A stretch of 64,000 nucleotides of DNA. Source: a virus (Duplodnaviria > Caudoviricetes). The stretch lies in the IMG/VR virus record IMGVR_UViG_3300010885_031309; one strand, 5' to 3'. Numbering within the stretch: the stretch's first letter is position 1; each line of letters begins with the position of its first letter. This document shows, in pieces, positions 1 through 64,000 of this stretch. A program made the position numbers and the translations under genes. The notes beneath the pieces were generated by a model. That model did not search any database and had not been told where the DNA came from. It was given only the letters and a program-made list of their open reading frames with translations.

Positions 1-723
1 GCTGCTAATTTTGGCGTCAGCACAGTTGCAAACCTTATAAAAAATCCAGCTAAAGCTATATCCGATGTAGTTACTGGTACTATTACTGGTTTAGCAGATA
101 AAACAATTGCAGTTAAAAATATGATATCTGGTGGAAATTTTGCTGCTGGAATTGGTGATAAGCTTATGTCTGGACTAAAGGGCGTTGCCAGTAGTATATC
201 TGAACTTGGAACTGCTGCGGCGGCAGGAGTAGCGGGTCTTACAGAAAAACTTCAAGGTGTGGCCAAAAAAGCATTTGCCGCAGTAGAGAGTTCATTTGGC
301 AAGTTAAAAGCTGGAATTCCTAATCCTCTTGGCGGATTAAAACAAGCAAAAGAATTAAGTCAAGCGGAGTCCAATATTGCAAAATTAAATGCGGCCAGTG
401 AAGAAGTTACTCAAGCTGAAGAAAATCTCAGAGAAGCAAAAAAACTCGCAAGACTCGCTGGTGAACAGACTGATAATTCATCAATACAACAAGCAGAAAG
501 TTTGTTGGCTCAGGCAAAACAAAAATCAGCCAAGTTGTCAGCGGAAATCGTAGTTGGAACTAGTGATGCTTCAACAGAAACAGCAATACCAAAGACTGGA
601 ATCAATTCATTGCCAGGTGGACTAGGAGCATTTGCTGCTCAAATCAGTAATGTAAAAAATAATGCACTTAGTACTCTTAAGAGTGCTGCTGCTAAAATAA
701 CAGATTTAACAGGAAAAAGATAA
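1..723 (+). CDS. 5'-truncated Ala/Ser/Lys/Gly-rich protein, probably structural (tail/baseplate region)
   Basis: Frame 1 is open from base 1 (no stop before the ATG at 121), so the gene starts upstream of the window. Low-complexity helical sequence, located before the gp25-like gene. Confidence 0.65.
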   Translation, partial: AANFGVSTVANLIKNPAKAISDVVTGTITGLADKTIAVKNMISGGNFAAGIGDKLMSGLKGVASSISELGTAAAAGVAGLTEKLQGVAKKAFAAVESSFGKLKAGIPNPLGGLKQAKELSQAESNIAKLNAASEEVTQAEENLREAKKLARLAGEQTDNSSIQQAESLLAQAKQKSAKLSAEIVVGTSDASTETAIPKTGINSLPGGLGAFAAQISNVKNNALSTLKSAAAKITDLTGKR

Positions 724-1406
724 TGAACTCATTAGAAAAACTAATAGATCCAACAAAATTAACTGGAAACTTAGTTGGTAATTTTCAAGCTGCTGTTAAT
801 GATTTATCAAAGTCGGTAAATTCTGAATTAACCACTCAAGCTACTAGTTTGACTGGGGAAATTTCTCAAAAATTAACATCTGGACTTTCCAGTTTAACTG
901 GAGGACTGACTGACAAAATCTCTTCAGCGTCCAAATTAGTCGGAGCAGTCACAAATCCAGCCGGCTTACTGGGAAAATTAGCAGGAAATGCAACAGGGGC
1001 ATTCTCTCAAGTTCAAAGTCTACTAGACAGTGTTGGAAATATGCCAGGTCAGATAAAAGCCCCGGTACTAGCATCTAATACTATAGATACAAGCGCGATA
1101 ACTGCAAAAATTGGAAAATTATTAGGCGACTCTAGAATTCCGCCTCCTGTTTTTGAAGAATTTGCATCTGATATCAAGTCAAACTCATATCAGAAGGCAC
1201 AGAGCGAGGCTCTTAGTAAAGTAGGTGAAATTGAAAGCAAGATAGAACTTCTGAAGATTAAACTTTCTGACATTCTTTCAAATGACGCGCAGTCCATGTT
1301 AAAGATCAAGGACTTTAATAAACAGATAGCTGCTCTGAATTCAGAGTTAGTGACATCACAACAGACATATGAGCGTGTCATAACAGGCAAAAACAATTCA
1401 GCATAA
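723..1406 (+). CDS. hypothetical Ser/Leu/Gly-rich protein, tail/baseplate module
   Basis: 227-aa ORF, TAATG overlap with the upstream stop (translational coupling), composition similar to the upstream ORF. Confidence 0.7.
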   Translation: MNSLEKLIDPTKLTGNLVGNFQAAVNDLSKSVNSELTTQATSLTGEISQKLTSGLSSLTGGLTDKISSASKLVGAVTNPAGLLGKLAGNATGAFSQVQSLLDSVGNMPGQIKAPVLASNTIDTSAITAKIGKLLGDSRIPPPVFEEFASDIKSNSYQKAQSEALSKVGEIESKIELLKIKLSDILSNDAQSMLKIKDFNKQIAALNSELVTSQQTYERVITGKNNSA

Positions 1407-1415
1407 ATATTTAAT

Positions 1416-1868
1416 ATGACAATATTTGCCGGGTTCAGCACACAAAGCGTTAACAAGCGTTTACAAATTAATCAACAGACTGTTGGTGGTGGAGTGGGTA
1501 CTATAACTCAACCGTCACAACTTGGCAAAAAATTTCGTTTAACAGACGAGCAATTGGTAATTCAGGATTTAGTAAACGCACTCAGTATAAAGCAGGGCGA
1601 TAAAGTTGGGAATCCTGGATATGGAACCACACTGTGGGAATTTTTATTTGATCCCAATACATCAGATGTTGTCAAACAACTTGAAACAGAAATTCGTAGA
1701 GTTGCTGGAACTGATCCTAGGATTCAACTAGATAATGTCAATGCATACTCGTATGAAAACGGTATATTGATAGAAGTGCAAGCTACTATTCAACCATTAA
1801 ACAGTTATGTGGAGTTTGGGTTATTAATAGACAAGCAAACTGGCACAATTCAGAACATGACAACTTAA
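1416..1868 (+). CDS. baseplate wedge subunit, T4 gp25/GPW-like
   Basis: DLVNALSIKQGDKVGNPGYGTTLWEFLFDP and IRRVAGTDPRIQL match the gp25 pattern (N-x-L-x-I-x-x-G-E/D...P-x-F/Y-G...EPR). Late promoter CATAAATA at 1402-1409. Confidence 0.9.
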   Translation: MTIFAGFSTQSVNKRLQINQQTVGGGVGTITQPSQLGKKFRLTDEQLVIQDLVNALSIKQGDKVGNPGYGTTLWEFLFDPNTSDVVKQLETEIRRVAGTDPRIQLDNVNAYSYENGILIEVQATIQPLNSYVEFGLLIDKQTGTIQNMTT

Positions 1869-1918
1869 AAGTTTAGTTTTTGAAACGGATAAATACTCTA
1901 TCATAGGATAATTATAAA

Positions 1919-4900
1919 ATGGCGACCAGCAGCAGACAGAGTGCGTTATTTGGCATACAAGATTGGAAAAGATTTTATCAGACCTATCGTGAGGCTGACT
2001 TTCAGAGTTATGATTATGAAACTCTTCGTAAAAGCTTTATAGACTATCTTACTCAGTACTATCCAGAAACATTTAATGACTACATTGAAAGTAGTGAATA
2101 TGTTGCATTATTAGATGTTATAGCCTTTATGGGCCAGTCACTGGCATTTCGTAACGATCTCAACGCACGAGAAAACTTTATTGATACCGCTGAGCGCCGA
2201 GATAGCGTTGTAAAATTAGCTAATCTTGTAAGTTATACTCCAAAAAGAAATATTACTGGACAGGGCCTACTAAAGCTAACTGCCGTAAGCACGACGGAAA
2301 ATGTGATTGATATTAATGGCGTAAATTTAAGCAATACAGTAGTGTTATGGAATGATAGCGCCAATAAAAATTGGCAAGAACAATTTAATATGATACTTAA
2401 TGCCAGTTTAATTAATAGTCAAAGAATTGGCCGCCCTGGAAATTCAAATTTAATAAACGGAATAAAAAGCGACGAGTATACCATAAACATTAATACAGAC
2501 GAAAATCCAATACTACCATTTAAGAGTCAAATTGATGGTACCGTAATGAATTTTGAATTAGTTAGTGTCAGCAGTATTAACAGTGAAAGTTATTATGAAT
2601 TACCTCCGGCTCCAAACGGACAATTTATTATGCTATACCGTAACGATAAATTGGGATATGGTAGTTCCGACACTGGATTCTTTTTTTATTTTAAGCAGGG
2701 TACACTGTTGAGTCGTGACTTTGGTTTTTCAGAGAGAATAGAAAACAATAGTCATTCTATAGATATCATGGGTATCAATGACACTGACACCTGGCTATAT
2801 GAACTAGACGATGCTGAAACTCCACTATATAGATGGAGAAAAGTTGATAGTTTATATGCCTACACTGATTCGGTCAATAACACTATCAGCAGAAAAATAT
2901 TTGCTGTAACAAGTAGATACAATGACCAAGTAAATTATGTATTTGGTGATGGTACATTTGGAGAAATTCCAGTTGGAAAATTTCGTGCATATGTGCGTAG
3001 TGGCAACGCTGCTACATACACAATCAATCCAAGTGAGATGCAGGGTATAGTAGTTAATTTAGACTATATTAGTAGAAATAATAAAACTGAAACTTTAACA
3101 CTTACACTAAACTTACAGACAACTGTAAATACGGCACTGGAAAGAGAGTCCCTGCTTTCAATAAAAGAACGAGCACCAGCACGATACTACACACAAAATC
3201 GCATGGTAAACGGAGAAGATTACAGTAATTTTCCGTTTACGCAATACAATAGTATTGCCAAGAGCAAAGCTCTAAATCGCAGTAGCATTGGCATCAGTCG
3301 CAACCTAGATTTGTTAGATCCAACTGCAAAATACAGTAGCGTTAATGTGTTTGCCGATGACGGAGCACTATACACTGACAGTATGGACTCAGTTAGTACA
3401 TTTAGTACCAGCAGCATTAATATTGCACTTGAATTTGTCAACAGTACACTTAGTGTACTTTTAAGTGATAGCGCAGCACAACAATACTATCAAGCAAATT
3501 ATACTAGATATGTTCCAAGTATTGATTCCTCTGGATCTAAGATTTATTGGAACAAATCATCGGTGAGTAATAATGCGGTAACTGGATATTTTTATAACAA
3601 GATTGGTAACAGTATTGTTCCTATAAGTGCCGGTATTTCTGCTAGTAATAATATCAGATATGCTACCAAAGGCGCGCACTTAAAATTTGTTGCTCCAGCG
3701 GGAAAATATTTTACCAGTGACAATCGTTTAATGGACATCAACTCTTCAAATAGGTCTGAGAGTAAATCATATATATGGGTAGGTATTATTGATGTTATTG
3801 GAGACGGTAAAAATTTTGGAAATGGGAACTTCCTGGATAATTCTGGTCCAATTAAATTAAGCTCATATGTGCCAACAGGAGCAGAGTTAAGCGTAATAAT
3901 TCCAGCTTTTGATAACACAGTTGGTAGTACTATTATTAATCAAATGACTGAGTTGATTAAACAAGAACAAAACTTTTCATTGATATTTGATAACAGTGTT
4001 CCTATAAATTTACTCAGATGGTCAGTAACTACAAAAGCAAATAATAATTGGTTTGTTAAGTTTGAATATAACAGCATAAATTCCAACTATGAAGTAAGAA
4101 CTCGAAACATAAATTATTATTTCGGAAGCGTATACAATGTGAGATTTTCATTTGAAAACAATAAAAAAATATATGATCAAAAAACTGGACAAACACTGAG
4201 TGATTTTGTCAATATTATTAAAACAAATGATAATGCTACCAGTACACGCACACTTGGAATGGATTATGTATTAAATGTCACTGATCAGGTAACACTGAGT
4301 GATGGTTATCCAGACGACTATCAAGTAAAAGTAAGTAGTATAAATTCAACTACTGGTTTTAGTTATGATCCTGATTTTTTTAGTAATATATCCGATACTC
4401 AGAACAGTTTAGTATTTTTCAAAAAATACTTGGACTCTGATGCACTCTATCGTTCGCAACTGTTGTCTACTGGTGCTGTAATTTATAATTACAGTACTAA
4501 AAATGACATACTTGAAATTATGTACGACTATCCAGCAAACACAGTGTTTTATGCAACTTCGGAAAAAATATTCTGGCAAACTCAGCCGATTAAAAATGTT
4601 ACACCAACAGTGTACAACTTAGTTGAAGTAACTGATAATTATTTTGCAAGATCTGGTAGAGGAAACATTAACTTTCAGTACAGACACAACAGTGATAACT
4701 CTACTAGAGTTGATGTCGCAACTACAAATATCATTGATTTATATCTTGTCACTCAGTCATATTATACTCAGTATCAGAATTGGTTGAATGATACAACTGG
4801 AACAGTTACAGAGCCAGTTAAACCATCTACTAACGAATTACAGCAGGCATATGGAAATTTAGACAAATATAAAATGCTGTCAGATACAATAATATTGAAC

Positions 4901-5281
4901 AGTGTTATTTTTAAACCACTGTTTGGAAAAAAGGCCGCTCCTGCACTTCGCGGACAAATTAAAGTCATTAAGAGTTCAAATATTACTGTAAGCGACAGTC
5001 AGATTCGTAGTAGTGTATTGAGTGCATTAAATAATTATTTTACACTTGACAAGTGGGATTTTGGAGATACTTTTTACTTTAGTGAATTATCGGCGTATTT
5101 GCATTTTCAATTGGGTGGGCTCATTAGTTCTGTTGTTTTAGTTCCTAATGACCCGACACAAACATTTGGAGATTTGTATGAAATACGCAGTGCTCCTAAT
5201 GAAATATTTGTAAATGGAGCAACAACATCTGATATTATCGTAATCAGTTCTTTAACTGCACAGACTTTGCAGCAATCTTAA
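1919..5281 (+). CDS. baseplate wedge protein, T4 gp6-like (extended)
   Basis: N-terminal DFQSYDYETLRKSFIDYL...FNDYIESSEYVALLDVIAF...NARENFIDTAERRDSVVKLANLVSY, FGDGTFG, QNRMVNGEDY. Follows the gp25-like gene; GATAAATA at 1888-1895. Confidence 0.9.
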   Translation: MATSSRQSALFGIQDWKRFYQTYREADFQSYDYETLRKSFIDYLTQYYPETFNDYIESSEYVALLDVIAFMGQSLAFRNDLNARENFIDTAERRDSVVKLANLVSYTPKRNITGQGLLKLTAVSTTENVIDINGVNLSNTVVLWNDSANKNWQEQFNMILNASLINSQRIGRPGNSNLINGIKSDEYTININTDENPILPFKSQIDGTVMNFELVSVSSINSESYYELPPAPNGQFIMLYRNDKLGYGSSDTGFFFYFKQGTLLSRDFGFSERIENNSHSIDIMGINDTDTWLYELDDAETPLYRWRKVDSLYAYTDSVNNTISRKIFAVTSRYNDQVNYVFGDGTFGEIPVGKFRAYVRSGNAATYTINPSEMQGIVVNLDYISRNNKTETLTLTLNLQTTVNTALERESLLSIKERAPARYYTQNRMVNGEDYSNFPFTQYNSIAKSKALNRSSIGISRNLDLLDPTAKYSSVNVFADDGALYTDSMDSVSTFSTSSINIALEFVNSTLSVLLSDSAAQQYYQANYTRYVPSIDSSGSKIYWNKSSVSNNAVTGYFYNKIGNSIVPISAGISASNNIRYATKGAHLKFVAPAGKYFTSDNRLMDINSSNRSESKSYIWVGIIDVIGDGKNFGNGNFLDNSGPIKLSSYVPTGAELSVIIPAFDNTVGSTIINQMTELIKQEQNFSLIFDNSVPINLLRWSVTTKANNNWFVKFEYNSINSNYEVRTRNINYYFGSVYNVRFSFENNKKIYDQKTGQTLSDFVNIIKTNDNATSTRTLGMDYVLNVTDQVTLSDGYPDDYQVKVSSINSTTGFSYDPDFFSNISDTQNSLVFFKKYLDSDALYRSQLLSTGAVIYNYSTKNDILEIMYDYPANTVFYATSEKIFWQTQPIKNVTPTVYNLVEVTDNYFARSGRGNINFQYRHNSDNSTRVDVATTNIIDLYLVTQSYYTQYQNWLNDTTGTVTEPVKPSTNELQQAYGNLDKYKMLSDTIILNSVIFKPLFGKKAAPALRGQIKVIKSSNITVSDSQIRSSVLSALNNYFTLDKWDFGDTFYFSELSAYLHFQLGGLISSVVLVPNDPTQTFGDLYEIRSAPNEIFVNGATTSDIIVISSLTAQTLQQS

Positions 5282-5333
5282 AAATGCTAATATATTAATA
5301 AGATAAGTAATAGTATACAGATAGTAACATAAT

Positions 5334-8300
5334 ATGGTCAATAAAGTAAGGACATTGGATTTTCTACCAGAGATATTCAGAACTGAAAGTAATCGTCAGT
5401 TTCTAAATGCTACTCTGGATGTGTTAACAGCACAACCCAACTTAAATAGAGTTCAGGGTTATATAGGAACCAAGTATGGCTACGGCGTCAATGCAGATGA
5501 TAAGTATGTGATAGAACCCACTGTCGGCAGATCAAATTATCAATTTGACCCCAGCGTTGTTTTCTTAAAACCAGATACACAACAGGCAACTGATTTTATT
5601 GATTATTCAGGAATTGTCAAAGCAATTAATAATTTTGGCGGTCAGACATACAACCATGACAGACTATTCAATAATGAATTTTACAGTTGGGACCCATTTA
5701 TTGACTATGACAAGATAGTAAATTTTTCGCAGTATTACTGGATTCCCTACGGACCCGATGCAGTTTTAATAACAAACAGAACTATTTTCCTAGAAGACAA
5801 GTATCTTCTTTCTAGTTCAAAAAATGAATTTAAGTTAACTGATAATGCGGGATCAAACCCAATTATTAATTTACTTCGCGGTGGAACATATACCTTTGAA
5901 TTGGAAACATCTCTAGCTGATGAGCAATTGTGGATTCAAGGAGTTCCTGGATTATCCGGATATGAAACTACAACAAATACTCGCGAGATACTTGGTGTCA
6001 CTGAAAATGGTACACGCACTATTACTTTTACTGTACCAGAGTCTGATGCACAGAGCGCGTTTAATATACCTGGAAACTTATCAGTTGATCTGGTAACTAC
6101 TAAACTCTACAGTGAAATTAATAATTCATCTATTACTACTATTGATGGAATCAGTGAGATAAACGGAAAAACACTGCTATTCTATAATAGTGAAAATAGA
6201 AAAGAATTCTATACTATACAAGTAAATAACAACACAGTTAGTTTAACTGCTGGTTCTACTATACCAGCAACACAAAAAATAATAGTTAATAGCGGTGTAA
6301 AATACGCTGGTCAAATATTTTACAGAACACAGACGGACACTATTGCACAGATCCCGTATCTTAGTGCAGTATTAAACAAATTATATTATCAGAGCAGTGT
6401 TGATGAAAAACGGGTTGGTCAAATCAACATATTTGAAACAAATGCCGCGGCATACATTGACGTTAATGACATTATTGGAAAGAAAACTTATACATCTTCC
6501 AATGGAGTAACATTTACCAATGGATTAAAAATCAAGTTTGACAATTCTGTTGTACCTGCTAGTTACGCTGATAAAGAATATTATGTTGACGGTGTTGGAA
6601 CATCAATTAAGCTGTTGGAAGTTTCAAAGTATGCTGTTACAGAACTAAGTTCTGAATTGGTATACAATTTATGGGATGATGTTACATATGACTTAAATCG
6701 TTGGGACAGTGACTTATATGCACCAATGACACCCGATTATATTACTATTAACAGAAACAGCAGAGATTTGAACGCATGGACTCGTAGCAACCGCTGGTTT
6801 CATCAGAGTGTTATAGATACTACAGTAGCAGCACTGGGTTATGTATCTGCCAAGGGTACAAATAAAGTTATCAGAGCGCAAAGACCAATCATTGAATTTC
6901 GTGGTAATTTACAACTGTTTGGGGGTGGAAATAACAGTGCGGGCGCAGTAACCTACTTTGATAATTCTGGATCATCACTAATCAATATTGTAGGTAAAAC
7001 ATCATATCAAATTGATGGTATTGAATTGTTGGATGGAGATCGCATAGTACTTGCTACTGATGATAATACTGAAGTAAGAAAAAATGTCTATGTAGTTGAA
7101 ATGATATCTACAAATCAGAACCAGTCTGCGGCGATTACTCTCAATCCAGTATTAGATTTAACAATAGCGGATCAAACTGAAATTAATGTACTGTTTGGAA
7201 GCGCACATCGCGGCACAACTTGGAAGTGGGATCTAATAACCAATTCTTGGGTTCAAACACAGAAAAAAATAAAAGTAAATCAACCTCCGCTATTTGATAT
7301 AGTAGATGACAATCTTAATAGTTTGAGTAATACAACATACTATGGTAGCACAAACTTTAAGGGATCCATGTTATTCAGCTATACTACTGGAGTCGGGATC
7401 AATGATTCCGTTCTTGGATTTCCAATATCATACAGTAGCTTAAATAATATCGGCGATATTAACTTTACAGTTAATTTTAATGACGACACATTCACATACT
7501 ATGAGGGTAATGTTGAAATAAACTTCAGTGTTAACATTGGATATGTAAAGCATAATATTACATCTGACACTAGTGAAAAATTAACTGGTTGGGTGCCAGC
7601 AACTGACACTAGTTTTCAATATCAAGTTTTGCAGTATGCTCTTAAATCAGGAGATACTACTATAGTATGTGACATTCCAGCAAAACTTACAACAAGTTGG
7701 AATCCAATACAAATATACTTAGAAGATACTGTATTAGATAGTGCTGATTATGCGGTAACAGTAGAAAATAATAAAACTATAATAAAGTTGTCCGCTGCTA
7801 TACAGACTACTAGTACAGCAACAGTGTTAATATATAGCGACTCGGTTTCAGAAAATGCATATTACACTGTGCCCAGTAATTTGCTAAGTAATCCATTTAA
7901 TACTAATATTACTAGCGTAGATGTTGGTGATATTAGAAATCAGTACAGAACTATATTCTCTAATGCACCTGAGGTAACTGGAGCGGTATTTGGCACAAAC
8001 AACATACATGACTTGGGTCAAGTATATCAATACGGTACCAGTATTATTCAAAGTAGTTCTAGTTTAGTATTACCTGGTATATTCTTACGCAAGAGTGATG
8101 CGTCATTATTTGATGCACTGCAATATTGCAATAATGAGTATTATAATTACAAGACGCTGTTAGTAGATATTGCTTATAAAAATGATTATAGTGTGTATCA
8201 AACACCCTATCAGATATTGGACAATATCATACATGAAATAGTAACTATCAAAAATAAGTCAACATCGTTTTTCTGGACTGACATGCTATACAGTGGAAGT

Positions 8301-11300
8301 CCATATGTCACTAACACATATAAGTTTGAAGTAGCTCCAACATCCAATGTTTTTTCTTTGTCCAGAATATATGATTTTTCATCAGCAAATTATAATGCAA
8401 TTGGAATTTATTTAACTAGAAAAGTCAGTGGACAGTCACGCACAACTCAATTAATAAGAAACATAGATTACATAGTTAGTTCTACTGGACCCACGATAGA
8501 AATTATTACATCATTGACTGATGGAGATGAGATTACTATCAATGAGTACAATCAGACATATGGAAGCTACTGTCCAAGTACTCCGTCTGCACTTGGACTA
8601 TACCCTTCGTTTGCACCAGAAATAATTGAAGATAAAACATATGGTGAGAATGCATATTTTATAGTCGGACATGATGGTAGTTATAATAAATTATATGGAA
8701 ATTATGTTAACGGCGCACTTGATGATTTTCGCGATATAGCATTATTTGAGTTTGAAAAAAGAATATACAATAATATAAAATCATCTGGAACTATACCACT
8801 TAGTGATGACACTGTTATTCCCGGGCAGTTTAGAAACACTGAGTACTCTCGCGATGAAATACTGAATATATACAGTACTAATTTTCTAAATTGGGTAGGA
8901 ACTAATAGACTTGATTTTAGAAAACAATACTACAATGTAGGTTCTTCATTTAGTTATAATTATAATCAATCATCTAATAGATTAACAAACACGGCTCTAG
9001 TAGAGGGATACTGGAGAGGAATATATCGTTGGTTATACGACACTGATCATCCACACGACAGACCATGGGAAATGTTAGGTTTAACATCAAAGCCAACTTG
9101 GTGGGATACTAGATACGGTCAAGCTCCGTATACTAGTGATAACTTGTACATGTGGAAGGATATTGCTGCTGGATATATATGGAATAGTGGCGATGCTTAT
9201 ACTAACAAGTCAAAAATTCGTCCAGAACTATTAAAAATACTGCCAGTAGACAGTCTAGGACAATTAAAATCTCCACTACATGTAGTAGTTGGTAATCATA
9301 ACAAATTAACTTTCAATAGAGATTGGATTGTTGGAGATCAGGCACCTACAGAAAACGCATACTTAAAATCAAGCTCTTGGCCATTTGATCTAGTAAGAAT
9401 TTTAGCATTAACCAAGCCAGCGCAATTCTTTAATTTATTTGCTGACTTGGATTCATATAAGTGGAACTCTGAGTTCAAACAATATCTGTATAATAATAGA
9501 TATCACTTGGATTGTCGCGAATTGAATATACATGGTTCTGGAACAGCCAAGCGTAGTTATATTAACTGGATTGTAGACTATATTAATGTTCGCGGTGTAA
9601 GCGGACACGAAGTTGTTACCAACTACTTGCGTAATATTGATGTAAGACTGACTTACAAAGCTGCTGGCTTTAGTTCTAAAAATTATCTGAAGTTTTATGT
9701 AGAGCGAGCTACGCCAGACAGCAAAAATACTGGATTTTTAATACCAGACGAAAGTTATTCTATACTGTTATACAACAGTGTTTGGGAAAGTAAAATAGAC
9801 TATAGTTCTATTATATTTCAACGAGTTAAAAATGGCTGGACAGTCTGGGGAAACAATCAGTCACAGCAGTACTTTAAGACAGCGGTGTCAAAAACAAATT
9901 CCAAGTACACTACTATTAATTTTGATTCAACGCAAGTAAAAATCGGCAATTCATGGTATGAAGACAGAGAACAAATAATATCGTATGGAACACTGTTTCA
10001 TAGTCAGCAAGCAATCAGTGAATTTATTAATAATTACGGACACTATTTAATCACACAGGGTGTTGAGTTTGATAACATTTCAAATGGAGTTTCATTAAAT
10101 TGGAACAGAATGATCCAAGAATTTCTTGCTTGGTCACAGCAAGAATGGGAATATGGTAGTACCATAGCTATAAATCCCAACGCAAGAAAGTTTACAGTTA
10201 ATAAACCTGGACTAGTAGTTCAGCCGATAACTATTCAGGACAAGAATTTTGTATTAAATCAGAACTTAATTCCAATACAAGCACAAAATTCTGCTGTGTA
10301 TCGCAATAATGAACAGTTTACAATAGAAATTCTGAATGAAGGCGACACTGTTGCTAATACTAATTTGCACTTGAATAGTATTGAACATGCTGTAGTTTTT
10401 GACAATAGCACTGTATTCGGTGATTTGATTTACAACTTAGTTACTGGTTTGCGACAGCAACGACTTCTATTGCGTGGATATAAAACTGCTGAATGGAGCG
10501 GTTATGTAGATGCTGCTGGATTTATTATTAATGAAGATAATATCAAAGAATGGGCGTCAAACATAAAGTATCCCAAAGGTTCAATTGTTACGCACAAAGG
10601 CTTATACTGGTCAGCTAATAAATTACTAGAGCCAACACTGACTTTTGTTCAATCAGATTGGAAGCAAATAGATTATGAAAATGTAAAAACTGGTTTGCTA
10701 AGTAACCCAAGTACTAATGCGTATCAAAGCTTGTATTACTATGACAGTTACAATGCAAACTTGAAACAAGATGAAGATCTATTGGCTTTTAGTTTGATAG
10801 GATATAGACCAAGAAACTATCTAGCATCTGCTGACTTAAGTGATATCACTCAAATAAATGTATTCAAAAATATTATAGCTGAAAAGGGAACAATAGCTCT
10901 AGCGGAATCTTTCAAAAATACAGTGTTTGATCAGGGTCCAATAGACTATGATATAAAAGAAATATGGGCTGTTAACACTAATACTTTTGGCAGCGTATTG
11001 AATAGTAATTTTGTTGAATTTAAGTTAAATCAATCTTTTCTTACTGGTAATCCTACATTGATTGAAATCAGTGATGAAACTGCAAGTTCGGAAGTACAAC
11101 AAACAGTACTACTCAATGAATTGACAAACTGGGGTCGTCCACCTACTAGTAAGAATTTCTTGCCAAAGCAAACCAAATATTCCGAGTACTTGCCCAGTGC
11201 TGGATATGTTGATGTCAGAGACACAGATTATCAAGTTTATGAATTTGAAGATTTGAATGATGAACCTTCAATCATTGACTCACTGAGTGTTAATAAGATA

Positions 11301-14300
11301 TTGTGGATAGCAAAATATAAATCTAGCTGGAATATTTATAGTGCAAGCCCATTAGGTGCAAATTGCATACAAGTTGACAACAATCAAAATGGAACACTAA
11401 CAATAACATTTGATAGACCGCATAACTTAAATGAAAATGAACATTTTGCAATTAATAATTTTGATCCGTTAGTCAACAAATTTTATACAGTTGATACTGT
11501 AAAGTCACTGACTTCTGTTGTAGTCAGCTATGATCTAGACAACACTGTTGTTAGATTATCTGGTTTTGGAATTGGATTTAAGTTAGTATCTAGGCGCTTT
11601 AATCAGGCAAGTGATGCAGTAGATGTAACAGCCCCATACTCAGAATATTCTACTAGAAAAATATGGGTAGATACTGATTCCGACGATAGATGGGCCGTTT
11701 ATGCATCAAGTATGGTATTCAATGAAACACAGTTGGAAATCCCGCAATCAACAGATGTTGGTTCTGCGGTCTCTTACAGTGAAGAAATAGGATATTTGTA
11801 TGCCGATGCAACGGAGTCTAGAGTATATTGTTACAACAACGATAATTTAAGTACTTTAACTGGTAATTCAAACTTTGGAAAAGTAGTTAAAACAGCCGCA
11901 GATAAACTTTTTATAGCATCAAACAGTAATGTTTATTACTATGACAGTAGATTAACACTAAATCAGATATTGCCAGAAGCTGATATCGCTGATATTGCAT
12001 GCGGAACAAACTCCAGATGGCTGTATTTGTTAAAAAAATCCACTAGTGAACTAGTAATTTATCACTTGGATAACAATAATAATTATGTTCTAGTAAGCAA
12101 TACTGGAAACTCAGTTGCTTACGGAAATGCCACGTCTATTGCATCAAGCATTGACGGACGCCGACTAATAGTTGGTGCTGCAACTGAGACTGTAAATGAA
12201 TTATCCAATGCAGGCGCAGTATATGTATACAGTCGTGAATTGCAAAGATTTATTTCAGATGGCATATCAACAGAATATAGATTACAATCTAGTGTACCAA
12301 ATAATATTGCTGATGTGTATCTAAATGGAATACTGACAACACAGTTTGTTGTTAGTAACAATTTAATCGTACTAAATTCTGCAGCCCCAACGGGTACTAT
12401 AGTAACTGTAGAACACGCAGATCTAACGCTACTACAAGTAATTCAAGCAGATGAGCCAAGAACAGGAGCCCAATTTGGAGCATCTGTTGACACAAATCGC
12501 TATGGGTCAAATTTTGTTGTTGGATGTCCATTTGATTTAACTACGATAAACACTGTTTCAAATATAGAAGGTTCAGTGTATGCATATGCAAACGAGGCTC
12601 AAAGATATGGTACAGTGACGCTCAAATCACCACTGGTCGTTGCAGATGATGTGATATTTTTTGACGGCTATCTAGTGAAATTTGAGTCGGATACAGACAA
12701 TATTAATAATATTACAGAACAGATTAATACTCAGACCCCAGTAAACATTGTTGCCACAGCAAATTCAAGTACTAATAGTATTACTATTACTGTGCGAGAC
12801 CGCACTGCTGAGACTCCATATGACATTATTGATGTTGTTGCTAATATAAATGTGGCCACTCGTCTGAAATTGAATCAATATACAAACACACAAAAAATAA
12901 CTGCCGTTAATATGCCGCAGAGAGCGCAGTTTGGTAGTGTTGTTCGCATGAATGAGAGAGATAGTTTAATAGTTTCTGCTCCCGTGACTGCCAGATTAAG
13001 CCCAACTGTGTTTGATAAGCCAAATAGCTGCGATGTACATGTGACAGCTTTTGATAACGGTGTTACTACTTTTATAGATAACTTCAATGAAGTTGGCATG
13101 ATATATCAATATGACTATTTGCCAGCAGAAAACGAAACGATTAGTAATTCTGGAAAATATGTTTTTGGACAATACATTACTAGTAGTAATACTAATTATG
13201 GTGCACAGTCTAAATTTGGACACTCAGTGGACTATCGCAATAATACTATAATAGTAGGTGCCCCAAATTACAGCAGTAATGGAAATGGATTTGTTTCTGT
13301 ATTCAGAAATCAGCAAACTAGTGATCCATGTCAAGTAATTAATCCAACTAGTTGGTATGTTTATAAAAAACCAATAGACAGTGTTGACATACATAAAATT
13401 AATAACATTAGCATATACGAAGAATTCAGTGAAAAAACTTTAGAATATTTGGATTATATAGATCCGCTACAGGGCAAACTATTAGGTGCAGTGTCTGTAA
13501 ATATTGATGTTATTAGTGAGTATGATCCCGCTGGATATGAAAGTAATGAATTACAGTGGGGACAAGAGCATGTAGGTAAAATATGGTTGAATACCAGAAA
13601 TTTGCGGATACTGAATTATAATCAGCAGGATGTAAATTATAATGCAAAAAATTGGGGAGCGGCATTTCCTGGAAGTTCTGCTGATGTATTTACTTGGATA
13701 GAAAGCAATGTGTCTCCGCTGAACTATAATGACAGTGGTTTCCCAATTACATATGATAAATTCGTAGTCAGAACTGTATTGAACAATGCTACGAATAGTC
13801 TAGCTGTAAAATACTATTTCTGGGTTAAAAATTACAGTAAGATACCCAACGGAAAAACTCTAAGCCCACTAGCACTTGCACAGTACATATTAAATCCTCA
13901 GAGTAGTGGAATTGCTTATCTGGCACCAATAACAACCAACACAGTTGCTTTGTATAATAGCTCTGAGTACATTAATGCGGCCAGTGGAATTTTACATATA
14001 GGATATGGAAATTCAGTTTATGTTGATAATAAGCACGATGTTTGGAGATTGATTCGTACTAATAGTGATGATTTCTTGTCTGGTTTCCCAACAGCTAAGA
14101 AACCAACTCCAACCGATTTATACTTAAAGTATTTGGATAGTTTTAGTGGAGCTGATGTTAATTATAATTTTGTTCCAGACACAAGACTTCCTCTAGCAGT
14201 CAGAAGCGGTGTCTCTTTCTCTCCAAGACAAACAATGTTTGTGGATAGACTAGTTGCATTGGAAAATTATATTACATATGTTAATAACATACTGACACAG

Positions 14301-17300
14301 TATCCAGTAACAGAAACTCGCTCGGATTTAACATTACTAAAATCTGTTGAACAATCATTCTGGAAAACAGTTAACTGGTGGGCATCTGGCTGGAGTGATC
14401 AAACAAAAGCGTCAATTGAAGTTGAAAGATATGCTGACTTGAATCGCATAGGCGAGTCAGAGCTTATTACTGGCACAACTGGATTAGTGTTGACAAGAGA
14501 CGAAGGTCTTGTAGTAAAGATAAAAGCAAATAGTCTTGGACTAAGTGAGTACTACACATACAGCAATTCACAGTGGAAAAGAATTGGATTAGAGCGTGGA
14601 ACAATTCAATTTTTATCTACACTGTGGACTACTAAGTATGGATGGGACTCTAGTAACTGGGATATAGATCTGTATGACAGAACAAATGCAGACGATATAA
14701 GAAAAGTAATACGGTGGATCAATGAAGTTTTATTCACAGGAGATTTAGTAGATGAACGAAACACTAGTTTAATGTTGATGTTTAACTATTCTCATGGAGA
14801 AATAGTAAATCAAAAGAATTACAATCAGTGGCTAACAAAAACAAGCTTGATTGATGTAAATCATAAGATACGTGGCTTATTGCCCTATAAAAAATATCAG
14901 CGTGATAACCAAGATTTCTTAAGTGGATACTTAAATGAAATTAAACCCTACCATGTGTATATCAAAAACTTTGTTTACACATATGATGGAATTGACAACT
15001 ATTCCGCGGAAGTAACTGACTTTGATTTACCAGCAGTTTATGATGATAAAACTAACACATTTAACAGTCCCAGAATAGTTTACACAGATATAAAAACAGA
15101 AAAAAATCAGTACGCGCCAACATCTGATATTTGGAAAAATAATAATTATAGTCAGTGGTATAAAAATTATGGACTATCATTGAAATCTGTAAAAAAGGAA
15201 AATGTACAGATTGCTACTTTGACTGCGCCGATAATGGTAAATTCACAGAGTATAAAATTGTCCAGTGTATATGGTCTACGAATCGGCGACAGTATTATCG
15301 TTAATAATGAAAAAATTCAATTCAACACTGTTGATAAAATAAATCGGACACTATCAAGTTTAGTGCGAGGCTTTGCAAGCACTGCTATTGATGAACACGA
15401 TGTTGGTGACAAAGTTTATGTTCCCTATACTCAATCATTAATCCTGGATGCGGGTCGCGGATATACTGAGATACCAAAAATAGATGTTATTTTAGATCCC
15501 GAACTTTATCCAAAACCAAGAAATGAAATATCAATGACTTCGGCTATTAGTGGCGGAAGTTTATCTTCAATATCAGTGTTAAATCCAGGAAATGGATATG
15601 CGATCTACCCCGATATTATTATATCTAGTAGCGACATATACCATGAATTTAATGGTCAAAATATTAATTCAACAGTCAACACTATACGAATAGAAAATCA
15701 TAAGTTTGAAACTGGAGACAGTGTAATATTCACCGTGACGGGCGATGAGGAAAATTATCGTCTAAAACGCAACGGTTTATATTATGTTCGTTCAATTGAC
15801 AACAATACTGTAGCATTGTATGACAACTATGTTTATGCATGTCAAGTTGACACTGCCATGGAAAAAGTAGAAACACTTGATACTCACCGAGTCAAGCTGA
15901 GTTCTACTTCTTCAACTATATTTGGAAAATTAACAGTCACTGCAAGAGCACAATTCTTGTTTGAGAGTTATCCAATAAGAACAATTAAAACTACTATTGC
16001 ATTTGACAGAGTAAGTTATACATCAAATAATGGTTGGGACGGATGGGCTTGGGAATTTAATTCTTGGGACAGTGAAGAAAGAGAAACTGCTGCATATAGA
16101 ATAGACAAATACTATAAGCCAACTGTCAATATGCCTGGTAAAGATTTGAAGCAATTAATGAATGGAGTTTCTTATCCAAACTTAATACTTCAAAGCAGCA
16201 CTTTTGCTGATAATTCTTCGGTTGATGTAAAAGTAGTTGCTCCGACGTTTGCTATGACGACCAATGGTGGTTCGGTTGATGGCGGAGATTTCTTAGACGG
16301 ATATGGTCCAGAAGAATTAGTAGCTGGTTACATCACGGACTCAATAAAAATTGTAGTAAAAAGTAATGACGGCTGTTTAATGCCAACTGCAACTGTTAGC
16401 TCTACCCGATTTATCACCAATGTATTATACACAGGAACGATTACTGTTTCTAATGCAACAGCCGCTTCAATTAGCGGTAAACCTAGTTGGCTATCAATTA
16501 CAGATGAAAAATACATCTCTGGAAAATACATCTTTACTTTAAGTGGAATTCCATCAACTACTGGTGAAATCATTGATGTGAATGTTGATGCCGAAAATGT
16601 ATGTAAATATAGTTCAACCTCTACTGTAGAAGATCTGGCTGTAATATCTACAACCGTAATATTACTACCATGCGTAGCTCCAACTGTTGGCAAGATAACT
16701 CCAAACTCATTCAGAGCCATGATTCCGTATGAAGGCACTCTAACAATTGAGAACGCAACTGATGCCGATATACTGTATGGATTGCCAACTGGAGTTTCAA
16801 TATTCAGTGAAGGTGCTGAAGGTACTGGATACAAGTTTGTATTAAAGGGAACACCAACTATCAGTAACGAGGAATATGAAATAAAAGTTAAAGCACAAAA
16901 CAGTACTGGATCATGCAGTGTTGCATATACTCCCGCGCCGTCAGTTTCTGCTGGAATTGGAACCGTAGCAGAAGCTCCTTCCTGTGATATGCCCGAGATT
17001 GGAGAACTATCAACTACTACAATTCAAGCATATGTTGTATACAATGCTACATTGACAATTACAAATGCCAAGACTCCTGTGATTATTGCTGGATTGCCAA
17101 GTACTATAATCGCAACACAGACACAATCTGGTTCAAATGTAGAGATTAGCTTCAGGGGTACTCCGTTAGTCAGTGAACAGATTAATTTGTCAGTCAAGGC
17201 ATCCAATACTGGAGAACAGTGTACTACATCAACAGCTACCAAACCATTTGAACTGTCAGTTAATCCAGCTATAGATTGTGCTGCACCCGTGGTTGGTCTA

Positions 17301-19451
17301 GTTACACCAAATGTATTCAAGGCAACTATTCAATACAATGGAACTATTACTGTTGCAAATGCAACCAGTGCTCAGATAATATCTGGATTGCCGTCTGGAA
17401 TTTCCATAGCTAGTCAGGGCGCTGAAGGCACTGGATACAAGTTTACACTAAGTGGAAAACCAACACTAAGCGATCAGGCATATGATATAAGAGTAACAGC
17501 ACAAAATAACTCAGTTGGTTGTAAACCAACGACTACGCTAGCACCATCAGTTTCTGCTGGTTCTGGAACTGTAGAAAAAACATTCTGTCCTACTCCCGAA
17601 CTACCAAGTTTAGCTTCCGACTCGTTCCAAGCATTTGTCAACTACGGACCAACAACATTAACAGTAACAAACGCAACTACTGCTCCGATTAGTGGTCTTC
17701 CAAAGGGAATAACTGCCACATATTCAACTAGTAATGGAAATGTAAATATTACATTGAGTGGTAAACCAACAGAAGTAGGAAAAACATGGAACGCAACTAT
17801 CACGGCTGTAAATGCCTGTGGTGGTGGTAGAACAACTTCTAGTTTAGCCCAAACTCAAATTGGAACAGGAACTACCGGAGCTTCGCCATCGTGCGTTACT
17901 CCTGTGATTGGAAATCTGTCAACTACTACAATTCAAGCGTATGTTCAGTATTCTGCATCGCTCACTATTACTAATGCCACTTCAGCTTCTGTTACTGTAG
18001 AGCCAGGCTCTTTAACTGTTACACAGAATAGAAGCGGAACAAACATAATTGTTAGTTTGCTTGGTACTCCTACTGTGAGTGGAAAGTTAACAATCTCAAT
18101 CAGTGCCTCTAATACTGGTGCAGAATGCACAACATCAACTGCTGTTAAAGCTATTGAATTAACTGTTGCTCCGCCTCCAGCTTGTGTAATTCCAACAGTT
18201 GGACAGGTAACATCTCTAACTTTTAGAGAGGGTAGAGGTTATACAGGAACAATTACTGTTTCTAATGCAACTTCCGCTAATATAGTATCTGGTCTTCCTG
18301 CGGGAATATCAGCAACTTCCTCGCGGCCTTCAGGATCAAGTTACTTGTTTACACTAAGCGGCCAGCCTCCAGCGAACTCAGGAGGAACTCCTTTCAATAT
18401 TCTAGTTACTGCCTCAAACAGCAATTCTAATTGTACTACTGCGGCTGTGACAAATATATCTGCTGGCACTGGAACAATTGGAATGCCAATAGTCTGCGCG
18501 ACATCATACTCGGATGTAACAGTAACTGGCGCAACATCAGGAGGAACTGTTTATGCCAGTCAAGGATATGCTAATACCATGCATTACAGAGATGATTCTA
18601 ATATTGCTATGGCAGCAGTTCACGCTGGACTAATATCTGTTGGTGAAACAGCCACTTTCCGAAGAAGTTCAGTGGGTTATGTGCAAGATTACCCTATTAT
18701 AACGAGAAACGGAGTTACGTCTACTGCTAATTCTACTACTGGAGGTTGTGCAATAGAATTAGGATATATTTGTCCAACACCAACAGTTGGACCTATTAGT
18801 AATACTAATTTTTACAAAGGATCCTCTTACAGCGGCACTATTACAGTGACTAATGCGACTTCTGCTTCTGTTACTGGACTACCAGCGGGAATTGGCGCGG
18901 GTTCTAGCGTAAGCGGATCAAATATCATTATTAGTCTTAGTGGAACTCCAACCGGTAATGTAGGCACAAGTTTTACATTACAGGTTAATTCAACAAATGC
19001 TGCAACAAAATGCGTCGCACCCGTAAGCGGAGGAACTCAAACAGCGGGTACATTTACTATTCAACCACCACCCCCATGTCCAGCGCCCGACACGCCCGGT
19101 GATCTTGAATTATGGGGGGGGAATACATTTGTTCAGTCATACGCTGATAGTATGCCAGTGCGTAGAAGTGTGTTTTACACTAACACTGGCTTACATGTTA
19201 GAATTAGAATAAAAAATGCAAGTACGCGCAGCAATGTGACGTTTTCAGGAGGAAATCTGTTTTCTTCAGGTGGCATTATTGAGGGATCGGACTACATAGT
19301 TACTTTATACACCTATTATAGTTCATTCTCAACTTCAACCAACTTGCCAGTTGGCACTGATATTAAAATGACTTTAAGTGGGGTACAGTCTCAGGGATGT
19401 TCTCCATCTACAACTGGACCAACAAGAACTTATACTTTCACAATTTATTAA
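5334..19451 (+). CDS. giant (4705 aa) baseplate/tail structural protein with FG-GAP-like propeller motifs and a C-terminal Ig-like repeat array plus LCCL-like domain
   Basis: Single uninterrupted ORF after gp6. FG-x-SV...IVGAP motifs (e.g. FGHSVDYRNNTIIVGAPNY), CBM-like EWASNIKYPKGSIV, C-terminal ~100-aa repeats. Confidence 0.85.
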   Translation: MVNKVRTLDFLPEIFRTESNRQFLNATLDVLTAQPNLNRVQGYIGTKYGYGVNADDKYVIEPTVGRSNYQFDPSVVFLKPDTQQATDFIDYSGIVKAINNFGGQTYNHDRLFNNEFYSWDPFIDYDKIVNFSQYYWIPYGPDAVLITNRTIFLEDKYLLSSSKNEFKLTDNAGSNPIINLLRGGTYTFELETSLADEQLWIQGVPGLSGYETTTNTREILGVTENGTRTITFTVPESDAQSAFNIPGNLSVDLVTTKLYSEINNSSITTIDGISEINGKTLLFYNSENRKEFYTIQVNNNTVSLTAGSTIPATQKIIVNSGVKYAGQIFYRTQTDTIAQIPYLSAVLNKLYYQSSVDEKRVGQINIFETNAAAYIDVNDIIGKKTYTSSNGVTFTNGLKIKFDNSVVPASYADKEYYVDGVGTSIKLLEVSKYAVTELSSELVYNLWDDVTYDLNRWDSDLYAPMTPDYITINRNSRDLNAWTRSNRWFHQSVIDTTVAALGYVSAKGTNKVIRAQRPIIEFRGNLQLFGGGNNSAGAVTYFDNSGSSLINIVGKTSYQIDGIELLDGDRIVLATDDNTEVRKNVYVVEMISTNQNQSAAITLNPVLDLTIADQTEINVLFGSAHRGTTWKWDLITNSWVQTQKKIKVNQPPLFDIVDDNLNSLSNTTYYGSTNFKGSMLFSYTTGVGINDSVLGFPISYSSLNNIGDINFTVNFNDDTFTYYEGNVEINFSVNIGYVKHNITSDTSEKLTGWVPATDTSFQYQVLQYALKSGDTTIVCDIPAKLTTSWNPIQIYLEDTVLDSADYAVTVENNKTIIKLSAAIQTTSTATVLIYSDSVSENAYYTVPSNLLSNPFNTNITSVDVGDIRNQYRTIFSNAPEVTGAVFGTNNIHDLGQVYQYGTSIIQSSSSLVLPGIFLRKSDASLFDALQYCNNEYYNYKTLLVDIAYKNDYSVYQTPYQILDNIIHEIVTIKNKSTSFFWTDMLYSGSPYVTNTYKFEVAPTSNVFSLSRIYDFSSANYNAIGIYLTRKVSGQSRTTQLIRNIDYIVSSTGPTIEIITSLTDGDEITINEYNQTYGSYCPSTPSALGLYPSFAPEIIEDKTYGENAYFIVGHDGSYNKLYGNYVNGALDDFRDIALFEFEKRIYNNIKSSGTIPLSDDTVIPGQFRNTEYSRDEILNIYSTNFLNWVGTNRLDFRKQYYNVGSSFSYNYNQSSNRLTNTALVEGYWRGIYRWLYDTDHPHDRPWEMLGLTSKPTWWDTRYGQAPYTSDNLYMWKDIAAGYIWNSGDAYTNKSKIRPELLKILPVDSLGQLKSPLHVVVGNHNKLTFNRDWIVGDQAPTENAYLKSSSWPFDLVRILALTKPAQFFNLFADLDSYKWNSEFKQYLYNNRYHLDCRELNIHGSGTAKRSYINWIVDYINVRGVSGHEVVTNYLRNIDVRLTYKAAGFSSKNYLKFYVERATPDSKNTGFLIPDESYSILLYNSVWESKIDYSSIIFQRVKNGWTVWGNNQSQQYFKTAVSKTNSKYTTINFDSTQVKIGNSWYEDREQIISYGTLFHSQQAISEFINNYGHYLITQGVEFDNISNGVSLNWNRMIQEFLAWSQQEWEYGSTIAINPNARKFTVNKPGLVVQPITIQDKNFVLNQNLIPIQAQNSAVYRNNEQFTIEILNEGDTVANTNLHLNSIEHAVVFDNSTVFGDLIYNLVTGLRQQRLLLRGYKTAEWSGYVDAAGFIINEDNIKEWASNIKYPKGSIVTHKGLYWSANKLLEPTLTFVQSDWKQIDYENVKTGLLSNPSTNAYQSLYYYDSYNANLKQDEDLLAFSLIGYRPRNYLASADLSDITQINVFKNIIAEKGTIALAESFKNTVFDQGPIDYDIKEIWAVNTNTFGSVLNSNFVEFKLNQSFLTGNPTLIEISDETASSEVQQTVLLNELTNWGRPPTSKNFLPKQTKYSEYLPSAGYVDVRDTDYQVYEFEDLNDEPSIIDSLSVNKILWIAKYKSSWNIYSASPLGANCIQVDNNQNGTLTITFDRPHNLNENEHFAINNFDPLVNKFYTVDTVKSLTSVVVSYDLDNTVVRLSGFGIGFKLVSRRFNQASDAVDVTAPYSEYSTRKIWVDTDSDDRWAVYASSMVFNETQLEIPQSTDVGSAVSYSEEIGYLYADATESRVYCYNNDNLSTLTGNSNFGKVVKTAADKLFIASNSNVYYYDSRLTLNQILPEADIADIACGTNSRWLYLLKKSTSELVIYHLDNNNNYVLVSNTGNSVAYGNATSIASSIDGRRLIVGAATETVNELSNAGAVYVYSRELQRFISDGISTEYRLQSSVPNNIADVYLNGILTTQFVVSNNLIVLNSAAPTGTIVTVEHADLTLLQVIQADEPRTGAQFGASVDTNRYGSNFVVGCPFDLTTINTVSNIEGSVYAYANEAQRYGTVTLKSPLVVADDVIFFDGYLVKFESDTDNINNITEQINTQTPVNIVATANSSTNSITITVRDRTAETPYDIIDVVANINVATRLKLNQYTNTQKITAVNMPQRAQFGSVVRMNERDSLIVSAPVTARLSPTVFDKPNSCDVHVTAFDNGVTTFIDNFNEVGMIYQYDYLPAENETISNSGKYVFGQYITSSNTNYGAQSKFGHSVDYRNNTIIVGAPNYSSNGNGFVSVFRNQQTSDPCQVINPTSWYVYKKPIDSVDIHKINNISIYEEFSEKTLEYLDYIDPLQGKLLGAVSVNIDVISEYDPAGYESNELQWGQEHVGKIWLNTRNLRILNYNQQDVNYNAKNWGAAFPGSSADVFTWIESNVSPLNYNDSGFPITYDKFVVRTVLNNATNSLAVKYYFWVKNYSKIPNGKTLSPLALAQYILNPQSSGIAYLAPITTNTVALYNSSEYINAASGILHIGYGNSVYVDNKHDVWRLIRTNSDDFLSGFPTAKKPTPTDLYLKYLDSFSGADVNYNFVPDTRLPLAVRSGVSFSPRQTMFVDRLVALENYITYVNNILTQYPVTETRSDLTLLKSVEQSFWKTVNWWASGWSDQTKASIEVERYADLNRIGESELITGTTGLVLTRDEGLVVKIKANSLGLSEYYTYSNSQWKRIGLERGTIQFLSTLWTTKYGWDSSNWDIDLYDRTNADDIRKVIRWINEVLFTGDLVDERNTSLMLMFNYSHGEIVNQKNYNQWLTKTSLIDVNHKIRGLLPYKKYQRDNQDFLSGYLNEIKPYHVYIKNFVYTYDGIDNYSAEVTDFDLPAVYDDKTNTFNSPRIVYTDIKTEKNQYAPTSDIWKNNNYSQWYKNYGLSLKSVKKENVQIATLTAPIMVNSQSIKLSSVYGLRIGDSIIVNNEKIQFNTVDKINRTLSSLVRGFASTAIDEHDVGDKVYVPYTQSLILDAGRGYTEIPKIDVILDPELYPKPRNEISMTSAISGGSLSSISVLNPGNGYAIYPDIIISSSDIYHEFNGQNINSTVNTIRIENHKFETGDSVIFTVTGDEENYRLKRNGLYYVRSIDNNTVALYDNYVYACQVDTAMEKVETLDTHRVKLSSTSSTIFGKLTVTARAQFLFESYPIRTIKTTIAFDRVSYTSNNGWDGWAWEFNSWDSEERETAAYRIDKYYKPTVNMPGKDLKQLMNGVSYPNLILQSSTFADNSSVDVKVVAPTFAMTTNGGSVDGGDFLDGYGPEELVAGYITDSIKIVVKSNDGCLMPTATVSSTRFITNVLYTGTITVSNATAASISGKPSWLSITDEKYISGKYIFTLSGIPSTTGEIIDVNVDAENVCKYSSTSTVEDLAVISTTVILLPCVAPTVGKITPNSFRAMIPYEGTLTIENATDADILYGLPTGVSIFSEGAEGTGYKFVLKGTPTISNEEYEIKVKAQNSTGSCSVAYTPAPSVSAGIGTVAEAPSCDMPEIGELSTTTIQAYVVYNATLTITNAKTPVIIAGLPSTIIATQTQSGSNVEISFRGTPLVSEQINLSVKASNTGEQCTTSTATKPFELSVNPAIDCAAPVVGLVTPNVFKATIQYNGTITVANATSAQIISGLPSGISIASQGAEGTGYKFTLSGKPTLSDQAYDIRVTAQNNSVGCKPTTTLAPSVSAGSGTVEKTFCPTPELPSLASDSFQAFVNYGPTTLTVTNATTAPISGLPKGITATYSTSNGNVNITLSGKPTEVGKTWNATITAVNACGGGRTTSSLAQTQIGTGTTGASPSCVTPVIGNLSTTTIQAYVQYSASLTITNATSASVTVEPGSLTVTQNRSGTNIIVSLLGTPTVSGKLTISISASNTGAECTTSTAVKAIELTVAPPPACVIPTVGQVTSLTFREGRGYTGTITVSNATSANIVSGLPAGISATSSRPSGSSYLFTLSGQPPANSGGTPFNILVTASNSNSNCTTAAVTNISAGTGTIGMPIVCATSYSDVTVTGATSGGTVYASQGYANTMHYRDDSNIAMAAVHAGLISVGETATFRRSSVGYVQDYPIITRNGVTSTANSTTGGCAIELGYICPTPTVGPISNTNFYKGSSYSGTITVTNATSASVTGLPAGIGAGSSVSGSNIIISLSGTPTGNVGTSFTLQVNSTNAATKCVAPVSGGTQTAGTFTIQPPPPCPAPDTPGDLELWGGNTFVQSYADSMPVRRSVFYTNTGLHVRIRIKNASTRSNVTFSGGNLFSSGGIIEGSDYIVTLYTYYSSFSTSTNLPVGTDIKMTLSGVQSQGCSPSTTGPTRTYTFTIY
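16374..19448 (+). repeat. array of 8 plus 1 divergent ~100-aa Cys-bracketed Ig-like (putative-Ig type) protein repeats, interrupted by an LCCL-like domain
   Basis: Consensus C-x-x-P-T-V-G...Y-x-G-T-I-T-V-x-N-A-T-S-A...G-L-P-x-G...T-L-S-G-x-P...V-x-A-x-N...C, aligned by eye. DSNIAMAAVHAG...RNGVTS lies between repeats 7 and 8. Confidence 0.85.
17406..17461 (+). repeat. 56-bp exact direct repeat, copy 1 (copy 2 at 22567-22622)
   Basis: atagctagtcagggcgctgaaggcactggatacaagtttacactaagtggaaaacc is present identically in both genes. Confidence 0.9.
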
Positions 19452-19476
19452 TTGATGCTAAAAGGAGACACATACT

Positions 19477-19698
19477 ATGTCAGAAACAAATAATCAGAAT
19501 AAGCCCTGGATTCATACCATAATTATAGACAACAAGGGTGAAACTACTGTGCTGTCTAATAGTGGCAATGAACTACCGTCTCAATATTATAGAAGATGGT
19601 GGTATGGTGATTTGACAACTGATCCACGCACACACCCAAGTGCAGATACCAGAATGATAGATAATAATAATCCAGCGGCAATATTCTTGCGAAGCTAG
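19477..19698 (+). CDS. hypothetical protein
   Basis: 73-aa ORF with RBS AAGGAG upstream. Confidence 0.65.
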   Translation: MSETNNQNKPWIHTIIIDNKGETTVLSNSGNELPSQYYRRWWYGDLTTDPRTHPSADTRMIDNNNPAAIFLRS

Positions 19699-19722
19699 TT
19701 TTTACTAATGATAAATAATTGT

Positions 19723-19893
19723 ATGAATATTGCTCAATCTATCAATTCAGAAAATACAGACGAAAATCAGATACCTACTGATTCTACGCTGTCAGAAACA
19801 AATGATCAAACTGCACTCTATTTTTCTGGATTTATAAAAATATTTGACCCTAACACTGGACAAATATTATTAAAAAAGCGTAACGACGAGTAA
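19723..19893 (+). CDS. small hypothetical virion-module protein
   Basis: The ATG at 19708 overlaps a GATAAATA late promoter (19710-19717), so ATG 19723 is preferred. C-terminal GFIKIFDPNTGQILL resembles the N-terminus of the next protein (GFLKIYNPQTGEVFL). Confidence 0.6.
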   Translation: MNIAQSINSENTDENQIPTDSTLSETNDQTALYFSGFIKIFDPNTGQILLKKRNDE

Positions 19894-19906
19894 TAATGGA
19901 ATTAAA

Positions 19907-20524
19907 ATGAAAAATACAATTGGCTTAGATGTTATTGGATTCTTAAAGATATACAACCCACAAACTGGAGAGGTATTCTTAAACAAGAAAAATGCCATTC
20001 ATTATGAAAACATGTCAGATGCGTTAGCTCTTACTCTGAGTAATCGCGGTACTGGAACTATCTATCAAATGGCATTTGGTAATGGTGCAGCAAGTGTGGA
20101 CGCAACTGGCATAATCACCTATTTACCTCCAAATGTCACTGGACAAAATGCAAATCTTTATAATCAAACTTACGCAAAAATAGTAGACGATACACTTATA
20201 TCAAATAATAGTCCCAGTACCAATAAGATGATAGTAAGTCATGAAGCTGGAAAAATTTACACGGATGTGTTGATACAGTGTCTACTGGATTATGGTGAAC
20301 CAGGTGGTCAGGATGCATTTGATAATGGAACTAATTTGGAAAGTTCTTTTGTATTTGATGAAATTGGAATTCTAGCAAATTATGGCACAGATACCGAGGG
20401 CAATGTAATTACAAAGTTGTTAACACATGTTATCTTTCACCCAATACAAAAATCATTAAATAGACAAATTCAAATTGATTACACAATTAGAATTCAAACA
20501 TTAACCAACATGTTAACTATATGA
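19907..20524 (+). CDS. conserved jumbo-phage virion (baseplate/tail) protein
   Basis: 205 aa; NAIHYENMS, FDEIG, LTHVIFHPIQKSLNR motifs; within the structural cluster. Confidence 0.65.
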   Translation: MKNTIGLDVIGFLKIYNPQTGEVFLNKKNAIHYENMSDALALTLSNRGTGTIYQMAFGNGAASVDATGIITYLPPNVTGQNANLYNQTYAKIVDDTLISNNSPSTNKMIVSHEAGKIYTDVLIQCLLDYGEPGGQDAFDNGTNLESSFVFDEIGILANYGTDTEGNVITKLLTHVIFHPIQKSLNRQIQIDYTIRIQTLTNMLTI

Positions 20525-20557
20525 TAAATATATAGAAATATACGGAGTAATCTTAAA

Positions 20558-21394
20558 ATGGCATATACACTTCAGTATTCTGATGGCACTATTGTAGTAA
20601 ATGACGGTACAATAAACGGCACCACCAGTATACAACTTCCAGGAAGAAATTTTGCTGGCTACGGCCAATACATGGATCAAAATCTAATAGATTTGATGCA
20701 AAATTTTGCACGAGTATCAAGTTCGTCTGGTCCAGCAAACGCTATGAAAGGACAACTTTGGTATAACTCTACAGAACAATCATTGAATGTAAAAGTTAAC
20801 GCATCAACTACACAGCCGCAGTGGAAAAAATTATTAGTAGCGGGTGAAGCTGTTACTGAGCTATCAGCTACCTCAGTTACTGCAGATAATTTAACTGTTA
20901 ATAACACACTGACTACTAAGAAGTTAACAACAGGTGGTGCAGGAATTGAAGGGACTATAACTGGACAGTGGAAGCTAGCGCCAGGAAGTACACTACAGTC
21001 AACTTATGCTGACTTGGCTGAAAGATTTGAAGCAGATAGTGTATACGAGCCAGGTACAGTAGTAGAAATTGGCGGAGAAAAAGAAATTACTGCTGTTAAA
21101 GATGATTGTAGTGAAAATGTATTCGGAGTCATCAGTGCAAATGCTGCCTACTTGATGAATGCTGCTGCTGGAAACAGTGCGACACATCCTGCAATTGCTA
21201 TAGCTGGTAGAGTTCCGGTAAAAGTTCGCGGCAAGATCAGAAAGGGAGACAGATTAGTTAGTGCTGGATTAGGATTTGCTCGTGCTGCTCGTTCTGGTGA
21301 GGCCACATCTTTCAACACTGTTGGCCGCGCTCTGGAAAACAAAGAAACTGACAGTGATGGCAGTATATTAGCGACAGTAACAGTCAAACTTTAA
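20558..21394 (+). CDS. tail fibre/collar protein with C-terminal intramolecular chaperone (peptidase G2/IMC-like) domain
   Basis: YADLAERFEADSVYEPGTVV...FGVIS...AGRVPVKVRGKIRKGDRLV. GATAAATA at 20523-20530. Confidence 0.65.
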   Translation: MAYTLQYSDGTIVVNDGTINGTTSIQLPGRNFAGYGQYMDQNLIDLMQNFARVSSSSGPANAMKGQLWYNSTEQSLNVKVNASTTQPQWKKLLVAGEAVTELSATSVTADNLTVNNTLTTKKLTTGGAGIEGTITGQWKLAPGSTLQSTYADLAERFEADSVYEPGTVVEIGGEKEITAVKDDCSENVFGVISANAAYLMNAAAGNSATHPAIAIAGRVPVKVRGKIRKGDRLVSAGLGFARAARSGEATSFNTVGRALENKETDSDGSILATVTVKL

Positions 21395-21408
21395 TCTGAG
21401 AATAAATT

Positions 21409-24400
21409 ATGACCTATGCAGTTGGCCAAATAGTACAGGCTAGTGATTATAATCAATTTGTATCTACAATAAACACTGCATGGAGCACAGGATCTGGTAG
21501 TGCTGGATATGGACAACCACAGTTTACTAATGTAGCAGTTGGCGATCTAATACAAGCTAGACCAGCAACTCCAGTTCAGGGAAATCCAAACTCAAATATA
21601 CCACCAACTTGGAGCACTGCGCCAACTGCACCAGAATGGAGAACATTTGTCAATACTATTAATGCAATGTCTAAGCATCAGACTGGTTCTGATGCAGTTC
21701 TTGCTAATAGTTTTGCAGCAAGCGTTGATTATCCGGTATCAACAACGGCAACTGCTGGATTAATAGCACATTCAAGCACATTAAACAGCGCTCTTACTGC
21801 AATAACTGGTAATCAACGATTAAATGCCGCGGCACAGGGAACAACTACCACTACAGTAGTAACTAATAGCAGTGGAAATTGGAGTGATAGTGCTACATTT
21901 ACAATTACTGTAGATTTCAAAACAGTTAACAGAATAAGATATTATTTTAATGCTGGTGGACAAATACGATTTGGCATGAGTCACAGTGGATCAGCTTCAC
22001 TGGATAACTTGTTTGCAAACATAGCCAATGAAGCTGGACAAATATACTTAAGCAGTACCAATACAACTCCGCTGACACTTGCTGGTCAAAGTTATGGTGG
22101 AGTAACAAAAGTAGGTGGAGTCGTCAGCGGTAGAACAACAATTAATAATCTAGGATTTTATGAGTTAACTAGTACCAGCACTCAAATATTCAAGCAAACT
22201 GGTAGTTCACCAGCAACAAATCAAACTGCTAACAGTTTTATTTCTATAAGTGCAGCACATGACGGTGCCGGAAAGTTAACTTTTGTTGTAAAGTGGGACG
22301 AAGTTCCCAATGGTCTTAAAATTAGCAGTGGATCAATTGTTAACATGAGTTTGTTGCCACCAAGCACAGCAAATATCGTCAATACCTGGGGCACTCCAGA
22401 AATTGCATCTACAGTAACATTAGTTCAAGCTCCAGCATGTGCTACCCCAACTGTTGGTGTGGTGACTCCAAATGTATTTCAGGGATTTGTTGAATATAGT
22501 GGATCTATCACTGTAGCAAATGCAACTGGCGCCGCGATAATATCTGGATTACCGTCAGGAGTTTCTATAGCTAGTCAGGGCGCTGAAGGCACTGGATACA
22601 AGTTTACACTAAGTGGAAAACCGACACAGACACTTCAGATATATGACATAAGAGTGACCGCGCAGAATGAAGTGGTTGATTGTGAGCCTGCATATACTCC
22701 AACTCCATCAGTTTCTGCTGGCACAGGAACTGTGGCAGCCCCGCCATTATGTGCGACTCCAACAATCGGAGATCTATCAAATACTACTCTTCAAGTGGGC
22801 GTGGAATATTCTGCATCACTTACTATTACAAATGCTGTCATACCAGTTACTATTAGTGGAGTTCCAAGTGGAGTAGTTGCGACTCAAACTAGAAACGGAA
22901 CAACTGTAACAATTAATCTAAGTGGAACACCAGTTACCGCTGGAGCGATAACAATGTCAGTTACTGCATCTAATACTGGCGCAGAATGTACCACTTCAAC
23001 TGCCAGTAAAGATTTCTCACTATCAGTAACTGCTGCCGTTAGTGTCACTATTATTCCAGATATCTATACAGTAAACGAGGGTGGAAGTGTAGTCTTTACT
23101 TATACAATTAATAATCTTCCAAATAAAACCATATTTTATAGAGTTGAAGCCAACGACAATCAACCAGAAGTCACACCGGCGGATTTTACTGGAACTACTA
23201 ACGGAACTATTATTACAGAACCGACTGCGACTATGACTGGAACTATACCCATAAACATAGCGGCTGATCTCGCAACTGAGCCAATAACTGAACGGTTTAG
23301 ATTAAAATTCTACACTAATAGCGGATATACAGAATTTTTACAAACCAGTGCATTTGTAACAATCACTGATTCATCAAAGGCAGGATGTGTCGCTCCAAGT
23401 ATTAGTGACACCGTGTTATCTCCCGGTACTGCTCAAGCTGGAGTACAATATAATGGAGAACTTATAATTAAGAATGCAACTTCTGCTAGTATTATATCAA
23501 TTCTTCCCGCTGGGTTAACTGCAGGTAGTTCTGTATTGTCTGGAAGCTCAGATCGCAAAATTGCAATTAGTGGAATTCCAACAAGTAGTGGAACTTTTGA
23601 AATAAGAGTTTTTGCTTCTAACAGCGGTGCAGACTGTGGAACAACATCAACACCTCAGGTGGGTTTGATAGGTGGGTCATTAACTATATCAGCACAGTCT
23701 ACACCAACTATCACACCAAACAAAACATCTGTTACTGAAGGAGAGACTGTAGTATTTTCTATTTCTACCGCCAATACTAGTGTTACTAATGGAACCACTG
23801 TGTGGTGGGCCGCGCATGGTATTGGTGGTGCAACTCCGGAAGATGCAAGTATGCCCTATCCTCCAATGGGATCTGTAATAATTAATAACAATGCCGCAAG
23901 TATATCTTTAACAATTGCCACGGATACTATTACTCCCGAAACTGGAGAAGCTGTAAGCATAAGATTATATTTGACAGAAGCTGATAGAAATCAATTTGTT
24001 AACCATATAGTAGAGTCTCCACAAGTAACAATAATTGATGTACCTCCTACAAACCCTTGCGCAACACCTGAATTTGCCGCTACTAATTTGCCAGCCGGTC
24101 AAGTAAATAGTGTGTACCGTGGAACTATTGCTTACTTAAATGTAACTAACGCACTGACTGTTAGATTCTCTCCAGATAATAGCGGACTTAGTGCTGTAAT
24201 AGGAGGTGCTGGTTCTGGAACTATAACTATCGGTGGAACACCCACGACTACTGGAATCGTTACTGTCAATGTGTCTGCAAATAATTCTGGATCAGGTATA
24301 CCTTGCACTACGTCTTCTGCTAATGCGTCATATAACATTTCAATTAATGCTCAGGGTTCATGTGTCGCTCCAACATTCAGCACACTATCCTCTACATCGT

Positions 24401-24705
24401 TTAAGCCTGGAGTAGAATATTCTGGTACAATAACCGTTAGCAATGCTACTTCAGTAACGGTATCTGGACTTCCATCTGGATTAAGCTCATCTGCGTCTCC
24501 GACCGGTGCCTTCAATCAAATAATAACTATTAGTGGAAAACCAACAGTTAGCACAAGAGGACAATCATTTACTATAACAGTAAATGCAACAAATGCATGC
24601 GGCGGAGGATCTATTACCAGTACTTCAAGTAATACTTACGGCATTACTGTACAACAGGCAGACACTTGCCCATCTCCAACATTTGGAGCTTTAACTGATA
24701 ATTAA
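21409..24705 (+). CDS. tail fibre/appendage protein with five Cys-bracketed Ig-like repeats and two Calx-beta-like domains
   Basis: N-terminal MTYAVGQIVQASDYN fibre-type start. Repeats as in the 4705-aa protein. TVNEGGSVVFT and SVTEGETVVFS domains. Ends 12 aa into a sixth repeat. Confidence 0.8.
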   Translation: MTYAVGQIVQASDYNQFVSTINTAWSTGSGSAGYGQPQFTNVAVGDLIQARPATPVQGNPNSNIPPTWSTAPTAPEWRTFVNTINAMSKHQTGSDAVLANSFAASVDYPVSTTATAGLIAHSSTLNSALTAITGNQRLNAAAQGTTTTTVVTNSSGNWSDSATFTITVDFKTVNRIRYYFNAGGQIRFGMSHSGSASLDNLFANIANEAGQIYLSSTNTTPLTLAGQSYGGVTKVGGVVSGRTTINNLGFYELTSTSTQIFKQTGSSPATNQTANSFISISAAHDGAGKLTFVVKWDEVPNGLKISSGSIVNMSLLPPSTANIVNTWGTPEIASTVTLVQAPACATPTVGVVTPNVFQGFVEYSGSITVANATGAAIISGLPSGVSIASQGAEGTGYKFTLSGKPTQTLQIYDIRVTAQNEVVDCEPAYTPTPSVSAGTGTVAAPPLCATPTIGDLSNTTLQVGVEYSASLTITNAVIPVTISGVPSGVVATQTRNGTTVTINLSGTPVTAGAITMSVTASNTGAECTTSTASKDFSLSVTAAVSVTIIPDIYTVNEGGSVVFTYTINNLPNKTIFYRVEANDNQPEVTPADFTGTTNGTIITEPTATMTGTIPINIAADLATEPITERFRLKFYTNSGYTEFLQTSAFVTITDSSKAGCVAPSISDTVLSPGTAQAGVQYNGELIIKNATSASIISILPAGLTAGSSVLSGSSDRKIAISGIPTSSGTFEIRVFASNSGADCGTTSTPQVGLIGGSLTISAQSTPTITPNKTSVTEGETVVFSISTANTSVTNGTTVWWAAHGIGGATPEDASMPYPPMGSVIINNNAASISLTIATDTITPETGEAVSIRLYLTEADRNQFVNHIVESPQVTIIDVPPTNPCATPEFAATNLPAGQVNSVYRGTIAYLNVTNALTVRFSPDNSGLSAVIGGAGSGTITIGGTPTTTGIVTVNVSANNSGSGIPCTTSSANASYNISINAQGSCVAPTFSTLSSTSFKPGVEYSGTITVSNATSVTVSGLPSGLSSSASPTGAFNQIITISGKPTVSTRGQSFTITVNATNACGGGSITSTSSNTYGITVQQADTCPSPTFGALTDN
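22567..22622 (+). repeat. 56-bp exact direct repeat, copy 2
   Basis: Identical to 17406-17461. Confidence 0.9.
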
Positions 24706-24723
24706 ATGTTCAACAACTATGAA

Positions 24724-24731
24724 TATAAATA
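24724..24731 (+). promoter_or_regulatory. T4-type late promoter TATAAATA
   Basis: Exact T4 gp55 late consensus, 17 nt upstream of ATG 24748. Confidence 0.75.
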
Positions 24732-24747
24732 ATACGGGAACTTAATT

Positions 24748-26118
24748 ATGCCGCTTACTGAAGGTCAATCATATTCTGGATATATACAGCTTGCAAATGT
24801 AACTAGTGCATCGCTATCATCAGGTTCATTGCCTGAGGGTATAACTGGTGGATTTGATCCAGCTACGCAAAAATTTAATTTGACAGGTACACCAGCCGCT
24901 GGTACTGGTGGTAATTCATATACTTTTGCTATTAGTGCAGAAAATAACTGCGATTCTTCATATAAGGTTCCAAATATTGCTATAAGTAATAATTACAATG
25001 TAACAGTACAGTCTGGAGCAGCAACTCCAGCACAAGCACTGAAGTTTTTCTACGACAATACTATCAAGTTAATGGCTCGTGATATTGATAATGTTCAATC
25101 CTGGGTTTCGGGTGGTCGTAATCGCAGAGATGGGTCATTTAATACAGCACAAATGATCAGCGAAAATAATACAAATTATGAGCTAGCTGTTGCCGGAAAT
25201 ACTGCATTCACTGATGGTCAATGGGGAGCAATTAAATCAACTAGAGCAACAACAGTGTTGGCAATTGGTCTTGGTATTGATGAATACTCAAACAGTCCCG
25301 TGGGCAGTGTAAAAGCGTGGAGCGATCTGACATGGAATAGTCCCACTGACTTATTAAGTATTATACCTCGTCAATACCCAGATCAAAATATTGGAACTAT
25401 AGTTCGTGAGTTTGGTTTTGGTGTAGGAGTGTTTAATGTTCCTAAACAACTATCTACGTTTAGAGATTTAACTATTAGTGTATCCAATGGATGTTCTCCA
25501 ACAAATGACAGATTGACCAATCTTCATTTGGCTTTTATTCCCGGAAATTGGAGGGCAACATCGTCTTTTGGCCCAGCAGATGCAGCAATTGTTGTTGGGT
25601 CTGGAGGTTACACTACAGTATATAACGGAATGTTTACTGTAACAAAGCATGTTACAGTGTCGGTTACTATTCCTCCAAACTCATTTGCTCTTCTGACTGG
25701 AGCTGCGGCTGGAACATTAATTAATGGATCTGATGAATTTTTTAATCCAAAATATAATATTATCGGCGGCAATGTAGTAGCATATGAAAGAATTTCTGAT
25801 GACGGTGGCAATCAGATGATAGTAGACTCAATAATTTGTAATACAAGTTCACTTTCATCACCCGTAATTTTTAGATTACCATATGCGGTTTCATATGAAG
25901 ACCCGGATAATGGCACTATAGAGAATCTGGGACAAATTGGAGAAAAATTTTCAATTAATATTTTTGAGCCCAACAGTAACTTTACTGGTCTTATCACAAG
26001 ACAGACCTCACATCCATACTTGTCAACATGCAGCAGTGGAGGTGGCGGCGGTGGAGGTGGCGGCGGTGGAGGTGGCGGCGGTGGCGGCCAAAATCCTCCT
26101 GAGCAGCAGGAACAATAA
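24748..26118 (+). CDS. virion appendage protein: N-terminal partial Ig-like repeat, unknown body, poly-Gly tail
   Basis: 456 aa; begins with the remainder of the repeat left unfinished by the upstream gene; 17 consecutive Gly near the C-terminus. Confidence 0.75.
   Translation: MPLTEGQSYSGYIQLANVTSASLSSGSLPEGITGGFDPATQKFNLTGTPAAGTGGNSYTFAISAENNCDSSYKVPNIAISNNYNVTVQSGAATPAQALKFFYDNTIKLMARDIDNVQSWVSGGRNRRDGSFNTAQMISENNTNYELAVAGNTAFTDGQWGAIKSTRATTVLAIGLGIDEYSNSPVGSVKAWSDLTWNSPTDLLSIIPRQYPDQNIGTIVREFGFGVGVFNVPKQLSTFRDLTISVSNGCSPTNDRLTNLHLAFIPGNWRATSSFGPADAAIVVGSGGYTTVYNGMFTVTKHVTVSVTIPPNSFALLTGAAAGTLINGSDEFFNPKYNIIGGNVVAYERISDDGGNQMIVDSIICNTSSLSSPVIFRLPYAVSYEDPDNGTIENLGQIGEKFSINIFEPNSNFTGLITRQTSHPYLSTCSSGGGGGGGGGGGGGGGGGQNPPEQQEQ
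26041..26088 (+). repeat. 15-bp tandem repeat (ggtggcggcggtgga) x3 encoding poly-Gly
   Basis: Read directly from the sequence; third copy ends ggc. Confidence 0.9.
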
Positions 26119-26148
26119 TTACTTTACTTACTAAATTAAAAATCTATT

Positions 26149-27576
26149 ATGAAATACATAATTTCTTTTACAAACAATACAACTCAGGAACATGTAGAAC
26201 AATATCTACAGACCAACAACATTACGGTCACAGAACATTTAATAAATTTGGGTCATGTGTATGTTGGTGATACGGACAGTGTTCCCCCACCTGATCAATT
26301 AATTGATTTCATTATGGAAAATGAATTAGCGCAGATCAGCTTAATGTCTGTATCTCCTACATCTTGTGCAGAAATTGACACCGCTAATGATGAAAATTGG
26401 TGGAAACTTTCTACTATAAACATCAGTGACTTTGAAGCACAGCGCATCAATCACTGCAAAAATATAACGCCAGTTGATGTTTATGTCATGGACAGTGGTA
26501 TCAACCATGAACATCCGGAGTTTGCAAATGTTGATATTCAGAATGTATATTCATATGACGGAACATTTAACGATTTAACTGGACACGGAACGGCAGTTGC
26601 ATCATTGATTGCAGGAAACACATTAAGTTTAGCAAATGTAAATCTAAAAATAGTAAAAGTTATTGGACAAAACAATCTCTACTTACTTGATTTATTGCGA
26701 GCACTTGATGCAATTATTGGAACAGCAAGCGCTAGCGAAAATATTGCAGTGGTCAATATGAGTTGGATATGTTCAAAGTTTAGTTTCTTTGACGCTCAAA
26801 TTGAAAAGCTTTTTGCTAAAAACATACTAGTAGTATGTGCTGCTGGAAACAATAATATGGATGTATCATTCTTTAGTCCAGCATCAATTGACGCGGCAAT
26901 TTGTGTTGGAGCATACGATCAGAATTTTAGACCATGCGATTATGCAAATTATACTGGAGCAATATCAACCTCTACGTCTTTATCTAATCACGGAAATATT
27001 GATGTATGGGCGCCAGGAGATGCTATTAAGGTAGCCACACTCACTGGTGAATATGCTGTTGCAGGAGGAACATCACTGGCGGCAGCAATACACACTTCTG
27101 CCGTTGCATATGCACTTGGAAGTTATTACAATTTAGGAACAGTTCCAATACATAAAAACTTTAATTTTTATACAGTTGTTGCAGGCATGTTAGCTTCTTA
27201 TAATTATGGATTAGTTGACTTTAGTCAGACACAGGGACAATATTCAAATATTATTAATTCAAGGACCACTACAGTTAAATCTCAGATTAATAAAGCAACT
27301 GATGTATTAATGTATGACACTGCAAATAAATTTATTGTAAAAAATAATGGTCTGACATTTGTCAAGTGCATGATTACTAACTCAGTTACTGATGTTACAG
27401 TAACAGGATTACCAAATGGACTGTCACTAACAGATGGTTGGATAGTTGGAAAAACAATCGTTGAATTCCCGCAAGATGAACAGATCACGCAATTGACATA
27501 TGAAGCAACGGTCCAGTACAGTGTACAAAACACTAGGTACACACTACCACTCACAATTGTTGTAAGGAAATCATAA
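26149..27576 (+). CDS. subtilisin-family (S8) serine protease with N-terminal propeptide and C-terminal Ig-like segment
   Basis: Catalytic motifs VYVMDSGI (D), GHGTAVASL (H), AAGNN (oxyanion N), GGTSLAA (S). C-terminal VTGLPNGLSLT. Confidence 0.9.
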   Translation: MKYIISFTNNTTQEHVEQYLQTNNITVTEHLINLGHVYVGDTDSVPPPDQLIDFIMENELAQISLMSVSPTSCAEIDTANDENWWKLSTINISDFEAQRINHCKNITPVDVYVMDSGINHEHPEFANVDIQNVYSYDGTFNDLTGHGTAVASLIAGNTLSLANVNLKIVKVIGQNNLYLLDLLRALDAIIGTASASENIAVVNMSWICSKFSFFDAQIEKLFAKNILVVCAAGNNNMDVSFFSPASIDAAICVGAYDQNFRPCDYANYTGAISTSTSLSNHGNIDVWAPGDAIKVATLTGEYAVAGGTSLAAAIHTSAVAYALGSYYNLGTVPIHKNFNFYTVVAGMLASYNYGLVDFSQTQGQYSNIINSRTTTVKSQINKATDVLMYDTANKFIVKNNGLTFVKCMITNSVTDVTVTGLPNGLSLTDGWIVGKTIVEFPQDEQITQLTYEATVQYSVQNTRYTLPLTIVVRKS

Positions 27577-27577
27577 T

Positions 27578-27877
27578 ATGAATTTCATTCAAAGATTGAA
27601 ACAAAGAAAAGAAGATGTTGCAAATGGAATTAATTCTGCAACTGATTACATCATAAAGAATGTCACAGAGGTTGCGTCTACTGTAGTAGAGACAGTAAAA
27701 GAGAATGTTATACAGCCAATAGTAGAGTTAGATGAAGCTGTGGTAAATCAACGCTTTGAAACATGTCTCAAGTGTGATAGATTTAACCATGAAACACAAC
27801 GATGCAACGAGTGTGGCTGTTTTATGAAGATTAAAACCAAATTCACTCAAGCAAGTTGTCCACTTAATAAGTGGTAA
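27578..27877 (+). CDS. small Cys-rich protein (DUF6171-like)
   Basis: RFETCLKC...RCNECGCFMKIK...SCPLNKW pattern. Confidence 0.7.
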   Translation: MNFIQRLKQRKEDVANGINSATDYIIKNVTEVASTVVETVKENVIQPIVELDEAVVNQRFETCLKCDRFNHETQRCNECGCFMKIKTKFTQASCPLNKW

Positions 27878-27891
27878 TTTACTCAAAACAC

Positions 27892-27920
27892 TTGAAAATC
27901 AATTCCAGATAGAGTAAGAT
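27892..27920 (+). promoter_or_regulatory. sigma70-like promoter TTGAAA-N17-TAAGAT
   Basis: Immediately upstream of ATG 27928; marks the switch from structural to accessory genes. Confidence 0.55.
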
Positions 27921-27927
27921 ATCGTGC

Positions 27928-28110
27928 ATGAACGATGACACTTTATTTGATTTCAGTAATCTTCCTCCAAAAAAACGCAAGAATGTCGTAGACGATGTGC
28001 GAAACATTCTTATTGTGGAATTTTCAGGCGATAAAGCGGGAGAATTGGAAGCAAAACAACTATTTGAAGAACTGCGTCAGCGCGGTTACAAGATTAAGAT
28101 AATGACATGA
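27928..28110 (+). CDS. hypothetical protein
   Basis: 60-aa ORF, ATGA overlap with the next gene. Confidence 0.6.
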   Translation: MNDDTLFDFSNLPPKKRKNVVDDVRNILIVEFSGDKAGELEAKQLFEELRQRGYKIKIMT

Positions 28111-29228
28111 ATACCTCAAGAACTTACGAAGTTACACTAAAAACAGAAGCACCAAATGACTTCTATTGTTTGAAAGCCGCAAACAGTGTTGATTTGGATA
28201 TAGAGAAGAAGTTAACTCATCATCTAAAAGTCACTGCTGACATTGATACCAGCTACAACATTGGGCTGATCATAGGCAACAGTGGTAGTGGTAAGACAAC
28301 TCTAGCGAAACATATCTGGGGCGATGAGTGCTTTGACACTCTGTTAGACAAAGATCGCGCAGTCATTAGTCAATTTGACGAGTGTTATAGTTATGACGAG
28401 CGTGTTCAATTCTTGAGTGGAGTTGGATTAGCAAGTCCCACATGCTGGATCGCTCCAGCTAAAACACTGTCAAACGGTCAGCAAGCTAGAGCAGAAATAG
28501 CATTACAAATGGCTCGCACTGACGGTAAGTTTACTGTTATTGATGAATGGACCAGTGTTGTAGATAGAACTGTTGCCAAAGCAATGAGTCATGCCATTCA
28601 AAAACATGCTCGCAAAACAAACAAAACTCTTGTCCTACTAAGTTGTCATTATGATGTAGTAGAGTGGCTGAACCCTGATTGGATTATTGACTGTAATCTT
28701 CAGGAGTACACCGACCGGAGGTCACTTTGTCCGGGGTTTACCAGATCCGAAAAACTTGTTTTCGGGATTAGACAGCTTACGGACTCAAAAAGTTGGAGTG
28801 TCTTTAGCAAGTATCATTACCTAACTGATACACTGCCGCCCGGAAAAACACTGATGTTTGGGTTGTTTCACGAAGACACTCAAATAGGTTTTATAGCATA
28901 CAGCAATTATGTAATGTGGAAAAAAGAACACAAAGATCGGGGTTTGCCAATGGTCATGCATGCCAACAGAATAGTTGTACATCCAGATTATTGTGGATTT
29001 GGTCTTGGCGGTAAGTTGACAGACATTACTGCTGATTACATGCAGAACACACTAGGCTACGATGTGCAAATAAAACTAAGCAGTGCCAGTATGGCCAATC
29101 TACTAAAACGAAACACACGATGGGAACTGCGTGATGTTAGTAGAAATGTCAATAACATATGGGGCAATCACAAGGGTCGTGTTGGTCGCATAGATGTTAA
29201 GACATATAGTTTTAAATTTCATGGATGA
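28107..29228 (+). CDS. soluble ABC-type ATPase fused to a GNAT acetyltransferase-like domain
   Basis: Walker A GNSGSGKTT, signature LSNGQ, Walker B VIDEW, H-loop SCHYD. C-terminal NRIVVHPDYCGFGLG is a GNAT motif A variant. Confidence 0.85.
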   Translation: MNTSRTYEVTLKTEAPNDFYCLKAANSVDLDIEKKLTHHLKVTADIDTSYNIGLIIGNSGSGKTTLAKHIWGDECFDTLLDKDRAVISQFDECYSYDERVQFLSGVGLASPTCWIAPAKTLSNGQQARAEIALQMARTDGKFTVIDEWTSVVDRTVAKAMSHAIQKHARKTNKTLVLLSCHYDVVEWLNPDWIIDCNLQEYTDRRSLCPGFTRSEKLVFGIRQLTDSKSWSVFSKYHYLTDTLPPGKTLMFGLFHEDTQIGFIAYSNYVMWKKEHKDRGLPMVMHANRIVVHPDYCGFGLGGKLTDITADYMQNTLGYDVQIKLSSASMANLLKRNTRWELRDVSRNVNNIWGNHKGRVGRIDVKTYSFKFHG

Positions 29229-29231
29229 ATT

Positions 29232-29417
29232 GTGAACATTGTAATGAACCGCTTAACCACACTGTTAATATTGTTGATAATTAATCTGCTACTAACTGCA
29301 TTTATTTTTATTTTTGGTATACAGTTTAGCACAGACATTAGAGTTGAGTGTTCAAAATGGGTTGAAATACAAACAGGTCAACATACATACAGTGAACGAC
29401 TCTGTTCTACTCTTTAG
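29232..29417 (+). CDS. small membrane-anchored protein
   Basis: Hydrophobic N-terminal helix (LLILLIINLLLTAFIFIF). Confidence 0.5.
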   Translation: MNIVMNRLTTLLILLIINLLLTAFIFIFGIQFSTDIRVECSKWVEIQTGQHTYSERLCSTL

Positions 29418-30255
29418 ATTGTTTACGATTCTTATATATCCAAATGATCAGTGGTATAAGAATGGTAGTTGAAATCCACTGCCAATATTTTAACAACCAC
29501 TGATATGCAATTTGAGTGGTGGTTATTTCAATATCTACTGTCTTCTTTAAAGTTTTGATATGATGCTCGGATTCTTCACCATTAAGCTTTATTAATGCGG
29601 TGATACCAATATCTATTTTATGTTTGCCAGCAGTGAGTGGTTTTAATGTCCATAGCCAACTGGTGTTTTGACTGCTACTTAATATCTGTCGTTCTGGTGT
29701 AATGTTCTTAACTTCAAATGCTGGCGCTGTTATATTAGCGATTAGTATTTTGCTGACTAATACTTGATTAGAGTAAATCTTACCACTTTCTGTCAAATCT
29801 TTTTCTAAGTTCTGTAATTCTTTCTGTAGATTGATTAATAATTCAATACGAACACTGTCATTGATGTTTGCTTTATCTGGTACAGAGAATGACATGTTTG
29901 CTGTACGCAATTGATTTGCTATATCGTCTTCGGATTGTGGTAATACGGTATCAAATTTTTTTGGAACTTTTAATAGTTTTGCAGTTGATGAATTTTTATT
30001 GGTGTTGCGAACAATTGCTGGTGATTTTTCTTCTACTGGTATTACAGCAACTGATGCTGGTCTAACGATTTGAGGTGCTGGAGCTGGCGATCTAAAAATT
30101 GCTGTTGGAGCAGAACGAGATTCCTTTTCATTAGAGTGACCGGAACTTGGCGGATCAGTGTTTATTGTTTCTATGCTTTGTTCAACAACTGTTGGTTTAG
30201 TAATTGTGGAGCATCCAGACAACAAAAACAGCAAGAATAATATTCTGAATAACAT
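29407..30255 (-). CDS. lipoprotein with C-terminal transmembrane helix
   Basis: Signal MLFRILFLLFLLSG|C (lipobox LSGC), Pro/Ser linker, beta-rich domain, WQWISTTILIPLIIWIY TM then basic tail. Minus-strand CATAAATA at 30267-30260. Confidence 0.8.
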   Translation of the reverse strand: MLFRILFLLFLLSGCSTITKPTVVEQSIETINTDPPSSGHSNEKESRSAPTAIFRSPAPAPQIVRPASVAVIPVEEKSPAIVRNTNKNSSTAKLLKVPKKFDTVLPQSEDDIANQLRTANMSFSVPDKANINDSVRIELLINLQKELQNLEKDLTESGKIYSNQVLVSKILIANITAPAFEVKNITPERQILSSSQNTSWLWTLKPLTAGKHKIDIGITALIKLNGEESEHHIKTLKKTVDIEITTTQIAYQWLLKYWQWISTTILIPLIIWIYKNRKQSKE

Positions 30256-30302
30256 ATACTATTTATGGCGCTACTGATACAAATAATTTGGCTTAAAAAT
30301 AC

Positions 30303-30332
30303 TTGACTTCTGAAGTCAGGTTGTATTAGAAT
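30303..30332 (+). promoter_or_regulatory. sigma70-like promoter TTGACT-N18-TAGAAT, followed by an ATAAATA late motif, upstream of tmRNA
   Basis: Sequence at 30303-30337, about 10 nt before the tmRNA acceptor piece. Confidence 0.55.
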
Positions 30333-30343
30333 AAATACTTGAT

Positions 30344-30598
30344 TGCTGTAGAGACCGAAAGGAAAGAAGCAAAGAGAAACGTGTTCCGGACCCGGGGGCA
30401 GTACCCGGCATCTCCACCTAAGTGTATTGGGTATATTTAGGTGGGGATGACACAGTTTCGACGGGGTAAAGAGTAACGGCGCGGACAGCACGGTAGATGA
30501 CGACCGTAAATCGCATAAAATTATAATTGCAAATAACGAGCAATTCCTGATGGCTGCCTAAACCGGCTATCGCGGTAGGACTTACCGGGCAACAGAAA
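30344..30598 (+). ncRNA. ssrA: circularly permuted (two-piece) tmRNA
   Basis: T-arm CCGGG-GGCAGTA-CCCGG plus CATCTCC-A-CC (30392-30418) lies UPSTREAM of the 5' end GGGGATG (30443). The 7-bp acceptor stem has G3.U70. D-loop TTTCGAC. Tag frame 30529-30561 ANNEQFLMAA*. Helix-2 pairings CGGGG/TTCCG and TGCTGT/ACAGCA. Outer ends are approximate. Confidence 0.93.
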
Positions 30599-30604
30599 AA
30601 ACCT

Positions 30605-30634
30605 AAATAGCACCTTCGGGTGCTATTTATTTTT
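30605..30634 (+). terminator. intrinsic terminator after tmRNA
   Basis: AAATAGCACC-TTCG-GGTGCTATTT hairpin followed by ATTTTT. Confidence 0.85.
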
Positions 30635-30694
30635 GTGTCTTTCTTTACTAGTAATCTAAGATTATTCATAAATACTGTGAGGGAGATATATATT

Positions 30695-30853
30695 ATGAAA
30701 CAGAAAAAACTTGTCAGAGAAGTTTATCGTGCTTGCTTAGAACACGATGTAGAAAAACTTGCTGAACTTCGTAAAGAAGAATTTCGCAAAATATTCAAAC
30801 GCAAGGCTGAAGGGAAAGCGTTCAACACACGATGGACATTGGTCAAAATTTAA
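30695..30853 (+). CDS. small basic hypothetical protein (52 aa)
   Basis: CATAAATA at 30667, GAGGGAG RBS, ATG 30695 ([11 protein letters not shown]...). The longer ORF-track start is unlikely. Confidence 0.6.
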
Positions 30854-30880
30854 CCCACACTGAAACTTTCAGTGTAGGTT
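30852..30880 (+). terminator. probable terminator hairpin
   Basis: AACCCACACTGAA-ACT-TTCAGTGTAGGTT. Confidence 0.45.
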
Positions 30881-30906
30881 ATTAGAGTCAAATAAGACAA
30901 TACTTT

Positions 30907-31785
30907 ATGACAAAATATCCAAAAAAATATAGAACAATTTGTATTTCGGATGTTCATCTTGGAACCAAAGATTGTAAAGCCGAGCAACTAAACAATTTTC
31001 TCAAACATAACAGTTGCGAAACACTATATCTAGTAGGCGATATTATAGATGCTTGGAAAATTCAGCAAAATCGTCTTAGATGGAAACAAAGTCACACTAA
31101 TGTAATTCGTCGCATACTAGGGCATGCCAAGAGAGATACTAGAGTTGTATATGTAGCTGGTAACCATGACGAATTTTTAAGACCAATGATGCCCTATGGA
31201 GTTAATTTTGGACAAATTGAATTGTGTAATCAAATAGTTCACTATGGAGTAGACGGTAAAAAATACTTTATTACTCACGGAGATTTATTTGATGGTATTA
31301 CTCGGTTGGCACCCTGGATTAGCTTTTTGGGTGATCGTGCTTATGATGTATTACTTAGATGGAATAGTAGATTTAATTGGATTAGACACAGATTAGGATT
31401 TGGTTATTGGAGTTTAAGTCAGTGGCTAAAACAAAGAGTAAAAAAGGCAGTAGACTTTATATTCAAATTTGAAGAAACTCTAACAGACTATGCTCGCAAG
31501 CGTGGATTTGATGGCGTGATTTGCGGTCACATACACAAAGCGGAAATAAAGTTGATTGATAATGTTTGGTACAGCAATACCGGGGATTGGGTCGAAAGTT
31601 GTACTGCTCTGTGTGAAACACACGATGGTGATTGGATGATTATTCAGTTAGTAGAAGATCAATTTCAGCCGGTGACAGTACGACCCGTCTATAGCGATCA
31701 AATACTAACAGGAGAACTGTGTGTCCTTTGGTTTGAGCAGAAAGGATTTTCTGTTTTACAATATCAAGATCGCGACTCAAAGTAA
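30907..31785 (+). CDS. plcP: metallophosphoesterase, PlcP / LpxH-like family (phospholipase C of lipid remodelling)
   Basis: ISDVHLG, LVGDIID, GNHD, HGDLFD, LGDRAYD, GYWSLS, VICGHIH, NTGDWVESCTAL all match the PlcP pattern. The last ~50 aa are read from the antisense strand of the inserted endonuclease. Confidence 0.75.
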   Translation: MTKYPKKYRTICISDVHLGTKDCKAEQLNNFLKHNSCETLYLVGDIIDAWKIQQNRLRWKQSHTNVIRRILGHAKRDTRVVYVAGNHDEFLRPMMPYGVNFGQIELCNQIVHYGVDGKKYFITHGDLFDGITRLAPWISFLGDRAYDVLLRWNSRFNWIRHRLGFGYWSLSQWLKQRVKKAVDFIFKFEETLTDYARKRGFDGVICGHIHKAEIKLIDNVWYSNTGDWVESCTALCETHDGDWMIIQLVEDQFQPVTVRPVYSDQILTGELCVLWFEQKGFSVLQYQDRDSK

Positions 31786-32605
31786 ATAGACTTTTAATCT
31801 CTACTACTAGGTTATCGTCTGCTACAAAGAAATCACAATAGTATCTACGAGTTTTTTCTTGCCAGTTGTACCATAGTTCTGGCATATCTTTTTTACGATA
31901 TTGTATTTGATTTTCTTGATATAGAGTTTTTAAATAGTCAAACCCAAACGGTTCGTATCCTTGTAGAGATATGACTTTGCCCGTTGATAGTGTATATTCT
32001 TTTCTTTTCTTAAATCTGTTGTAGCATTGCGTTTCAGCAATTTCCGGAACATGAGCAGGGTTATGAACTCCAAACTTATTAAAAAACTTTTCCTGCCAAT
32101 TTATAAAATTATGCGAAATCCCATGTCGTTCCATCATAGTGTTGATTCTTTTTTGTTTTACTTGTTCGTTACTACTGGGATTTTCTACTCCGTATTTTTC
32201 AATAAAATGTTTTTTTCTTTGTTCTGCCATTCCGGGCAGATTCATAGGGTTGTCTACTCCGTATTTTTCCTGTAGAGTTTGTTTGGCTAATTTTTTAATT
32301 CCTTTGCCTGCTACTTTGTAATCAGCAAACATACTATAACCTTCACTCATTCCGGGTATATCTATACTTTCAACAGCCGCTCCAGCTCTCCATTTTCTTT
32401 CCCTACCCGAAATTGGGCATAACGGAACAATATTAGTTTTGTTCCAATAATGCCACAGTTTTCTCTGTAGGTTCCACTCTGCTGGCAAGTTCATTTGAAC
32501 AAATTGGTTTTCTAATTCTTCAAACCAAGAAGCCTTGCGTAAGCTAAAGATTAGTTTCTTCTGTAGAGTAGATGATTGTAGGTATTCTAATATTTGTTGT
32601 TTCAT
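31640..32605 (-). mobile_element. free-standing homing endonuclease (KYGVxNP repeats plus C-terminal PD-(D/E)xK domain)
   Basis: Repeats QEKYGVDNPM / IEKYGVENPSS / KFGVHNP; LQGYEP; YYCDFFVADDNLVVEIKS. Inverted relative to neighbours, with its own minus-strand GATAAATA just upstream of the ATG. Confidence 0.8.
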
Positions 32606-32701
32606 ACTTTTATTTATCTAAATGATGGAGAAACCTATTAAATAATATACCTAACATACAATTAAAGATAAATACAATCAATAACAAATGGGTTCGATGG
32701 G

Positions 32702-32734
32702 GAAATAATTACTTGGACAAAAGAACATGATTAA
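32702..32734 (+). pseudogene. probable orphaned original 3' end of plcP (EIITWTKEHD*)
   Basis: No start codon in this frame. Fits the E-(I/L)-(I/L)-x-W ending expected right after DGxW, which is where plcP is interrupted. Confidence 0.5.
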
Positions 32735-32739
32735 ACACG

Positions 32740-32757
32740 CGATATGTTAACATATCG
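32740..32757. promoter_or_regulatory. perfect 18-bp palindrome CGATATGTTAACATATCG
   Basis: Read directly; intergenic, after the orphan stop and before a CATAAATA late motif (32767). Confidence 0.5.
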
Positions 32758-32832
32758 TCTCGCGCACATAAATATAGTAGTATATATTCAACCGACAAAT
32801 AAAGAAATCTGTGACAGTTTCATCAATTAAAA

Positions 32833-33723
32833 ATGCAAAAAAATATACTAATAGTAACCAAACTAGACCGAAACGAATACGAATCCAGTAGATTAGCGGA
32901 TAGTTTTGAGTCAAAGGGAATAAAAACAATAACGGCTCATCCGGATGATTTTGATATTATCGTGGACAAAAACATTCATACTGGATTAAAATATCGCGGT
33001 AAAGATATGAAATTACCCGATCTAGCATTAATTAGATTGGGTGCTGGAATACAACCATTTCAATTAGCGGTTGTTCGTCAATTAGAGCAATCTGGTGTCA
33101 CTTGTGTAAATCAAAGTGTATCAATAGAAACCGTCAAAGACAAACTTCACGCCAGTCAAATTCTTAGTAGACATGGTATATCAATTCCTAATACTATGAT
33201 GGTTAGATTGCCAATAGACGACGACTTGGTGAAAAATAATATAGGGTTTCCATGTGTAGTAAAGGTTGTTACTGGTAGTTATGGCGAGGGCGTATATTTG
33301 TGCGAGAAGCAACGAGATTATCGTAAATTAATGGAATTTATTAATAATTTAGAAAGTAAAAAAACATTAATAGTACAAGAATATTTGGGCGAAAGACCAG
33401 GTGAAGATTTAAGAGTGTTGGTAGTTGGTGGAAAAGTAATCGGAGCAATGAAACGCACTGCACCCGAGGGAGACTTTAGAGCAAATATTACCAACGGCGG
33501 AACTGGACAAAAATTTGAAGTAACTGATGAAATAGACTATTTGGCAAGAGAAACCGCTAGAGTATTAAATTTAGATATTGCCGGAATAGATTTGCTATTT
33601 GATAGTAGAGGGTTCAGAGTTTGTGAGGCAAATAGCAATCCTGGATTTAGTGGTTTTGAAAAATACTGTGGCGTTAATGTGGCAGATTTAATCACTGATT
33701 ATATTAAATTCAAAATTCAATGA
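32833..33723 (+). CDS. rimK: RimK-family ATP-grasp alpha-L-glutamate ligase
   Basis: DKLHASQIL, FPCVVKVVTGSYGEGV, VQEYL, DLRVLVVGG, DFRANITNGG, GIDLL, CEANSNPGF. Confidence 0.9.
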   Translation: MQKNILIVTKLDRNEYESSRLADSFESKGIKTITAHPDDFDIIVDKNIHTGLKYRGKDMKLPDLALIRLGAGIQPFQLAVVRQLEQSGVTCVNQSVSIETVKDKLHASQILSRHGISIPNTMMVRLPIDDDLVKNNIGFPCVVKVVTGSYGEGVYLCEKQRDYRKLMEFINNLESKKTLIVQEYLGERPGEDLRVLVVGGKVIGAMKRTAPEGDFRANITNGGTGQKFEVTDEIDYLARETARVLNLDIAGIDLLFDSRGFRVCEANSNPGFSGFEKYCGVNVADLITDYIKFKIQ

Positions 33724-34724
33724 AAAAAATATTAATTATCACTGATAACATACATTCAGAACAGATTAATGGTGTAGTAACTACATTTCAAAATATTGAG
33801 CAACATGCCATAGCTGATGGATATACAGTTGAATATATTGACCCAACACATTTTAAACACTGTAATGCTCCGGGATATTCTGATGTTAAGCTGGCATTGC
33901 CTATTGGAATAGGAAAAAAAATTAAAAAATCAAATCCCGATCACATTCATATTGCTACTGAGGGACCAATTGGACTAGCAGCAAATCTATGGTGCTGGAA
34001 AAATAATTACAAATTTAACACTAGTTATCATAGTAAGTGGCCAGAATTTATTAAAAAGATGTATGGGATTCCAGAATTTTTAACATACTCGTATCTGCGC
34101 TGGTTTCATAATCATAGTGGAATAGTTCTTACTACCACTGATACTATTGTTAATGAGCTAAAACAGCATAAGTTTAAGAGTAATATTATTGCGTGGACAC
34201 GCGGTGTTGACAGATCAATATTTAATAGTAGTCAGCGAGATAATTCACTGAATTATAAAAGACCTATACTATTAAATGTTGGACGAGTAAGCATAGAAAA
34301 GGGACTTGAAGACTACTGTAGTTTACAATACAAAGATTGTACAAAAATAGTAGTGGGTGACGGCCCAATTAAAAATGAATTGGAAAAAAAGTATCCAGAT
34401 GTCATTTGGACTGGAACTAAAAAGGGCAGTGAGTTAGCTTATTATTATGCTAACGCTGATGTGTTTGTTTTTACCAGTGTTACAGATACTTTTGGGTTAG
34501 TAATGATAGAAAGCATAGCGTGCGGAACTCCAATAGTTGGATACCCTGTACCTGGACCACTGGACATAATAGACGCTAGAGTTGGATTTATTGACACTGA
34601 TTTAAGCGCAGCAATAGACAGAGCACTTCTATTGAATAGAACAGAAGTATTGGAAGCTAGTTATCGCTGGTCATGGGAAGAATGCTGGCGCATTTTCAAA
34701 ACTAATTTGATACCAATTAATTAG
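33720..34724 (+). CDS. agt: GT4 (GT-B) glycosyltransferase, Agt-like diacylglycerol glycosyltransferase
   Basis: QINGVVTT, IATEGPIG, TSYHSKWPE, WTRGVD, VGRVSIEKG, VVGDGP, ADVFVFTSVTDTFGLVMIESIACGTP. Confidence 0.75.
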   Translation: MKKILIITDNIHSEQINGVVTTFQNIEQHAIADGYTVEYIDPTHFKHCNAPGYSDVKLALPIGIGKKIKKSNPDHIHIATEGPIGLAANLWCWKNNYKFNTSYHSKWPEFIKKMYGIPEFLTYSYLRWFHNHSGIVLTTTDTIVNELKQHKFKSNIIAWTRGVDRSIFNSSQRDNSLNYKRPILLNVGRVSIEKGLEDYCSLQYKDCTKIVVGDGPIKNELEKKYPDVIWTGTKKGSELAYYYANADVFVFTSVTDTFGLVMIESIACGTPIVGYPVPGPLDIIDARVGFIDTDLSAAIDRALLLNRTEVLEASYRWSWEECWRIFKTNLIPIN

Positions 34725-34757
34725 TTTTTGTTCAGTTCTATAAGCATATGTGTTAAT

Positions 34758-34765
34758 GATAAATA
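34758..34765 (+). promoter_or_regulatory. late promoter GATAAATA heading the putative internal-protein cluster
   Basis: The same (G/C/T)ATAAATA motif recurs at 37644, 38163, 39890, 53739, 56548, 58750, 61153, 62546 and 63659, each shortly before a start codon. Confidence 0.7.
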
Positions 34766-34787
34766 CTTTATATTTTGGACCATAATC

Positions 34788-37211
34788 ATGGCTAACATCA
34801 GAAAATTAATTGACATTATTAATGAAACCAGTGCAGGTGCAACTTCATCTGGAAGCGTATCGGTAGTTGAGCAACCGTTATTGAAGCAAAGTAGAGTTGA
34901 AACTCCAGAAGCTCCGCAAATACTTGAATATGGAATGTGGGAGAATAGTGTACTTGCGACCAATAAAAAATTAAAAAAGACTCGCACTAAGGCACGTGAT
35001 GTGGTCAAGAAAATATATGGCGAAGACCAACCAGACAAGCAAAGTGTGTCAGAAAACTCAAAAAAAGTAGCAAAGAAAAAGAGCGACGGTATTCTATGGC
35101 GCGTAGAGCAATCAGAAGCAACTCTAAGATATTATGTTGTCAAGGGCCATCAAAACAAAGAATACTGGACCAATAAGCTAGGGGCTTCTGACTTTAATAA
35201 TAAATCTGATGCTGAAGCAAAAGCAAATGAATTGAATAATAAAGTAGATGAAGGATTCAGTGGTGCTGCTGCAGGAGCTATTGGTGGAGCAATTTTTGGA
35301 AAATCGCCACAGGCGGCTGTAACAGGAGCTAATATTGGTAGTAAAGTACAAGACATGTTTTCTAATGAAGATGTGGCGGAAGACAGCTTACAAGAAATAG
35401 GATACGCTGACAGCCTTGATGATGCTAATTATCCAATAGATAGACTTTTAAAAATCGGTAAGTTATACGATACCATTGAGGGCAATAAAGTAATGACTGC
35501 TGCCACGGGATCAGAAAAAGTGTATTTTTTAGTAGTAGATGATCAAGTTACTGCCTTCTTGGGATTCAAAAATAATCATCTAAAAAACATAAAGAATTTT
35601 ACAAAAACTCCGGGCGTTATCAGAGCGCTGATAGGGTGTTTAGTACACAAGCATGGTCAAAAAATCATTATTTCCAATAGTGAACCACTAACATCAGACG
35701 GTAAAAAATGGGTGCTTCATCTGATACAATCCCCGCGGGGGCTAAACATAGTAGATCAAAACGGCAAGCAGATTGATAGCAGATCGCTAAAACAAGAATG
35801 GTTAGAGGCACGAAAAACTAGCATACCTGGACCTACCAGTGTAGTAATTAGCGAGAACTATGAATTTGGTAATAAATTGCGAGAAAATGAATCGTTGAGA
35901 GAAAGCAATTCATTGCTTATGCCATATCAGTTTTACGACACAAAAATTAAAAAGCAAGTTGTGGCGGAAGCTTTAGTTAATGAAATAGGATTTGCAAATG
36001 AATTAGGCAAATTGTCAATGTCTGAACAAGATATTCTGAATAATAGCATCGTTGACGGACAAATAGGACAGCGAGATGTAATGAGATTTGAAATAGACAA
36101 TAATGCATTATACTTTTTTTCTGGAAAAAATAAAATTGAGGCTCTATTATTGTTAGATGGCTCCAGATTAGCAGCAATAAAAAACTTTACTCAAAATAAA
36201 GGTTTAATTCATGGTTTGTTTAATTACGTAGTGAACATGAAGAGAAAAAAATTAAGAATTGATCCTAATGATCAGTTGTCCCCGTACGGAATAGATTGGT
36301 TACTAAAACAGATTGAACGATCAGATGGTATTAAGATCACCGATTTAAATGGAAAATCAATTAATGCTGATGAATTGAGAAATGAATGGAATAAATCTAA
36401 ATCAGATTCTGATCAAGCCCCAGGATCAATCGGTATTATAATCGGTGAATCTGCTATGGGAAAAAGATTACGAGACAATGAACGCTCATTGATGCCATAT
36501 GACATATTTGGGGTCAATAAACATATTAATAAAGAGCAAGATGTGACGGAAGGCTGGAGCAAAAAGTACAAGCGTAGTATTGATTGCTCACATCCTAAAG
36601 GATTTAGTCAACGCGCTCATTGTGCCGGAAAAAAGAAACACAACGAAAGCATTGAAATGGAAATGATTTGCCCAGATTGTAATATGTGCGAAACACATGG
36701 CAACAACATGATGGAAGTCAAACAGCGATTAGATGCAAAATGCTGGGCGGGAAAACACAAAGAAGGAACTAAGATTAAAGGTGGGGTCAGAGTTAATAAC
36801 TGTGTTCCAAACGAAAGCGTTAGTGAAGATGGAATGTCATTCGGTAATATAGCTTCTGCTTCAATTGGTGGTGGAACAAGTAGCGGCACTAGTGATGGCA
36901 CAAAAATGTTTTTGGAAACAGAAAATGAGCCTAAAGTTAGACGATACAAAGATAACTTTGGACAAGATCATTGGGAAGTTTTAGACTGGAAGGGTCATCG
37001 CGTAATAAGTTTTACTAATCGTTCAGCGGCGCACGAATATCTAAAAAAGAATTTGTATCGTTTAATTGATACTGAAGAATTAGAAGAGGGTGAAAACAAA
37101 CGCATCAAGGGTGGCGACCCATGCAGAAAAAACTATCAAATGGTAGGCATGAAGCAAAAAAACGGTAGATCAGTTCCTAACTGCGTACCAGTATCAAAAA
37201 AGAAAAAGTAA
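34788..37211 (+). CDS. modular polyprotein-like virion protein: two ~190-aa paralogous domains plus several small Cys-containing modules
   Basis: Start moved to ATG 34788 (after the late promoter). EIGYA.../EIGFA... duplicated domains; CSHPKGFSQRAHC, CPDCNMC, CWAG..NNCVP, PCRKNY..PNCVP modules. Confidence 0.75.
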   Translation: MANIRKLIDIINETSAGATSSGSVSVVEQPLLKQSRVETPEAPQILEYGMWENSVLATNKKLKKTRTKARDVVKKIYGEDQPDKQSVSENSKKVAKKKSDGILWRVEQSEATLRYYVVKGHQNKEYWTNKLGASDFNNKSDAEAKANELNNKVDEGFSGAAAGAIGGAIFGKSPQAAVTGANIGSKVQDMFSNEDVAEDSLQEIGYADSLDDANYPIDRLLKIGKLYDTIEGNKVMTAATGSEKVYFLVVDDQVTAFLGFKNNHLKNIKNFTKTPGVIRALIGCLVHKHGQKIIISNSEPLTSDGKKWVLHLIQSPRGLNIVDQNGKQIDSRSLKQEWLEARKTSIPGPTSVVISENYEFGNKLRENESLRESNSLLMPYQFYDTKIKKQVVAEALVNEIGFANELGKLSMSEQDILNNSIVDGQIGQRDVMRFEIDNNALYFFSGKNKIEALLLLDGSRLAAIKNFTQNKGLIHGLFNYVVNMKRKKLRIDPNDQLSPYGIDWLLKQIERSDGIKITDLNGKSINADELRNEWNKSKSDSDQAPGSIGIIIGESAMGKRLRDNERSLMPYDIFGVNKHINKEQDVTEGWSKKYKRSIDCSHPKGFSQRAHCAGKKKHNESIEMEMICPDCNMCETHGNNMMEVKQRLDAKCWAGKHKEGTKIKGGVRVNNCVPNESVSEDGMSFGNIASASIGGGTSSGTSDGTKMFLETENEPKVRRYKDNFGQDHWEVLDWKGHRVISFTNRSAAHEYLKKNLYRLIDTEELEEGENKRIKGGDPCRKNYQMVGMKQKNGRSVPNCVPVSKKKK

Positions 37212-37230
37212 AAATATAACAAGACTGATC

Positions 37231-37611
37231 ATGCGAGCTAAAGAATTTATATTAGAATCCAACAGTGTTGTTAAAATAAAACAGCGACTTCCTAAAAATG
37301 CAGAGTCTGCAATGACGGGTGCTCATAGAGTTGCCGGAACTCTAGATCGCACATACGACTTGAACAGAATTATGATGTTATTGGCTGGGACAGATGGTAA
37401 AAATCATACACACGCTTCTCCTCAAAGCTGGGCTGGAAAAAATAATACTGCACATCCATATACCGTAGAAGAACTAAAAATGCTTAAACATGTATATGCT
37501 CTTGCAAATATAGAATGGGATGATGTTATTGCACAAAATTCCTCTAATAAAAGCACTGAACTAGATGACACGAATAAGCGTAGTCCAGTTAACTCATTTA
37601 AGGGATATTAA
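37231..37611 (+). CDS. conserved hypothetical protein with MRAKEFILE leader
   Basis: 126-aa ORF; C-terminal SPVNSFKGY. Confidence 0.7.
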   Translation: MRAKEFILESNSVVKIKQRLPKNAESAMTGAHRVAGTLDRTYDLNRIMMLLAGTDGKNHTHASPQSWAGKNNTAHPYTVEELKMLKHVYALANIEWDDVIAQNSSNKSTELDDTNKRSPVNSFKGY

Positions 37612-37658
37612 TGTTACGCAGTGTTAAATGCAGATAGCATTTTGATAAATACTATATT

Positions 37659-38078
37659 ATGAAAACAGCAGAAATAGTATTACAAGAAAATGTTACGAGT
37701 GTTACATGGGCAATAACTTATTTCTCAGAATCTGAATTAAGAAAACCTGCGCTTAGAAGAGTAATAAGTTCAAAGGGTGGATTTGTAACACCAGATGCAG
37801 CGGAAGAATGGGCCAAGACTAACAGAGTTGAGATACAAACACTATACAAAGAGCGTAAAAAGCCAACACAAGAAGCAATAAACCCAAATAATAGAATGGA
37901 TGACATTCCAACAACTACTACGTATATGCTGTATAAAAATACGGGTAATACATGGACTCCAGTTGCAAGATATCAAAGTGAAGCTGAAGCAAGACAGGTT
38001 GGACAAGAGATGATGCAAGAACTTGGCGGTAAGTTCAAAGTTAAAAAAATACAGTATCCTGTAACTAAATATGAATGA
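37659..38078 (+). CDS. hypothetical protein with MKTAEIVLQE leader
   Basis: 139-aa ORF after GATAAATA (37644). Confidence 0.7.
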   Translation: MKTAEIVLQENVTSVTWAITYFSESELRKPALRRVISSKGGFVTPDAAEEWAKTNRVEIQTLYKERKKPTQEAINPNNRMDDIPTTTTYMLYKNTGNTWTPVARYQSEAEARQVGQEMMQELGGKFKVKKIQYPVTKYE

Positions 38079-38188
38079 TGTAAAATGCTGGTGCTTCTCT
38101 TTAGCATTAGAGTGGTTGGGTGTTGCTGTCTCGCGAACTACACTTTTATATATTATTTTTCTGATAAATACTTAAAATTGGAGTTATT

Positions 38189-38629
38189 ATGTTAGCCGAC
38201 ACGCTCAAAGTTATGTACGCTTCCACCTTTGTCTATTTCGTGAAATCGTTTGGATTTCATCATAATATTGAGGGTGAAAATTTCCCACAATACCATGAAT
38301 TTTTAAAAAACATCTATGAAGATGCACAAGATACATTAGATCCTCTTGCCGAATTAATTCGTCAATTAGATAGCTATACTCCTGGCAGTATTGCTCGTTT
38401 CTCTGAATTAAGTCAAATATCAGATCAAACAAAGATCCCACGGGCTGAATTAATGATGGCAGAATTATTCCAAGACAACCAGAAGTTGCTAGAAATGTGG
38501 AAGGCAGCATTCCCGCTAGCTGAAGAAGCAAATGAGCAAGGTATTGCTGATTTTATTGCCGGCAGAATTGATGCACATGGCAAGTGGGGTTGGCAACTAC
38601 GCAGCATTATGAAAAAGGAAAGAGCGTGA
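38189..38629 (+). CDS. dps: Dps / ferritin-like DNA-protection protein
   Basis: FHHNIEGENFPQYHEFL..IYED...D.LAELIRQL...HGKWGWQL ferroxidase pattern. Confidence 0.9.
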   Translation: MLADTLKVMYASTFVYFVKSFGFHHNIEGENFPQYHEFLKNIYEDAQDTLDPLAELIRQLDSYTPGSIARFSELSQISDQTKIPRAELMMAELFQDNQKLLEMWKAAFPLAEEANEQGIADFIAGRIDAHGKWGWQLRSIMKKERA

Positions 38630-39429
38630 AGATACGAGATTTATTAGAGAGTAAAATTCTAGTAGAAGGAGTACATGATCCCGCTATATTTAAGGCTGTG
38701 TTTGTAATTGGCGGCCCAGGTAGTGGTAAGAGTAAAGTTAGTGAATTATTGGCATTAAAATCGTTGGGTTTTGTTACTGTTAATAGCGACGAGGCGTTTT
38801 CTCACTTACTAACAAAACACGGTCTTAGTCTAAAAATGCCCCCAGAGGAAGAAACACAGCGTAGCGTTATGCGATCCCGTGCAAAAGAGATAACAGCTAA
38901 TAAAATGCAGCTTGCTCTTGACGGAAGATTGGGTGTTGTAATTGACGGAACAGGTGAAGATTACAGAAAAATAGCTGCAATTCATACAAACTTGAAAGAA
39001 ATGGGATATGAAAGTTTTTTGATCATAGTATATGCGAGTTTGGAAACAGCACTGCGTAGAAATGCAAAACGAGAGCGTAGTGTTCCAGAAACAATTGTTG
39101 AGAAAAAATGGCGCGGCGTACAAGAAAATTTGGATGAATTTTTGTTGACTTTTGAACACAGTACTATCATTGATAACAATGGAAACTTGAATGAATTAAT
39201 TCCACAGACTGAACATGTTTATAAAATGGTTGCACAGTGGTCTAAATCAGAACCCAGTAGTGATGAAGCTCAAACATGGATCAATGATCAGCTTGGTATC
39301 ACTGATGAACCCGACGAATACGATGATGTTGAAGACGACGATATTGAAGACGATGATATTGAAGATGATGAGCATGAAGATGACACTGACAGTGCTGAAG
39401 ATAACGATACTAATACAAAATTAAAATGA
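38626..39429 (+). CDS. P-loop kinase (zeta-toxin/AAA_33-like) with acidic tail
   Basis: GTG start overlapping the dps stop (GTGA). GVHDPAIFKAVFVIGGPGSGKS, VNSDE, VVIDGTG, RNAKRERSVP. Confidence 0.8.
   Translation: MKIRDLLESKILVEGVHDPAIFKAVFVIGGPGSGKSKVSELLALKSLGFVTVNSDEAFSHLLTKHGLSLKMPPEEETQRSVMRSRAKEITANKMQLALDGRLGVVIDGTGEDYRKIAAIHTNLKEMGYESFLIIVYASLETALRRNAKRERSVPETIVEKKWRGVQENLDEFLLTFEHSTIIDNNGNLNELIPQTEHVYKMVAQWSKSEPSSDEAQTWINDQLGITDEPDEYDDVEDDDIEDDDIEDDEHEDDTDSAEDNDTNTKLK
39331..39390 (+). repeat. degenerate 15-bp tandem repeat x4 encoding EDDDI-type acidic tail
   Basis: gaagacgacgatatt / gaagacgatgatatt / gaagatgatgagcat / gaagatgacactgac. Confidence 0.75.
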
Positions 39430-39845
39430 ACCACTGGATGACTTATGTTAAGGCTGCATATGAAGTCATTATGATGGCAGAGTCCAAGTCATCAGTGATT
39501 TTGGATCACGAGACCGAGGCATTTGTAGTTCACACATTTGCCAGATATATGGAACAACCTAATATACCTACTGATGTAATCGCAATCAAAATGATGACTG
39601 CTGTTAGTGAGCGTGGCGAAAAGCAAAAACACGCATTTCAACAAATTGCAGAAGAATGTTTGCTTATAAATGGGTTAGAATTGAATAGTCGTCGCTGGCC
39701 AACTAAAAACTACTACAGCGATATGGGCAAACTAGCACTGGAGCATCGTGCCTGGGTTGACCGTCCTCCAGAATTATTATACGAAAAAATTGCATATCAA
39801 TTTGACAACATCAGCAGAGTGTTGCACTCTATTAGACACGTCTAA
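39426..39845 (+). CDS. hypothetical helical protein
   Basis: 139-aa ORF, ATGA overlap. Confidence 0.7.
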   Translation: MNHWMTYVKAAYEVIMMAESKSSVILDHETEAFVVHTFARYMEQPNIPTDVIAIKMMTAVSERGEKQKHAFQQIAEECLLINGLELNSRRWPTKNYYSDMGKLALEHRAWVDRPPELLYEKIAYQFDNISRVLHSIRHV

Positions 39846-39903
39846 TTTACTCGTTCAGTTCTAGTAGAACAACTCAATCTGTGTTTGTGCATAAATACTA
39901 ATT

Positions 39904-40479
39904 ATGCATATATCAGAAGTCACCGAACAAAACACTGTTGATGATATTTCACCAGAGTTGCAACAGTTAATTGATATCGCCGGCAAAACTGGCGATAAGA
40001 TGGCTGCATCTAGCAAATACAAATATCAATTGTTTGTTCCACGCAAAACTGCGGTGTATGAAGACTTCAAGCCAAATGCAGAGCGCTGGACTAGTACCGC
40101 GATAAAACGCGGAGATACATACACTAGCGAGTGGGTAGAATGGTGTCATTTTAACATGCCACGATGGATAGATAATACTGGAACACTCTATCGTATAGAG
40201 CCTGGAGCAAAAATTCTGCACATTGGCAGTGATCGTCGTGCTATTGAGATTGCTAAATTATTCGGTAGACAATACAAAACTAGAAATTACGAACGATTAG
40301 GAAACTATCCGTGGAAAGAGTTAGGACTGTATTTTGATGCCATACATTATCCGGCAAGATTACGTCGTAGATATGACAACATATTGATGAGTTCATGGGA
40401 TGTAGAAAGCACTGCCTGGTATAACACTAACAAACTCACTGTTATTAAACAAGTGCAAGTTAAGGCGCGAGGTTGGTAG
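39904..40479 (+). CDS. hypothetical protein with MHISEVTE leader, possible ADP-ribosyltransferase-like fold
   Basis: WTS...SEWVEWC...FDAIHY...SWDVESTAW. The fold call is tentative. Confidence 0.6.
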   Translation: MHISEVTEQNTVDDISPELQQLIDIAGKTGDKMAASSKYKYQLFVPRKTAVYEDFKPNAERWTSTAIKRGDTYTSEWVEWCHFNMPRWIDNTGTLYRIEPGAKILHIGSDRRAIEIAKLFGRQYKTRNYERLGNYPWKELGLYFDAIHYPARLRRRYDNILMSSWDVESTAWYNTNKLTVIKQVQVKARGW

Positions 40480-40480
40480 T

Positions 40481-42226
40481 ATGAACATATTAGAAGTTAC
40501 ACAACAAGATACTGTTACATTACAAGACTTATATGGCGGAAATTACCCAGACGATACTGAGTTATTTTGGCAATTCGTAACTCCTGGTGACTTAACTGTT
40601 CCGTTGACAATAGAGCGACTAAGTTCACACAAAATTAAATCAATATTTGAAATTCAATATCATGTTGATGACATAGAAGATTTATTGTTTCGTCTGCGAG
40701 ATGAACAAAAAGAAACACTAGCACAGTATAGAGCAAGTACGCAGCTTGCTAATAGCATAGTAATTATTGCTGCTGGAAAAATCATTGACGGCAATCATAG
40801 AGCGTTGGCGGCAGCATTAAACAACATGTCTATCAGAGCCGTTGATTTATCCGAATTAGATGAAACAAGAACGGATGAAATGTTGAATGAATTAAACTTC
40901 AATAAATCGGTTCAATACACTAGAGACGCAAAACCCAAATCTCCCATGATATCAGATGAGATTAGCTTTACGGCAGAAATTCCAATCAATGATGTGATCA
41001 CTGATAAATTAAATGTTGTTTTTGATGTCTATAATGTCTACAAAAAAGAAAAAGCATTGGAAATATCATTTTCCGTCAATGATGACTGGGAGCCTACTGG
41101 TCGTGGAAACTTTGTGTTGATATTATCAACTGTAAAGTCTATAGTTTCTAATGAATTGCCAAAAATATTGAATGCTGATCAGCAAATTGTAAGACTTGTT
41201 TTTACTGCCGCTCGTGACCAGTCAGGAAGAGTAAAACACTATCGCAACACTGTTGTTCCATTTATCACCACTCTTCTAAACAAAACAAATAACACTGGTG
41301 GTTGGGTATACAGTGAAGATAATAAATCTGAACTACACAATATTCGGTTTGTATGGGAAAAAAACGCACAGCAAATTCCAGTGGATGAAATGGCAATGAA
41401 AAGTTACACACCACTCGGTGATTTTAGTGCACCGGGACCATTCAAAGACCCAGATTACAAATTGGTAGTTCATCCTACACACATTAAGAAGGTTGAAAGC
41501 TTCTTTAAGAACACCAACCAAGATTTTAGATTTTTCGTATCCAACTTACCTAAATTAAGAAAATATCGCGAGAGTGGAGAAGCAACCGCAGAAGAACTGG
41601 AAAAAATATTTGGACCAAAAATCTCACAGCAAATACTACAAGGGTCAGATGAAGCCATAACAGTAGTGTTTATGGGCAACTATGGTCTTAATAGAGTTAT
41701 GATGACTCCCTGGACTATGGCACATAGAATAGGACATGCCATCGCCGCCAGTGACGGTTATGGTACTAATACTCAGAGATCTATTCCAGAATGGCCAAGA
41801 TTGCGAGATGAATTCAGAAAGAGCACAGAAAAAATACTATCAACTTATTATGGAGTCTATTCTTCTATTATGCCATATGGCCGTTATTCTTATATTGAAG
41901 ATGCTAAAAGAGCATTGTATTACGGGCTTGGCACAACAAAGTCAAGTAGAGAACGCAACTTAAACACTTCAACTGAATTTATATATGAACAGTTAGCTCT
42001 TTTTATTTTAAAGGGCACTGTAGTTCTGAATCCGCTGCCAGTGAGCGTTGGGTACGGTCGTGTAGTAGGATGGAAGAACAAATCATACGAAAAGTATTTG
42101 AACATTAAATCAGAATTTCGCGATGAACCAGCGAGACAGCAAGCATCACAAAAATTAGCACATGAGTTGAACGGTTTACTGAACGATTTCTTATGGGCTG
42201 CTGTTGGTCGTGTGTTCATTATGTAA
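40481..42226 (+). CDS. multidomain protein: ParB/Srx-like domain, unknown domain, zincin-like HRxxH domain
   Basis: IIDGNHRALAA; TPWTMAHRIGHAI; domains separated by LNE| and VDE| sites. Confidence 0.65.
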   Translation: MNILEVTQQDTVTLQDLYGGNYPDDTELFWQFVTPGDLTVPLTIERLSSHKIKSIFEIQYHVDDIEDLLFRLRDEQKETLAQYRASTQLANSIVIIAAGKIIDGNHRALAAALNNMSIRAVDLSELDETRTDEMLNELNFNKSVQYTRDAKPKSPMISDEISFTAEIPINDVITDKLNVVFDVYNVYKKEKALEISFSVNDDWEPTGRGNFVLILSTVKSIVSNELPKILNADQQIVRLVFTAARDQSGRVKHYRNTVVPFITTLLNKTNNTGGWVYSEDNKSELHNIRFVWEKNAQQIPVDEMAMKSYTPLGDFSAPGPFKDPDYKLVVHPTHIKKVESFFKNTNQDFRFFVSNLPKLRKYRESGEATAEELEKIFGPKISQQILQGSDEAITVVFMGNYGLNRVMMTPWTMAHRIGHAIAASDGYGTNTQRSIPEWPRLRDEFRKSTEKILSTYYGVYSSIMPYGRYSYIEDAKRALYYGLGTTKSSRERNLNTSTEFIYEQLALFILKGTVVLNPLPVSVGYGRVVGWKNKSYEKYLNIKSEFRDEPARQQASQKLAHELNGLLNDFLWAAVGRVFIM

Positions 42227-42240
42227 ACTAAATAGCTATT

Positions 42241-44784
42241 ATGAAAACTAATGAGATAACTTTAACAGAAGCAGCAATGAATCCAAGTGAGTTCGGGAAT
42301 GCTATTGCTCAGTCGGAGAATATGGGTGTACTTGTGGGATTTGAGTTTGAGTTTTGTTTTCCTAAAAATAAAATACAGGAACTTTTCTTATCTAAAGTTG
42401 GCGACTCAATTGATAAACAAGTCAGATATATACTTTCAATAAAATTAATTCGCGATAACGTAGCTAAATTAGACATAATATCTTTTTCCAAAATTATTAC
42501 TTCTGTAGATAAAAAACCCACACTTGAAGTGTATAAGAATTATATTGATAGTGTTTTATCTTCATTTATAAATGAGTACAATAAAACTACCGCAGAATTA
42601 TTGAAGCTGATAAATGGTGCAATTTATAATAAATACGATATAAACAATGTAGTATCATTGGGTGCAAAATTCAAATGGCTAAACCCAATACTTCAATTAG
42701 AGCATAGAAAACAAGAAATTCAATATATTGCATTGCTATCTGATATTATCAGATCAAATCTGCTTGATACTATTTTTGTGCAGAAAATTAATGCTAAAAA
42801 TTTAAATTTTAAAAATCAAGCAAGAAAATTAGCAGACGCGGCAAGATTTGCACTTTCATTACTGAAAACAGCGGACTTCATAACAGCGATAGAGCGTGAA
42901 TTTGGTAATGTCAGTGACGACGATTATGCAGACAATTATACGATTGATCATAAAGGGTTGCAATCAGAATTTCGTGTTACTAGTTTCTCTGAACTTATCA
43001 AAAACCCAGGATGGTATGAAATGGGCGCAGTAATGAAGATGTTGTGCGAAAAATATCTAAATACGAAACCAATATTGTTTAATTCCTACCATGAACGTAA
43101 AAAAGATAGTACACATTGGTATATAGAACCTGATGGTAGTTTACGACCAACTAGCGAAGAAATATCATTGGAGTTTGTTAGCCCTCCAATGAAGCCGCGT
43201 GATGCTATACAGGCACTGCAAATTTTTTATCAAATGGCCAGTGATTATGAATTCAGAACGTCCAAAGAAAGAAAAACTGGATGTCACATAAACGTAAGCA
43301 TTCCTGATAAAATAGATTTGATGAAGTTAGCACTATTTACTGGCGATCAATATATTCTACAGCAGTTTGGTCGCGAGAACAATTCATATGCTCGTAGTGT
43401 TTATGCTGAGCTAAAGTCAAAAAAAATTAGTTCTGCGCTATATTCTATTGACGATAAGTTCACTTTGAAAACTATTGCTGACATAGCAGAAAGGACCATG
43501 GATTCTCATTCTGCCAGTATAAGTGCAGAATCTGATAAAAAATTCATAAGCTTTCGTGGAGTAGGTAGTGATTACTTATCGCAATTTCAAAATGTGGTCA
43601 ACGCTAGTGCTAGATTCGTGCGATCAATGATGATAGCCAGTGATCCTACTCTTTATAGAGACGACTATCTCAAAAAACTTTATACATTATTGAAGAAATA
43701 TCCATCTACAACAACATCGGCGCAGCGTACACGAAAAAAAGTTGAACGAATTAGAACTCTGCGTAATACTATCGAGAGTGAAGGAATTCCAGTTCTAATA
43801 ATAGATGCTTATGTTAGAGATGGAGCTAAAAAGCTCAAAGACGCATTTACATCAGACAGTTCATTTTTATATAACCTAATTCCAGGTAATACCAAAACCA
43901 ATGTTGGATTTATTGTTCAAGTAGATAAAAAACAAGAGGTCATTGACAATTTGATATCTGCTATTAGTACTAATCAGAATGACGTTAAATATTATAATTC
44001 ACCATGGGACAAAGATGAGACAGTAACTGCCATAACAAATAGTGCTGATGGTGTTTATCGTGTAATTTTTTATCCAAAAACTATGCTTGGGTACAACCAA
44101 TTTAGGAAGAGACTACAAAAAGGTCCGGACAAATCACTAAATCATATACGAGTTCAGATGCCAGGATCCTCTATCATGCGATATTATGGGTGGAGACTAA
44201 ATTCATTTAGTATGATGCCTGGCAGTAGTGAATTTGCTACTAAGCTGACTGCTAATATCAAAGCAGAAATTGGAAATGTACTAGATGATCTGAAAAAAAC
44301 CAAAACCAGAAGGCGAAAGCTTCCGGAATCTGTGAGCAAAGCACCCATATACTATTTTGCGTATGGAATGCTAACTAGCGACAGAATAATGAATCAATAT
44401 GCTGCCAATAAAATTGGATCAGCAGCGTTGTCTGGATATAAATTTGAATTACTTGGACATGCCAATGTGATTAGAGATAATCAACATACATGTCAGGGTG
44501 TGTTGTGGCAAATTGACGCAGAAACATTACAAGAGTTGGATGCATTAGAAGGATATCCCGACTACTATACCAGAAAAAAGGTTCGCGTCGTTAGCAAAAA
44601 CAAAACATATAACGCCTGGGTATACACTATGACTGACTCTAGTAGAGCAAATTCATATGAACACGGACATCCATCTAATAATTATGTTAATACCATTGCT
44701 GCTGGGTATCGTAGTGCTGGAATGTCATTCAATCAATTGAACGCGGCAATAAGAGAACTAAACAGTAGATTTGAAGAACAATGA
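42241..44784 (+). CDS. putative amidoligase (COOH-NH2 ligase type) fused to C-terminal gamma-glutamylcyclotransferase
   Basis: VGFEFEF, IEPDGSL, LEFVSPP, TGCHINVS, SFRGVG. C-terminal YYFAYGML...LDALEGYPDYY (GGCT/AIG2). Confidence 0.85.
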   Translation: MKTNEITLTEAAMNPSEFGNAIAQSENMGVLVGFEFEFCFPKNKIQELFLSKVGDSIDKQVRYILSIKLIRDNVAKLDIISFSKIITSVDKKPTLEVYKNYIDSVLSSFINEYNKTTAELLKLINGAIYNKYDINNVVSLGAKFKWLNPILQLEHRKQEIQYIALLSDIIRSNLLDTIFVQKINAKNLNFKNQARKLADAARFALSLLKTADFITAIEREFGNVSDDDYADNYTIDHKGLQSEFRVTSFSELIKNPGWYEMGAVMKMLCEKYLNTKPILFNSYHERKKDSTHWYIEPDGSLRPTSEEISLEFVSPPMKPRDAIQALQIFYQMASDYEFRTSKERKTGCHINVSIPDKIDLMKLALFTGDQYILQQFGRENNSYARSVYAELKSKKISSALYSIDDKFTLKTIADIAERTMDSHSASISAESDKKFISFRGVGSDYLSQFQNVVNASARFVRSMMIASDPTLYRDDYLKKLYTLLKKYPSTTTSAQRTRKKVERIRTLRNTIESEGIPVLIIDAYVRDGAKKLKDAFTSDSSFLYNLIPGNTKTNVGFIVQVDKKQEVIDNLISAISTNQNDVKYYNSPWDKDETVTAITNSADGVYRVIFYPKTMLGYNQFRKRLQKGPDKSLNHIRVQMPGSSIMRYYGWRLNSFSMMPGSSEFATKLTANIKAEIGNVLDDLKKTKTRRRKLPESVSKAPIYYFAYGMLTSDRIMNQYAANKIGSAALSGYKFELLGHANVIRDNQHTCQGVLWQIDAETLQELDALEGYPDYYTRKKVRVVSKNKTYNAWVYTMTDSSRANSYEHGHPSNNYVNTIAAGYRSAGMSFNQLNAAIRELNSRFEEQ

Positions 44785-45506
44785 AAACAAAAGAAATAAT
44801 TTCAGAAGTTAAACTGCCAGCGACACTTCGGAGTATTCTTTATAACAAGGGATATAAATTTCTTGGAGCTGGAGTTGAACACAGTGTGTGGCAGGGTCCA
44901 GACAACTATGTTTACAAAATATTGCCTCCGCGATTTATCAAGGAAGAAACAGCAAAAGAACTTCACTTTGGCAGTCTAAGCCCAGAAGACTTGTACATGA
45001 CAGCATCTCAGCGTTGTTTTATCAGTTGGGTTGAGTATTGTCAACAACATCAATCAAATAATTTCTTGCCATTTTTTGACGACTGGCAACCATTCACGCA
45101 CAAGTTTATTCGCAACGACAAAACTTACTACTACATGTATATACAGTGTAGAACAGAAAGATTATTTCAGTTGTCACTAGAATGGAGCAGAGCATTACAA
45201 GAATTGGCACATGATATTACAGTTGGAAAACTACCCAAAGATCGTTTATATGATAGATTAAAATATGATTTATACGATCAGCGAGTATACGAGGTAATTA
45301 GTCATATGGGAGCAAAAGAGACAGGCATATTCTATGACACGATAGTTGAACTAGAACAGATAGCAAAAACCAACAGTTATAGACTTGATCTACACGGTGA
45401 TAATTTTATGTTGGGCAGCGATGGACATATAGTAATCAATGATCCATTTTTTATTAGATACAGCAATGCTTCTACTCTTGGAACAAATTATTTTAATATG
45501 AGCTAA
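44781..45506 (+). CDS. protein-kinase-fold enzyme
   Basis: Gly loop FLGAGVEHSVW, VYKI lysine, catalytic DLHGDNFM, VINDP. Confidence 0.8.
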   Translation: MKTKEIISEVKLPATLRSILYNKGYKFLGAGVEHSVWQGPDNYVYKILPPRFIKEETAKELHFGSLSPEDLYMTASQRCFISWVEYCQQHQSNNFLPFFDDWQPFTHKFIRNDKTYYYMYIQCRTERLFQLSLEWSRALQELAHDITVGKLPKDRLYDRLKYDLYDQRVYEVISHMGAKETGIFYDTIVELEQIAKTNSYRLDLHGDNFMLGSDGHIVINDPFFIRYSNASTLGTNYFNMS

Positions 45507-45557
45507 TGTGGATTTATATAGAGTTAAACAGTTAATTCAGACAAAAGGGACAACACA

Positions 45558-46472
45558 ATGAAGATCAGCGATTTTCGTATTCACAGCACTGACAAGTTAG
45601 ACGCCATGCTAGCCGAGTGTGTCAGCTTGATACTTGAGCATCAACAACAGGACAGTAAACATTGGGGCATGGTTGCCGCATGTGTATTGGATATGGACAA
45701 TCGCGTCGTGTATGGAGTTAATCATGCCATGCCAGATGGCACCCGCAAACACGCAGAACGAGTGGCTATTGACAACTACCGTGAACAATATGGATCAAAT
45801 CTGGAACATTGTATTGTAATAACTACACTGAGTCCGTGTAGCGAAGATATGGATGAACGACATGGTGATAGTTGCACCAATTTAATCAATGAAGTTGGAA
45901 TTCACAAAGTCTATTGTGGTTATAAAGATCCAAGTCAGCAACACAGTGATGCGTATTTACACAAGCACTTTCATGTTAAATCTACTCGCAATCCAAAATT
46001 GAATGAACTCTGTAAGAAACTGGCAGACACATTTTTAAAATCGGACGACGAGCAATTGACTGAAAATTTTCCTGGAAAAAATAAAAACAATATATACACT
46101 TTATTAGTAAACAGTGTTGGAGCTGGCCCATTTGATGGCGGATGCGTTATTTTTGCCAGAGCACTACAAATGATTTATGGTGGAGAGATAGTGGCATTGA
46201 TTGGATATGCACAGAGTTCTGTTGCATCCAAAAATCCAACTGCACAACATGCTGCACTGTTAGTTGACGGTCGTATGATAGATGCGGACGGAATCAAGTC
46301 ACAAGACGAGTTTGTTCGTAATTTTGAAAATAATGAATTAAAACATGTGGGTGGAAAAATAATCGGAATAAGACCACTGCACAATTCGGATCTATCAGAA
46401 GCACCTCGTGACGAACAACTATCGGCAAAAATATCCAAACTTTTAAAGTCCTCTAGTGCCAAAATAAGTTGA
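45558..46472 (+). CDS. zinc deaminase (RibD/cytidine deaminase-like) fused to a papain/transglutaminase-like Cys-His-Asp domain
   Basis: KHAERVA; TLSPC-x11-C; VYCGYKDP. Second domain DGGCVIFARAL...HAALLVDGRMIDADG. Confidence 0.75.
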   Translation: MKISDFRIHSTDKLDAMLAECVSLILEHQQQDSKHWGMVAACVLDMDNRVVYGVNHAMPDGTRKHAERVAIDNYREQYGSNLEHCIVITTLSPCSEDMDERHGDSCTNLINEVGIHKVYCGYKDPSQQHSDAYLHKHFHVKSTRNPKLNELCKKLADTFLKSDDEQLTENFPGKNKNNIYTLLVNSVGAGPFDGGCVIFARALQMIYGGEIVALIGYAQSSVASKNPTAQHAALLVDGRMIDADGIKSQDEFVRNFENNELKHVGGKIIGIRPLHNSDLSEAPRDEQLSAKISKLLKSSSAKIS

Positions 46473-46496
46473 CATTTTACGCAAGTGTAGTAAGAT
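46469..46496 (+). promoter_or_regulatory. sigma70-like promoter TTGACA-N16-TAAGAT for the replication operon
   Basis: Upstream of RBS AAGGAG and ATG 46526. Confidence 0.6.
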
Positions 46497-46525
46497 ACAT
46501 ATTTATCTATCTACAAGGAGTAATA

Positions 46526-46807
46526 ATGTCTGATACCGAAAGTTTTGATACCCCAGTAACCTTTAGCGGTGACCAAAAGAAGAAGCTAACACAGGTAATT
46601 AACGAAGGCATGCAGGTTCTACACGAGGTAGACACTCTAAATGAGGGTCTAAGTGAAACCATTAAGGCAATTGCCGAAGAACTAAACATCAAGTCATCTG
46701 TGCTAAAACGGGCAATCAAAATCGCTCACAAGGCAGAATTTCATAAATCACAAAAAGAACAAGAATTGTTGGAAACCATTCTAACTACGGCTGGAAAAAC
46801 TCTGTAA
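46526..46807 (+). CDS. T4 DsbA / GapR-like dsDNA-binding protein
   Basis: Helical pattern LNEGLSETIKAIAEELNIKSSVLKRAIKIAHK; AAGGAG RBS. Confidence 0.65.
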   Translation: MSDTESFDTPVTFSGDQKKKLTQVINEGMQVLHEVDTLNEGLSETIKAIAEELNIKSSVLKRAIKIAHKAEFHKSQKEQELLETILTTAGKTL

Positions 46808-47073
46808 TGAGCAGCAGCATTCAAGCCATTCACGACGACGAAGCTCAATGGGCCTACATTCGTCGTGTGGCAAACATTCCTGAAGTGTCATGGAGTGTTT
46901 ATAGCAGAGAGGCGACCGTTGCAAAACAGGGTTATACTGAACATGTTTATACCGGTAAACAGCTTAAGCTGTATGTCAAGCAACAGTGTGAATTGAATGA
47001 CTTGAAGCAGCGCCATTCCGCTGAATGGAAAGAACTTGCACTACTACTTGATTTGGAGAACAAATACGGATGA
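46807..47073 (+). CDS. hypothetical protein
   Basis: 88-aa ORF coupled to both neighbours. Confidence 0.6.
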   Translation: MSSSIQAIHDDEAQWAYIRRVANIPEVSWSVYSREATVAKQGYTEHVYTGKQLKLYVKQQCELNDLKQRHSAEWKELALLLDLENKYG

Positions 47074-49268
47074 GTTATGTTGATGCTATTTTTGATCGCG
47101 AACGAGATACTATTCATGTAGTAGAGCGGTCGCACAACGGTCAGCGACTGTATCAACAGTATCCGGCTAACTATGTTTTTTATTATGATGATCCCAAAGG
47201 AAAGTTTCGTAATCTAAATCACGAGCCAGTAAGTCGCTTTAGTACCCGTAAGCGCGGTGAGTTCATAAAAGAACTTAAGATACACAGTGGAAAACGCAAA
47301 TATGAAAGTGATTTGAATCCAGTATTTCGTTGTTTGGCTGATAACTATTTGGATGCCGAACCTCCGAAACTGCACACTGTATTCTTTGACATTGAAACCG
47401 GCTTCAATCCAGATCGCGGGTTCGCACCAATCACTGATCCATTCAATCCAGTGACAGCAATCTCACTGTATTTGGATTGGCTACAGCAATTGGTTACACT
47501 GTGTATTCCTCCGCGACACATGTCATCTGAAACAGCGCAAGAGATAGCATCTCAATTTGAAAACACATTTGTGTTTGACAATGAAGTAGACATGTTCAAT
47601 GTGTTCTTTGACTTGATAGAAGATGCTGATGCTCTTAGTGGCTGGAATAGCAGTGGATACGATATTCCCTACATGGTTAATCGTGTCACGCGAGTTATGA
47701 GCAAAGATGATACGCGAAGATTTTGTTTGTTAAATCAGTTACCAAAGCTACGCAAGTATATTATGTTTGATCAGGAACAGGAAACATATGATTTAAGTGG
47801 CCGAATTCATATGGACTACTTGGAGTTGTATAAGAAATACAATTACGAAAGTCGTCATAGCTACAAGCTGGACTTTATTGGAGAAATGGAAGTTGGCGAG
47901 AAAAAGGTTCAATACGAGGGAACATTGGATCAGTTGTATAACAAGGATTGGAAAAAATTCTTAGAATACAACCGCCAAGACACCTTGTTGTTGTTTAAGA
48001 TCCATGATAAACTAAAGTTCTTGGATCTTGCCAACAGTATTGCTCATCAGAACACAGTGCTATTACAAACCGTAATGGGCAGTGTAGTAATGATTGAGCA
48101 AGCAATTATTAATGAAGCACATGCTCGTGGATTAGTAGTACCAGATAAAAGGAAAATTAATGAAGATACAGAACCAACAGCAGCCGGTGCCTATGTTGCT
48201 ACGCCCAAAAGGGGCATGCACGAGTGGATCGCGGCGGTTGACATCAACAGTCTCTACCCATCGGCTATCCGCGCTCTTAACATGGCACCGGAAACCATCG
48301 TTGGACAACTCAGACCCACTCTTACAGACAAATACATCGCAGACAAATTAGCCACTGGATTAGAATTCGCGCATGCTTGGGAAGGTTTGTTTGGAACACT
48401 AGAGTACTCTAGTGTAATCAACCAAGAGCGTGGAACAATGATTACCATAGATTGGGAGCGTGGTGGTAGCGAAACTGCCAGTGCGGCCGAAATCTGGAAG
48501 TTAATCTTTGACAGCAATCAACCATGGATGTTAAGTGCTAATGGTACTATATTCACTTACGAGCGCGAGGGTATTATTCCTGGATTGCTTACTAAGTGGT
48601 ACACTGAGCGTAAAGAGATTCAAAAGCAACTTAAAGAAGCAAAGAACGAAGAAGAGCGACAGTTTTATGACAAGCGACAACTGGTAAGAAAGATCCTCTT
48701 AAATTCAGCCTACGGAGCACTGCTTAACATTCACTGCCGGTTCTATGATATCAGAATTGGACAAAGCACTACTCTGTGTGGGCGTCAAATCGTAAAACAT
48801 ATGGGCTCTCATTTAAATGAGCAGATTACTGGGAATTACGATCATAATGGCGAAGCTATTATATACGGCGACAGCGTAACTGGAGACACAATTATTAGAA
48901 CAAGTGATGGTGATATGTCTATAGCTGATTTATTTGATCGGTGTATTGAACATGTTAAAGTTGGTGAAAAAGAATATGGAGTATGGAATGAAACTAAAGT
49001 ATTAGGATTCAATTCGGAATATATGGAAAAAATTGCTGCGCCACTAAACTGCGTAATGAGACATAAAACAAAAAAGAAGTTGTATAAAATTACTACTGCT
49101 AACGGAAAAACAGTAACTGTCACTGAAGATCATAGTGTAATGATTGATCGTGATGGATTTTTGATTGAATGTAAACCAACTGAAATTCTAGAAAATGATT
49201 TAATTATTACACTTTCATCAAAAAATTTCTGGAAACAGAACGGCGGCAGAGGTGTGGAAAAAAGATAG
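47070..49268 (+). CDS. polB: family B DNA polymerase, N-terminal part, fused to split-intein N half
   Basis: Exo motifs FFDIET, SGWNSSGYDIPY, YNRQD. Motif A AVDINSLYPS, motif B KILLNSAYG. Ends IIYGD|SVTGDT. Confidence 0.95.
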   Translation: MSYVDAIFDRERDTIHVVERSHNGQRLYQQYPANYVFYYDDPKGKFRNLNHEPVSRFSTRKRGEFIKELKIHSGKRKYESDLNPVFRCLADNYLDAEPPKLHTVFFDIETGFNPDRGFAPITDPFNPVTAISLYLDWLQQLVTLCIPPRHMSSETAQEIASQFENTFVFDNEVDMFNVFFDLIEDADALSGWNSSGYDIPYMVNRVTRVMSKDDTRRFCLLNQLPKLRKYIMFDQEQETYDLSGRIHMDYLELYKKYNYESRHSYKLDFIGEMEVGEKKVQYEGTLDQLYNKDWKKFLEYNRQDTLLLFKIHDKLKFLDLANSIAHQNTVLLQTVMGSVVMIEQAIINEAHARGLVVPDKRKINEDTEPTAAGAYVATPKRGMHEWIAAVDINSLYPSAIRALNMAPETIVGQLRPTLTDKYIADKLATGLEFAHAWEGLFGTLEYSSVINQERGTMITIDWERGGSETASAAEIWKLIFDSNQPWMLSANGTIFTYEREGIIPGLLTKWYTERKEIQKQLKEAKNEEERQFYDKRQLVRKILLNSAYGALLNIHCRFYDIRIGQSTTLCGRQIVKHMGSHLNEQITGNYDHNGEAIIYGDSVTGDTIIRTSDGDMSIADLFDRCIEHVKVGEKEYGVWNETKVLGFNSEYMEKIAAPLNCVMRHKTKKKLYKITTANGKTVTVTEDHSVMIDRDGFLIECKPTEILENDLIITLSSKNFWKQNGGRGVEKR
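48873..49214 (+). mobile_element. split intein N-half (Ser1, residues 602-715)
   Basis: Block A SVTGDTII; block B VTVTEDHSVMI; inserted after YGD in motif C. Confidence 0.9.
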
Positions 49269-49395
49269 ATTAAAGATTAAAACAGCAGAAAATTATGGAT
49301 TTAGAGTATTAGTTGTATGGGAATCGGATTTTAGAAAAGACAAGAACAAAACAATTGAAAAGGTGACAGAATGGATTGTGAATGGACAAAAGTAA
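49216..49395 (+). pseudogene. C-terminal relic of a Vsr-like homing endonuclease
   Basis: Frame +1 relative to polB, no start codon: HQKISGNRTAAEVWKKDRLKIKTAENYGFRVLVVWESDFRKDKNKTIEKVTEWIVNGQK*. Confidence 0.8.
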
Positions 49396-50390
49396 GTAAA
49401 ATAGAATGTTTAGGAGAAGTAGATGATTATGTATACGATATAAGTATAGAAGAACAGGATCCGTTCTTTTTTGCTAATGATATTTTAGTACATAACACCG
49501 ATAGCTGCTATTTCAGTGCATGGCCAACTTTGAGCAAGGATGAAAACTTCATGAAATCTTGGAACAAAGATGTGGCTGTTAATATCTATGATCAACTTGC
49601 AGAAAATACAAATCTCAGCTTTCCAGAATTTATGGAGCGAGCGTTTCATTGTCCGCGAAAGAGTGGAGCGATCATTAAAGCTGGACGAGAGCTAGTAGCA
49701 GATCGTGGTTTGTTTATTACAAAAAAGCGTTATGCCGTTAACATCTATGACAAAGAGGGAGACAGACTTGATTTGTACGATGAGAAGCGGGCAGCAAAAA
49801 AGGGTGTAATATCGGGCATGGGTAAAATCAAGGCAATGGGTCTTGATCTAAAACGCGCCGACACTCCCAAGTATATTCAGAATTTCTTGATGAATGTGTT
49901 GATTGATGTTCTTCGTGGACATGAACGACAAGCGATTGTTGATAAAATTGTTCAGTTCAAAACAGAATTAGAGAAGCAACCAAGTTGGACCATGGGAAGT
50001 CCCAAGGGCGTTAACAAGCTAACCTGGTATGGCGAACAGCAGGAAAAATCCGATAAAAAGATAAACATGCCCGGGCATGTTCGTGCTAGCTTAAATTGGA
50101 ATTATCTAAGAACACTCAATAACGATAATCACAGTCAAAAAATTGTAGATGGTATGAAAATAGTTGTGTGCAAGCTAAAAGACAATCTATTGGGAATGAC
50201 TAGCATAGCATATCCAACAGATGAATTGCGATTGCCACAGTGGTTCTTAGAATTGCCATTTGACGATAAAGACATGATTAATACATTGGTTGATGAAAAG
50301 ATTAATAATCTTATTGGAGTGTTAAATTGGAAAATTTCCAACGACATTAACATCAACAGTACATTTAACAGCTTGTTTACATTCAGTTAA
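49371..50390 (+). CDS. polB: split-intein C half (42 aa) fused to family B DNA polymerase C-terminal part
   Basis: VYDISI...FFANDILVHN|TDSCYF restores YGD-TDS. KKRYAVN, KAMGLDLKRADTP. Confidence 0.95.
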   Translation: MDCEWTKVSKIECLGEVDDYVYDISIEEQDPFFFANDILVHNTDSCYFSAWPTLSKDENFMKSWNKDVAVNIYDQLAENTNLSFPEFMERAFHCPRKSGAIIKAGRELVADRGLFITKKRYAVNIYDKEGDRLDLYDEKRAAKKGVISGMGKIKAMGLDLKRADTPKYIQNFLMNVLIDVLRGHERQAIVDKIVQFKTELEKQPSWTMGSPKGVNKLTWYGEQQEKSDKKINMPGHVRASLNWNYLRTLNNDNHSQKIVDGMKIVVCKLKDNLLGMTSIAYPTDELRLPQWFLELPFDDKDMINTLVDEKINNLIGVLNWKISNDININSTFNSLFTFS

Positions 50391-50407
50391 TTTGGATACA
50401 CTCACGG

Positions 50408-50436
50408 TTGACTTGTGTAACACATCGCACTATAAT
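50408..50436 (+). promoter_or_regulatory. sigma70-like promoter TTGACT-N17-TATAAT
   Basis: Near-perfect consensus upstream of AAGGA RBS and ATG 50458. Confidence 0.8.
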
Positions 50437-50457
50437 TTAACACATTAAGGAAAAAAC

Positions 50458-51186
50458 ATGCGTGACTATTTAGAAGATATTATTCAACATACTTGCAGTC
50501 TTGGAAATATTGATTTAATAAAGATTGTTGGCGATCAAAATGAAACTTCAATTCGGTCTTTGACCGAAGATCGTTTCGTAATATTGAACGGAAAATTCAA
50601 GAACCCAAATCAGCAATTTGCTGGTGTTTTTGGAATGCCAAATCTTCCAAAACTCAAGACTATTCTTGGTTTTGATGAGTATGATGACAGTGCAATCATT
50701 CAAATGACACATCAACAACAAAATGGAGTTAATGTTCCTGCTGCCATTCACTTTGAAACTAAAAGTGGTGACTTTGTTAATGATTATAGACTAATGGGTC
50801 AGACTATTGTAGAAGATAAAATTCGCGATGTAAAATTTCAGGGTGCTAGTTGGAATGTACAATTTGAACCAAAAGTCAGCAGCGTTATTCGGCTAAAAAA
50901 GCAATCTCAGGCCAACAGTGAAGAAACTCTGTTTACAGTTAAAACTGAGGGCGGACACTTGAAGATGTTCTTTGGTAACATGTCAACACACAGTGGAAAT
51001 TTCGTATTTGAAAGCAATGTAACAGGAGCTCTGCAACGAACTTGGCGCTGGCCAATTCGCCCATTTTTGGCAATCATGGATTTGTTGGGTGACAAGCAAG
51101 TGTACATTAGCGATCAGGGCGCTATGAGAATTACGGTTGATAGTGGACTAGTAGACTACGAATATTTGCTTCCTGCACAAACTTAA
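50458..51186 (+). CDS. probable DNA polymerase sliding clamp (gp45-like)
   Basis: 242 aa, alternating beta/alpha pattern, FGMPNLPKLKTIL; directly after polB. Confidence 0.65.
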   Translation: MRDYLEDIIQHTCSLGNIDLIKIVGDQNETSIRSLTEDRFVILNGKFKNPNQQFAGVFGMPNLPKLKTILGFDEYDDSAIIQMTHQQQNGVNVPAAIHFETKSGDFVNDYRLMGQTIVEDKIRDVKFQGASWNVQFEPKVSSVIRLKKQSQANSEETLFTVKTEGGHLKMFFGNMSTHSGNFVFESNVTGALQRTWRWPIRPFLAIMDLLGDKQVYISDQGAMRITVDSGLVDYEYLLPAQT

Positions 51187-51187
51187 A

Positions 51188-51532
51188 ATGATTAAGGCAC
51201 TTGTTTCAAATTCTACACATCTGACAGTAAGCAACGGTTCTATGTCATGGGTTTCTTCAAGTCCAAACTCAGGAACAGTCAGATATAATACAAACACTCA
51301 AACACTTGAAGTATCAGGTGATTATGGTTGGACTCAGTTGGGCACATACACTACTATTGATTTAAGCGAAACAACCCAAGAAGTTCTAAAATGGGCAAAT
51401 GAAAAGATGCAGCAAGAGAAACAATATAGTACACTTGCTGCTGAGTGTGTTTCAGTACAAGCGGCTCTTGAACAATTTGCCAAAGCTAAAGAGCAGCTTG
51501 ATATTATTGTTGCTTTGGCGCAAAAGAGGTAA
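51188..51532 (+). CDS. hypothetical protein
   Basis: 114-aa ORF in operon. Confidence 0.65.
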   Translation: MIKALVSNSTHLTVSNGSMSWVSSSPNSGTVRYNTNTQTLEVSGDYGWTQLGTYTTIDLSETTQEVLKWANEKMQQEKQYSTLAAECVSVQAALEQFAKAKEQLDIIVALAQKR

Positions 51533-51535
51533 ATC

Positions 51536-51754
51536 ATGTTTGAAAATCGTATTAAACATTTGGAACAAATGCATCGCGACTTAGATAATCAGATCACTAA
51601 TTTGGATACTATTCATCCTCATGTTGATGAAGTTCATCTACATGAAATGAAAAAGCAGCGACTAGCGATTCGTGATGAATTGAATTCTCTTCGTCGTAAA
51701 CAATTTGAAATGTCAAGTGGACGAGAGACAGAAGACTGGGCCGACGACCGTTAA
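51536..51754 (+). CDS. DUF465/YdcH-like coiled-coil protein
   Basis: LEQMHRDLDNQI...LHEMKKQRLAIRDEL. Confidence 0.75.
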   Translation: MFENRIKHLEQMHRDLDNQITNLDTIHPHVDEVHLHEMKKQRLAIRDELNSLRRKQFEMSSGRETEDWADDR

Positions 51755-51776
51755 ATTAATTTGGACTGAAATTAAA

Positions 51777-52133
51777 ATGATTGAAGATGCTCGTCGGGCT
51801 GCAAATACTGATCGTGCAATGAGAGTACTAAAGTGTTCCAAGCATAGTACTCTCATTTCAAACGATGTTAAAGATCTAAAGATCTCAGTTAAAATTGAAG
51901 CAAAAGTTTGCGATGACTTTGATTTCAATGGTATTAGACAACAGATCAATGATATTTTTACTAATTGTTCTCCAGAATCAGAAGACATTTGGAAGTGTGC
52001 GGATGACTTGTTTTTGCTATTAAGCGAAACATATAACGATAACAAGATTAGTATTAACATTACTGACAAAATCGGCTGTGGATTTACCACAAATTACTAC
52101 AACAATATCCCTCAACAAGTAATTAAAATTTAA
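51777..52133 (+). CDS. hypothetical protein
   Basis: Start moved to ATG 51777 to avoid overlap with the upstream gene. Confidence 0.55.
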   Translation: MIEDARRAANTDRAMRVLKCSKHSTLISNDVKDLKISVKIEAKVCDDFDFNGIRQQINDIFTNCSPESEDIWKCADDLFLLLSETYNDNKISINITDKIGCGFTTNYYNNIPQQVIKI

Positions 52134-52143
52134 GGATTAAAAC

Positions 52144-52353
52144 ATGACAAATCAACTTAACAAGATTTTTGAAGATCTAGAAAACTTTCGCGAATTTTGC
52201 GTAAACTATGGATATCGTTTTGACGAGTCCAATCTATATAACATGCGTAGTTATGCTTTTCAACAATACATGAAATTTGCAAGTGGAAAGAACGCAAAAA
52301 ACATGTGGACCGAGGACGCAAAGAAGTTTAATGCGACTGTAAGTAACTTCTAA
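52144..52353 (+). CDS. conserved hypothetical protein
   Basis: 69 aa; AAGGA RBS; FCVNYGYRFDE. Confidence 0.65.
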   Translation: MTNQLNKIFEDLENFREFCVNYGYRFDESNLYNMRSYAFQQYMKFASGKNAKNMWTEDAKKFNATVSNF

Positions 52354-52385
52354 AGTCTAATTAGCTGCTGAAGAAATTCAGAATT

Positions 52386-52415
52386 AATATGGCCCTGTGG
52401 GGCCATATTGTTTTG
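52386..52415 (+). terminator. intrinsic terminator ending the replication operon
   Basis: AATATGGCCC-TGTG-GGGCCATATT then GTTTTG. Confidence 0.75.
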
Positions 52416-52515
52416 TTGGTAAATCAAGTTAGCGATATACTCTAGGTATTTCTATAATCTAGTGTCATAAAACAAGAAACGACAATTACGAAGATTTATG
52501 GATTGTCAAAAAGAT

Positions 52516-52544
52516 TTGACAGCAAATCAGCTACATGATACTAT
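52516..52544 (+). promoter_or_regulatory. sigma70-like promoter TTGACA-N17-TACTAT; -35 lies within the palindrome TGTCAAA-AAGA-TTTGACA (52504-52521)
   Basis: Read directly, upstream of uvsE. Confidence 0.7.
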
Positions 52545-52572
52545 TCACTGTCTTAACAATTAATTTTATATT

Positions 52573-53607
52573 GTGACTATAAAGCGTATTGGATTTGCTT
52601 GTAAATGGATTGATCGTCCAGATCAATGTGACGGCATCAAGCCAAAGGACGATTGTGCAAAGTACAACACTGGCACAACTACTCGTGCTTGGCTAAATCG
52701 TCAATCTCGTGGTGTGGCTGAAGACAAGTTGTGGTCTTTAATGAAAGACAATATTGAGTCAATCAGACTACTTGTTCAGCGTGTTGGTACACTGGAACCT
52801 TCTCTGCGAATGGTTCGTCTGTCATCTGAGATTTTGCCCTTGTATACTGAAGCAGACTGGAAATATTTTTATCGTCAGTCTGATGTTGTCAGTTACATGG
52901 AACGACATTTTGCTACTGTTGGAGAAATTGCACGCGCAAACGATGTTCGTCTTAGTTTTCACCCAGGGCAATTTACCGTTATTGCCAGCGAAAATGAAGG
53001 CATTGTTCAAAACAGTCTAGCAGAATTAGAGTATCATACCGATATGATGCGTTGGATGGGATATGGTAATAACCTTCTTGAGACTAAAATAAATGTGCAT
53101 CTTAGTGGAAAGCTAGGAGTAAATGGATTCGATGCGGCATGGAATCGTATGAGTCCGGAATTGCGTAATATGCTAACCTTAGAGAACGATGAATTTCAGG
53201 CTGGACTTGATGCAGTGTTACAATTGAAACATAAAGTCGGGGTGGTGCTCGATCTACATCATCATTGGATTAACACGGGAGAATACATCAATGCAAATGA
53301 CTCGCGTATTAAAGAAGTTATTGAAAGCTGGTGTCGTGACGGCGGTAATCGGAGACCCACCATTCATTACAGTGTTAGTCGCGAAGATGTTCTTGACGAA
53401 CATTCTATTGATCAACAGCCGTTTCGTGACGCACTGATAGAATCTGGGCATAAAAAGGCAAAACTTCGTGCTCACAGTGATCGCATGTGGAATATCGCGA
53501 CAAATAAGTGGGCACGACAGCATTGGGAATGGGCCGATTGTATGATAGAAGCAAAAATGAAGAATATCGCCAGCAAAGAATTGTTTGAGCAATGGTCTAA
53601 GACTTAG
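52573..53607 (+). CDS. uvsE: UV damage endonuclease
   Basis: RIGFACK, RMVRLSSEILP, RLSFHPGQF, LTLENDE, LDLHHHW, HYSVSRE, LRAHSD, MIEAKMK. Confidence 0.92.
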   Translation: MTIKRIGFACKWIDRPDQCDGIKPKDDCAKYNTGTTTRAWLNRQSRGVAEDKLWSLMKDNIESIRLLVQRVGTLEPSLRMVRLSSEILPLYTEADWKYFYRQSDVVSYMERHFATVGEIARANDVRLSFHPGQFTVIASENEGIVQNSLAELEYHTDMMRWMGYGNNLLETKINVHLSGKLGVNGFDAAWNRMSPELRNMLTLENDEFQAGLDAVLQLKHKVGVVLDLHHHWINTGEYINANDSRIKEVIESWCRDGGNRRPTIHYSVSREDVLDEHSIDQQPFRDALIESGHKKAKLRAHSDRMWNIATNKWARQHWEWADCMIEAKMKNIASKELFEQWSKT

Positions 53608-53731
53608 CCTTGCAATTATCAAAATGATGACGCGATAAATTACTTTTGCCTCCAGTTATTCCACAATAACAGCAAGTTACAATCTGCTGTTTGTATCCTT
53701 TTTTTGGCCCACCTGAGAACTTGTATTCACC
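53597..53731 (-). pseudogene. relic of a homing-endonuclease C-terminal zinc finger
   Basis: Minus strand reads GEYKFSGGPKKGYKQQIVTCCYCGITGGKSNLSRHHFDNCKAKS*; no start codon found. Confidence 0.65.
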
Positions 53732-53752
53732 AGAAATATATAAATAGATATT

Positions 53753-54247
53753 ATGTTTGATAAGATTAAAAAGTTATTCAGTAAGTCTGACTCTACACAA
53801 TCTCAGAAAGTTAGTGCGACCGATTCCAAGCCTGAGACGAAACAGCCGCCCGCGAAAAAGACAAGAAAGCCGCGTCAACCAAAAAAAGCTGTAGTCACTT
53901 CACCGAAGATTGAGCTATCGGAAAAAGAACAAGCGACGCTAGCAGATAAGCCCTATATTTCTATTTTGAAAGTGGATGTTGATCCAACCAATATCAATTC
54001 TGGACAATTTGAGTTGGATTGGAACGATAAGTTTGTATTGAATTTGATTCGTGCTGGTTACAAAATCCGCGAGGACGATACAGACAATAATATAGTGGAT
54101 CGTTGGTTTCAAACTGTTTGCAGAAATATCGCTTTGGAAGTATATGAACAACAGGCAGCCGATCTTACTGACAGAAAGAATGTAAACTCTGATGTTAGAT
54201 CGGTTCAGGCTCGCGATCTTGGAAACGGGCGTACTGAAGTCAGTTAA
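53753..54247 (+). CDS. conserved hypothetical protein
   Basis: TATAAATA at 53739. FELDWNDKFVLNLIRAGY...IVDRWFQTVCRNI. Confidence 0.75.
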   Translation: MFDKIKKLFSKSDSTQSQKVSATDSKPETKQPPAKKTRKPRQPKKAVVTSPKIELSEKEQATLADKPYISILKVDVDPTNINSGQFELDWNDKFVLNLIRAGYKIREDDTDNNIVDRWFQTVCRNIALEVYEQQAADLTDRKNVNSDVRSVQARDLGNGRTEVS

Positions 54248-54295
54248 AATTAATAATTAATATATAATTTAATTTTCTACTACTTGATTATTTAA

Positions 54296-54817
54296 ATGGC
54301 TAAATCAAAAGTTTCAATTAATAAGATTTTTGTTCCTATGGATCAAAGACCTAGATGCACACACCCAAATTGTAATGAGCCCGCGCAGCATATGGGCACG
54401 TATCGTTTAGATGGCACACCTCATTTTAGAAAACTATGCTTTAAACATCACATGATCAGCGTGGCTAAATCTCTGGGTTACAGTTCCATTGCCGATTTTC
54501 AATTCGCTGTGCATGAGAAAACAGCGAAAAAGAAGGGATACGAGTCTGTTACAGAGTACAAGAACTCAAAACATCCTTATAGAAAATATCGTAAAGATTA
54601 TTGTGAAAATCGCGATGGGCGGTTGGGCTATAAGTGTAGAGTTAAGATAAGACATTCTGCTCAATTACAAGTTGACCATATCAATGGCAATCCAACTGAC
54701 AATCGTGAGAAGAATCTACAAACATTATGTGTGCTATGTCATGTTTTCAAAACACATGAAAATAAGGACTACATCACTCCCGGAAGAAAACATTTCAGTA
54801 ATTATGTGGAAAATTGA
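54296..54817 (+). CDS. HNH endonuclease
   Basis: LQVDHINGNPTDNREKNLQTLCVLCHVFKTHEN. Confidence 0.85.
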   Translation: MAKSKVSINKIFVPMDQRPRCTHPNCNEPAQHMGTYRLDGTPHFRKLCFKHHMISVAKSLGYSSIADFQFAVHEKTAKKKGYESVTEYKNSKHPYRKYRKDYCENRDGRLGYKCRVKIRHSAQLQVDHINGNPTDNREKNLQTLCVLCHVFKTHENKDYITPGRKHFSNYVEN

Positions 54818-54842
54818 CATTAATTGATAATAGTAGTATACT
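54814..54842 (+). promoter_or_regulatory. sigma70-like promoter TTGACA-N17-TATACT
   Basis: Upstream of ATG 54877. Confidence 0.75.
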
Positions 54843-54876
54843 TAATCAACTTACATAGCTATATCTAATCATTCAC

Positions 54877-55923
54877 ATGAAGTACATCATCGTAGACACG
54901 GCTAATCTTTTCTTTAAGAGTAGACATGTTGCCAGTCGTCAAAGCACAGACTGGGAACGAATTGGAATGGCAATTCATCTGACGCTGGCCAGTGTCAACA
55001 GTCTTGTGCGTAAATTCAGCGACGGACAGCCAACTCATGTTGTATTTGCACTAGAGGGTCGCAGTTGGCGCAAGGATTTTTATGCTCCCTACAAGGCTAA
55101 TCGTGTTGTTGCTAAACAAGCACTGACCGAGGCTGAGCTTAAGCAGGATCAAATGTATTGGACCGCGTATGAGCAGTTTACTAACTTTTTGATTGAGCAG
55201 ACAAATACCAGTGTGTTGCGTTGTCCTACTGCTGAGGCAGATGACATTATTGCTAGATTTATTGCACTACATCCAGATGATGAACACACTATTGTTAGTA
55301 GTGATGGTGATTTTTATCAGTTGGTGTCATCAAATGTAAAGCAATACAACAGTTTGAATGCAATGTTGATCACTGACAGTGGAATCTACGATGATCGTGG
55401 ACGCAAGGTTGCATTTACATTGGACGGCAAAAGCAAGATCAAGATCGGTAAACCCGATGCTAATTTTGTTTCTCCAGAAAACTGGGTTGAGTATGGATTG
55501 TTTCTCAAGTGTGTGCGCGGCGATACTGGTGACAATGTGTTTAGTGCCTATCCTGGTGTTCGTGAGCGGGGAACAAAAAATAAGCCGGGACTAAAAGAAG
55601 CATTTGATGATCGTGATCGTCGTGGCTTTGCATGGAATAATCTTATGCTGCAACGATGGACCGATCATAACAACGAGGAGCACAAAGTTCTTGTTGATTA
55701 TGAGCGTAACCGAGTGTTGATTGATTTGAAATGTCATCCAGAACAGATTAGACAAACTGTTGATGAGTCCATCAAAGCTGGAATAAAGAAGACGAGAGTG
55801 TCCAATGTTGGCATTTATTTTATGAAATTCTGCGGTAAGTTTGAACTGAATAAAATCAGCGACAGCCCGGATTCGTATGCACGATGGTTGAATAACTCAT
55901 ATGCTGGGAAACTAGTGTCTTAA
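54877..55923 (+). CDS. rnh: T4 RNase H / FEN-type 5'-3' exonuclease
   Basis: IVDTANLFF, FALEGRSWRK, AEADDII, IVSSDGDFYQL, VRGDTGDNV. Confidence 0.88.
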   Translation: MKYIIVDTANLFFKSRHVASRQSTDWERIGMAIHLTLASVNSLVRKFSDGQPTHVVFALEGRSWRKDFYAPYKANRVVAKQALTEAELKQDQMYWTAYEQFTNFLIEQTNTSVLRCPTAEADDIIARFIALHPDDEHTIVSSDGDFYQLVSSNVKQYNSLNAMLITDSGIYDDRGRKVAFTLDGKSKIKIGKPDANFVSPENWVEYGLFLKCVRGDTGDNVFSAYPGVRERGTKNKPGLKEAFDDRDRRGFAWNNLMLQRWTDHNNEEHKVLVDYERNRVLIDLKCHPEQIRQTVDESIKAGIKKTRVSNVGIYFMKFCGKFELNKISDSPDSYARWLNNSYAGKLVS

Positions 55924-55948
55924 TTTGATCTTAACAAGAGAAGTATAA

Positions 55949-56095
55949 ATGAAACTTATTTTTGATGACTTTAATGGTGTTTGGGTTTGGGTGTCTGAGA
56001 CAGATGAGGATGTTGAGCTAAGCCCACAGTTTGATGAAGAATTTTATGCGGTTCAATGGCAGAAGCGTATGAAAAAAATCTTTACTGGAAAGTAA
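55949..56095 (+). CDS. 48-aa small protein (paralog A), not in the ORF track
   Basis: MKLIFDDFNGVWVWVSETDEDVELSPQFDEEFYAVQWQKRMKKIFTGK*; AAGAG RBS; paralog at 56407. Confidence 0.7.
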   Translation: MKLIFDDFNGVWVWVSETDEDVELSPQFDEEFYAVQWQKRMKKIFTGK

Positions 56096-56098
56096 ACT

Positions 56099-56404
56099 AT
56101 GCTGAAATTCAAGTTCATTGGATGGTGTAAAGATAGCAGCCATGACAAAGTATGGGGTGTTATATTTATTGATCAATCGGAAGAACGAACATACACTGGA
56201 GAACGGGTTTTAGTATTCTGGGGTCGCCGCGGCTCTAAATTACAAACCAAGTTAGATTACAACACCAACAAAATATCACGCTTGATTGACTCAAAGCGCG
56301 ACAAGGGATATCGTCAAATTGACCGAAGTGATCTAGATCAAGTTTACCCAGAATTTCAAAGTGATTTAGAGAAAACTGCCGTTTGGGCAATATTGAGTAG
56401 TTAA
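56099..56404 (+). CDS. WGR-domain-like protein
   Basis: HDKVWG...VFWGRRGSKLQTK...SKRDKGYRQ. Confidence 0.65.
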   Translation: MLKFKFIGWCKDSSHDKVWGVIFIDQSEERTYTGERVLVFWGRRGSKLQTKLDYNTNKISRLIDSKRDKGYRQIDRSDLDQVYPEFQSDLEKTAVWAILSS

Positions 56405-56406
56405 TT

Positions 56407-56556
56407 ATGAAGCTTGTTGAAGATATTTATAAACAGATTTGGTTCTGGGTTGATGATGCTGATGACAGCATCATTCTTAGCCCACGGTTTGATTATGAGG
56501 CGGACGCACTCTTATGGAAAAATCGTTATGTAAATGATGATGCCGAGCATAAATAA
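56407..56556 (+). CDS. 49-aa small protein (paralog B), not in the ORF track
   Basis: MKLVEDIYKQIWFWVDDADDSIILSPRFDYEADALLWKNRYVNDDAEHK*. Confidence 0.7.
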   Translation: MKLVEDIYKQIWFWVDDADDSIILSPRFDYEADALLWKNRYVNDDAEHK

Positions 56557-56579
56557 ATCAGTACAGTATTACTGATTTT

Positions 56580-58718
56580 ATGAGATATAAAGACTTTTCA
56601 ATCAATCAAATAAATGAGATTCGTATGAATCCACGTGCTTTTGATAAGTTTATCAGAAGCGATGCGTCTAGTAACATCAAATGTGGATTTGAGGCAGAAT
56701 TGTATTTTACAGACATGCCAAATTACGAAGATGATGAACCAGAGCCCGATTACAGTGAGGATGGAAGAGCCAGATCAATAGATAATATTTGTGATTTTTT
56801 TGATGATAGCCGTCGTCTAAGATCAACATTACAACAACGCTACGAAGATTGGCAATCCGATAAAATGGATGAAACATGGAAAAATGAACGAGAGGATCTA
56901 ATCAGACAATATATTGAAGATAACGATTGGGACTGGGATGAAAAAATAACAGAGCATCTTGTAGATTTAGGCTTATCCGAATCAGATGCTGAACATGTAG
57001 TACTTGTATCAAAACTATCAAAAACAGAGCAGAGTGAATTATTCACATATGATGAATCCATTAAGTTGTATAAAGAAGCCAAACAAAATGCAGGAACAGA
57101 ACTTGATGATGAAGTCAATAGTGCTATAAGATTTAGAGATTATAATTACAGAACAGCGTATGATGAGTTTGTTCAAGAGAAAACTGAAGATGGTGATTAC
57201 GACGAAGAATCATTTTTAATTGATATTGGTATTCGCAGATATAGCGATGTTCCGAATGTATTTTCGGAAGTTCAATGGCCATATTTGAACACATCATCAA
57301 CTGAGTTTGATGAAACTACTGGATACTGTTTTCAAGCCGCACAAGAACTGGCATATGATTTACAAACATCAATGATGCCTATTGTAGTTAATGGAAAACA
57401 ATACGCGCCAGAAGCAGTAGCTGGTGAAAGATACAAGAGTGTCAGAAGAAATTACGATACACGTCCTAACTTATGGATCGTAGAACCAGATGGAAGTTTG
57501 ACAGAGCCTGATTATCCAGGCCCGCATATGGGTGCAGAGATTATTGCACCTCCAATACCACTAGACCAAGTAGAAACTGTATATAAAACTTTTTGTGATT
57601 GGGCACAGAAATATTCTGCCTACAGTAAAGAAAGCACTGGATTACATATTAATGTAAGTATTGCTGATATTCCATTTGAACAGATTGATTACTTAAAGTT
57701 GGCTTTACTGCTTGGCGATCAGTATGTTGGTCAACAGTTTGATAGAGAGCTTGCAGATTACTGCTACAGTAGTATGTTAAAAATACGAGACAGTTTTCAG
57801 TTAATGGACATTGAACAACTGATGATTGACTTGAGACACAATCTACAAGATAATGCAGAAAAAATATTAAGACGTAAGACTGGCGCGGAAAAAAGATCCA
57901 GTATTCATCTTAAAGATGCATGGAATGCTATTGAATTTCGTGCAGCGGGTGGGGAAAAATACTTCAAAGAAGAAAATTTACCATTGGTATTAAACACTAT
58001 AAAAAGATTTGCATATACTACTTATATTGCTTCAAATTCAGCGTTAGAGAAAAATACATACGCGAAAAAATTAATATCACTGCTTTCATCCATATTGGTT
58101 GGTCGTAAATCTGTTACGAAATATTACGATCCAACATTGCCAGACAACGCAAAACAGCCAACAGTATTTGTTGATAAACCACAGCGCGGATTTAGACAGA
58201 TAACTGTTTCTCCTGAGTACAGTAAAGATCTTATTAATATTTTTACCCGTTATGCAATCGGTGATTTGCCACAAGCTGCACTAAAGAGTTTTATTAAACA
58301 GGCTCAACTACAGCGCAGTTTATCAGCAGATAAAAAATATTGGTGGAAGGTTGAATTTAATTCCTCTTCTATAGAAGTTGTTGCCAGCAGTGAACAGGAA
58401 GCAAAAAACAATGCACGGGCGGAATACGGTTGGAGAGCTTCAGATGTGAGAGATCTTCAAATGAAGGCAACAGTGCTGCGTCCATACGAAGATGAGAGTG
58501 GTATAACACTATCTACTACTGGTGGAGGAGGAATTCTCCCAGCAGAAGATGACAACGGAAATTGGGAAGTATACAATCGTAATAATAATATTACAGTGTA
58601 TAGATTTCAGGCCGATGATCAATCTGATGCACGGCGTGTAGCACAGTTATGGGCATTCAGGAATAATATGACACCTAATTTAGTCAATAATTATTCTGTC
58701 AGAGCATCCTCTACTTAA
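56580..58718 (+). CDS. second putative amidoligase with acidic insert and small C-terminal domains
   Basis: CGFEAEL, VEPDGSL, AEIIAPP, TGLHINVS, KLALLLGDQYV, IEFRAAG; MRYKDFSINQINE leader. Confidence 0.85.
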   Translation: MRYKDFSINQINEIRMNPRAFDKFIRSDASSNIKCGFEAELYFTDMPNYEDDEPEPDYSEDGRARSIDNICDFFDDSRRLRSTLQQRYEDWQSDKMDETWKNEREDLIRQYIEDNDWDWDEKITEHLVDLGLSESDAEHVVLVSKLSKTEQSELFTYDESIKLYKEAKQNAGTELDDEVNSAIRFRDYNYRTAYDEFVQEKTEDGDYDEESFLIDIGIRRYSDVPNVFSEVQWPYLNTSSTEFDETTGYCFQAAQELAYDLQTSMMPIVVNGKQYAPEAVAGERYKSVRRNYDTRPNLWIVEPDGSLTEPDYPGPHMGAEIIAPPIPLDQVETVYKTFCDWAQKYSAYSKESTGLHINVSIADIPFEQIDYLKLALLLGDQYVGQQFDRELADYCYSSMLKIRDSFQLMDIEQLMIDLRHNLQDNAEKILRRKTGAEKRSSIHLKDAWNAIEFRAAGGEKYFKEENLPLVLNTIKRFAYTTYIASNSALEKNTYAKKLISLLSSILVGRKSVTKYYDPTLPDNAKQPTVFVDKPQRGFRQITVSPEYSKDLINIFTRYAIGDLPQAALKSFIKQAQLQRSLSADKKYWWKVEFNSSSIEVVASSEQEAKNNARAEYGWRASDVRDLQMKATVLRPYEDESGITLSTTGGGGILPAEDDNGNWEVYNRNNNITVYRFQADDQSDARRVAQLWAFRNNMTPNLVNNYSVRASST

Positions 58719-58762
58719 CAAGCGTATCTAGTACATTTTTCAATAAATCCATAAATAAGTGT

Positions 58763-59167
58763 ATGAAGCACTTGAAGTGGACAATAACACTACTGCTACT
58801 AGTAGTATCAGAATTGATTTTTGCTCAAGAGTGGATTCCTATAGTCAAAACAGACAAGTCCTCTTTCTATATTTTAGAACAGTCTTTAAGAATTAATAAA
58901 ATTCAACAAGACAACGAGTATATATTTATGGTATTGGGCAAGCATGCGACCGAGTCTACTGCTGACACAGAAGTAAATGCATGGATTGTTACTGCAGGCG
59001 ACTGTTTGAAAAAACAGGGTACTTTTTATATGGCTGACAAAAACGGGAAAATAGTGCTAAAAACCGAGTTTAGCTTTGCTTCAAATACAATCAGTTCAAT
59101 CATTTCTAAGATTATTTGCACAACTGCACTAGATGTGCTAACGAAACCAAATTCAGTTGGAATTTAA
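58763..59167 (+). CDS. exported protein with signal peptide
   Basis: MKHLKWTITLLLLVVSELIFA|QEW; CATAAATA at 58750. Confidence 0.7.
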   Translation: MKHLKWTITLLLLVVSELIFAQEWIPIVKTDKSSFYILEQSLRINKIQQDNEYIFMVLGKHATESTADTEVNAWIVTAGDCLKKQGTFYMADKNGKIVLKTEFSFASNTISSIISKIICTTALDVLTKPNSVGI

Positions 59168-59229
59168 TATTCCAATATCTATTGATATTTAATTGTAATT
59201 AGTTTATAGTTTACTTTTACAGGTGAATT

Positions 59230-59439
59230 ATGAACATGGAACTACGTTGGATTAAACGAAAAACCGGCAATCAATTGATGAATGATCATGGATTTTACTA
59301 TGATGAAACGGTAAAAGTTCTTCAATTTCGGATCTATTATGACAAAACCATATATGGTGGTATGGGTCCACATGGAGATTTTCTAAAACAAATGGTGTGG
59401 TCAGAATGGACCGATGTCAGAGAGGTTGACGAAGAATGA
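59230..59439 (+). CDS. hypothetical protein
   Basis: 69-aa ORF, AGGTG RBS. Confidence 0.6.
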   Translation: MNMELRWIKRKTGNQLMNDHGFYYDETVKVLQFRIYYDKTIYGGMGPHGDFLKQMVWSEWTDVREVDEE

Positions 59440-59735
59440 TTAACTTTAACTTAGTACTACATAATATGTGGTGCAAAGAAGACTTTAAGAGCATCTGGGA
59501 TAAAAGTGGTAGTTTTACTAAACATAAGCACTGGGAATTGCAACTTACTAGATATAAACCAGAATACATCGGGCTCAGTGTTGATACACGCTGGCGAGGA
59601 CATGATCATGCGGGAATTTCGGTTGAATTGATCTTGCTAGGATATCATTTTGATGCTAGACTATATGATAGTAGACATTGGGACTACACAAACAATTGTT
59701 GGATGACTTACACAGAAGAGGAGAAAACATGCTGA
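59436..59735 (+). CDS. hypothetical protein
   Basis: 99-aa ORF, ATGA-coupled. Confidence 0.6.
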   Translation: MINFNLVLHNMWCKEDFKSIWDKSGSFTKHKHWELQLTRYKPEYIGLSVDTRWRGHDHAGISVELILLGYHFDARLYDSRHWDYTNNCWMTYTEEEKTC

Positions 59736-60244
59736 CACTAAAAGATTTCATGGAAACTGTTAACTATCGTATTACTGAAGGCAGTGATTACTGTTGGAGT
59801 TGTTATGGATACAATGCGTATACGCTAGGTAGCTGGAACGGTGATAGTGACACTGGATATAGCGTTGATATTGTGTTTGATACTGTAACGCAAACGGTCT
59901 ACGAAATGAACGTTAGTGATTACAAAAATCAACGAGCTTATCGTTGGATTAATTCCGACTTCCGTGAAAAGTTTCAAACTGAATCAAAAGAACGATATGT
60001 TGACGCAAATCAAGCTTGGGACAATGTTACTTATATTGACTTAGAAACTGAGAAAGATATGCTAGAAAAAACTCGTGCTATTGTTGCTGGTGAAGATTAT
60101 GATACTCGGGTAGAAGTCCCGATAGAGTTGGATGATGAAGTTATTCTTAATGCTGCACTAGAGGCACACAAGCAAGATATTACACTCAATCAATACATTG
60201 AGCGTATTCTTCGTAATATGATTGAGTCCGAGAAACAAAAATGA
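59729..60244 (+). CDS. hypothetical protein with C-terminal HicB/RHH-like segment
   Basis: GAGGAG RBS before ATG 59729; EAHKQDITLNQYIERIL. Confidence 0.65.
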   Translation: MLTLKDFMETVNYRITEGSDYCWSCYGYNAYTLGSWNGDSDTGYSVDIVFDTVTQTVYEMNVSDYKNQRAYRWINSDFREKFQTESKERYVDANQAWDNVTYIDLETEKDMLEKTRAIVAGEDYDTRVEVPIELDDEVILNAALEAHKQDITLNQYIERILRNMIESEKQK

Positions 60245-60471
60245 ACAAGCTTGTTGTATCCAAACTTATCAATAATGCTGGGTTTAGTCATACTTATGAA
60301 GCAGATCGCTTACAATTATTGGTTCAATTAACTCTAGAAGAGTGCATTAAGCAATTGAATAGTCTTCAATATAGTCAGGCAGTGAATAATCAAAATCATT
60401 CAAATCAGTGGCACGATGGAGTAGATAGCAGCATTCAAGCACTAACAGAATATTTTGAGGTCAACAAATGA
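60241..60471 (+). CDS. hypothetical protein
   Basis: 76-aa ORF, coupled. Confidence 0.6.
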   Translation: MNKLVVSKLINNAGFSHTYEADRLQLLVQLTLEECIKQLNSLQYSQAVNNQNHSNQWHDGVDSSIQALTEYFEVNK

Positions 60472-60707
60472 GTAATTATGCTACGTATTTTTCCGAGAAC
60501 AGATATAAATCAACCTATCATTTGGGTGATCGTGTTCGTGGACGATGGAATGGAATTCCATTTAGTGGAACAGTACAGATTGATACATTAGTTGATGAAT
60601 ATGATGGCCCGTATGTGATTGTGTATAGTGATCTTCCAATCAAAGACAGTAACAATATCATTCACACTATGATCAAGGTCAAGCCAGACACTATTAACCG
60701 TATCTGA
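60468..60707 (+). CDS. small SH3-like/beta-barrel hypothetical protein
   Basis: YHLGDRVRGRWNGIPFSGTV. Confidence 0.55.
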   Translation: MSNYATYFSENRYKSTYHLGDRVRGRWNGIPFSGTVQIDTLVDEYDGPYVIVYSDLPIKDSNNIIHTMIKVKPDTINRI

Positions 60708-60713
60708 AATTAT

Positions 60714-61157
60714 ATGACGCTGATAGCAAAACCCTTAGTAAAAAACAAGCTTTGGATTGTGGTAAATGGACAATTAAAAGTTGGAAATGTAAAAGCAGAA
60801 GAAGACGGCTATGTAGTAAATATTGGAAAAAATTACAATAAGTTTTCCAGCACTGACAGCATTGAAGAATTTGCCAAGATTGAGTTTGAACGGCCAAGCA
60901 AAACATCAAAATTAAAAAATCCACTGTATAGTTATTGGCCAACGAATGACAAAACGCACAATGATATGTTTGATATCAAGCGAAAAATTCATTTGTACAC
61001 TAAAACTCAGCACAGTAAATCATACTATGCCAGTGGTTGGTATAAGATAAAGGTAAATAATCACTGGCATTCTTATTTTTGCCCAAAGTATATTTTAATT
61101 CAACGATACTCTTATGTGGGCCCCTTTATGACAAAGGAACAGGCCGACAATGCATAA
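60714..61157 (+). CDS. conserved hypothetical protein
   Basis: 147 aa; FCPKYILIQRYSYVGPF. Confidence 0.7.
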   Translation: MTLIAKPLVKNKLWIVVNGQLKVGNVKAEEDGYVVNIGKNYNKFSSTDSIEEFAKIEFERPSKTSKLKNPLYSYWPTNDKTHNDMFDIKRKIHLYTKTQHSKSYYASGWYKIKVNNHWHSYFCPKYILIQRYSYVGPFMTKEQADNA

Positions 61158-61165
61158 ATACATGC

Positions 61166-61372
61166 ATGGTAAATATTAAAAAATTCTTTGACAAAGTATC
61201 AGTAATGGATGTTAGATCATCCAGAGATTTAATTTTATCTCTGGATGAAGCGCGAATGCTACGCGATGAAATTGCAAAGTTACTAGCAGATAAGGTAGAG
61301 CAACAACGAAATTTCTCATCTAAGTCTTCAAATGAAGTAATTCAAGTTGAGATTATGGGAGGAAAATGGTAA
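61166..61372 (+). CDS. conserved hypothetical protein
   Basis: Start moved to ATG 61166 after CATAAATA (61153). Confidence 0.6.
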   Translation: MVNIKKFFDKVSVMDVRSSRDLILSLDEARMLRDEIAKLLADKVEQQRNFSSKSSNEVIQVEIMGGKW

Positions 61373-61665
61373 TGTCCAGAACTCAACCAAAAATTTTGAT
61401 GGAGATTGTAGATAAGAAAACCTACAAGTGTGACCAGATAGTAGAGGCATCTGGAATTTGGGCCGTATTTCTGGATAATCAGCCAATAAACTTAAAAAAT
61501 CAGCACTATTTGGACAGCAATAGTGTTCCAAAATACAAGAAAACAAGTTTCAGTAATCCAGGACATGCCAGAAATCTATGTAGAAAACTGAATGCACAGT
61601 TCAAAACAAACAGATTTACTGTTGTATTGCTAAATCAAGGAACAAAAATATATCCAGATGAGTGA
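61366..61665 (+). CDS. conserved hypothetical protein
   Basis: KYKKTSFSNPGHARNLCRKLN. Confidence 0.7.
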   Translation: MVMSRTQPKILMEIVDKKTYKCDQIVEASGIWAVFLDNQPINLKNQHYLDSNSVPKYKKTSFSNPGHARNLCRKLNAQFKTNRFTVVLLNQGTKIYPDE

Positions 61666-62047
61666 TTTTGTAAAAAATCGTTCTGCAATAGTAACGGCTA
61701 TTCTTCACATTATAAAACCAGATCACGCCGCCAAGGATATTGAAGATGCTAATCGTCTATGGTGGATAAACTTACGCAGTACTGGTGGTCTAGGGTTGAC
61801 TGATCTTGGATATGATTGCTTTCAACGAGCAGAACTTGAAAGTTATACTTTTCATATACAAAAAACTACTCCCAGCTTGGCTGTATATGGAGTAGAAATA
61901 GATAGAAAGTTGCAGTGTCCCTACTATCTTAGATATATAAAGAAGGATAGATATGTCACTGTATATGACACGCGAATAGCATCAATAATTCAATTACACG
62001 GTGATTTTGCGTCATATATTAATAGCATAAATAATTCTTATGACTGA
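61658..62047 (+). CDS. conserved hypothetical protein
   Basis: WWINLRSTGGLGLTDLG; LQCPYY. Confidence 0.65.
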   Translation: MSDFVKNRSAIVTAILHIIKPDHAAKDIEDANRLWWINLRSTGGLGLTDLGYDCFQRAELESYTFHIQKTTPSLAVYGVEIDRKLQCPYYLRYIKKDRYVTVYDTRIASIIQLHGDFASYINSINNSYD

Positions 62048-62225
62048 TAAAAAACGAAACTCAAATCCATTCATTCGCATGGCTCAGAAAGCAACAGAAG
62101 CGCAACAGTCGCAACAGACACTGGCGAATAAAAATGATCAACTAAAAATGCTAATAAATACAAAAGCTCCAAAGCCAACACCGGGTTTTGGGTCTAGAGT
62201 AGTTAAGAAAACAGGAAGAGCATAA
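62040..62225 (+). CDS. small basic hypothetical protein
   Basis: 61-aa ORF, coupled. Confidence 0.55.
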   Translation: MTDKKRNSNPFIRMAQKATEAQQSQQTLANKNDQLKMLINTKAPKPTPGFGSRVVKKTGRA

Positions 62226-62300
62226 AGAATTTGTTATTCCACTCTTGTTTACAACGCAATATTTTTGTTCTATAATTTTAACACTAACAAAGGAAACAAC

Positions 62301-62492
62301 ATGAAACAACTAATCACAATCGTAGCACTAGCATTTGCCGGCACAGCATTCGCTCAATCTCCCGCTTCAGCACCAGCCAAGGACGCCGCTAAGTCAGCAT
62401 CTGCTGCTTCTGCTCCAGCTAAAAAGGAAGTCAAAAAGGTTGAAAAGAAGTCTGAGACGGCACCTGCTGCTTCTGCTCCAGCTAAGAAGTAA
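62301..62492 (+). CDS. small exported Ala/Pro/Lys-rich protein
   Basis: AAGGA RBS; MKQLITIVALAFAGTAFA| signal; ASAPA repeats. Confidence 0.75.
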   Translation: MKQLITIVALAFAGTAFAQSPASAPAKDAAKSASAASAPAKKEVKKVEKKSETAPAASAPAKK

Positions 62493-62509
62493 ACAATCTT
62501 TACTTCACT

Positions 62510-62542
62510 AAAAAGAGAGACAAATACTGTCTCTCTTTTTTT
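62510..62542. terminator. intrinsic (possibly bidirectional) terminator
   Basis: AAAAAGAGAGACA-AATAC-TGTCTCTCTTTTT. Confidence 0.8.
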
Positions 62543-62601
62543 ATGCATAAATACATTTGACACAACTAATGTTGTCACACACTACACACAGAGGAAAATT
62601 T

Positions 62602-62772
62602 ATGTTAGATATAACAACCATCTTAATGGGATTAAGATCCCTATTCCGATCACCAAGCTACGGTGAAACTCTAGAACAATACATAGTATCCAAACATCCA
62701 AAAGACAGTTCAGACATTGATCGTCTTACTTTGGAATGGCAGCGTAATCAATCACGAGGGCTCATGCTATGA
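62602..62772 (+). CDS. small hypothetical protein (DUF3563-like, tentative)
   Basis: GAGGA RBS; LEQYIVSKHPKDSSDIDRL. Confidence 0.6.
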   Translation: MLDITTILMGLRSLFRSPSYGETLEQYIVSKHPKDSSDIDRLTLEWQRNQSRGLML

Positions 62773-62864
62773 ATACTCTAAGAAATCTATGGAATGCTCT
62801 AATGGACTGGGCAGAAGAAATTAACGAACATCGTCGCAAGAATGGTATTCGTTCTATGTATTAA
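62769..62864 (+). CDS. 31-aa micro-ORF
   Basis: MNTLRNLWNALMDWAEEINEHRRKNGIRSMY*; ATGA overlap. Confidence 0.55.
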   Translation: MNTLRNLWNALMDWAEEINEHRRKNGIRSMY

Positions 62865-62874
62865 GGAGATAAAA

Positions 62875-62949
62875 ATGACACAATGGCAACCAATGACGGA
62901 GGAGGACTGGCAGTGGGTCAATTATGGCACACTGCCCAAAAATAGTTGA
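62875..62949 (+). CDS. 24-aa micro-ORF
   Basis: MTQWQPMTEEDWQWVNYGTLPKNS*; strong AAGGAG RBS. Confidence 0.55.
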   Translation: MTQWQPMTEEDWQWVNYGTLPKNS

Positions 62950-63004
62950 CAACTCTAACACAAAAGTTGTAATATAGACATACACACATTAAAGGAGATA
63001 AATC

Positions 63005-63274
63005 ATGTCTGACTTTCAATTACCAAAGATGCCTGAGATTAAAGCAACAAAATCAGGATATGAAATTCGTGCTCAAATTTTACAGCAAGCACAAGAACTA
63101 GTTGCTCAAGAATTTAAGTTCAAATGGCAAGACTGGGAAATGTCACAACAGCGTGATAAAGATGGAAATCTTATTACCAAGGTTGATATGCCTGCATTTC
63201 CAGGCTTAGAGCAAGTATTGAGTACGGCTGAAAAAATGTATGCATTTGTTACTGCATTCAATAACAAAAAGTAA
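63005..63274 (+). CDS. conserved hypothetical protein
   Basis: AAGGAG RBS; KSGYEIRAQIL...AEKMYAFV. Confidence 0.7.
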   Translation: MSDFQLPKMPEIKATKSGYEIRAQILQQAQELVAQEFKFKWQDWEMSQQRDKDGNLITKVDMPAFPGLEQVLSTAEKMYAFVTAFNNKK

Positions 63275-63306
63275 TTTTTGACTACTTACTAAATACAGGG
63301 GCATTA

Positions 63307-63612
63307 ATGCCCCTAACTTTTATGTTTGAATTATTCTACTCAACACTAAACTGGATCAAAGAAGATTATCGCAGCAATCCGCTTAGATGTGCATTAGAAG
63401 TATTTGCATGGGTTCTAAGCATAAGTTGTAGCATTATTATGATGCTTACAGTTCCACATCCTCCTTTTTTACTGTTATATCCATTGTTCATTATACAGTG
63501 TGGTGTATTTGCTTGGGCGGCATGGTCTCGTCGCAGTAGCGGAATGCTAGCTAATTATGGTTTGTTGGTTACAATTGACACTATCGCGTTAACAAGGCTA
63601 CTGATTATGTAA
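63307..63612 (+). CDS. small integral membrane protein (about 3 TM)
   Basis: Hydrophobic segments; PPFLLLYP, GMLANY. Confidence 0.7.
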   Translation: MPLTFMFELFYSTLNWIKEDYRSNPLRCALEVFAWVLSISCSIIMMLTVPHPPFLLLYPLFIIQCGVFAWAAWSRRSSGMLANYGLLVTIDTIALTRLLIM

Positions 63613-63613
63613 T

Positions 63614-63642
63614 TTGACAAATAATCGGATTAGTGCTATACT
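63614..63642 (+). promoter_or_regulatory. sigma70-like promoter TTGACA-N17-TATACT, plus GATAAATA late motif at 63659
   Basis: Read directly. Confidence 0.7.
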
Positions 63643-63683
63643 GCATTCATAGCTAGATGATAAATAGTTGTTGGAGTATACAC

Positions 63684-63866
63684 ATGAAAATCAATGAAGT
63701 TGTTCAATCCAAAAGTAGGGCTATCTTTGAAAGTCTTAGCTACGATTCGGATCATCCTTTTAGCAAGTCCACGCTGATGGAAATTGCTGATACAGTTTCA
63801 AATAGCGAATTTGAACCAGCGATGACCGCCGAGCAATTCTTTGAATGGTTGGATGGTGTCAAGTGA
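63684..63866 (+). CDS. small acidic protein, possible antitoxin
   Basis: GGAG RBS; MKINEVV leader; C-terminal TAEQFFEWLD. Confidence 0.55.
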   Translation: MKINEVVQSKSRAIFESLSYDSDHPFSKSTLMEIADTVSNSEFEPAMTAEQFFEWLDGVK

Positions 63867-63872
63867 TCGTGG

Positions 63873-64000
63873 ATGCAAATAATACAAAAGAAAACCTTCA
63901 GAAACTCACTGTTATCACATAACACCGACCAAATAAAGTCTAAACTAAAGGACTTCATCTATCACAAGATGAAGCACCCAGCCAACGGGTCTGCGCCTGG
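63873..64000 (+). CDS. 3'-truncated ORF, possible RelE/YafQ-like toxin N-terminus
   Basis: MQIIQKKTFRNSLLSHNTDQIKSKLKDFIYHKMKHPANGSAP... runs off the window. Confidence 0.4.
   Translation, partial: MQIIQKKTFRNSLLSHNTDQIKSKLKDFIYHKMKHPANGSAP

Follow-up and report, generated by a model that had tools for sequence, protein, structure and literature searches.

The stretch 30303–30634 on the plus strand of the window—the whole 64,000-nt stretch of viral DNA analyzed here—comprises an entire tmRNA gene in circularly permuted form, including a promoter, a tag, and a terminator of its own. The window belongs to an uncultured, T4-related jumbo phage from freshwater, and with high probability the gene is the functional ssrA of this phage. 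ARAGORN calls a permuted tmRNA at 30327–30652 (+) with the tag ANNEQFLMAA*. The Rfam model RF04321 (tmRNA_permuted) matches the gene with 122.7 bits (E 1.8e-23; cut-off 47), and RF01850 (beta_tmRNA) matches over its full model length with 121.5 bits (E 1.8e-36; cut-off 84). A phage-encoded permuted tmRNA had been proposed in an earlier note that was made from the letters alone and that named Infernal with Rfam models and ARAGORN as the means of checking it; both detectors are independent, they agree, and the scores far exceed the cut-offs. The order of the gene is acceptor (3′) piece, 24-nt spacer, and coding (5′) piece, and hence permuted: CATCTCC-A-CC at 30409–18 precedes GGGGATG at 30443–49, as the same note had read it. 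The sequence and structure determinants of a two-piece tmRNA are shown to be present, with CC in place of CCA and with pseudoknots as candidates, and the gene is very probably functional.

The phage genes of the window include a T4-type baseplate wedge protein, a 4705-aa ORF, nucleases, and a PolB split over two adjacent ORFs. This PolB is 40–50% identical to that of PA5oct, Phosso, Atu_ph07, SCTP-2, and the Rak2-like group, and 65% identical to the PolB of a 236-kb IMG/VR contig, which carries a permuted tmRNA of its own (107.7 bits). The public runs in which this DNA occurs belong to three studies and are metagenomes of freshwater or lakes. A megablast search with 6 kb around the tmRNA gene against cultured phages gave no match.

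Architecture of the permuted gene

The features of the gene are as follows, all on the plus strand.

30303–30332 (+): sigma-70-type promoter, TTGACT (30303–08)-N18-TAGAAT (30327–32), 10 of 12 matches, best within 29300–31300 (2-kb scan)
30331–30338 (+): late-promoter-like motif ATAAATAC, overlapping the −10 hexamer
about 30339–30345 (+): predicted transcription start
30345–30418 (+): acceptor piece (from Rfam alignments, sequence, and T-arm fold)
30345–49 and 30382–88 (+): 5′ strand of P2, GCUGU and UGU-U-CCG
30392–30408 (+): T-arm, with T-stem 30392–96/30404–08 and loop GGCAGUA 30397–30403 (from sequence and fold)
30409–15 (+): 3′ strand of the acceptor stem, CAUCUCC
30416 (+): discriminator A (A73)
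30417–18 (+): CC, with T at 30419 in place of an encoded terminal A
30419–30442 (+): intervening segment of 24 nt (26 nt if counted from after A73)
30443–30632 (+): coding piece (from ARAGORN and Rfam)
30443–49 (+): 5′ strand of the acceptor stem, GGGGAUG
30450–62 (+): D-loop analogue ACACAGUUUCGAC, ending in UUCGAC (from the Rfam alignment)
30462–68 and 30485–89 (+): 3′ (return) strands of P2, the latter ACAGC
30490–30507 (+): hairpin in the coding piece
30529–30561 (+): tag frame, with GCA resume codon at 30529, ANNEQFLMAA, and TAA stop at 30559–61 (from ARAGORN and Rfam)
30563–66/30585–88 and 30576–79/30602–05 (+): candidate 3′ pseudoknot, CCGG/CCGG and UAGG/CCUA (by eye)
30591–30597 (+): AACAGAA, loop of the candidate 3′ pseudoknot (from sequence)
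30604–30634 (+): intrinsic terminator, 11-bp stem with UUCG loop (30604–29) followed by a T run; −15.2 kcal/mol, z = −6.2

The tRNA-like domain features a 7-bp acceptor stem formed by GGGGAUG and CAUCUCC with a G3-U70 pair, and A73 at 30416. CCA is encoded in 240 of the 242 tmRNA family members among the matches listed, whereas the gene in the window encodes CC; addition of the terminal A after transcription is plausible. The spacer and the acceptor strands together fold into one predicted 19-bp hairpin (−25.6 kcal/mol, z = −7.4), the 26 nt after A73 thus extending the acceptor stem. The alanine determinant, the unencoded terminal A, and the joining hairpin had all been described in the earlier note and hold, as do the ARAGORN-called tag ANNEQFLMAA*, the sigma70-like promoter—the top match of the 2-kb scan—the late promoter motif at 30331–38, and the UUCG terminator with its 11-bp stem and T run.

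The stems of the domain are conserved as pairs across the family described below. Among the matches listed, acceptor pair 5:68 is Watson–Crick in 202 of 202 genes—those family members whose coding piece could be located downstream—with four pair types in use, and the two outer pairs of the T-stem are paired in 241 of 242 genes in 9–13 combinations. The proximal pairs of P2, which joins the two pieces, are aligned by both Rfam models (RF04321 and RF01850). The distal part, GCUGU/ACAGC, is replaced in the closest relatives by AUUGU/ACAAU, GUCGU/ACGAC, and GGCUGU/ACAGCC, that is, by double substitutions. In a register-free test, the helices between acceptor and coding pieces were longer when both came from one gene than when partners were swapped; an exact 5-mer test, which is poorly registered, gave 24 of 93 against 11.3 expected. 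The minimum-energy fold of the whole precursor was rejected as evidence for P2, the D-loop region mispairing in it with a P2 strand.

The coding piece carries the resume context UAAUU-GCA-AA, which is the consensus of the Rfam model. The frame from GCA to UAA comprises an alanine resume codon, a hydrophobic residue followed by an Ala-Ala end, and the stop. The 13-mer of the D-loop analogue, ACACAGUUUCGAC, is identical in the contigs L296 and L300 and in the L284 group. Rfam tmRNA models do not score pseudoknots, and the pseudoknot pairings given for the window are candidates found by eye.

With respect to transcription, members of the tmRNA family carry TTGACA-N17-TATAAATA at the same place as the promoter in the window. 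The motif ATAAATA occurs in the window in 22 copies on the plus strand and 8 on the minus strand, and about half of the plus-strand copies lie 6–28 nt upstream of gene starts. Several plus-strand copies read GATAAATACT, and the motif is often GATAAATAC, with plus-strand examples at 1889, 20524, 24725, 37645, 38164, 39891, 53740, 56549, and 58751. Because of this strand bias and the position before gene starts, ATAAATA is a plausible and likely candidate for a late-promoter element in this phage. The exact T4 late box TATAAATA was considered as the late motif of the window and discarded, as its 4 copies against 8.6 expected amount to no enrichment.

Alpha-type and beta-type features

The T-loop GGCAGTA had been called atypical; this does not hold, as it is the normal alphaproteobacterial form, present in at least 120 bacterial genomes and at least 120 IMG/VR contigs. 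These numbers come from a scan of IMG/VR contigs and bacterial genomes with a DNA pattern built on the T-loop and the acceptor end, and this one simple pattern thereby recovers at least 120 phage contigs with alphaproteobacterial-signature tmRNAs. Of the bacterial matches listed, about 94 are Alphaproteobacteria, mostly Pelagibacteraceae but also Rhodobacterales, Sphingomonadales, Rhizobiales, and Rickettsiales; the non-alphaproteobacterial ones listed are 19 Saccharibacteria and a few odd bins. As judged by these matches, GGCAGUA is the standard T-loop of alphaproteobacterial tmRNAs and is common to a very large phage family. Among the matches listed, 85 of 120 bacterial and 88 of 122 viral members have the motif AACAGAA downstream of the tag, and the gene in the window has both AACAGAA and the GGCRGUA T-loop. 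A GGCRGUA T-loop and an AACAGAA loop in the 3′ pseudoknot were reportedly described as signatures of alphaproteobacterial tmRNAs by Keiler, Shapiro and Williams in 2000; no mention of the GGCRGUA motif was found in the searchable literature. In family members, the GGCRGUA-type T-loop is always paired with a D-loop of the form xAGx, the Rfam consensus D-loop being UGG. One phage contig, L292, has the T-loop UGCGAUU, changed at position 55 only, together with the D-loop UAG. The changes at T-loop position 55 and in the D-loop fit a compensated tertiary contact, as far as sequence can suggest one.

Within the same family, ARAGORN tags of the usual AND...ALAA kind were found in about 60 phage contigs among the matches listed. 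The intervening segment has a median of 54 nt in phages versus 13 nt in bacteria, with a phage maximum of 236 nt (among the matches listed); phage examples with long spacers are L292 (6615–6770), L034, L051, and L099, from the IMG/VR set L029–L145. Some phage spacers start with a ribosome-binding site and an ATG, and in L292 a reading frame begins in the 153-nt spacer and continues into the coding piece. The Saccharibacteria with a GGCRGNA T-loop and the acceptor end CA-N-CUCCACC (L153, L159, L160, L234, and 15 more among the matches listed) are 19 genomes in which ARAGORN called no tmRNA.

The body of the tmRNA in the window points to another type. The best clan model is beta_tmRNA, for the full gene and for the gene trimmed of promoter and terminator alike, with the Rfam clan filter showing the winner only, so that the score of the alpha_tmRNA model (RF01849) stays hidden. 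In 151 sampled Pseudomonadota genomes, alphaproteobacterial tmRNAs reach a maximum of 72.3 bits against RF01850, and no match lies above its cut-off of 84. The likeness to the beta type, judged against the RF01850 model consensus, comprises the spacer ends CCACC-N-AAG...UUUAG-N-UGGGG; GUUUCGAC; a tag similar to ANDE-x-F-x-M-AA and the region after it; and the unencoded terminal A. In contrast, the RF01850 consensus has the T-loop UUCGAUU and the D-loop UGG, where the window has GGCAGUA and CAG. With the alphaproteobacterial type of RF01849 (Caulobacter type), the gene shares the permuted order, the GGCRGUA T-loop, AACAGAA after the tag, and a matching D-loop with A replacing the first G of GG. 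However, bacterial genes have a median spacer of 13 nt and almost always encode CCA (among the matches listed), whereas the window has 24 nt and CC. The tmRNA in the window is, at the level of these motifs and model scores, a mosaic of alpha-type and beta-type features, because it combines the alpha T-loop and AACAGAA with a best score for the beta model.

Further phage genes score best with the beta model, like the window: those of the contigs L077, L292, L293, L296, and L300, and that of the cultured phage DLP_6. Other contigs with the same T-loop score best with the alpha model. An alpha T-loop on a beta-like body is found in the window, L077, L293, L296, and L300; L292 joins its half-converted T-loop to a strongly beta-like body (162 bits); and Stenotrophomonas phage DLP_6 features a canonical T-loop on a beta-like body. 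One reading would arrange these genes as a graded alpha-to-beta series in phages, with the patchy betaproteobacterial two-piece lineage seeded by phages, being of alphaproteobacterial descent rather than the product of an independent permutation, and the gene in the window as a surviving intermediate; we regard this as rather unlikely. The mix of types is a lead on the kinship of the three permuted tmRNA lineages and on the transfer of tmRNA genes by phages between bacterial classes.

Proposed function and competing explanations

We infer, as is standard for such a gene, that its RNA would serve ribosome rescue during infection together with host SmpB. Host RNA polymerase would transcribe the gene using the sigma-70-type promoter; the late apparatus of the phage may also do so, using the overlapping ATAAATAC. 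The resulting precursor of about 290 nt would end at the UUCG terminator. RNase P would cut 5′ of G30443, the 24-nt, stem-closed spacer would be trimmed to ...ACC, and the host CCA-adding enzyme would supply the last A. The acceptor piece (about 75–80 nt) and the coding piece (about 190 nt) would then be held together by the acceptor stem and P2. Alanyl-tRNA synthetase would charge the tmRNA via G3-U70 and A73, and host SmpB and EF-Tu would carry it to ribosomes stalled on broken mRNAs. Translation would resume at GCA 30529 and add the degradation tag ANNEQFLMAA, which is of the ClpXP type and has an Ala-Ala end. The likely benefit—the least certain step—would be the recycling of ribosomes and amino acids while phage nucleases and host defenses fragment mRNA. 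The more specific suggestion of the earlier note, that rescue may counter host ribonucleases or tmRNA cleavage, is neither favored nor disfavored by these findings.

The window holds no smpB, in line with the earlier note: the lowest E in a six-frame hmmsearch with all filters off was 1.3, for an SmpB profile derived from 20 proteobacterial sequences. Neither was smpB found in five large, incomplete phage contigs carrying such tmRNAs, and function would therefore depend on host SmpB accepting this RNA. A CCA-adding enzyme was not found in the related 236-kb contig, which is 68% complete.

The gene is known from a second strain. Another lake study, independent of the first, yielded a 10.9-kb contig that covers 30200–30760 (561 nt) with 7 differences (98.8% identical) and confirms the assembly at this locus. 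Every difference is inside the tmRNA gene, and the flanks, about 270 nt, are unchanged. Two are in the loop of the spacer hairpin (30428 and 30429), three in P2, and one in the terminator stem; the tRNA-like core has none. In the tag, a codon AAC becomes GAT by two changes, which turns Asn into Asp and the tag into ANDEQFLMAA, Asp being the consensus residue. A30354G and G30483A face each other in a conserved internal loop of P2, possibly as an A-G pair whose two bases have traded places.

As an alternative to ribosome rescue, the RNA could be a decoy or regulator that soaks up host SmpB, alanyl-tRNA synthetase, or EF-Tu, or that senses the load of stalled ribosomes, and host trans-translation would be damped or reprogrammed by it. 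Phages do carry versions consisting of the tRNA-like domain only and unable to tag (L004, L006, L008, L012, and L019; IMG/VR), a domain like that of DS6A is reported to inhibit tmRNA (PMC4131195), and the missing terminal A could lower charging. However, the gene in the window keeps the full tag frame with canonical resume context, stop codon, and Ala-Ala end, and the sole coding change between the strains is the conservative one from Asn to Asp, which speaks for selection on the peptide. This explanation is very unlikely.

The gene could also have been captured recently as a passenger without use to the phage, either neutral cargo or a copy in decay. The distribution of phage tmRNAs is patchy—none was found in PA5oct, and Atu_ph07 is listed without one (PMC11242549)—and the clustering of all strain differences in the gene, with none in the flanks, could mean relaxed constraint. 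Yet the tRNA-like core is free of these differences, no determinant is damaged, the gene comes with phage-style promoter motifs and a terminator of its own, and intact versions with covarying stems persist in distant relatives of the phage as well as in hundreds of phage contigs. Capture as mere cargo is very improbable indeed. The chance is close to nil that the gene is a fragment of a host tmRNA serving as attachment site, or a chimeric assembly with bacterial DNA: many IMG/VR matches to the canonical tmRNA 3′ end do lie at contig ends, like prophage borders, but this gene is complete with both pieces midway in 64 kb of phage genes, the contig of the other study spans it in one piece, and no scanned bacterial genome has this sequence, the best bacterial matches covering the tRNA-like core only.

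With respect to RNA data, none of the runs that hold a 5-kb stretch of the window is an RNA run. Two lake runs labeled as metatranscriptomes contain a small share of the gene; one is registered as an RNA run, whereas the other probably represents DNA. The same 136-nt contig of a relative comes from each of them and covers 30517–30610 at about 95% identity. This contig is a hint that the tmRNA of the relative is expressed; carried-over DNA is also possible.

Related phage genes and the genomic neighborhood

Sinorhizobium phage Phosso carries a permuted tmRNA of the alpha type at about 349596–350198 (−) of PV764938.1 (L331:297–899), with 113.3 bits. It belongs to a related jumbo lineage, its PolB being 50% identical to that of the window, and its tmRNA shares the permuted order, AACAGAA, a TTGAC-type promoter, and a UUCG terminator; its T-loop is GGCGGUA. 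Unlike the gene in the window, it has a spacer of about 400 nt, a fully encoded CCA, and the tag ANDNVSTKVALAA. ARAGORN misses this tmRNA because of the long spacer, and it is unannotated in the GenBank record. A tmRNA has also been reported for the related Sinorhizobium jumbo phage AP-J-162 (PMC11242549).

The permuted tmRNA of Stenotrophomonas phage DLP_6 lies at L028:1452–1795 (KU682439.2, about 102807–103150) and is likewise unannotated in GenBank. It has the tag ANDDSFAPMAIAA and a canonical T-loop, scores 136.8 bits with RF04321 and 103.7 bits with beta_tmRNA, and adjoins the phage tRNA cluster, just upstream of it. A one-piece tmRNA is normal for the host of DLP_6.

Two-piece tmRNAs of phages are published. 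Methylophilales phage Melnitz has one (Buchholz et al. 2022, PMC9004378), and the same study counts 133 unique phage tmRNAs, 53 of them two-piece and 50 of these from aquatic phages; in its tree, phage genes fall into the alpha, beta/gamma, and cyanobacterial lineages (PMC9004378). Melnitz and the Pelagibacter myophages of that study resemble the window in being T4-related aquatic phages, lytic ones in their case, with a permuted ssrA, an early-type promoter of its own, and alphaproteobacterial signatures, and no phage smpB is reported for them (PMC9004378). In contrast to them, the window belongs to a freshwater jumbo phage, its tmRNA body fits the beta model best, and the terminal A is unencoded; a glutamine riboswitch was not found, the Rfam matches in the window being the two tmRNA models only. 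For huge phages, tmRNAs and SmpB are listed (Al-Shayeb et al. 2020, PMC7162821), and the tmRNA database includes 79 sequences from phages (PMC11915505).

Publications thus already cover both the two-piece tmRNAs found in T4-like phages of aquatic habitats and the tmRNAs of huge phages (PMC9004378, PMC7162821, PMC11242549), and the gene in the window is a sound annotation and no discovery. It has nothing new to say on the mechanism of trans-translation. What it adds is one complete and well-defined example of the phage genes that protein-based annotation pipelines skip, a kind of gene left unannotated in two GenBank phage records, those of DLP_6 and Phosso.

In addition, some phage contigs carry nonpermuted minis, about 85 nt long, that comprise just the tRNA-like domain (L004:3105–3191, L006, L008, L012, L019, and L305). 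Their layout is GGGGAUG..UAGUUUCGAC, a short helix, a T-arm with GGCGGAA or GGCAGAA, and CAUCUCCACC; they lack a tag frame. A similar domain-only RNA is that of mycobacteriophage DS6A.

The tmRNA gene of the window is preceded by a divergent gene, 29407–30255 (−), which begins with a lipoprotein-type signal (MLFRILFLLFLLSGC...) and whose product has no family match. On the other side lie a calcineurin-like metallophosphoesterase directly 3′ of the tmRNA gene, a RimK-type ATP-grasp enzyme (of the family that modifies ribosomal protein S6; Pfam E 3.6e-48), and an ATPase with polynucleotide-kinase-like matches, at 30907–31785 (+), 32833–33723 (+), and 38584–39429 (+) in the order named. These three neighbors may act on RNA or ribosomes. 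A DUF7487/homing-endonuclease-like gene at 31640–32605 (−) extends over the final 146 nt of the ORF for the metallophosphoesterase.

Follow-up and report, generated by a model that had tools for sequence, protein, structure and literature searches.

The DNA analysed, hereafter the window, is a 64-kb stretch from a very divergent giant (jumbo) phage in which an N-terminal leader tags a run of unrelated enzymes. The leader is carried by 11 genes of the window, nine of them within 34788-46472, and in some of these it is degenerate. The genes and associated features are listed below, with an arrow marking the position that follows the leader Glu.

34759..34765, plus strand: ATAAATA late-promoter-like motif at the head of the cargo block, 29 nt upstream of the 34788 start
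34788..37211, plus strand: 807-aa multi-module protein; leader MANIRKLIDIINE↓TS at 34788-34826
35397-35969 and 35985-36551, plus strand: two GNAT-like modules of the 807-aa protein
36552-36827, plus strand: Cys-rich module of the 807-aa protein, 'WSKKYKRSIDC..PKGFSQRAHC', followed by a C-terminal module
37231..37611, plus strand: 126-aa protein, fold unassigned; leader MRAKEFILE↓S
37659..38078, plus strand: 139-aa protein; leader MKTAEIVLQE↓N; ATAAATA at 37645
38189..38629, plus strand: Ferritin/Dps-like protein (Pfam Ferritin, 2.7e-15), leaderless; ATAAATA 25 nt upstream
38626..39429, plus strand: P-loop kinase (zeta-toxin/AAA_33-type, from Pfam); 14-residue leader (V/M)KIRDLLESKILVE↓GVHDP
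39426..39845, plus strand: 139-aa protein, leaderless, kept in synteny
39904..40479, plus strand: 191-aa protein with a possible ADP-ribosyltransferase-superfamily fold; leader MHISEVTE↓Q; ATAAATA at 39891
40481..42226, plus strand: 581-aa three-domain protein; degenerate leader MNILEVTQQD
42241..44784, plus strand: 847-aa amidoligase-like and gamma-glutamyl cyclotransferase (GGACT) protein; leader MKTNEITLTE↓A
44781..45506, plus strand: 241-aa protein-kinase-fold protein (T7-kinase / Kinase-PolyVal-like); leader MKTKEIISE↓V
45558..46472, plus strand: 304-aa protein with a cytidine/dCMP-deaminase domain and a C-terminal domain without assignment; partial leader MKISDF
56580..58718, plus strand: 712-aa amidoligase-like protein; leader MRYKDFSINQINE↓I; ATAAATA at 56549
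63684..63866, plus strand: 60-aa protein; leader MKINEVV..AIFE↓S; ATAAATA at 63660

All of the N-termini named in a preliminary description of this DNA were found at their coordinates in the gene list of the window. Their general form is M-[K/R]-x-x-[D/E]-Φ followed by Φ-x-E. The pattern ^M[KR]..[DE][IFVLM] begins 8 of the 64 genes, where its internal rate predicts 0.24 (Poisson 2e-10). In 20000 column-preserving shuffles the count averaged 1.9, peaked at 7 and never reached 8. The looser criterion of [ILV]-x-E in the first 16 residues is weak alone (18/64 genes vs ~15% expected). Thus, the proposed enrichment over background holds for the tight pattern, and the N-terminal leader pattern of the window enzymes is non-random. 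The leaders MNILEVTQQD and MKISDF have no Φ-x-E nearby, which counts against the explanation favored below.

The motif ATAAATA occurs in 22 plus-strand copies in the window, and at least 15 gene starts, including those of baseplate and structural genes at 1416, 1919, 20558, 24748 and 53753, have a copy 11-34 nt ahead of them. Mapping of these positions bears out the claim that leader genes mostly follow the motif or are coupled to it: runs of leader genes are headed by ATAAATA, and the rest of each run lies downstream in tight coupling. The DNA polymerase, endonuclease and exonuclease genes of the window have neither leader nor ATAAATA, as had been said of the leader in replication genes.

The fold assignments of the cargo differ in strength. 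Pfam and structural matches bear out the earlier labels of kinases, deaminase and amidoligase, the kinases being one of P-loop type and one with a protein-kinase fold and the amidoligase being joined to GGACT, and GNAT modules are likewise supported; "ParB-like" and "peptidase-like" found no support in Pfam or Foldseek. The ART-like label of the 39904 protein is a moderate lead (AcrIF11-ART, ART-PolyVal, RES and PARP in the atlas; feature score 0.85-0.87, TM 0.44-0.51). The 44781 protein had a feature score of 0.94-0.97 in the atlas, and its orthologue begins MKSNEFLSE↓S. In the 42241 protein GGACT matched at 3e-16 and Amidoligase_2 at 5e-4, under the curated cut-off. The 56580 protein is probably a paralogue of the 42241 protein, judging from its 28% identity over ~240 aa to L013:16668, the orthologue of the latter in a syntenic 341-kb relative (L013). 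The deaminase domain of the 45558 protein spans residues 27-121 (dCMP_cyt_deam_1, 6.5e-15). The 38626 kinase has an acidic C-terminal tail and a GTG start that is backed by the L013 orthologue; the Ferritin/Dps-like gene at 38189 is kept in synteny in L013, and the C-terminal half of the 37659 protein is homologous to the C-terminus of leader gene L013:8286. No Pfam or PHROG family matched the 126-aa protein at 37231. Where it could be checked, folds begin right after the Glu, as had been claimed: the kinase core starts at G15 and its first strand at 23, structural matches of the 44781 protein start at residue 10, and the GNAT-like match of the 807-aa protein (TM ~0.6) starts at residues 205-214, after E203.

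The leader is common to two huge, mutually unrelated metagenomic families. The kinase has more than 7000 homologues, and the leader is present in ~100 of the best 120. Among 33 homologues of the 581-aa protein, about 30 have M[RK]xx[ED]Φ at the N-terminus; homologues begin MRAxEF[ILT]xE and shuffle its modules. In a junction profile anchored on the conserved kinase core, independent of the leader, Glu occupies P1 in 99% and P5 in 59%, V/L/I occupies P3 in 98%, Phe occupies P4 in 51%, and P2 is variable. Longer leaders retain both the N-terminal block and the site. The AF2 model of the kinase shows the leader as a short, lower-confidence helix (residues 3-8), then coil that holds the site, with the core from strand 23. 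The junction Glu of the kinase family could be part of the fold, an argument that fails for other modules. The codons vary between leaders (GAA/GAG/GAT, ATA/ATT/ATC, AAA/AAG/CGA/AGA), and therefore selection acts on the peptide. In marine IMG/VR loci with the kinase, leaders are rare (24/1324 ORFs), so the system is lineage-specific; one IMG/VR record with a leader-bearing kinase (G001) encodes a PF03420 protease.

Internal proteins of phage T4 carry a leader of ~10 aa (IPIII, MKTYQEFIAE) that is removed by gp21 after (I/L)-x-E, and they are injected with the DNA. The likeness to the window is close. E-F-[IVL]-x-E is the pattern of the last five residues of the IPIII leader, and the putative N-terminal propeptide of ~10-19 residues, in which P1 is Glu and P3 is aliphatic, matches the gp21 cleavage rule. 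In both cases the tag sits on mutually unrelated proteins encoded by late genes, the T4 cargo includes an ADP-ribosyltransferase-type enzyme (Alt), and the lineage of this phage has gp21, gp22 and gp23-type head genes. In the T4 capsid-targeting sequence (CTS), processing is governed by residues 8 and 10, targeting by residues 4 and 7 (PMC9026906), and the conserved positions of the leader coincide with these functionally mapped positions. The systems differ in that T4 cargo is a handful of mostly small basic proteins, whereas the 64 kb of the window contain at least 11 tagged genes, mostly encoding large enzymes and multi-domain proteins in which the site is repeated at linkers. The spacing here is one residue shorter (MRxxEF vs MKTYQEF), and this phage, which is known from sequence alone, has a second leader type alongside, M-[S/A]-x-[I/L]-R-K-[F/L]-[I/L]-x-[I/L]-[I/L]-[N/S]-E. 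The T4 mechanism is already known; the scale, enzyme cargo and polyprotein form seen here appear to be unreported.

Agrobacterium phage Atu_ph07 is a cultured relative with a published virion proteome by mass spectrometry, and it carries homologues of gp21, gp23 and gp20 (Table S3). Genes with the leader pattern were detected in its virions far more often than others (24/28 vs 116/686; OR 29, p 1.9e-14), leaving four undetected, and the association held when paralogues were collapsed by family (12/16, p 8e-7). It was also seen within length strata, with 6/10 vs 37/377 for proteins of 100-200 aa and 13/13 vs 39/127 for those of 200-400 aa. Some of the detected leader genes are isolated amid undetected neighbours (gp381, gp487, gp548, gp561 and gp672). 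Homologues of window cargo are among the virion proteins, namely the kinase gp53 and gp196, which corresponds to the 42241 amidoligase protein; gp206 and gp594, also virion proteins, share the leader type of the 34788 gene. The leader is therefore enriched, conserved at the peptide level, and marks virion proteins in this cultured relative.

Because the Atu_ph07 virions were purified by PEG only, and RecA, SSB, terminase and RNR are in the proteome too, part of the association could reflect co-purifying abundant late proteins. Taken further, the shared N-terminus would be an expression feature, such as efficient initiation or an A-rich late mRNA start, or its bearers would be abundant late cytoplasmic contaminants of PEG-precipitated phage prepared without a gradient. 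AT-rich genomes do commonly show MK- starts and A-rich second codons, but in the leader the residues are conserved while codons vary, the pattern is missing from late structural genes with high expression, the motif recurs internally at domain borders, and column-preserving shuffles do not reproduce the co-occurrence. Contamination also sits poorly with the complete detection of leader proteins of 200-400 aa, and we consider this account very improbable.

The Atu_ph07 proteome does not distinguish head from tail or whiskers. The leader could accordingly direct proteins elsewhere, to the tail, baseplate or whiskers or to a site of assembly in the cytoplasm, or serve as a docking helix that stays on the protein. 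Atu_ph07 and its relatives bear elaborate hairs and whiskers (PMC6102473), and the cargo block of the window adjoins tail and baseplate genes, not head genes. We nevertheless regard either of these roles as improbable. Each conserved position of the leader has its counterpart in the T4 head CTS and protease site; the leader is absent from known tail, sheath, fibre and baseplate proteins; and kinases, GNATs and deaminases would make poor structural parts of a tail. In addition, the Atu_ph07 scaffold, the propeptide of the major capsid protein (MCP), gp205 and protease-adjacent proteins bear the same Glu motifs. The [ILV]xE density of the scaffold is 4.6x background, an enrichment that is partly compositional because the scaffold is a coiled coil. 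In the related coliphage 121Q, internal head proteins give a bubblegram signal, and the contents of phAPEC6 virions include the prohead protease (PMC7247149).

The preliminary description had also placed the Glu motif at internal domain boundaries, and all of the sites named (LQE↓IG, VNE↓IG, VTE↓GW, LNE↓LN, VDE↓MA, LPE↓SV and LTE↓NF) are present. Linkers of the 807-aa protein end LQE↓IG, VNE↓IG, VTE↓GW and VSE↓DG. The 581-aa protein, with domains at ~10-133, 192-295 (weakly GNAT-like) and 335-581, has LNE↓LN (E137) and VDE↓MA (E303) within AF2 linkers 134-191 and 296-317, which are predicted to be disordered. KLPE↓SV stands ahead of the GGACT domain in the 42241 protein, and QLTE↓NF is at E169 of the 45558 protein. 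The modules between Glu junctions are interchangeable among the window, L013, Atu_ph07 and metagenomic homologues, and a given module may stand behind the leader in one phage but behind an internal linker in the next. For example, the Cys-rich module of the 807-aa protein stands directly after an N-terminal leader in the relative L013 and in P0106, P0107 and P0111.

These junctions admit two readings. The leader may target the virion while the internal hydrophobic-x-Glu linkers are fusion scars (former leaders) or recombination joints, with multi-domain proteins intact in the particle. Modules clearly move between genes, some internal linkers resemble leader relics (e.g., ...NEFITE↓SLQQTTL in P0143), and Atu_ph07 gp54 (56 kDa) and gp196 (58 kDa) run at or above full size. 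Against such scars, D302 and E303 are near-invariant in a disordered linker of the 581-aa family despite a mean column identity of just 16%, and comparison of the 42241 protein with its orthologue shows that the LPE and [IL]TE junctions are kept, LPE being retained while the linker around it diverges. The 87-kDa gp53 is mostly in band 9, at ~20 kDa, whereas other Atu_ph07 proteins of 72-139 kDa are in bands 1-3; its fragments predicted from cleavage at VTE↓G, LTE↓L, LNE↓L and ITE↓T (28, 23, 17 and 14 kDa) match bands 8, 9, 11 and 12, where gp53 was detected. T4 gp21, moreover, cuts core proteins internally and Alt at both ends (PMC9026906). Linkers as mere scars in uncut proteins thus seem rather unlikely to us, and the conserved sites in predicted disordered linkers, the swapping of modules and the ~20-kDa gp53 suggest cutting into single domains.

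We propose, at a probability of about 0.68, that the leader genes of the window encode virion cargo with a T4-CTS-like propeptide that is cut by a gp21-type protease, and that the cargo is ejected with the DNA. The cargo genes would be transcribed with the structural genes from late T4-type ATAAATA promoters. Each protein would carry a propeptide of 9-16 residues that works like the T4 CTS and comprises an N-terminal amphipathic block, M-[K/R]-x-x-[E/D]-[F/I/L/V]-[I/V/L], and a hydrophobic-x-Glu site. The block may dock the protein onto the scaffolding core of the prohead under assembly, and a gp21-type prohead protease, which this phage probably has by analogy with its T4-superfamily relatives, would then cleave after the Glu to free the enzyme within the head. 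Since linkers end in the same hydrophobic-x-Glu motif, the protease probably also splits multi-module cargo into single enzymes. The set thus carried would include a P-loop kinase, a protein-kinase-fold enzyme, GNAT-like modules, a deaminase, an amidoligase with GGACT and possibly an ADP-ribosyltransferase, most likely ejected with the DNA and modifying host components early in infection. Of the original proposal of packaged effectors that are cut into single domains and delivered at infection, the part in which a T4-CTS-like leader marks late-expressed enzymes for virion incorporation is well supported by indirect evidence, namely the CTS match and the Atu_ph07 proteome; domain cutting is only suggested, and delivery at infection to act against host defence is conjectural.

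The same peptide could in principle be a recognition leader for a dedicated modifying enzyme, by a RiPP-like logic. Atu_ph07 encodes several radical-SAM proteins, and the ATP-grasp, amidoligase and GGACT genes of the window could modify peptides. Yet the leader is accompanied by no single enzyme across the window, L013 and the examined IMG/VR loci, it is without the Cys, Ser or Thr core that substrates of this kind typically have, and packaging better explains virion detection and the T4 CTS match, so that recognition by a modifying enzyme is barely credible here.

Beyond T4, the cargo is reminiscent of the polyvalent proteins of phages and conjugative elements (Iyer, Burroughs, Anand, de Souza, Aravind 2017, PMC5512222), multi-domain products of late genes for which packaging and injection along with the DNA are predicted, and which combine kinase, ART, GNAT, NUDIX, lysozyme and similar effector modules. 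Two window proteins have their nearest neighbours in the polyvalent-defined families Kinase-PolyVal and ART-PolyVal. In the proposal for polyvalent proteins, by contrast, processing falls to metallopeptidase or other autoproteolytic domains that they carry themselves, and a common N-terminal signal is undescribed for them (PMC5512222). A polyvalent-type peptidase module was not found in the window cargo, which is instead organised by a CTS-like leader and protease-type linkers and includes many single-domain proteins.

The cleavage motif of phiKZ-like/SPN3US giant phages is reportedly S/A/G-x-E. Their inner-body and ejection proteins (Thomas et al. 2012; PMC5694885, PMC7411985, PMC10052503) resemble the present case in that many proteins are packaged in the head of a giant phage, and a T4-related prohead protease cuts extensively after Glu and removes cargo propeptides. 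Those propeptides, however, are long and share no common N-terminal decapeptide, and they belong to a different lineage with a virion RNAP and a phage nucleus. Phage P1 Dar proteins and the N4 virion RNA polymerase are likewise capsid-loaded enzymes delivered with the DNA, against host defences or for the start of transcription, but they are loaded via specific partner proteins or internal regions and not by a short, cleavable, transferable N-terminal tag.

The N-terminal leader noted in the window is carried by 11 of its genes, is about 10-19 residues long and stands ahead of otherwise unrelated folds; 9 of these 11 genes lie inside an unbroken eleven-gene run (34788-46472). Every N-terminus listed in the preliminary description is present, and its refuting condition, a motif no commoner than background, did not hold. 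The pattern M-[K/R]-x-x-[D/E]-[I/F/V/L/M] opens 8 of 64 genes, where its internal frequency predicts 0.24 (Poisson 2e-10), none of 20000 N-terminal shuffles that kept column composition reached 8, and the same tight pattern is found at 1 of 274 internal Met residues. The ending [ILV]-x-E that had been used to describe the leader does exist, but taken alone is a weak criterion, with 18 of 64 genes carrying the triplet in their first 16 residues where about 15% would be expected. In two further leader genes, position 2 is H or N. A Φ-x-E site (Φ, hydrophobic) lies within 18 residues in 7 of the 11 leaders; MNILEVTQQD and MKISDF are without it. The same residues are written in different codons among the window leaders, which rules out an RNA-level signal, and the leader is under selection as a peptide. 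A second leader type heads the 807-aa protein at 34788 (MANIRKLIDIINE). Its form, M-[S/A]-x-[I/L]-R-K-[F/L]-[I/L]-x-[I/L]-[I/L]-[N/S]-E, is common to this protein, to L013:6700 in a syntenic 341-kb relative, and to gp206 and gp594 of the cultured Agrobacterium giant phage Atu_ph07.

The surrounding sequence is nearly all plus-strand coding, with a GC content of about 36%. Myovirus tail functions come first: baseplate wedge proteins resembling gp25 and gp6, and a giant FG-GAP/LCCL fibre-like protein of 4705 aa. Replication functions close it: an endonuclease, an exonuclease and a family-B DNA polymerase divided between two genes. Against its counterparts in the giant T4-superfamily phages Phosso, Atu_ph07, GAP32, PBECO4 and SCTP-2, the baseplate wedge protein reaches only about 31-34% identity. 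No cultured phage with DNA near-identical to the window was found, an exact-word search of IMG/VR with the window gave no match, and an IMG/VR search for relatives of the 847-aa protein (42241) returned none. The two polymerase genes (47070-49268 and 49371-50390) cover positions 11-579 and 577-852 of the PHROG DNA polymerase, and extra sequence where the first ends and where the second begins fits a split intein. As proposed earlier, genes follow the late motif ATAAATA: of 22 copies on the plus strand, at least 15 are found 11-34 nt upstream of start codons. Among the starts so headed are those of baseplate genes, of a homologue at 53753 of a 'virion structural protein' and of the first genes in leader-gene runs, and no copy in the window stands ahead of a polymerase or nuclease gene. 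Leader genes without a motif of their own overlap or abut the upstream gene, again as described. Judged by its placement, the heptamer appears to behave as a promoter element.

The leader is a property of protein families as well as of this gene run. Homologues of the P-loop kinase (38626) number more than 7000 and include proteins of Pelagibacter phage HTVC008M, Methylophilales phage Melnitz, RsoM2USA and Atu_ph07; of the best 120 (45-75% identity), about 100 start M-[R/K]-x-x-[E/D]-Φ, mostly as MRANEF[IV]xE. A junction profile of 112 kinase-family leaders was anchored, independently of the leader, on the core start G-[VI]-[NH]-D-P. Counted back from the putative cut, P1 is Glu in 99%, P3 is V/L/I in 98%, P4 is Phe in 51% and P5 is Glu in 59%, with P2 free; in leaders of 13-16 residues an insert separates the N-terminal block from the Φ-x-E site, and both are retained. 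In a second, unrelated family, about 30 of 33 homologues of the 581-aa protein (40481) carry the leader, and the MNILEVTQQD of the window protein is a degenerate form of the family leader MRAKEFITEN. Leaders are spread over thousands of metagenomic proteins. They are sparse in 80 kinase loci from marine IMG/VR (24 of 1324 ORFs), so the leader is not general to every phage with the kinase; it is lineage-restricted.

In T4, the packaging of Alt, the capsid-targeting sequence (CTS) and its removal by the protease gp21 are established, gp21 also degrades gp22, and CTS-like leaders are known on variable proteins of T-even phages. The CTS of T4 IPIII is MKTYQEFIAE (bioRxiv 10.1101/2021.01.19.427310), in which residues 4 and 7 serve targeting and residues 8 and 10 serve processing by gp21 (PMC9026906). 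The same pentapeptide pattern, E-F-[IVL]-x-E, recurs in the leader, whose invariant positions coincide with the T4 processing positions. The hydrophobic residue at P4, often Phe, and the conserved M-[RK]-x-x-[ED]-Φ block may serve in targeting. The suggestion that T4-like phages in general make use of the CTS has been offered, as speculation, in a review (PMC9026906), and a survey of jumbo phages makes no mention of the leader (PMC7824862). A literature search of incomplete coverage, with subscription literature mostly outside it, found no paper on an MRANEF-type leader or CTS in Rak2-like, Atu_ph07-like or marine phages, and no description of the leader consensus, its metagenomic spread, the Atu_ph07 virion prediction or protease-site linkers in the cargo.

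Atu_ph07 has homologues of T4 gp20, gp21 and gp23 and a published virion proteome (Attai et al. 2018, PMC6102473; Tables S3 and S5). We scanned the annotated starts of its complete 490-kb genome with the pattern defined in the window, allowing Gln at position 5, and controlled for length with one ORF per protein and positional bins; the RsoM2USA proteome, which comprises just 10 gel bands, was left out of the association test. The earlier proposal that leader proteins are packaged is supported in this relative by their detection in virions.

Table. Leader and other proteins of Atu_ph07 detected in PEG-purified virions (detected/total).
All annotated genes: leader 24/28; others 116/686; odds ratio 29, one-sided Fisher p = 1.9e-14
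Families (leaders removed, clustered at blastp 1e-3): leader 12/16; others 116/686; p = 8e-7
ORFs of at least 100 aa: leader 22/27; others 104/557; p = 1.4e-11
ORFs of 100-200 aa: leader 6/10; others 37/377; p = 2e-4
ORFs of 200-400 aa: leader 13/13; others 39/127; p = 9e-7
ORFs of at least 400 aa: leader 3/4; others 28/53; not significant

The particles were purified by PEG only, and RecA, SSB, terminase and RNR were present in the same preparation, so the signal could partly reflect abundant late proteins. Isolated leader genes are detected amid undetected neighbours (gp381, gp487, gp548, gp561 and gp672), and the four undetected leader genes are those with the least canonical leaders. The form M-[R/K]-W-x-Q-L-x-E starts gp53 and all ten adjoining genes. 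The homologue of the window amidoligase protein, gp196, adjoins the portal gene, starts MRWQDISSKKLTE and is found in virions. The earlier interpretation is partly supported: packaging through a T4-type leader is likely, while head location, cleavage and ejection are inferred and an effect on host defence is conceivable. The Atu_ph07 genome also has two unannotated ORFs with canonical leaders, NC_042013.1 315248-315526 (minus strand; 92 aa, MRLFDLFE) and 333031-333468 (minus strand; 145 aa, MRPFDFDE), which are absent from the MS search database and are probably missed virion-cargo genes.

The N-termini of head proteins in Atu_ph07 resemble the leaders (↓, putative cut after Glu). The scaffold begins METGFEKLLE↓G, gp205 begins MDFRQIRALLE↓G, and the propeptide of the major capsid protein (MCP) ends APLME↓NATAGATSSGNV; on the strength of these sequences, the head module would use the same motif chemistry. 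The second leader type is found on the virion proteins gp206 (MSIRKFLNIINE↓SY) and gp594 (MSDLRKFINILNE↓SY), one of which is encoded beside the prohead protease gene. At 30 triplets in 414 residues, [ILV]-x-E is 4.6 times as dense in the scaffold as in the background (p = 8e-12), which would be expected if the protease degrades the scaffold, although coiled-coil composition biases the count in the same direction. The gp21-type protease (Peptidase U9/S77, PF03420) is gp204 in Atu_ph07 and gp227c in phAPEC6 (PMC7247149). A PF03420 search of five kinase-bearing IMG/VR records matched one (4.6e-45), G001, which bears a leader-kinase; the other four are uninformative fragments of 18-54%. From Atu_ph07, phAPEC6 and this record, a gp21-type protease would be predicted for the window's phage. 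A subtilisin-type (S8) peptidase is encoded beside the giant fibre gene (26149-27576; kept in the syntenic relative, L013:1406-2827), and gp329 of Atu_ph07, a 139-kDa S8-type protease, was detected in virions; this S8 type is not the gp21-type maturation protease. Right after the leader of the 807-aa protein, 34827-34870 encodes TSAGATSSGSVSV (L013 counterpart, SSVGATASGNVAT). This stretch closely resembles the sequence following the putative propeptide cut in the Atu_ph07 MCP, E↓NATAGATSSGNVAV (gp215, NC_042013.1 172733-173962), as well as the C-terminal tail of gp53, ITE↓TSSAGSTGAGNVAT. It may be an extended recognition element for the protease or core, or may mimic the N-arm of the capsid protein.

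The internal Φ-x-E sites listed in the preliminary description also exist in the window proteins. A Cys-rich module, WS.KYKRS..C..PKGFSQRAHC, is internal in the window (DVTE↓GW) and N-terminal in L013 (MKAHEIVSE↓SW) and in the metagenomic homologues P0106, P0107 and P0111 (MRANEFITE↓AW). Conversely, the kinase is N-terminal in the window and internal in Atu_ph07, where it forms the second domain of the 779-aa gp53 and is entered via SEVTE↓GVNDKHIFK. Module 1 of the 581-aa protein directly follows the leader in some homologues; in others it comes after GNAT, NUDIX, GH19 or unknown modules, behind VWE↓, MKE↓, LDE↓ or EFITE↓. The sites are conserved against variable surroundings: two of the seven nearly invariant columns in an alignment of the 581-aa family (mean identity 16%) are D302 and E303, and the orthologue retains the LPE that stands ahead of GGACT. 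AlphaFold models the 581-aa protein (mean pLDDT 72) as three domains split by low-confidence linkers at 134-191, containing E137, and 296-317, containing E303. In the kinase model (pLDDT 84.5), the leader is a short lower-confidence helix (3-8), LVE↓G lies in coil and the core begins at strand 23. Module swaps, site conservation and exposed model positions support the equivalence of internal and leader junctions.

Gel data from Atu_ph07 bear on whether such sites are cut. Predicted at 87 kDa, gp53 is most abundant in band 9, among proteins of 18-23 kDa; of the 20 virion proteins larger than 60 kDa, 16 are most abundant in bands 1-4. Cuts at VTE↓G, LTE↓L, LNE↓L and ITE↓T would yield products of 28, 23, 14 and 17 kDa, which fit bands 8, 9, 11 and 12, and gp53 was found in each of these bands. 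Its migration, read at the resolution of gel bands, suggests cleavage. Dicing of multi-domain cargo by the protease is plausible, if slightly short of an even chance. A single capsid-targeting leader would carry a string of enzymes into the prohead, where the head-maturation protease would release them as separate effectors by cutting conserved hydrophobic-x-Glu linkers. With leader and linker junctions chemically equivalent, modules could recombine between N-terminal and internal positions while packaging and release are kept. We assign a probability of roughly 0.4 to this polyprotein arsenal, in which one leader, protease-cut linkers and recombinable modules would make the set evolvable and predictable from sequence across the clade.

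A related published concept is that of polyvalent proteins, which are injected multi-domain effectors with built-in peptidases and without a shared leader (PMC5512222). Several leader proteins share with them a make-up of 2 to 15 effector-type domains per polypeptide and a place among late or packaging genes. The 807-aa protein combines a pair of GNAT-like modules with a Cys module and a C-terminal one, the 581-aa protein has three domains, the 847-aa protein an amidoligase and a GGACT domain, and the 304-aa protein (45558) a deaminase and an unknown domain; homologues add NUDIX, GH19 and ASCH. The leader proteins differ in respect of the metallopeptidase (MPTase) or autoproteolytic domain, MuF, ArdC and DarB-like helicase of polyvalent proteins: Pfam and PHROGs gave no peptidase or polyvalent hallmark domain in the leader proteins, and Foldseek gave no peptidase fold in the 581-aa protein.

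If the leader acts as proposed, a regular expression and a protease-site rule would predict the injected set of a large, mostly uncultured group of giant phages, a set normally invisible without virion proteomics. Thousands of "hypothetical" metagenomic enzymes (kinases, acetyltransferases, ADP-ribosyltransferase-like proteins, deaminases, NUDIX enzymes and amidoligases) would thereby gain a location and a timing, the first seconds of infection. It would also explain more than 100 unassigned proteins in the Atu_ph07 virion and would provide natural leaders with which foreign proteins could be loaded into capsids other than that of T4. Polyprotein processing might then take place inside phage heads, and under the polyprotein reading the arsenal of this large, mostly uncultured T4-superfamily jumbo clade would be rapidly evolvable as well as predictable from sequence.

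The cargo labels proposed earlier fared unevenly, those of kinase, amidoligase and deaminase being retained. The 38626 product is a zeta-toxin/AAA_33-type P-loop kinase, and the cargo further includes a protein-kinase fold closest to the T7-kinase and Kinase-PolyVal clusters and a cytidine/dCMP deaminase domain. In the 847-aa protein, GGACT is accompanied by a weak Amidoligase_2 match, and a paralogue lies at 56580. An ADP-ribosyltransferase-superfamily fold for the 39904 protein is a lead only. 'ParB-like' and 'peptidase-like', both applied to the 581-aa protein, found no support from Pfam or Foldseek, and its IIDGNHRALAA motif is a resemblance only; the whole model gave nothing significant against the PDB in Foldseek, and its three pieces had no Pfam match. 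The 40 C-terminal residues of the kinase (38626-39429) form a low-complexity, strongly acidic tail (..DEPDEYDDVEDDDIEDDDIEDDEHEDDTDSAEDNDT..), modelled as disordered; in place of this tail its homologues have C-terminal extensions that vary and can reach about 250 residues. Two genes in the block are leaderless, a ferritin/Dps-like gene and a 139-aa ORF, both syntenic in L013. The former (38189-38629) has its own ATAAATA motif, and its product may be a DNA-binding or iron-handling late protein. Immediately upstream of the block, a RimK-like ATP-grasp ligase and a glycosyltransferase are encoded (32833-34724), and amidoligase-like proteins, one of them fused to GGACT, are encoded within and after it (42241-44784 and 56580-58718). 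Together, these proteins look like a system for peptide or gamma-glutamyl ligation and removal that is partly carried in the virion.

Follow-up and report, generated by a model that had tools for sequence, protein, structure and literature searches.

The accessible part of Dassa et al. (2009, NAR 37:2560, PMC2677866) describes "fractured genes", in which a gene for a DNA-synthesis enzyme is broken by a split intein and a free-standing Vsr-like endonuclease gene sits at the split; that text predicts later loss of the endonuclease as step IV of its model and does not name PolB among the fractured enzymes, the word "PolB" itself being absent from the paper. I-Bth0305I belongs to this Vsr-like "EDxHD" family of homing endonucleases (PMC3239194). 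Split PolB inteins with such an endonuclease between their halves are already known, so that the locus described below is not new in kind: they have been annotated or published in Aeromonas T4-like phages (where trans-splicing was shown), in PA5oct/MIJ3 and in Tenacibaculum phages. Aes123 PolB1, a natural split intein, has been shown to trans-splice in vitro, with an efficiency of only ~30% because its IntN aggregates, and homology to it is thus no guarantee of good activity (PMC11923092). It is found in the T4-like Aeromonas salmonicida phages Aes123, Aes508 and AS-gz (JN377899; structure 9hth) and has been engineered as "CL" and "CLm"; the sequences of PDB 9hth and the Aes123 gp43B1 intein align residue for residue. 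The Pseudomonas jumbo phages MIJ3 and PA5oct (PMC6892783) likewise have two polB genes carrying IntN and IntC. A further group of inteins occupies the "pol-c" point (position III) in polymerase motif C, namely the Nanoarchaeum equitans Neq Pol split intein, the archaeal pol-c inteins and the mimivirus PolB intein, the last of which lies at YGD/TDS (slashes mark intein boundaries) and has Ser1, a terminal Asn and Thr+1 (PMC549080).

The locus analysed here lies in a 64,000-nucleotide stretch of DNA (the window; IMG/VR record IMGVR_UViG_3300010885_031309) from a freshwater phage that is uncultured and has affinities to jumbo phages, and all of its features are on the plus strand. Gene 1 (47070..49268) is a 732-aa open reading frame made up of PolB residues 1-601, a 114-aa IntN and a 17-aa tail. 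Its N-extein (47070..48872) holds the exonuclease domain and most of the polymerase domain (gene 1 matches Pfam DNA_pol_B and DNA_pol_B_exo1) and ends ...IIYGD, the closing Asp codon being 48870-48872. Gene 2 (49371..50390, 339 aa) is in the same frame and has its own ATG, with a Shine-Dalgarno sequence AAGGTG (49360..49365) 5 bases 5' of it; after IntC it encodes the C-extein (49497..50390, 297 aa plus stop), which begins at Thr+1 (TDSCYF...) and is collinear with the C-terminal part of the uninterrupted PolB of ~70 loci. Joining the exteins in silico gives ...IIYGDTDSCYF..., which matches the ~70 uninterrupted relatives and bears out the proposal, made in a preliminary description of this DNA, that the joined exteins restore YGDTDS. 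The N-extein is 90% identical to that of IMG/VR locus L004, the window's sister in an extein tree; the best cultured-phage match of the exteins is PA5oct PolB at 47% identity, and a megablast search of the locus against GenBank phages returned zero matches, so a close cultured relative is absent. The scan for promoter-like and terminator-like sites and the Rfam scan for RNAs found none between gene 1 and gene 2, which speaks against a group I intron or a separate transcription unit there but proves little; the two polB genes are adjacent and probably co-transcribed.

IntN (48873..49214, 114 aa) starts with Ser1 at 48873, directly after YGD, and contains block A (SVTGDT), the NX motif (MRH) and block B (VTEDHS) before its end, DLIITL. 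IntC (49371..49496, 42 aa) runs from MDCEW to ILVHN, with block F (DDYVYDISI) and block G (ILVHN) with its terminal Asn. The junction YGD/S...N/TDS is inside motif C at the pol-c site, and 156 intein residues sit between the two metal-binding aspartates of that motif; the intein is naturally split, since IntN and IntC are on separate genes with their own stop, or ribosome binding site and ATG. The nucleophile at position 1, block B, the NX motif (VMRHKTKK), block F, HN and Thr+1 are all invariant in eight clade members, which is the pattern of a class 1 intein, and the R-H "NX" motif is specific to Ser1 inteins (PMC10189870). By itself IntN matches Pfam Intein_splicing (PF14890) at 42.3 bits (cut-off 35.8), and IntC reaches 28.3 bits at model positions 117-155, below the cut-off because it corresponds to only the last quarter of the model (its last 39 positions). 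Among structures, IntN finds PDB 9hth, the Aes123-type PolB intein, with an E-value of 4.5e-15, and IntC finds PDB 8cpo/8cpn (PolB16 intein) at 6e-5 and 9hth at 0.1; the match of IntN to the archaeal pol-c intein PI-PkoII is weak (E 0.0013). No second copy of the intein or of the endonuclease discussed below was found within the 64-kb window. These observations confirm the anatomy given in the preliminary description, that is, a polymerase split into two genes by a Ser1/Thr+1 split intein in motif C, gene 1 ending with YGD/SVTGDT, TEDHS, IITL, a 114-aa IntN and a 17-aa tail, and gene 2 opening with a 42-aa IntC that ends VHN/TDS behind its own AAGGTG and ATG. Its grouping of the intein with those that have no Cys nucleophiles is correct for the nucleophile positions only, as IntN has three cysteines elsewhere, IntC two, and the C-extein one at +4.

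The resemblance to the mimivirus PolB intein that had been pointed out is real in insertion site and in Ser1, Asn and Thr+1. Sequence similarity of the window intein to the Neq Pol, mimivirus and archaeal pol-c inteins is weak or undetected, however, and their layouts differ: the Neq Pol halves are at separate genomic loci of an archaeon, whereas those of the window are adjacent, and the mimivirus intein and the archaeal pol-c inteins are each in one piece and include LAGLIDADG domains. The Aes123 intein is nearer. Both are natural splits at the endonuclease position of a phage family-B polymerase, start with Ser1 and lack a nucleophile Cys, with IntN parts that are ~38% identical and half lengths of 120 and 39 aa in Aes123 against 114 and 42 aa in the window, and the Vsr-like endonuclease gene between the Aes123 halves is the layout of the window's ancestral state. 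On the other hand, Aes123 retains a full 354-aa endonuclease where the window has a 56-codon stump, the two host polymerases are only distantly related, and the Aes123 intein is inserted two residues further on (YIDTD/S...HN/S, with Ser+1) than that of the window (YGD/S...HN/TDS, with Thr+1). PA5oct and PTm1 share this downstream position. MIJ3 and PA5oct, whose intein blocks are homologous to the window's, have the DTD/S register (Ser+1) and an intact 562-aa "Hef-like" endonuclease between the halves, and for them, as for the window, the evidence is bioinformatic. Judged by these alignments, the window intein is homologous to the Aes123 type and is not allelic to it in the strict sense. The preliminary description had asked for comparison with known PolB split inteins, and the match of IntN to the solved Aes123 PolB1 intein answers it; the novelty it gave the locus was overrated, because the arrangement belongs to a known and partly characterised family that includes Aes123 PolB1, MIJ3/PA5oct and, as a split intein, Neq Pol.

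If the intein works as its homologues suggest, gene 1 would make PolB(1-601)-IntN and gene 2 IntC-PolB(602-898), the two intein parts would associate into a class-1 Hint fold, and trans splicing by oxyester chemistry (N-O shift at Ser1, transesterification by Thr+1 and cyclisation of the terminal Asn) would join YGD to TDS, rebuilding catalytic motif C in an 898-aa polymerase. The predicted IntN-IntC complex scored 0.72 (0.71-0.74 in three runs; no control rose above 0.00). Of 78 solved complexes, 51 attain this mark, and so do 2 of 108 mismatched pairs; since like complexes have already been solved, this pass shows likeness to them and not binding of this particular copy. In the predicted interface, IntC residues 1-42 are in and the 17-aa tail of gene 1 is out. 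Intein dN is far below dS, with dN/dS of ~0.06-0.2 where dS could be measured (for L006 versus L011, 0.065 in IntN and 0 in IntC), although dS is saturated for most pairs, so that these ratios are rough and selection after the loss of the endonuclease is inseparable from earlier selection. We consider that splicing probably occurs, on the strength of homologues with IntN identities of only 36-38%, and that it would be required for replication. A non-splicing alternative is that the two polymerase pieces pair non-covalently, through contacts between the exteins or through the two intein parts, and work as a heterodimer. The complex prediction speaks to association and not to chemistry, and parallels exist in phages: PolB and NrdA can be split with no intein involved (PMC2677866), as in gp43A/gp43B of certain T4-like Aeromonas phages and in NrdA of phage Aeh1. 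L004 and Aes123, too, have an intein-less break further upstream in their polymerase genes. We regard this arrangement as improbable here: the break falls inside the six-residue catalytic YGD/TDS, with the whole intein between the metal-binding aspartates, the homologous Aes123 intein splices, and the splicing residues (Ser1, NX His, block B Thr and His, HN and Thr+1) are kept in all clade members under purifying selection, although dimerisation alone has no need of them.

The region between the intein halves holds the remains of an endonuclease gene in a third reading frame, which the preliminary description of this locus does not mention. In the IMG/VR loci L004, L006, L009, L011, L018 and L024 and in Klebsiella phage KP13-7, the YGD/S...VHN/TDS site and the 114- and 42-aa halves are as in the window, the endonuclease is of the same family as the window's remnant, and its stop overlaps the start of IntC; unlike the window, all of these have a complete endonuclease of 319-337 aa (319 aa in L004). 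L010 and, among named phages, PA5oct, Aes123 and PTm1 also have the split layout with an intact endonuclease, and the KP13-7 (Alcyoneusvirus) locus bears no intein annotation. L004 further differs from the window in an extra intein-less break in polB, due to a second endonuclease gene on the opposite strand. What is left in the window (49225..49395, frame +1 relative to polB) is the last 56 codons and the stop of a Vsr-like (EDxHD-family) homing endonuclease: a tblastn search with L004 endonuclease residues 265-319 finds 49228-49392 at 62% identity (E 2.7e-17), and alignment A1 places the stump at the C-terminus of 319-354-aa endonucleases, downstream of the missing IEFNGDYWH core. The stump has neither a start codon nor the EDxHD catalytic core (the IE.NGD.WH region). 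Its Pfam matches, to MTES_1575 and DUF559, are weak, as is the match of the full-length L004 endonuclease to Vsr structures (E ~0.01, residues 235-312). A dN/dS comparison of the stump covers 48 codons with dS near saturation, and most of that divergence is older than the deletion.

DNA homology between the window and L004 breaks at 49215 and restarts at 49272 (L004 10117), and the unmatched gap between the homologous blocks is 881 nt in L004 and 56 nt in the window. By this comparison, a deletion of ~830 nt removed most of the endonuclease gene, and the tail of gene 1 (SSKNFWKQNGGRGVEKR, 17 codons plus TAG 49266-49268; 49215..49268), where the IntN frame continues into the stump, reads as an out-of-frame translation of it. 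The preliminary description had called the tail frameshift-derived; it is out of frame, but the cause is this fusion of the IntN frame to the stump and not a simple frameshift. "FWKQ" in the tail was considered as an in-frame Vsr motif and ruled out, as homology to the endonuclease lies in frame +1, which the tail does not follow. The small ORF at 49252-49395 does not merit annotation as a gene. The IntN tails of relatives extend 2-4 residues past the core (DPSA, NT, VRV, IG or KR before the stop), so that the window's tail exceeds every one of them and could impair folding or association.

The shared frame of the two genes raises the question of whether an assembly or sequencing artefact, or recoding, hides one continuous intein-containing PolB (a mini-intein, or one with an endonuclease domain). 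A contiguous mini-intein does exist at this site: that of Salicola phage SCTP-2 PolB has the YGD/S...N/TDS site and a homologous splicing domain (37% IntN identity), but one 1089-aa ORF encodes the whole of it, and it has no endonuclease and has a penultimate Lys (...LLKN/TDS) in place of the window's His. In the window, five in-frame stops separate the genes (TAG 49266, TAA 49278, TAG 49302, TAG 49332 and TGA 49356; "several" in the preliminary description), a route through the stump frame needs two frameshifts, and in all close relatives, too, IntN and IntC are encoded apart, on genes that have a stop, ribosome binding site and start of their own. Logan contigs from two other studies, X2 (48891-49535) and X3 (49021-49355), are identical to the window across the junction with no indels listed; the preliminary description had asked for read mapping across 49200-49400, and such contigs, as distinct from raw reads, drop minor variants. 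The exact sequence of the deletion junction had zero matches in IMG/VR, and the window itself seems to be absent from the collection searched. The identical sequence thus occurs in three samples, each of a different study (2017 to 2022), and the locus is not an assembly error; of the explanations weighed here, an artefact or recoding is the least credible.

The abnormal tail and the clearly dead endonuclease could also mean that polB is a decaying pseudogene whose intein was damaged by the deletion, in a phage that uses another polymerase or in a defective lineage, and the sequence searched was the window only. Such decay is very unlikely in our view. The open reading frames are intact for the two exteins and the two intein halves alike, with all motifs in place, and the recurrence of an identical sequence in three studies indicates a replicating lineage. 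A C-terminal extension of IntN is compatible with splicing in the engineered construct GFP-NpuN-H6 (PMC11923092), and we infer that the 17-aa tail is tolerated. Another IMG/VR locus, L012, has undergone a like endonuclease loss and has an intact intein; its remnant is ~24 codons long, its own IntN tail (VRV) is also an out-of-frame read, and its loss was independent of that in the window. An (A/G)A(A/G)GG(T/C) equivalent of the window's AAGGTG, which lies inside the stump, precedes the IntC start in all relatives, endonuclease-less L012 included.

Intein-bearing alleles are scattered over the extein tree of 77 rows, with at least five changes of state. An intein-free allele, contig X4, differs from the window at 6 of 837 nt in the flanks and at 17 of 40 nt around the insertion site; the window's allele and an intein-free one ~99% identical to it thus co-occur in nature. 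The IntC parts of the window and L004 are 95% identical. Intein and exteins of these two have dS values saturated everywhere, which is uninformative on separate acquisition; between intein-plus and intein-minus flanking codons the sole trend, in a comparison that ignores shared ancestry, is GAT over GAC at the Asp after Thr+1.

Taken together, we estimate a probability of about 85% that this is a naturally split, trans-splicing PolB intein derived from a "fractured gene" by deletion of the endonuclease. A free-standing homing endonuclease gene of the Vsr-like (EDxHD) family would have invaded a pol-c mini-intein and split it; the later ~830-nt deletion would then have taken ~263 of the 319 endonuclease codons together with the start of that gene, the spacer and the stop codon of IntN. 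It would have kept the endonuclease 3' end, in which the ribosome binding site lies and with which the IntC gene overlaps at its start. In Dassa's terms, the ancestral state of the locus fits the definition of a fractured gene; the enzyme gene is still broken by a split intein at one locus, but only a stump remains between the halves in place of the middle gene, making the window a derivative of a fractured gene and not a complete one. With its endonuclease reduced to the 3' end, the element would no longer be able to home, while the host would still depend on the split intein. It is somewhat favoured, though by a small measure, that the window and L012 are natural snapshots of recurrent, independent endonuclease loss, a step that the fractured-gene model only postulated; each deletion would then have begun at the IntN stop codon and spared the endonuclease 3' end because that end had become the ribosome binding site and start region of IntC.

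New here are the 56-codon stump, the ~830-nt deletion, the origin of the tail, the independent loss in L012 and the co-occurring intein-free allele. The locus adds a natural split intein, predicted to splice, with Ser1/Thr+1 nucleophiles at the classical pol-c site and with non-catalytic cysteines remaining; split inteins of this Ser1/Thr+1 kind are uncommon, and there is a demand for them as protein-ligation tools that can do without reducing agents. Annotators of such phages should treat PolB as one spliced product. One phage group now presents a graded series of no intein, live endonuclease, 56-codon stump and ~24-codon stump, with the contiguous mini-intein as a more distant member, and this series could test how a fractured gene becomes a stable split-intein gene and how much C-terminal baggage an IntN tolerates. 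If the snapshot reading is true, a selfish invader would leave behind an immobile, host-essential split intein, a route to inteins of the DnaE type and Neq type, and the ~99% identical intein-free alleles would make it possible to follow the homing cycle in a natural phage population.

The PolB of the window is encoded on the + strand by two genes that share a reading frame, gene 1 (47070..49268; 732 aa) and gene 2 (49371..50390; 339 aa), as defined by the ORF list and the sequence, with five in-frame stops between them and an AAGGTG five bases upstream of the gene 2 ATG. Gene 1 reads ...IIYGD, then SVTGDTIIRT ... VTEDHSVMIDRDGFLIECKPTEILENDLIITL (the N-terminal intein half, IntN) and then SSKNFWKQNGGRGVEKR* (a tail), and gene 2 opens with MDCEWTKVSKIECLGEVDDYVYDISIEEQDPFFFANDILVHN (the C-terminal half, IntC) followed by TDSCYF...; the lengths computed by script are 601 aa for the N-extein, 114 aa for IntN, 17 aa for the tail, 42 aa for IntC and 297 aa for the C-extein. 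Gene 1 has Pfam matches to DNA_pol_B_exo1 and DNA_pol_B, and the Intein_splicing model matches both IntN (42.3 bits; cut-off 35.8) and gene 2 residues 1–42 (model positions 117–155). The preliminary description had PolB split into two genes by an intein at YGD/TDS, and every detail of this is borne out by the ORFs, sequence, stops, ribosome-binding site and Pfam matches; the split intein is real and was read correctly from the sequence alone. It is not cysteine-free, as IntN has three cysteines, IntC two and the extein one at +4. Upstream of polB lie genes for an 847-aa protein whose C-terminal domain resembles gamma-glutamyl cyclotransferase and for a dCMP-deaminase-like protein (42241–44781 and 45558–46469), and downstream is a gene in a PHROG of unknown function (50458–51183); a single 4705-aa ORF at 5334–19451 (+) fits a jumbo-phage origin.

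Is the interrupted sequence an assembly artefact? The split stretch is present in three metagenome runs from three studies, one of which (X1) may be the source sample. Logan contigs from the other two runs, X2 (48891–49535) and X3 (49021–49355), are identical to the window, with no indels listed, over IntN, the deletion junction and the stump discussed below, and the IntC start; assembly into contigs could conceal minor variants that raw reads would show. Between the two genes there is no match to an Rfam family (group I introns would be included), and no promoter-like or terminator-like site was found.

The spacer carries the remains of a third gene. In the third frame of the + strand an ORF at 49252..49395, extendable upstream to ~49225, reads ISGNRTAAEVWKKDRLKIKTAENYGFRVLVVWESDFRKDKNKTIEKVTEWIVNGQK* and has weak Pfam matches to the PD-(D/E)xK-type nuclease families MTES_1575 and DUF559. 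Among the relatives found, IMG/VR locus L004 is the closest (N-extein identity 90%); a complete 319-aa gene occupies this position there and ends ...GPGNKTAQEIWDRDAKKIQTARNLGFRVLTVWESDYIKNKQKIIEEVIEWMLNGQK*, with a stop that overlaps the start of IntC just as the stop of the stump does in the window. The sole tblastn match of the L004 protein to the window is 49228–49392, which corresponds to its residues 265–319 (62% identity, E 2.7e-17). In a protein alignment (A1) with the 319–354-aa endonucleases encoded by L004, L006, Klebsiella phage KP13-7 and Aeromonas phage Aes123, the stump pairs with their final 56 residues alone, and the conserved IE.NGD(Y/F)(W/Y)H core is absent from it. The Aes123 protein is annotated "putative VSR endonuclease", and that of L004 weakly matches E. 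coli Vsr structures (E about 0.01); the gene behind the stump belonged to the Vsr-like "EDxHD" family, which was defined by Dassa et al. 2009 (PMC2677866) and in the I-Bth0305I study (PMC3239194). DNA homology to L004 stops at window position 49215 (L004 9235) and restarts at 49272 (L004 10117), which leaves a gap of 56 nt in the window versus 881 nt in L004. A deletion of ~830 nt has therefore eliminated the stop codon of IntN, the spacer, and the start and ~263 codons of the endonuclease gene. The IntN of relatives stops 2–4 residues past the IntN core, and the 17-aa tail of the window is the IntN frame continued out of frame into the stump. The tail had been described as frameshift-derived; it is indeed read out of frame, but comparison with L004 places its origin in a deletion joining IntN to the stump.

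In about 70 of the 80 IMG/VR loci polB is uninterrupted, its N-extein continuing directly into the C-extein, and seven (L004, L006, L009, L010, L011, L018 and L024) carry the split intein with an intact endonuclease. KP13-7 likewise has the YGD/TDS site of the window and an intact 337-aa endonuclease, and homologues were also found in phages of the Campylobacter CP21 group and in Lak megaphages. Another IMG/VR locus, L012 (region 4230–4310), has no endonuclease gene between the end of IntN (4263) and the start of IntC (4300); the tail VRV* on its IntN is read out of frame like that of the window, and another frame of the spacer reads ...VWSEYKQNKELIIQEACKWLL, the last ~24 endonuclease codons. 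This loss is a second, independent deletion, with a right-hand end point that differs from the window's; both deletions leave the endonuclease 3′ end that bears the IntC ribosome-binding site. The polB of L004 (L004:6001–9251) is in three pieces, with a second, inteinless break between residues ~526 and ~532 made by an endonuclease gene (289 aa, Vsr-like/NUMOD3) that is encoded in the opposite direction at 7612..8481; the piece downstream of it opens with an extra ~50-aa segment absent from the window, and the layout of Aes123 gp43A/gp43B1 matches this break.

Several features suggest that the intein halves may still splice in trans, which would yield an 898-aa PolB. Ser1, the R-H "NX" motif (which PMC10189870 reports to be particular to Ser1 inteins), block B TEDH, block F DDYVYD, the terminal HN and Thr+1 are invariant in all eight clade members compared (the window, L004, L006, L009, L011, L012, L018 and L024). 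dN is far below dS in both halves, with omega values of 0.065 for IntN and 0 for IntC in the pair L006 and L011, where dS is unsaturated, and 0.06–0.2 in the remaining computable pairs. IntN matches PDB 9hth (E 4.5e-15), the matched chain of which is, by sequence, the Aes123 gp43B1 intein; this intein occurs naturally in T4-like Aeromonas phages, is split, lacks cysteine and trans-splices in vitro (PMC11923092). For IntC the matches are to structures of the PolB16 intein (8cpo and 8cpn; E 6e-5). The predicted complex of gene 1 residues 592–732 and gene 2 residues 1–55 scored 0.72 versus 0.00 for the best control (of 78 solved complexes 51 attain this mark, and of 108 mismatched pairs 2 do), a value that reflects likeness rather than proof of binding because like complexes have already been solved. 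The predicted interface includes IntN and IntC 1–42, and tail residues 718–732 would lie outside it.

In a tree of concatenated exteins (77 rows, three GenBank rows being on very long branches) the window and L004 are sisters (support 100), and intein-bearing alleles are scattered, with at least five state changes. A contig from a 2022 metagenome (X4; higher depth) carries an intein-free allele that is about 99% identical to the window in its flanks (6 differences over 837 positions), versus 17 differences in the 40 nt at the insertion site (48845–48872 and 49497–49508; HTGEAVIYGDTDSI vs HNGEAIIYGDTDSC). This sharply bounded patch is a candidate co-conversion, homing or recombination tract. 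For the Asp after Thr+1 (49500–49502), 8 of 10 intein-bearing alleles use the codon GAT and most intein-free ones use GAC, by raw counts over 80 loci that ignore shared ancestry; the endonuclease target or co-conversion may be the cause.

The YGD/TDS site corresponds to the classical "pol-c" position, at which archaeal PolB inteins, the mimivirus intein and the Nanoarchaeum equitans split intein also lie (PMC549080), and the likeness to the mimivirus PolB intein that was noted at the outset holds, since site and Ser1/Asn/Thr+1 residues (PMC549080) are common to both. Salicola phage SCTP-2 (L002:4885–5373) uses the window's site but has a contiguous mini-intein, the end of which (...NILLKN/TDS) has Lys as its penultimate residue, where His is usual. 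The homologous split inteins of PA5oct/MIJ3, Aes123 and Tenacibaculum phage PTm1, whose endonucleases are intact, lie two residues downstream (DTD/S). There are thus two motif C registers six bases apart, YGD/S...HN/TDS (window 48870–48875 / 49494–49502) in the window clade, KP13-7 and SCTP-2 and DTD/S...HN/S in Aes123, PA5oct and PTm1, and it looks as though the intein "slid" or was re-inserted by two codons. The window's split intein is less novel than was first proposed and its arrangement is already known, because pol-c is a known site, split PolB inteins are annotated in GenBank entries for Aeromonas and Tenacibaculum phages ("intein-containing split DNA polymerase precursor"), and Dassa et al. 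2009 (PMC2677866) describe the fractured-gene arrangement and predict later endonuclease loss. It stands apart as a phage split intein that occupies the pol-c register with Thr+1, and by its endonuclease stump and the length of the tail on IntN.
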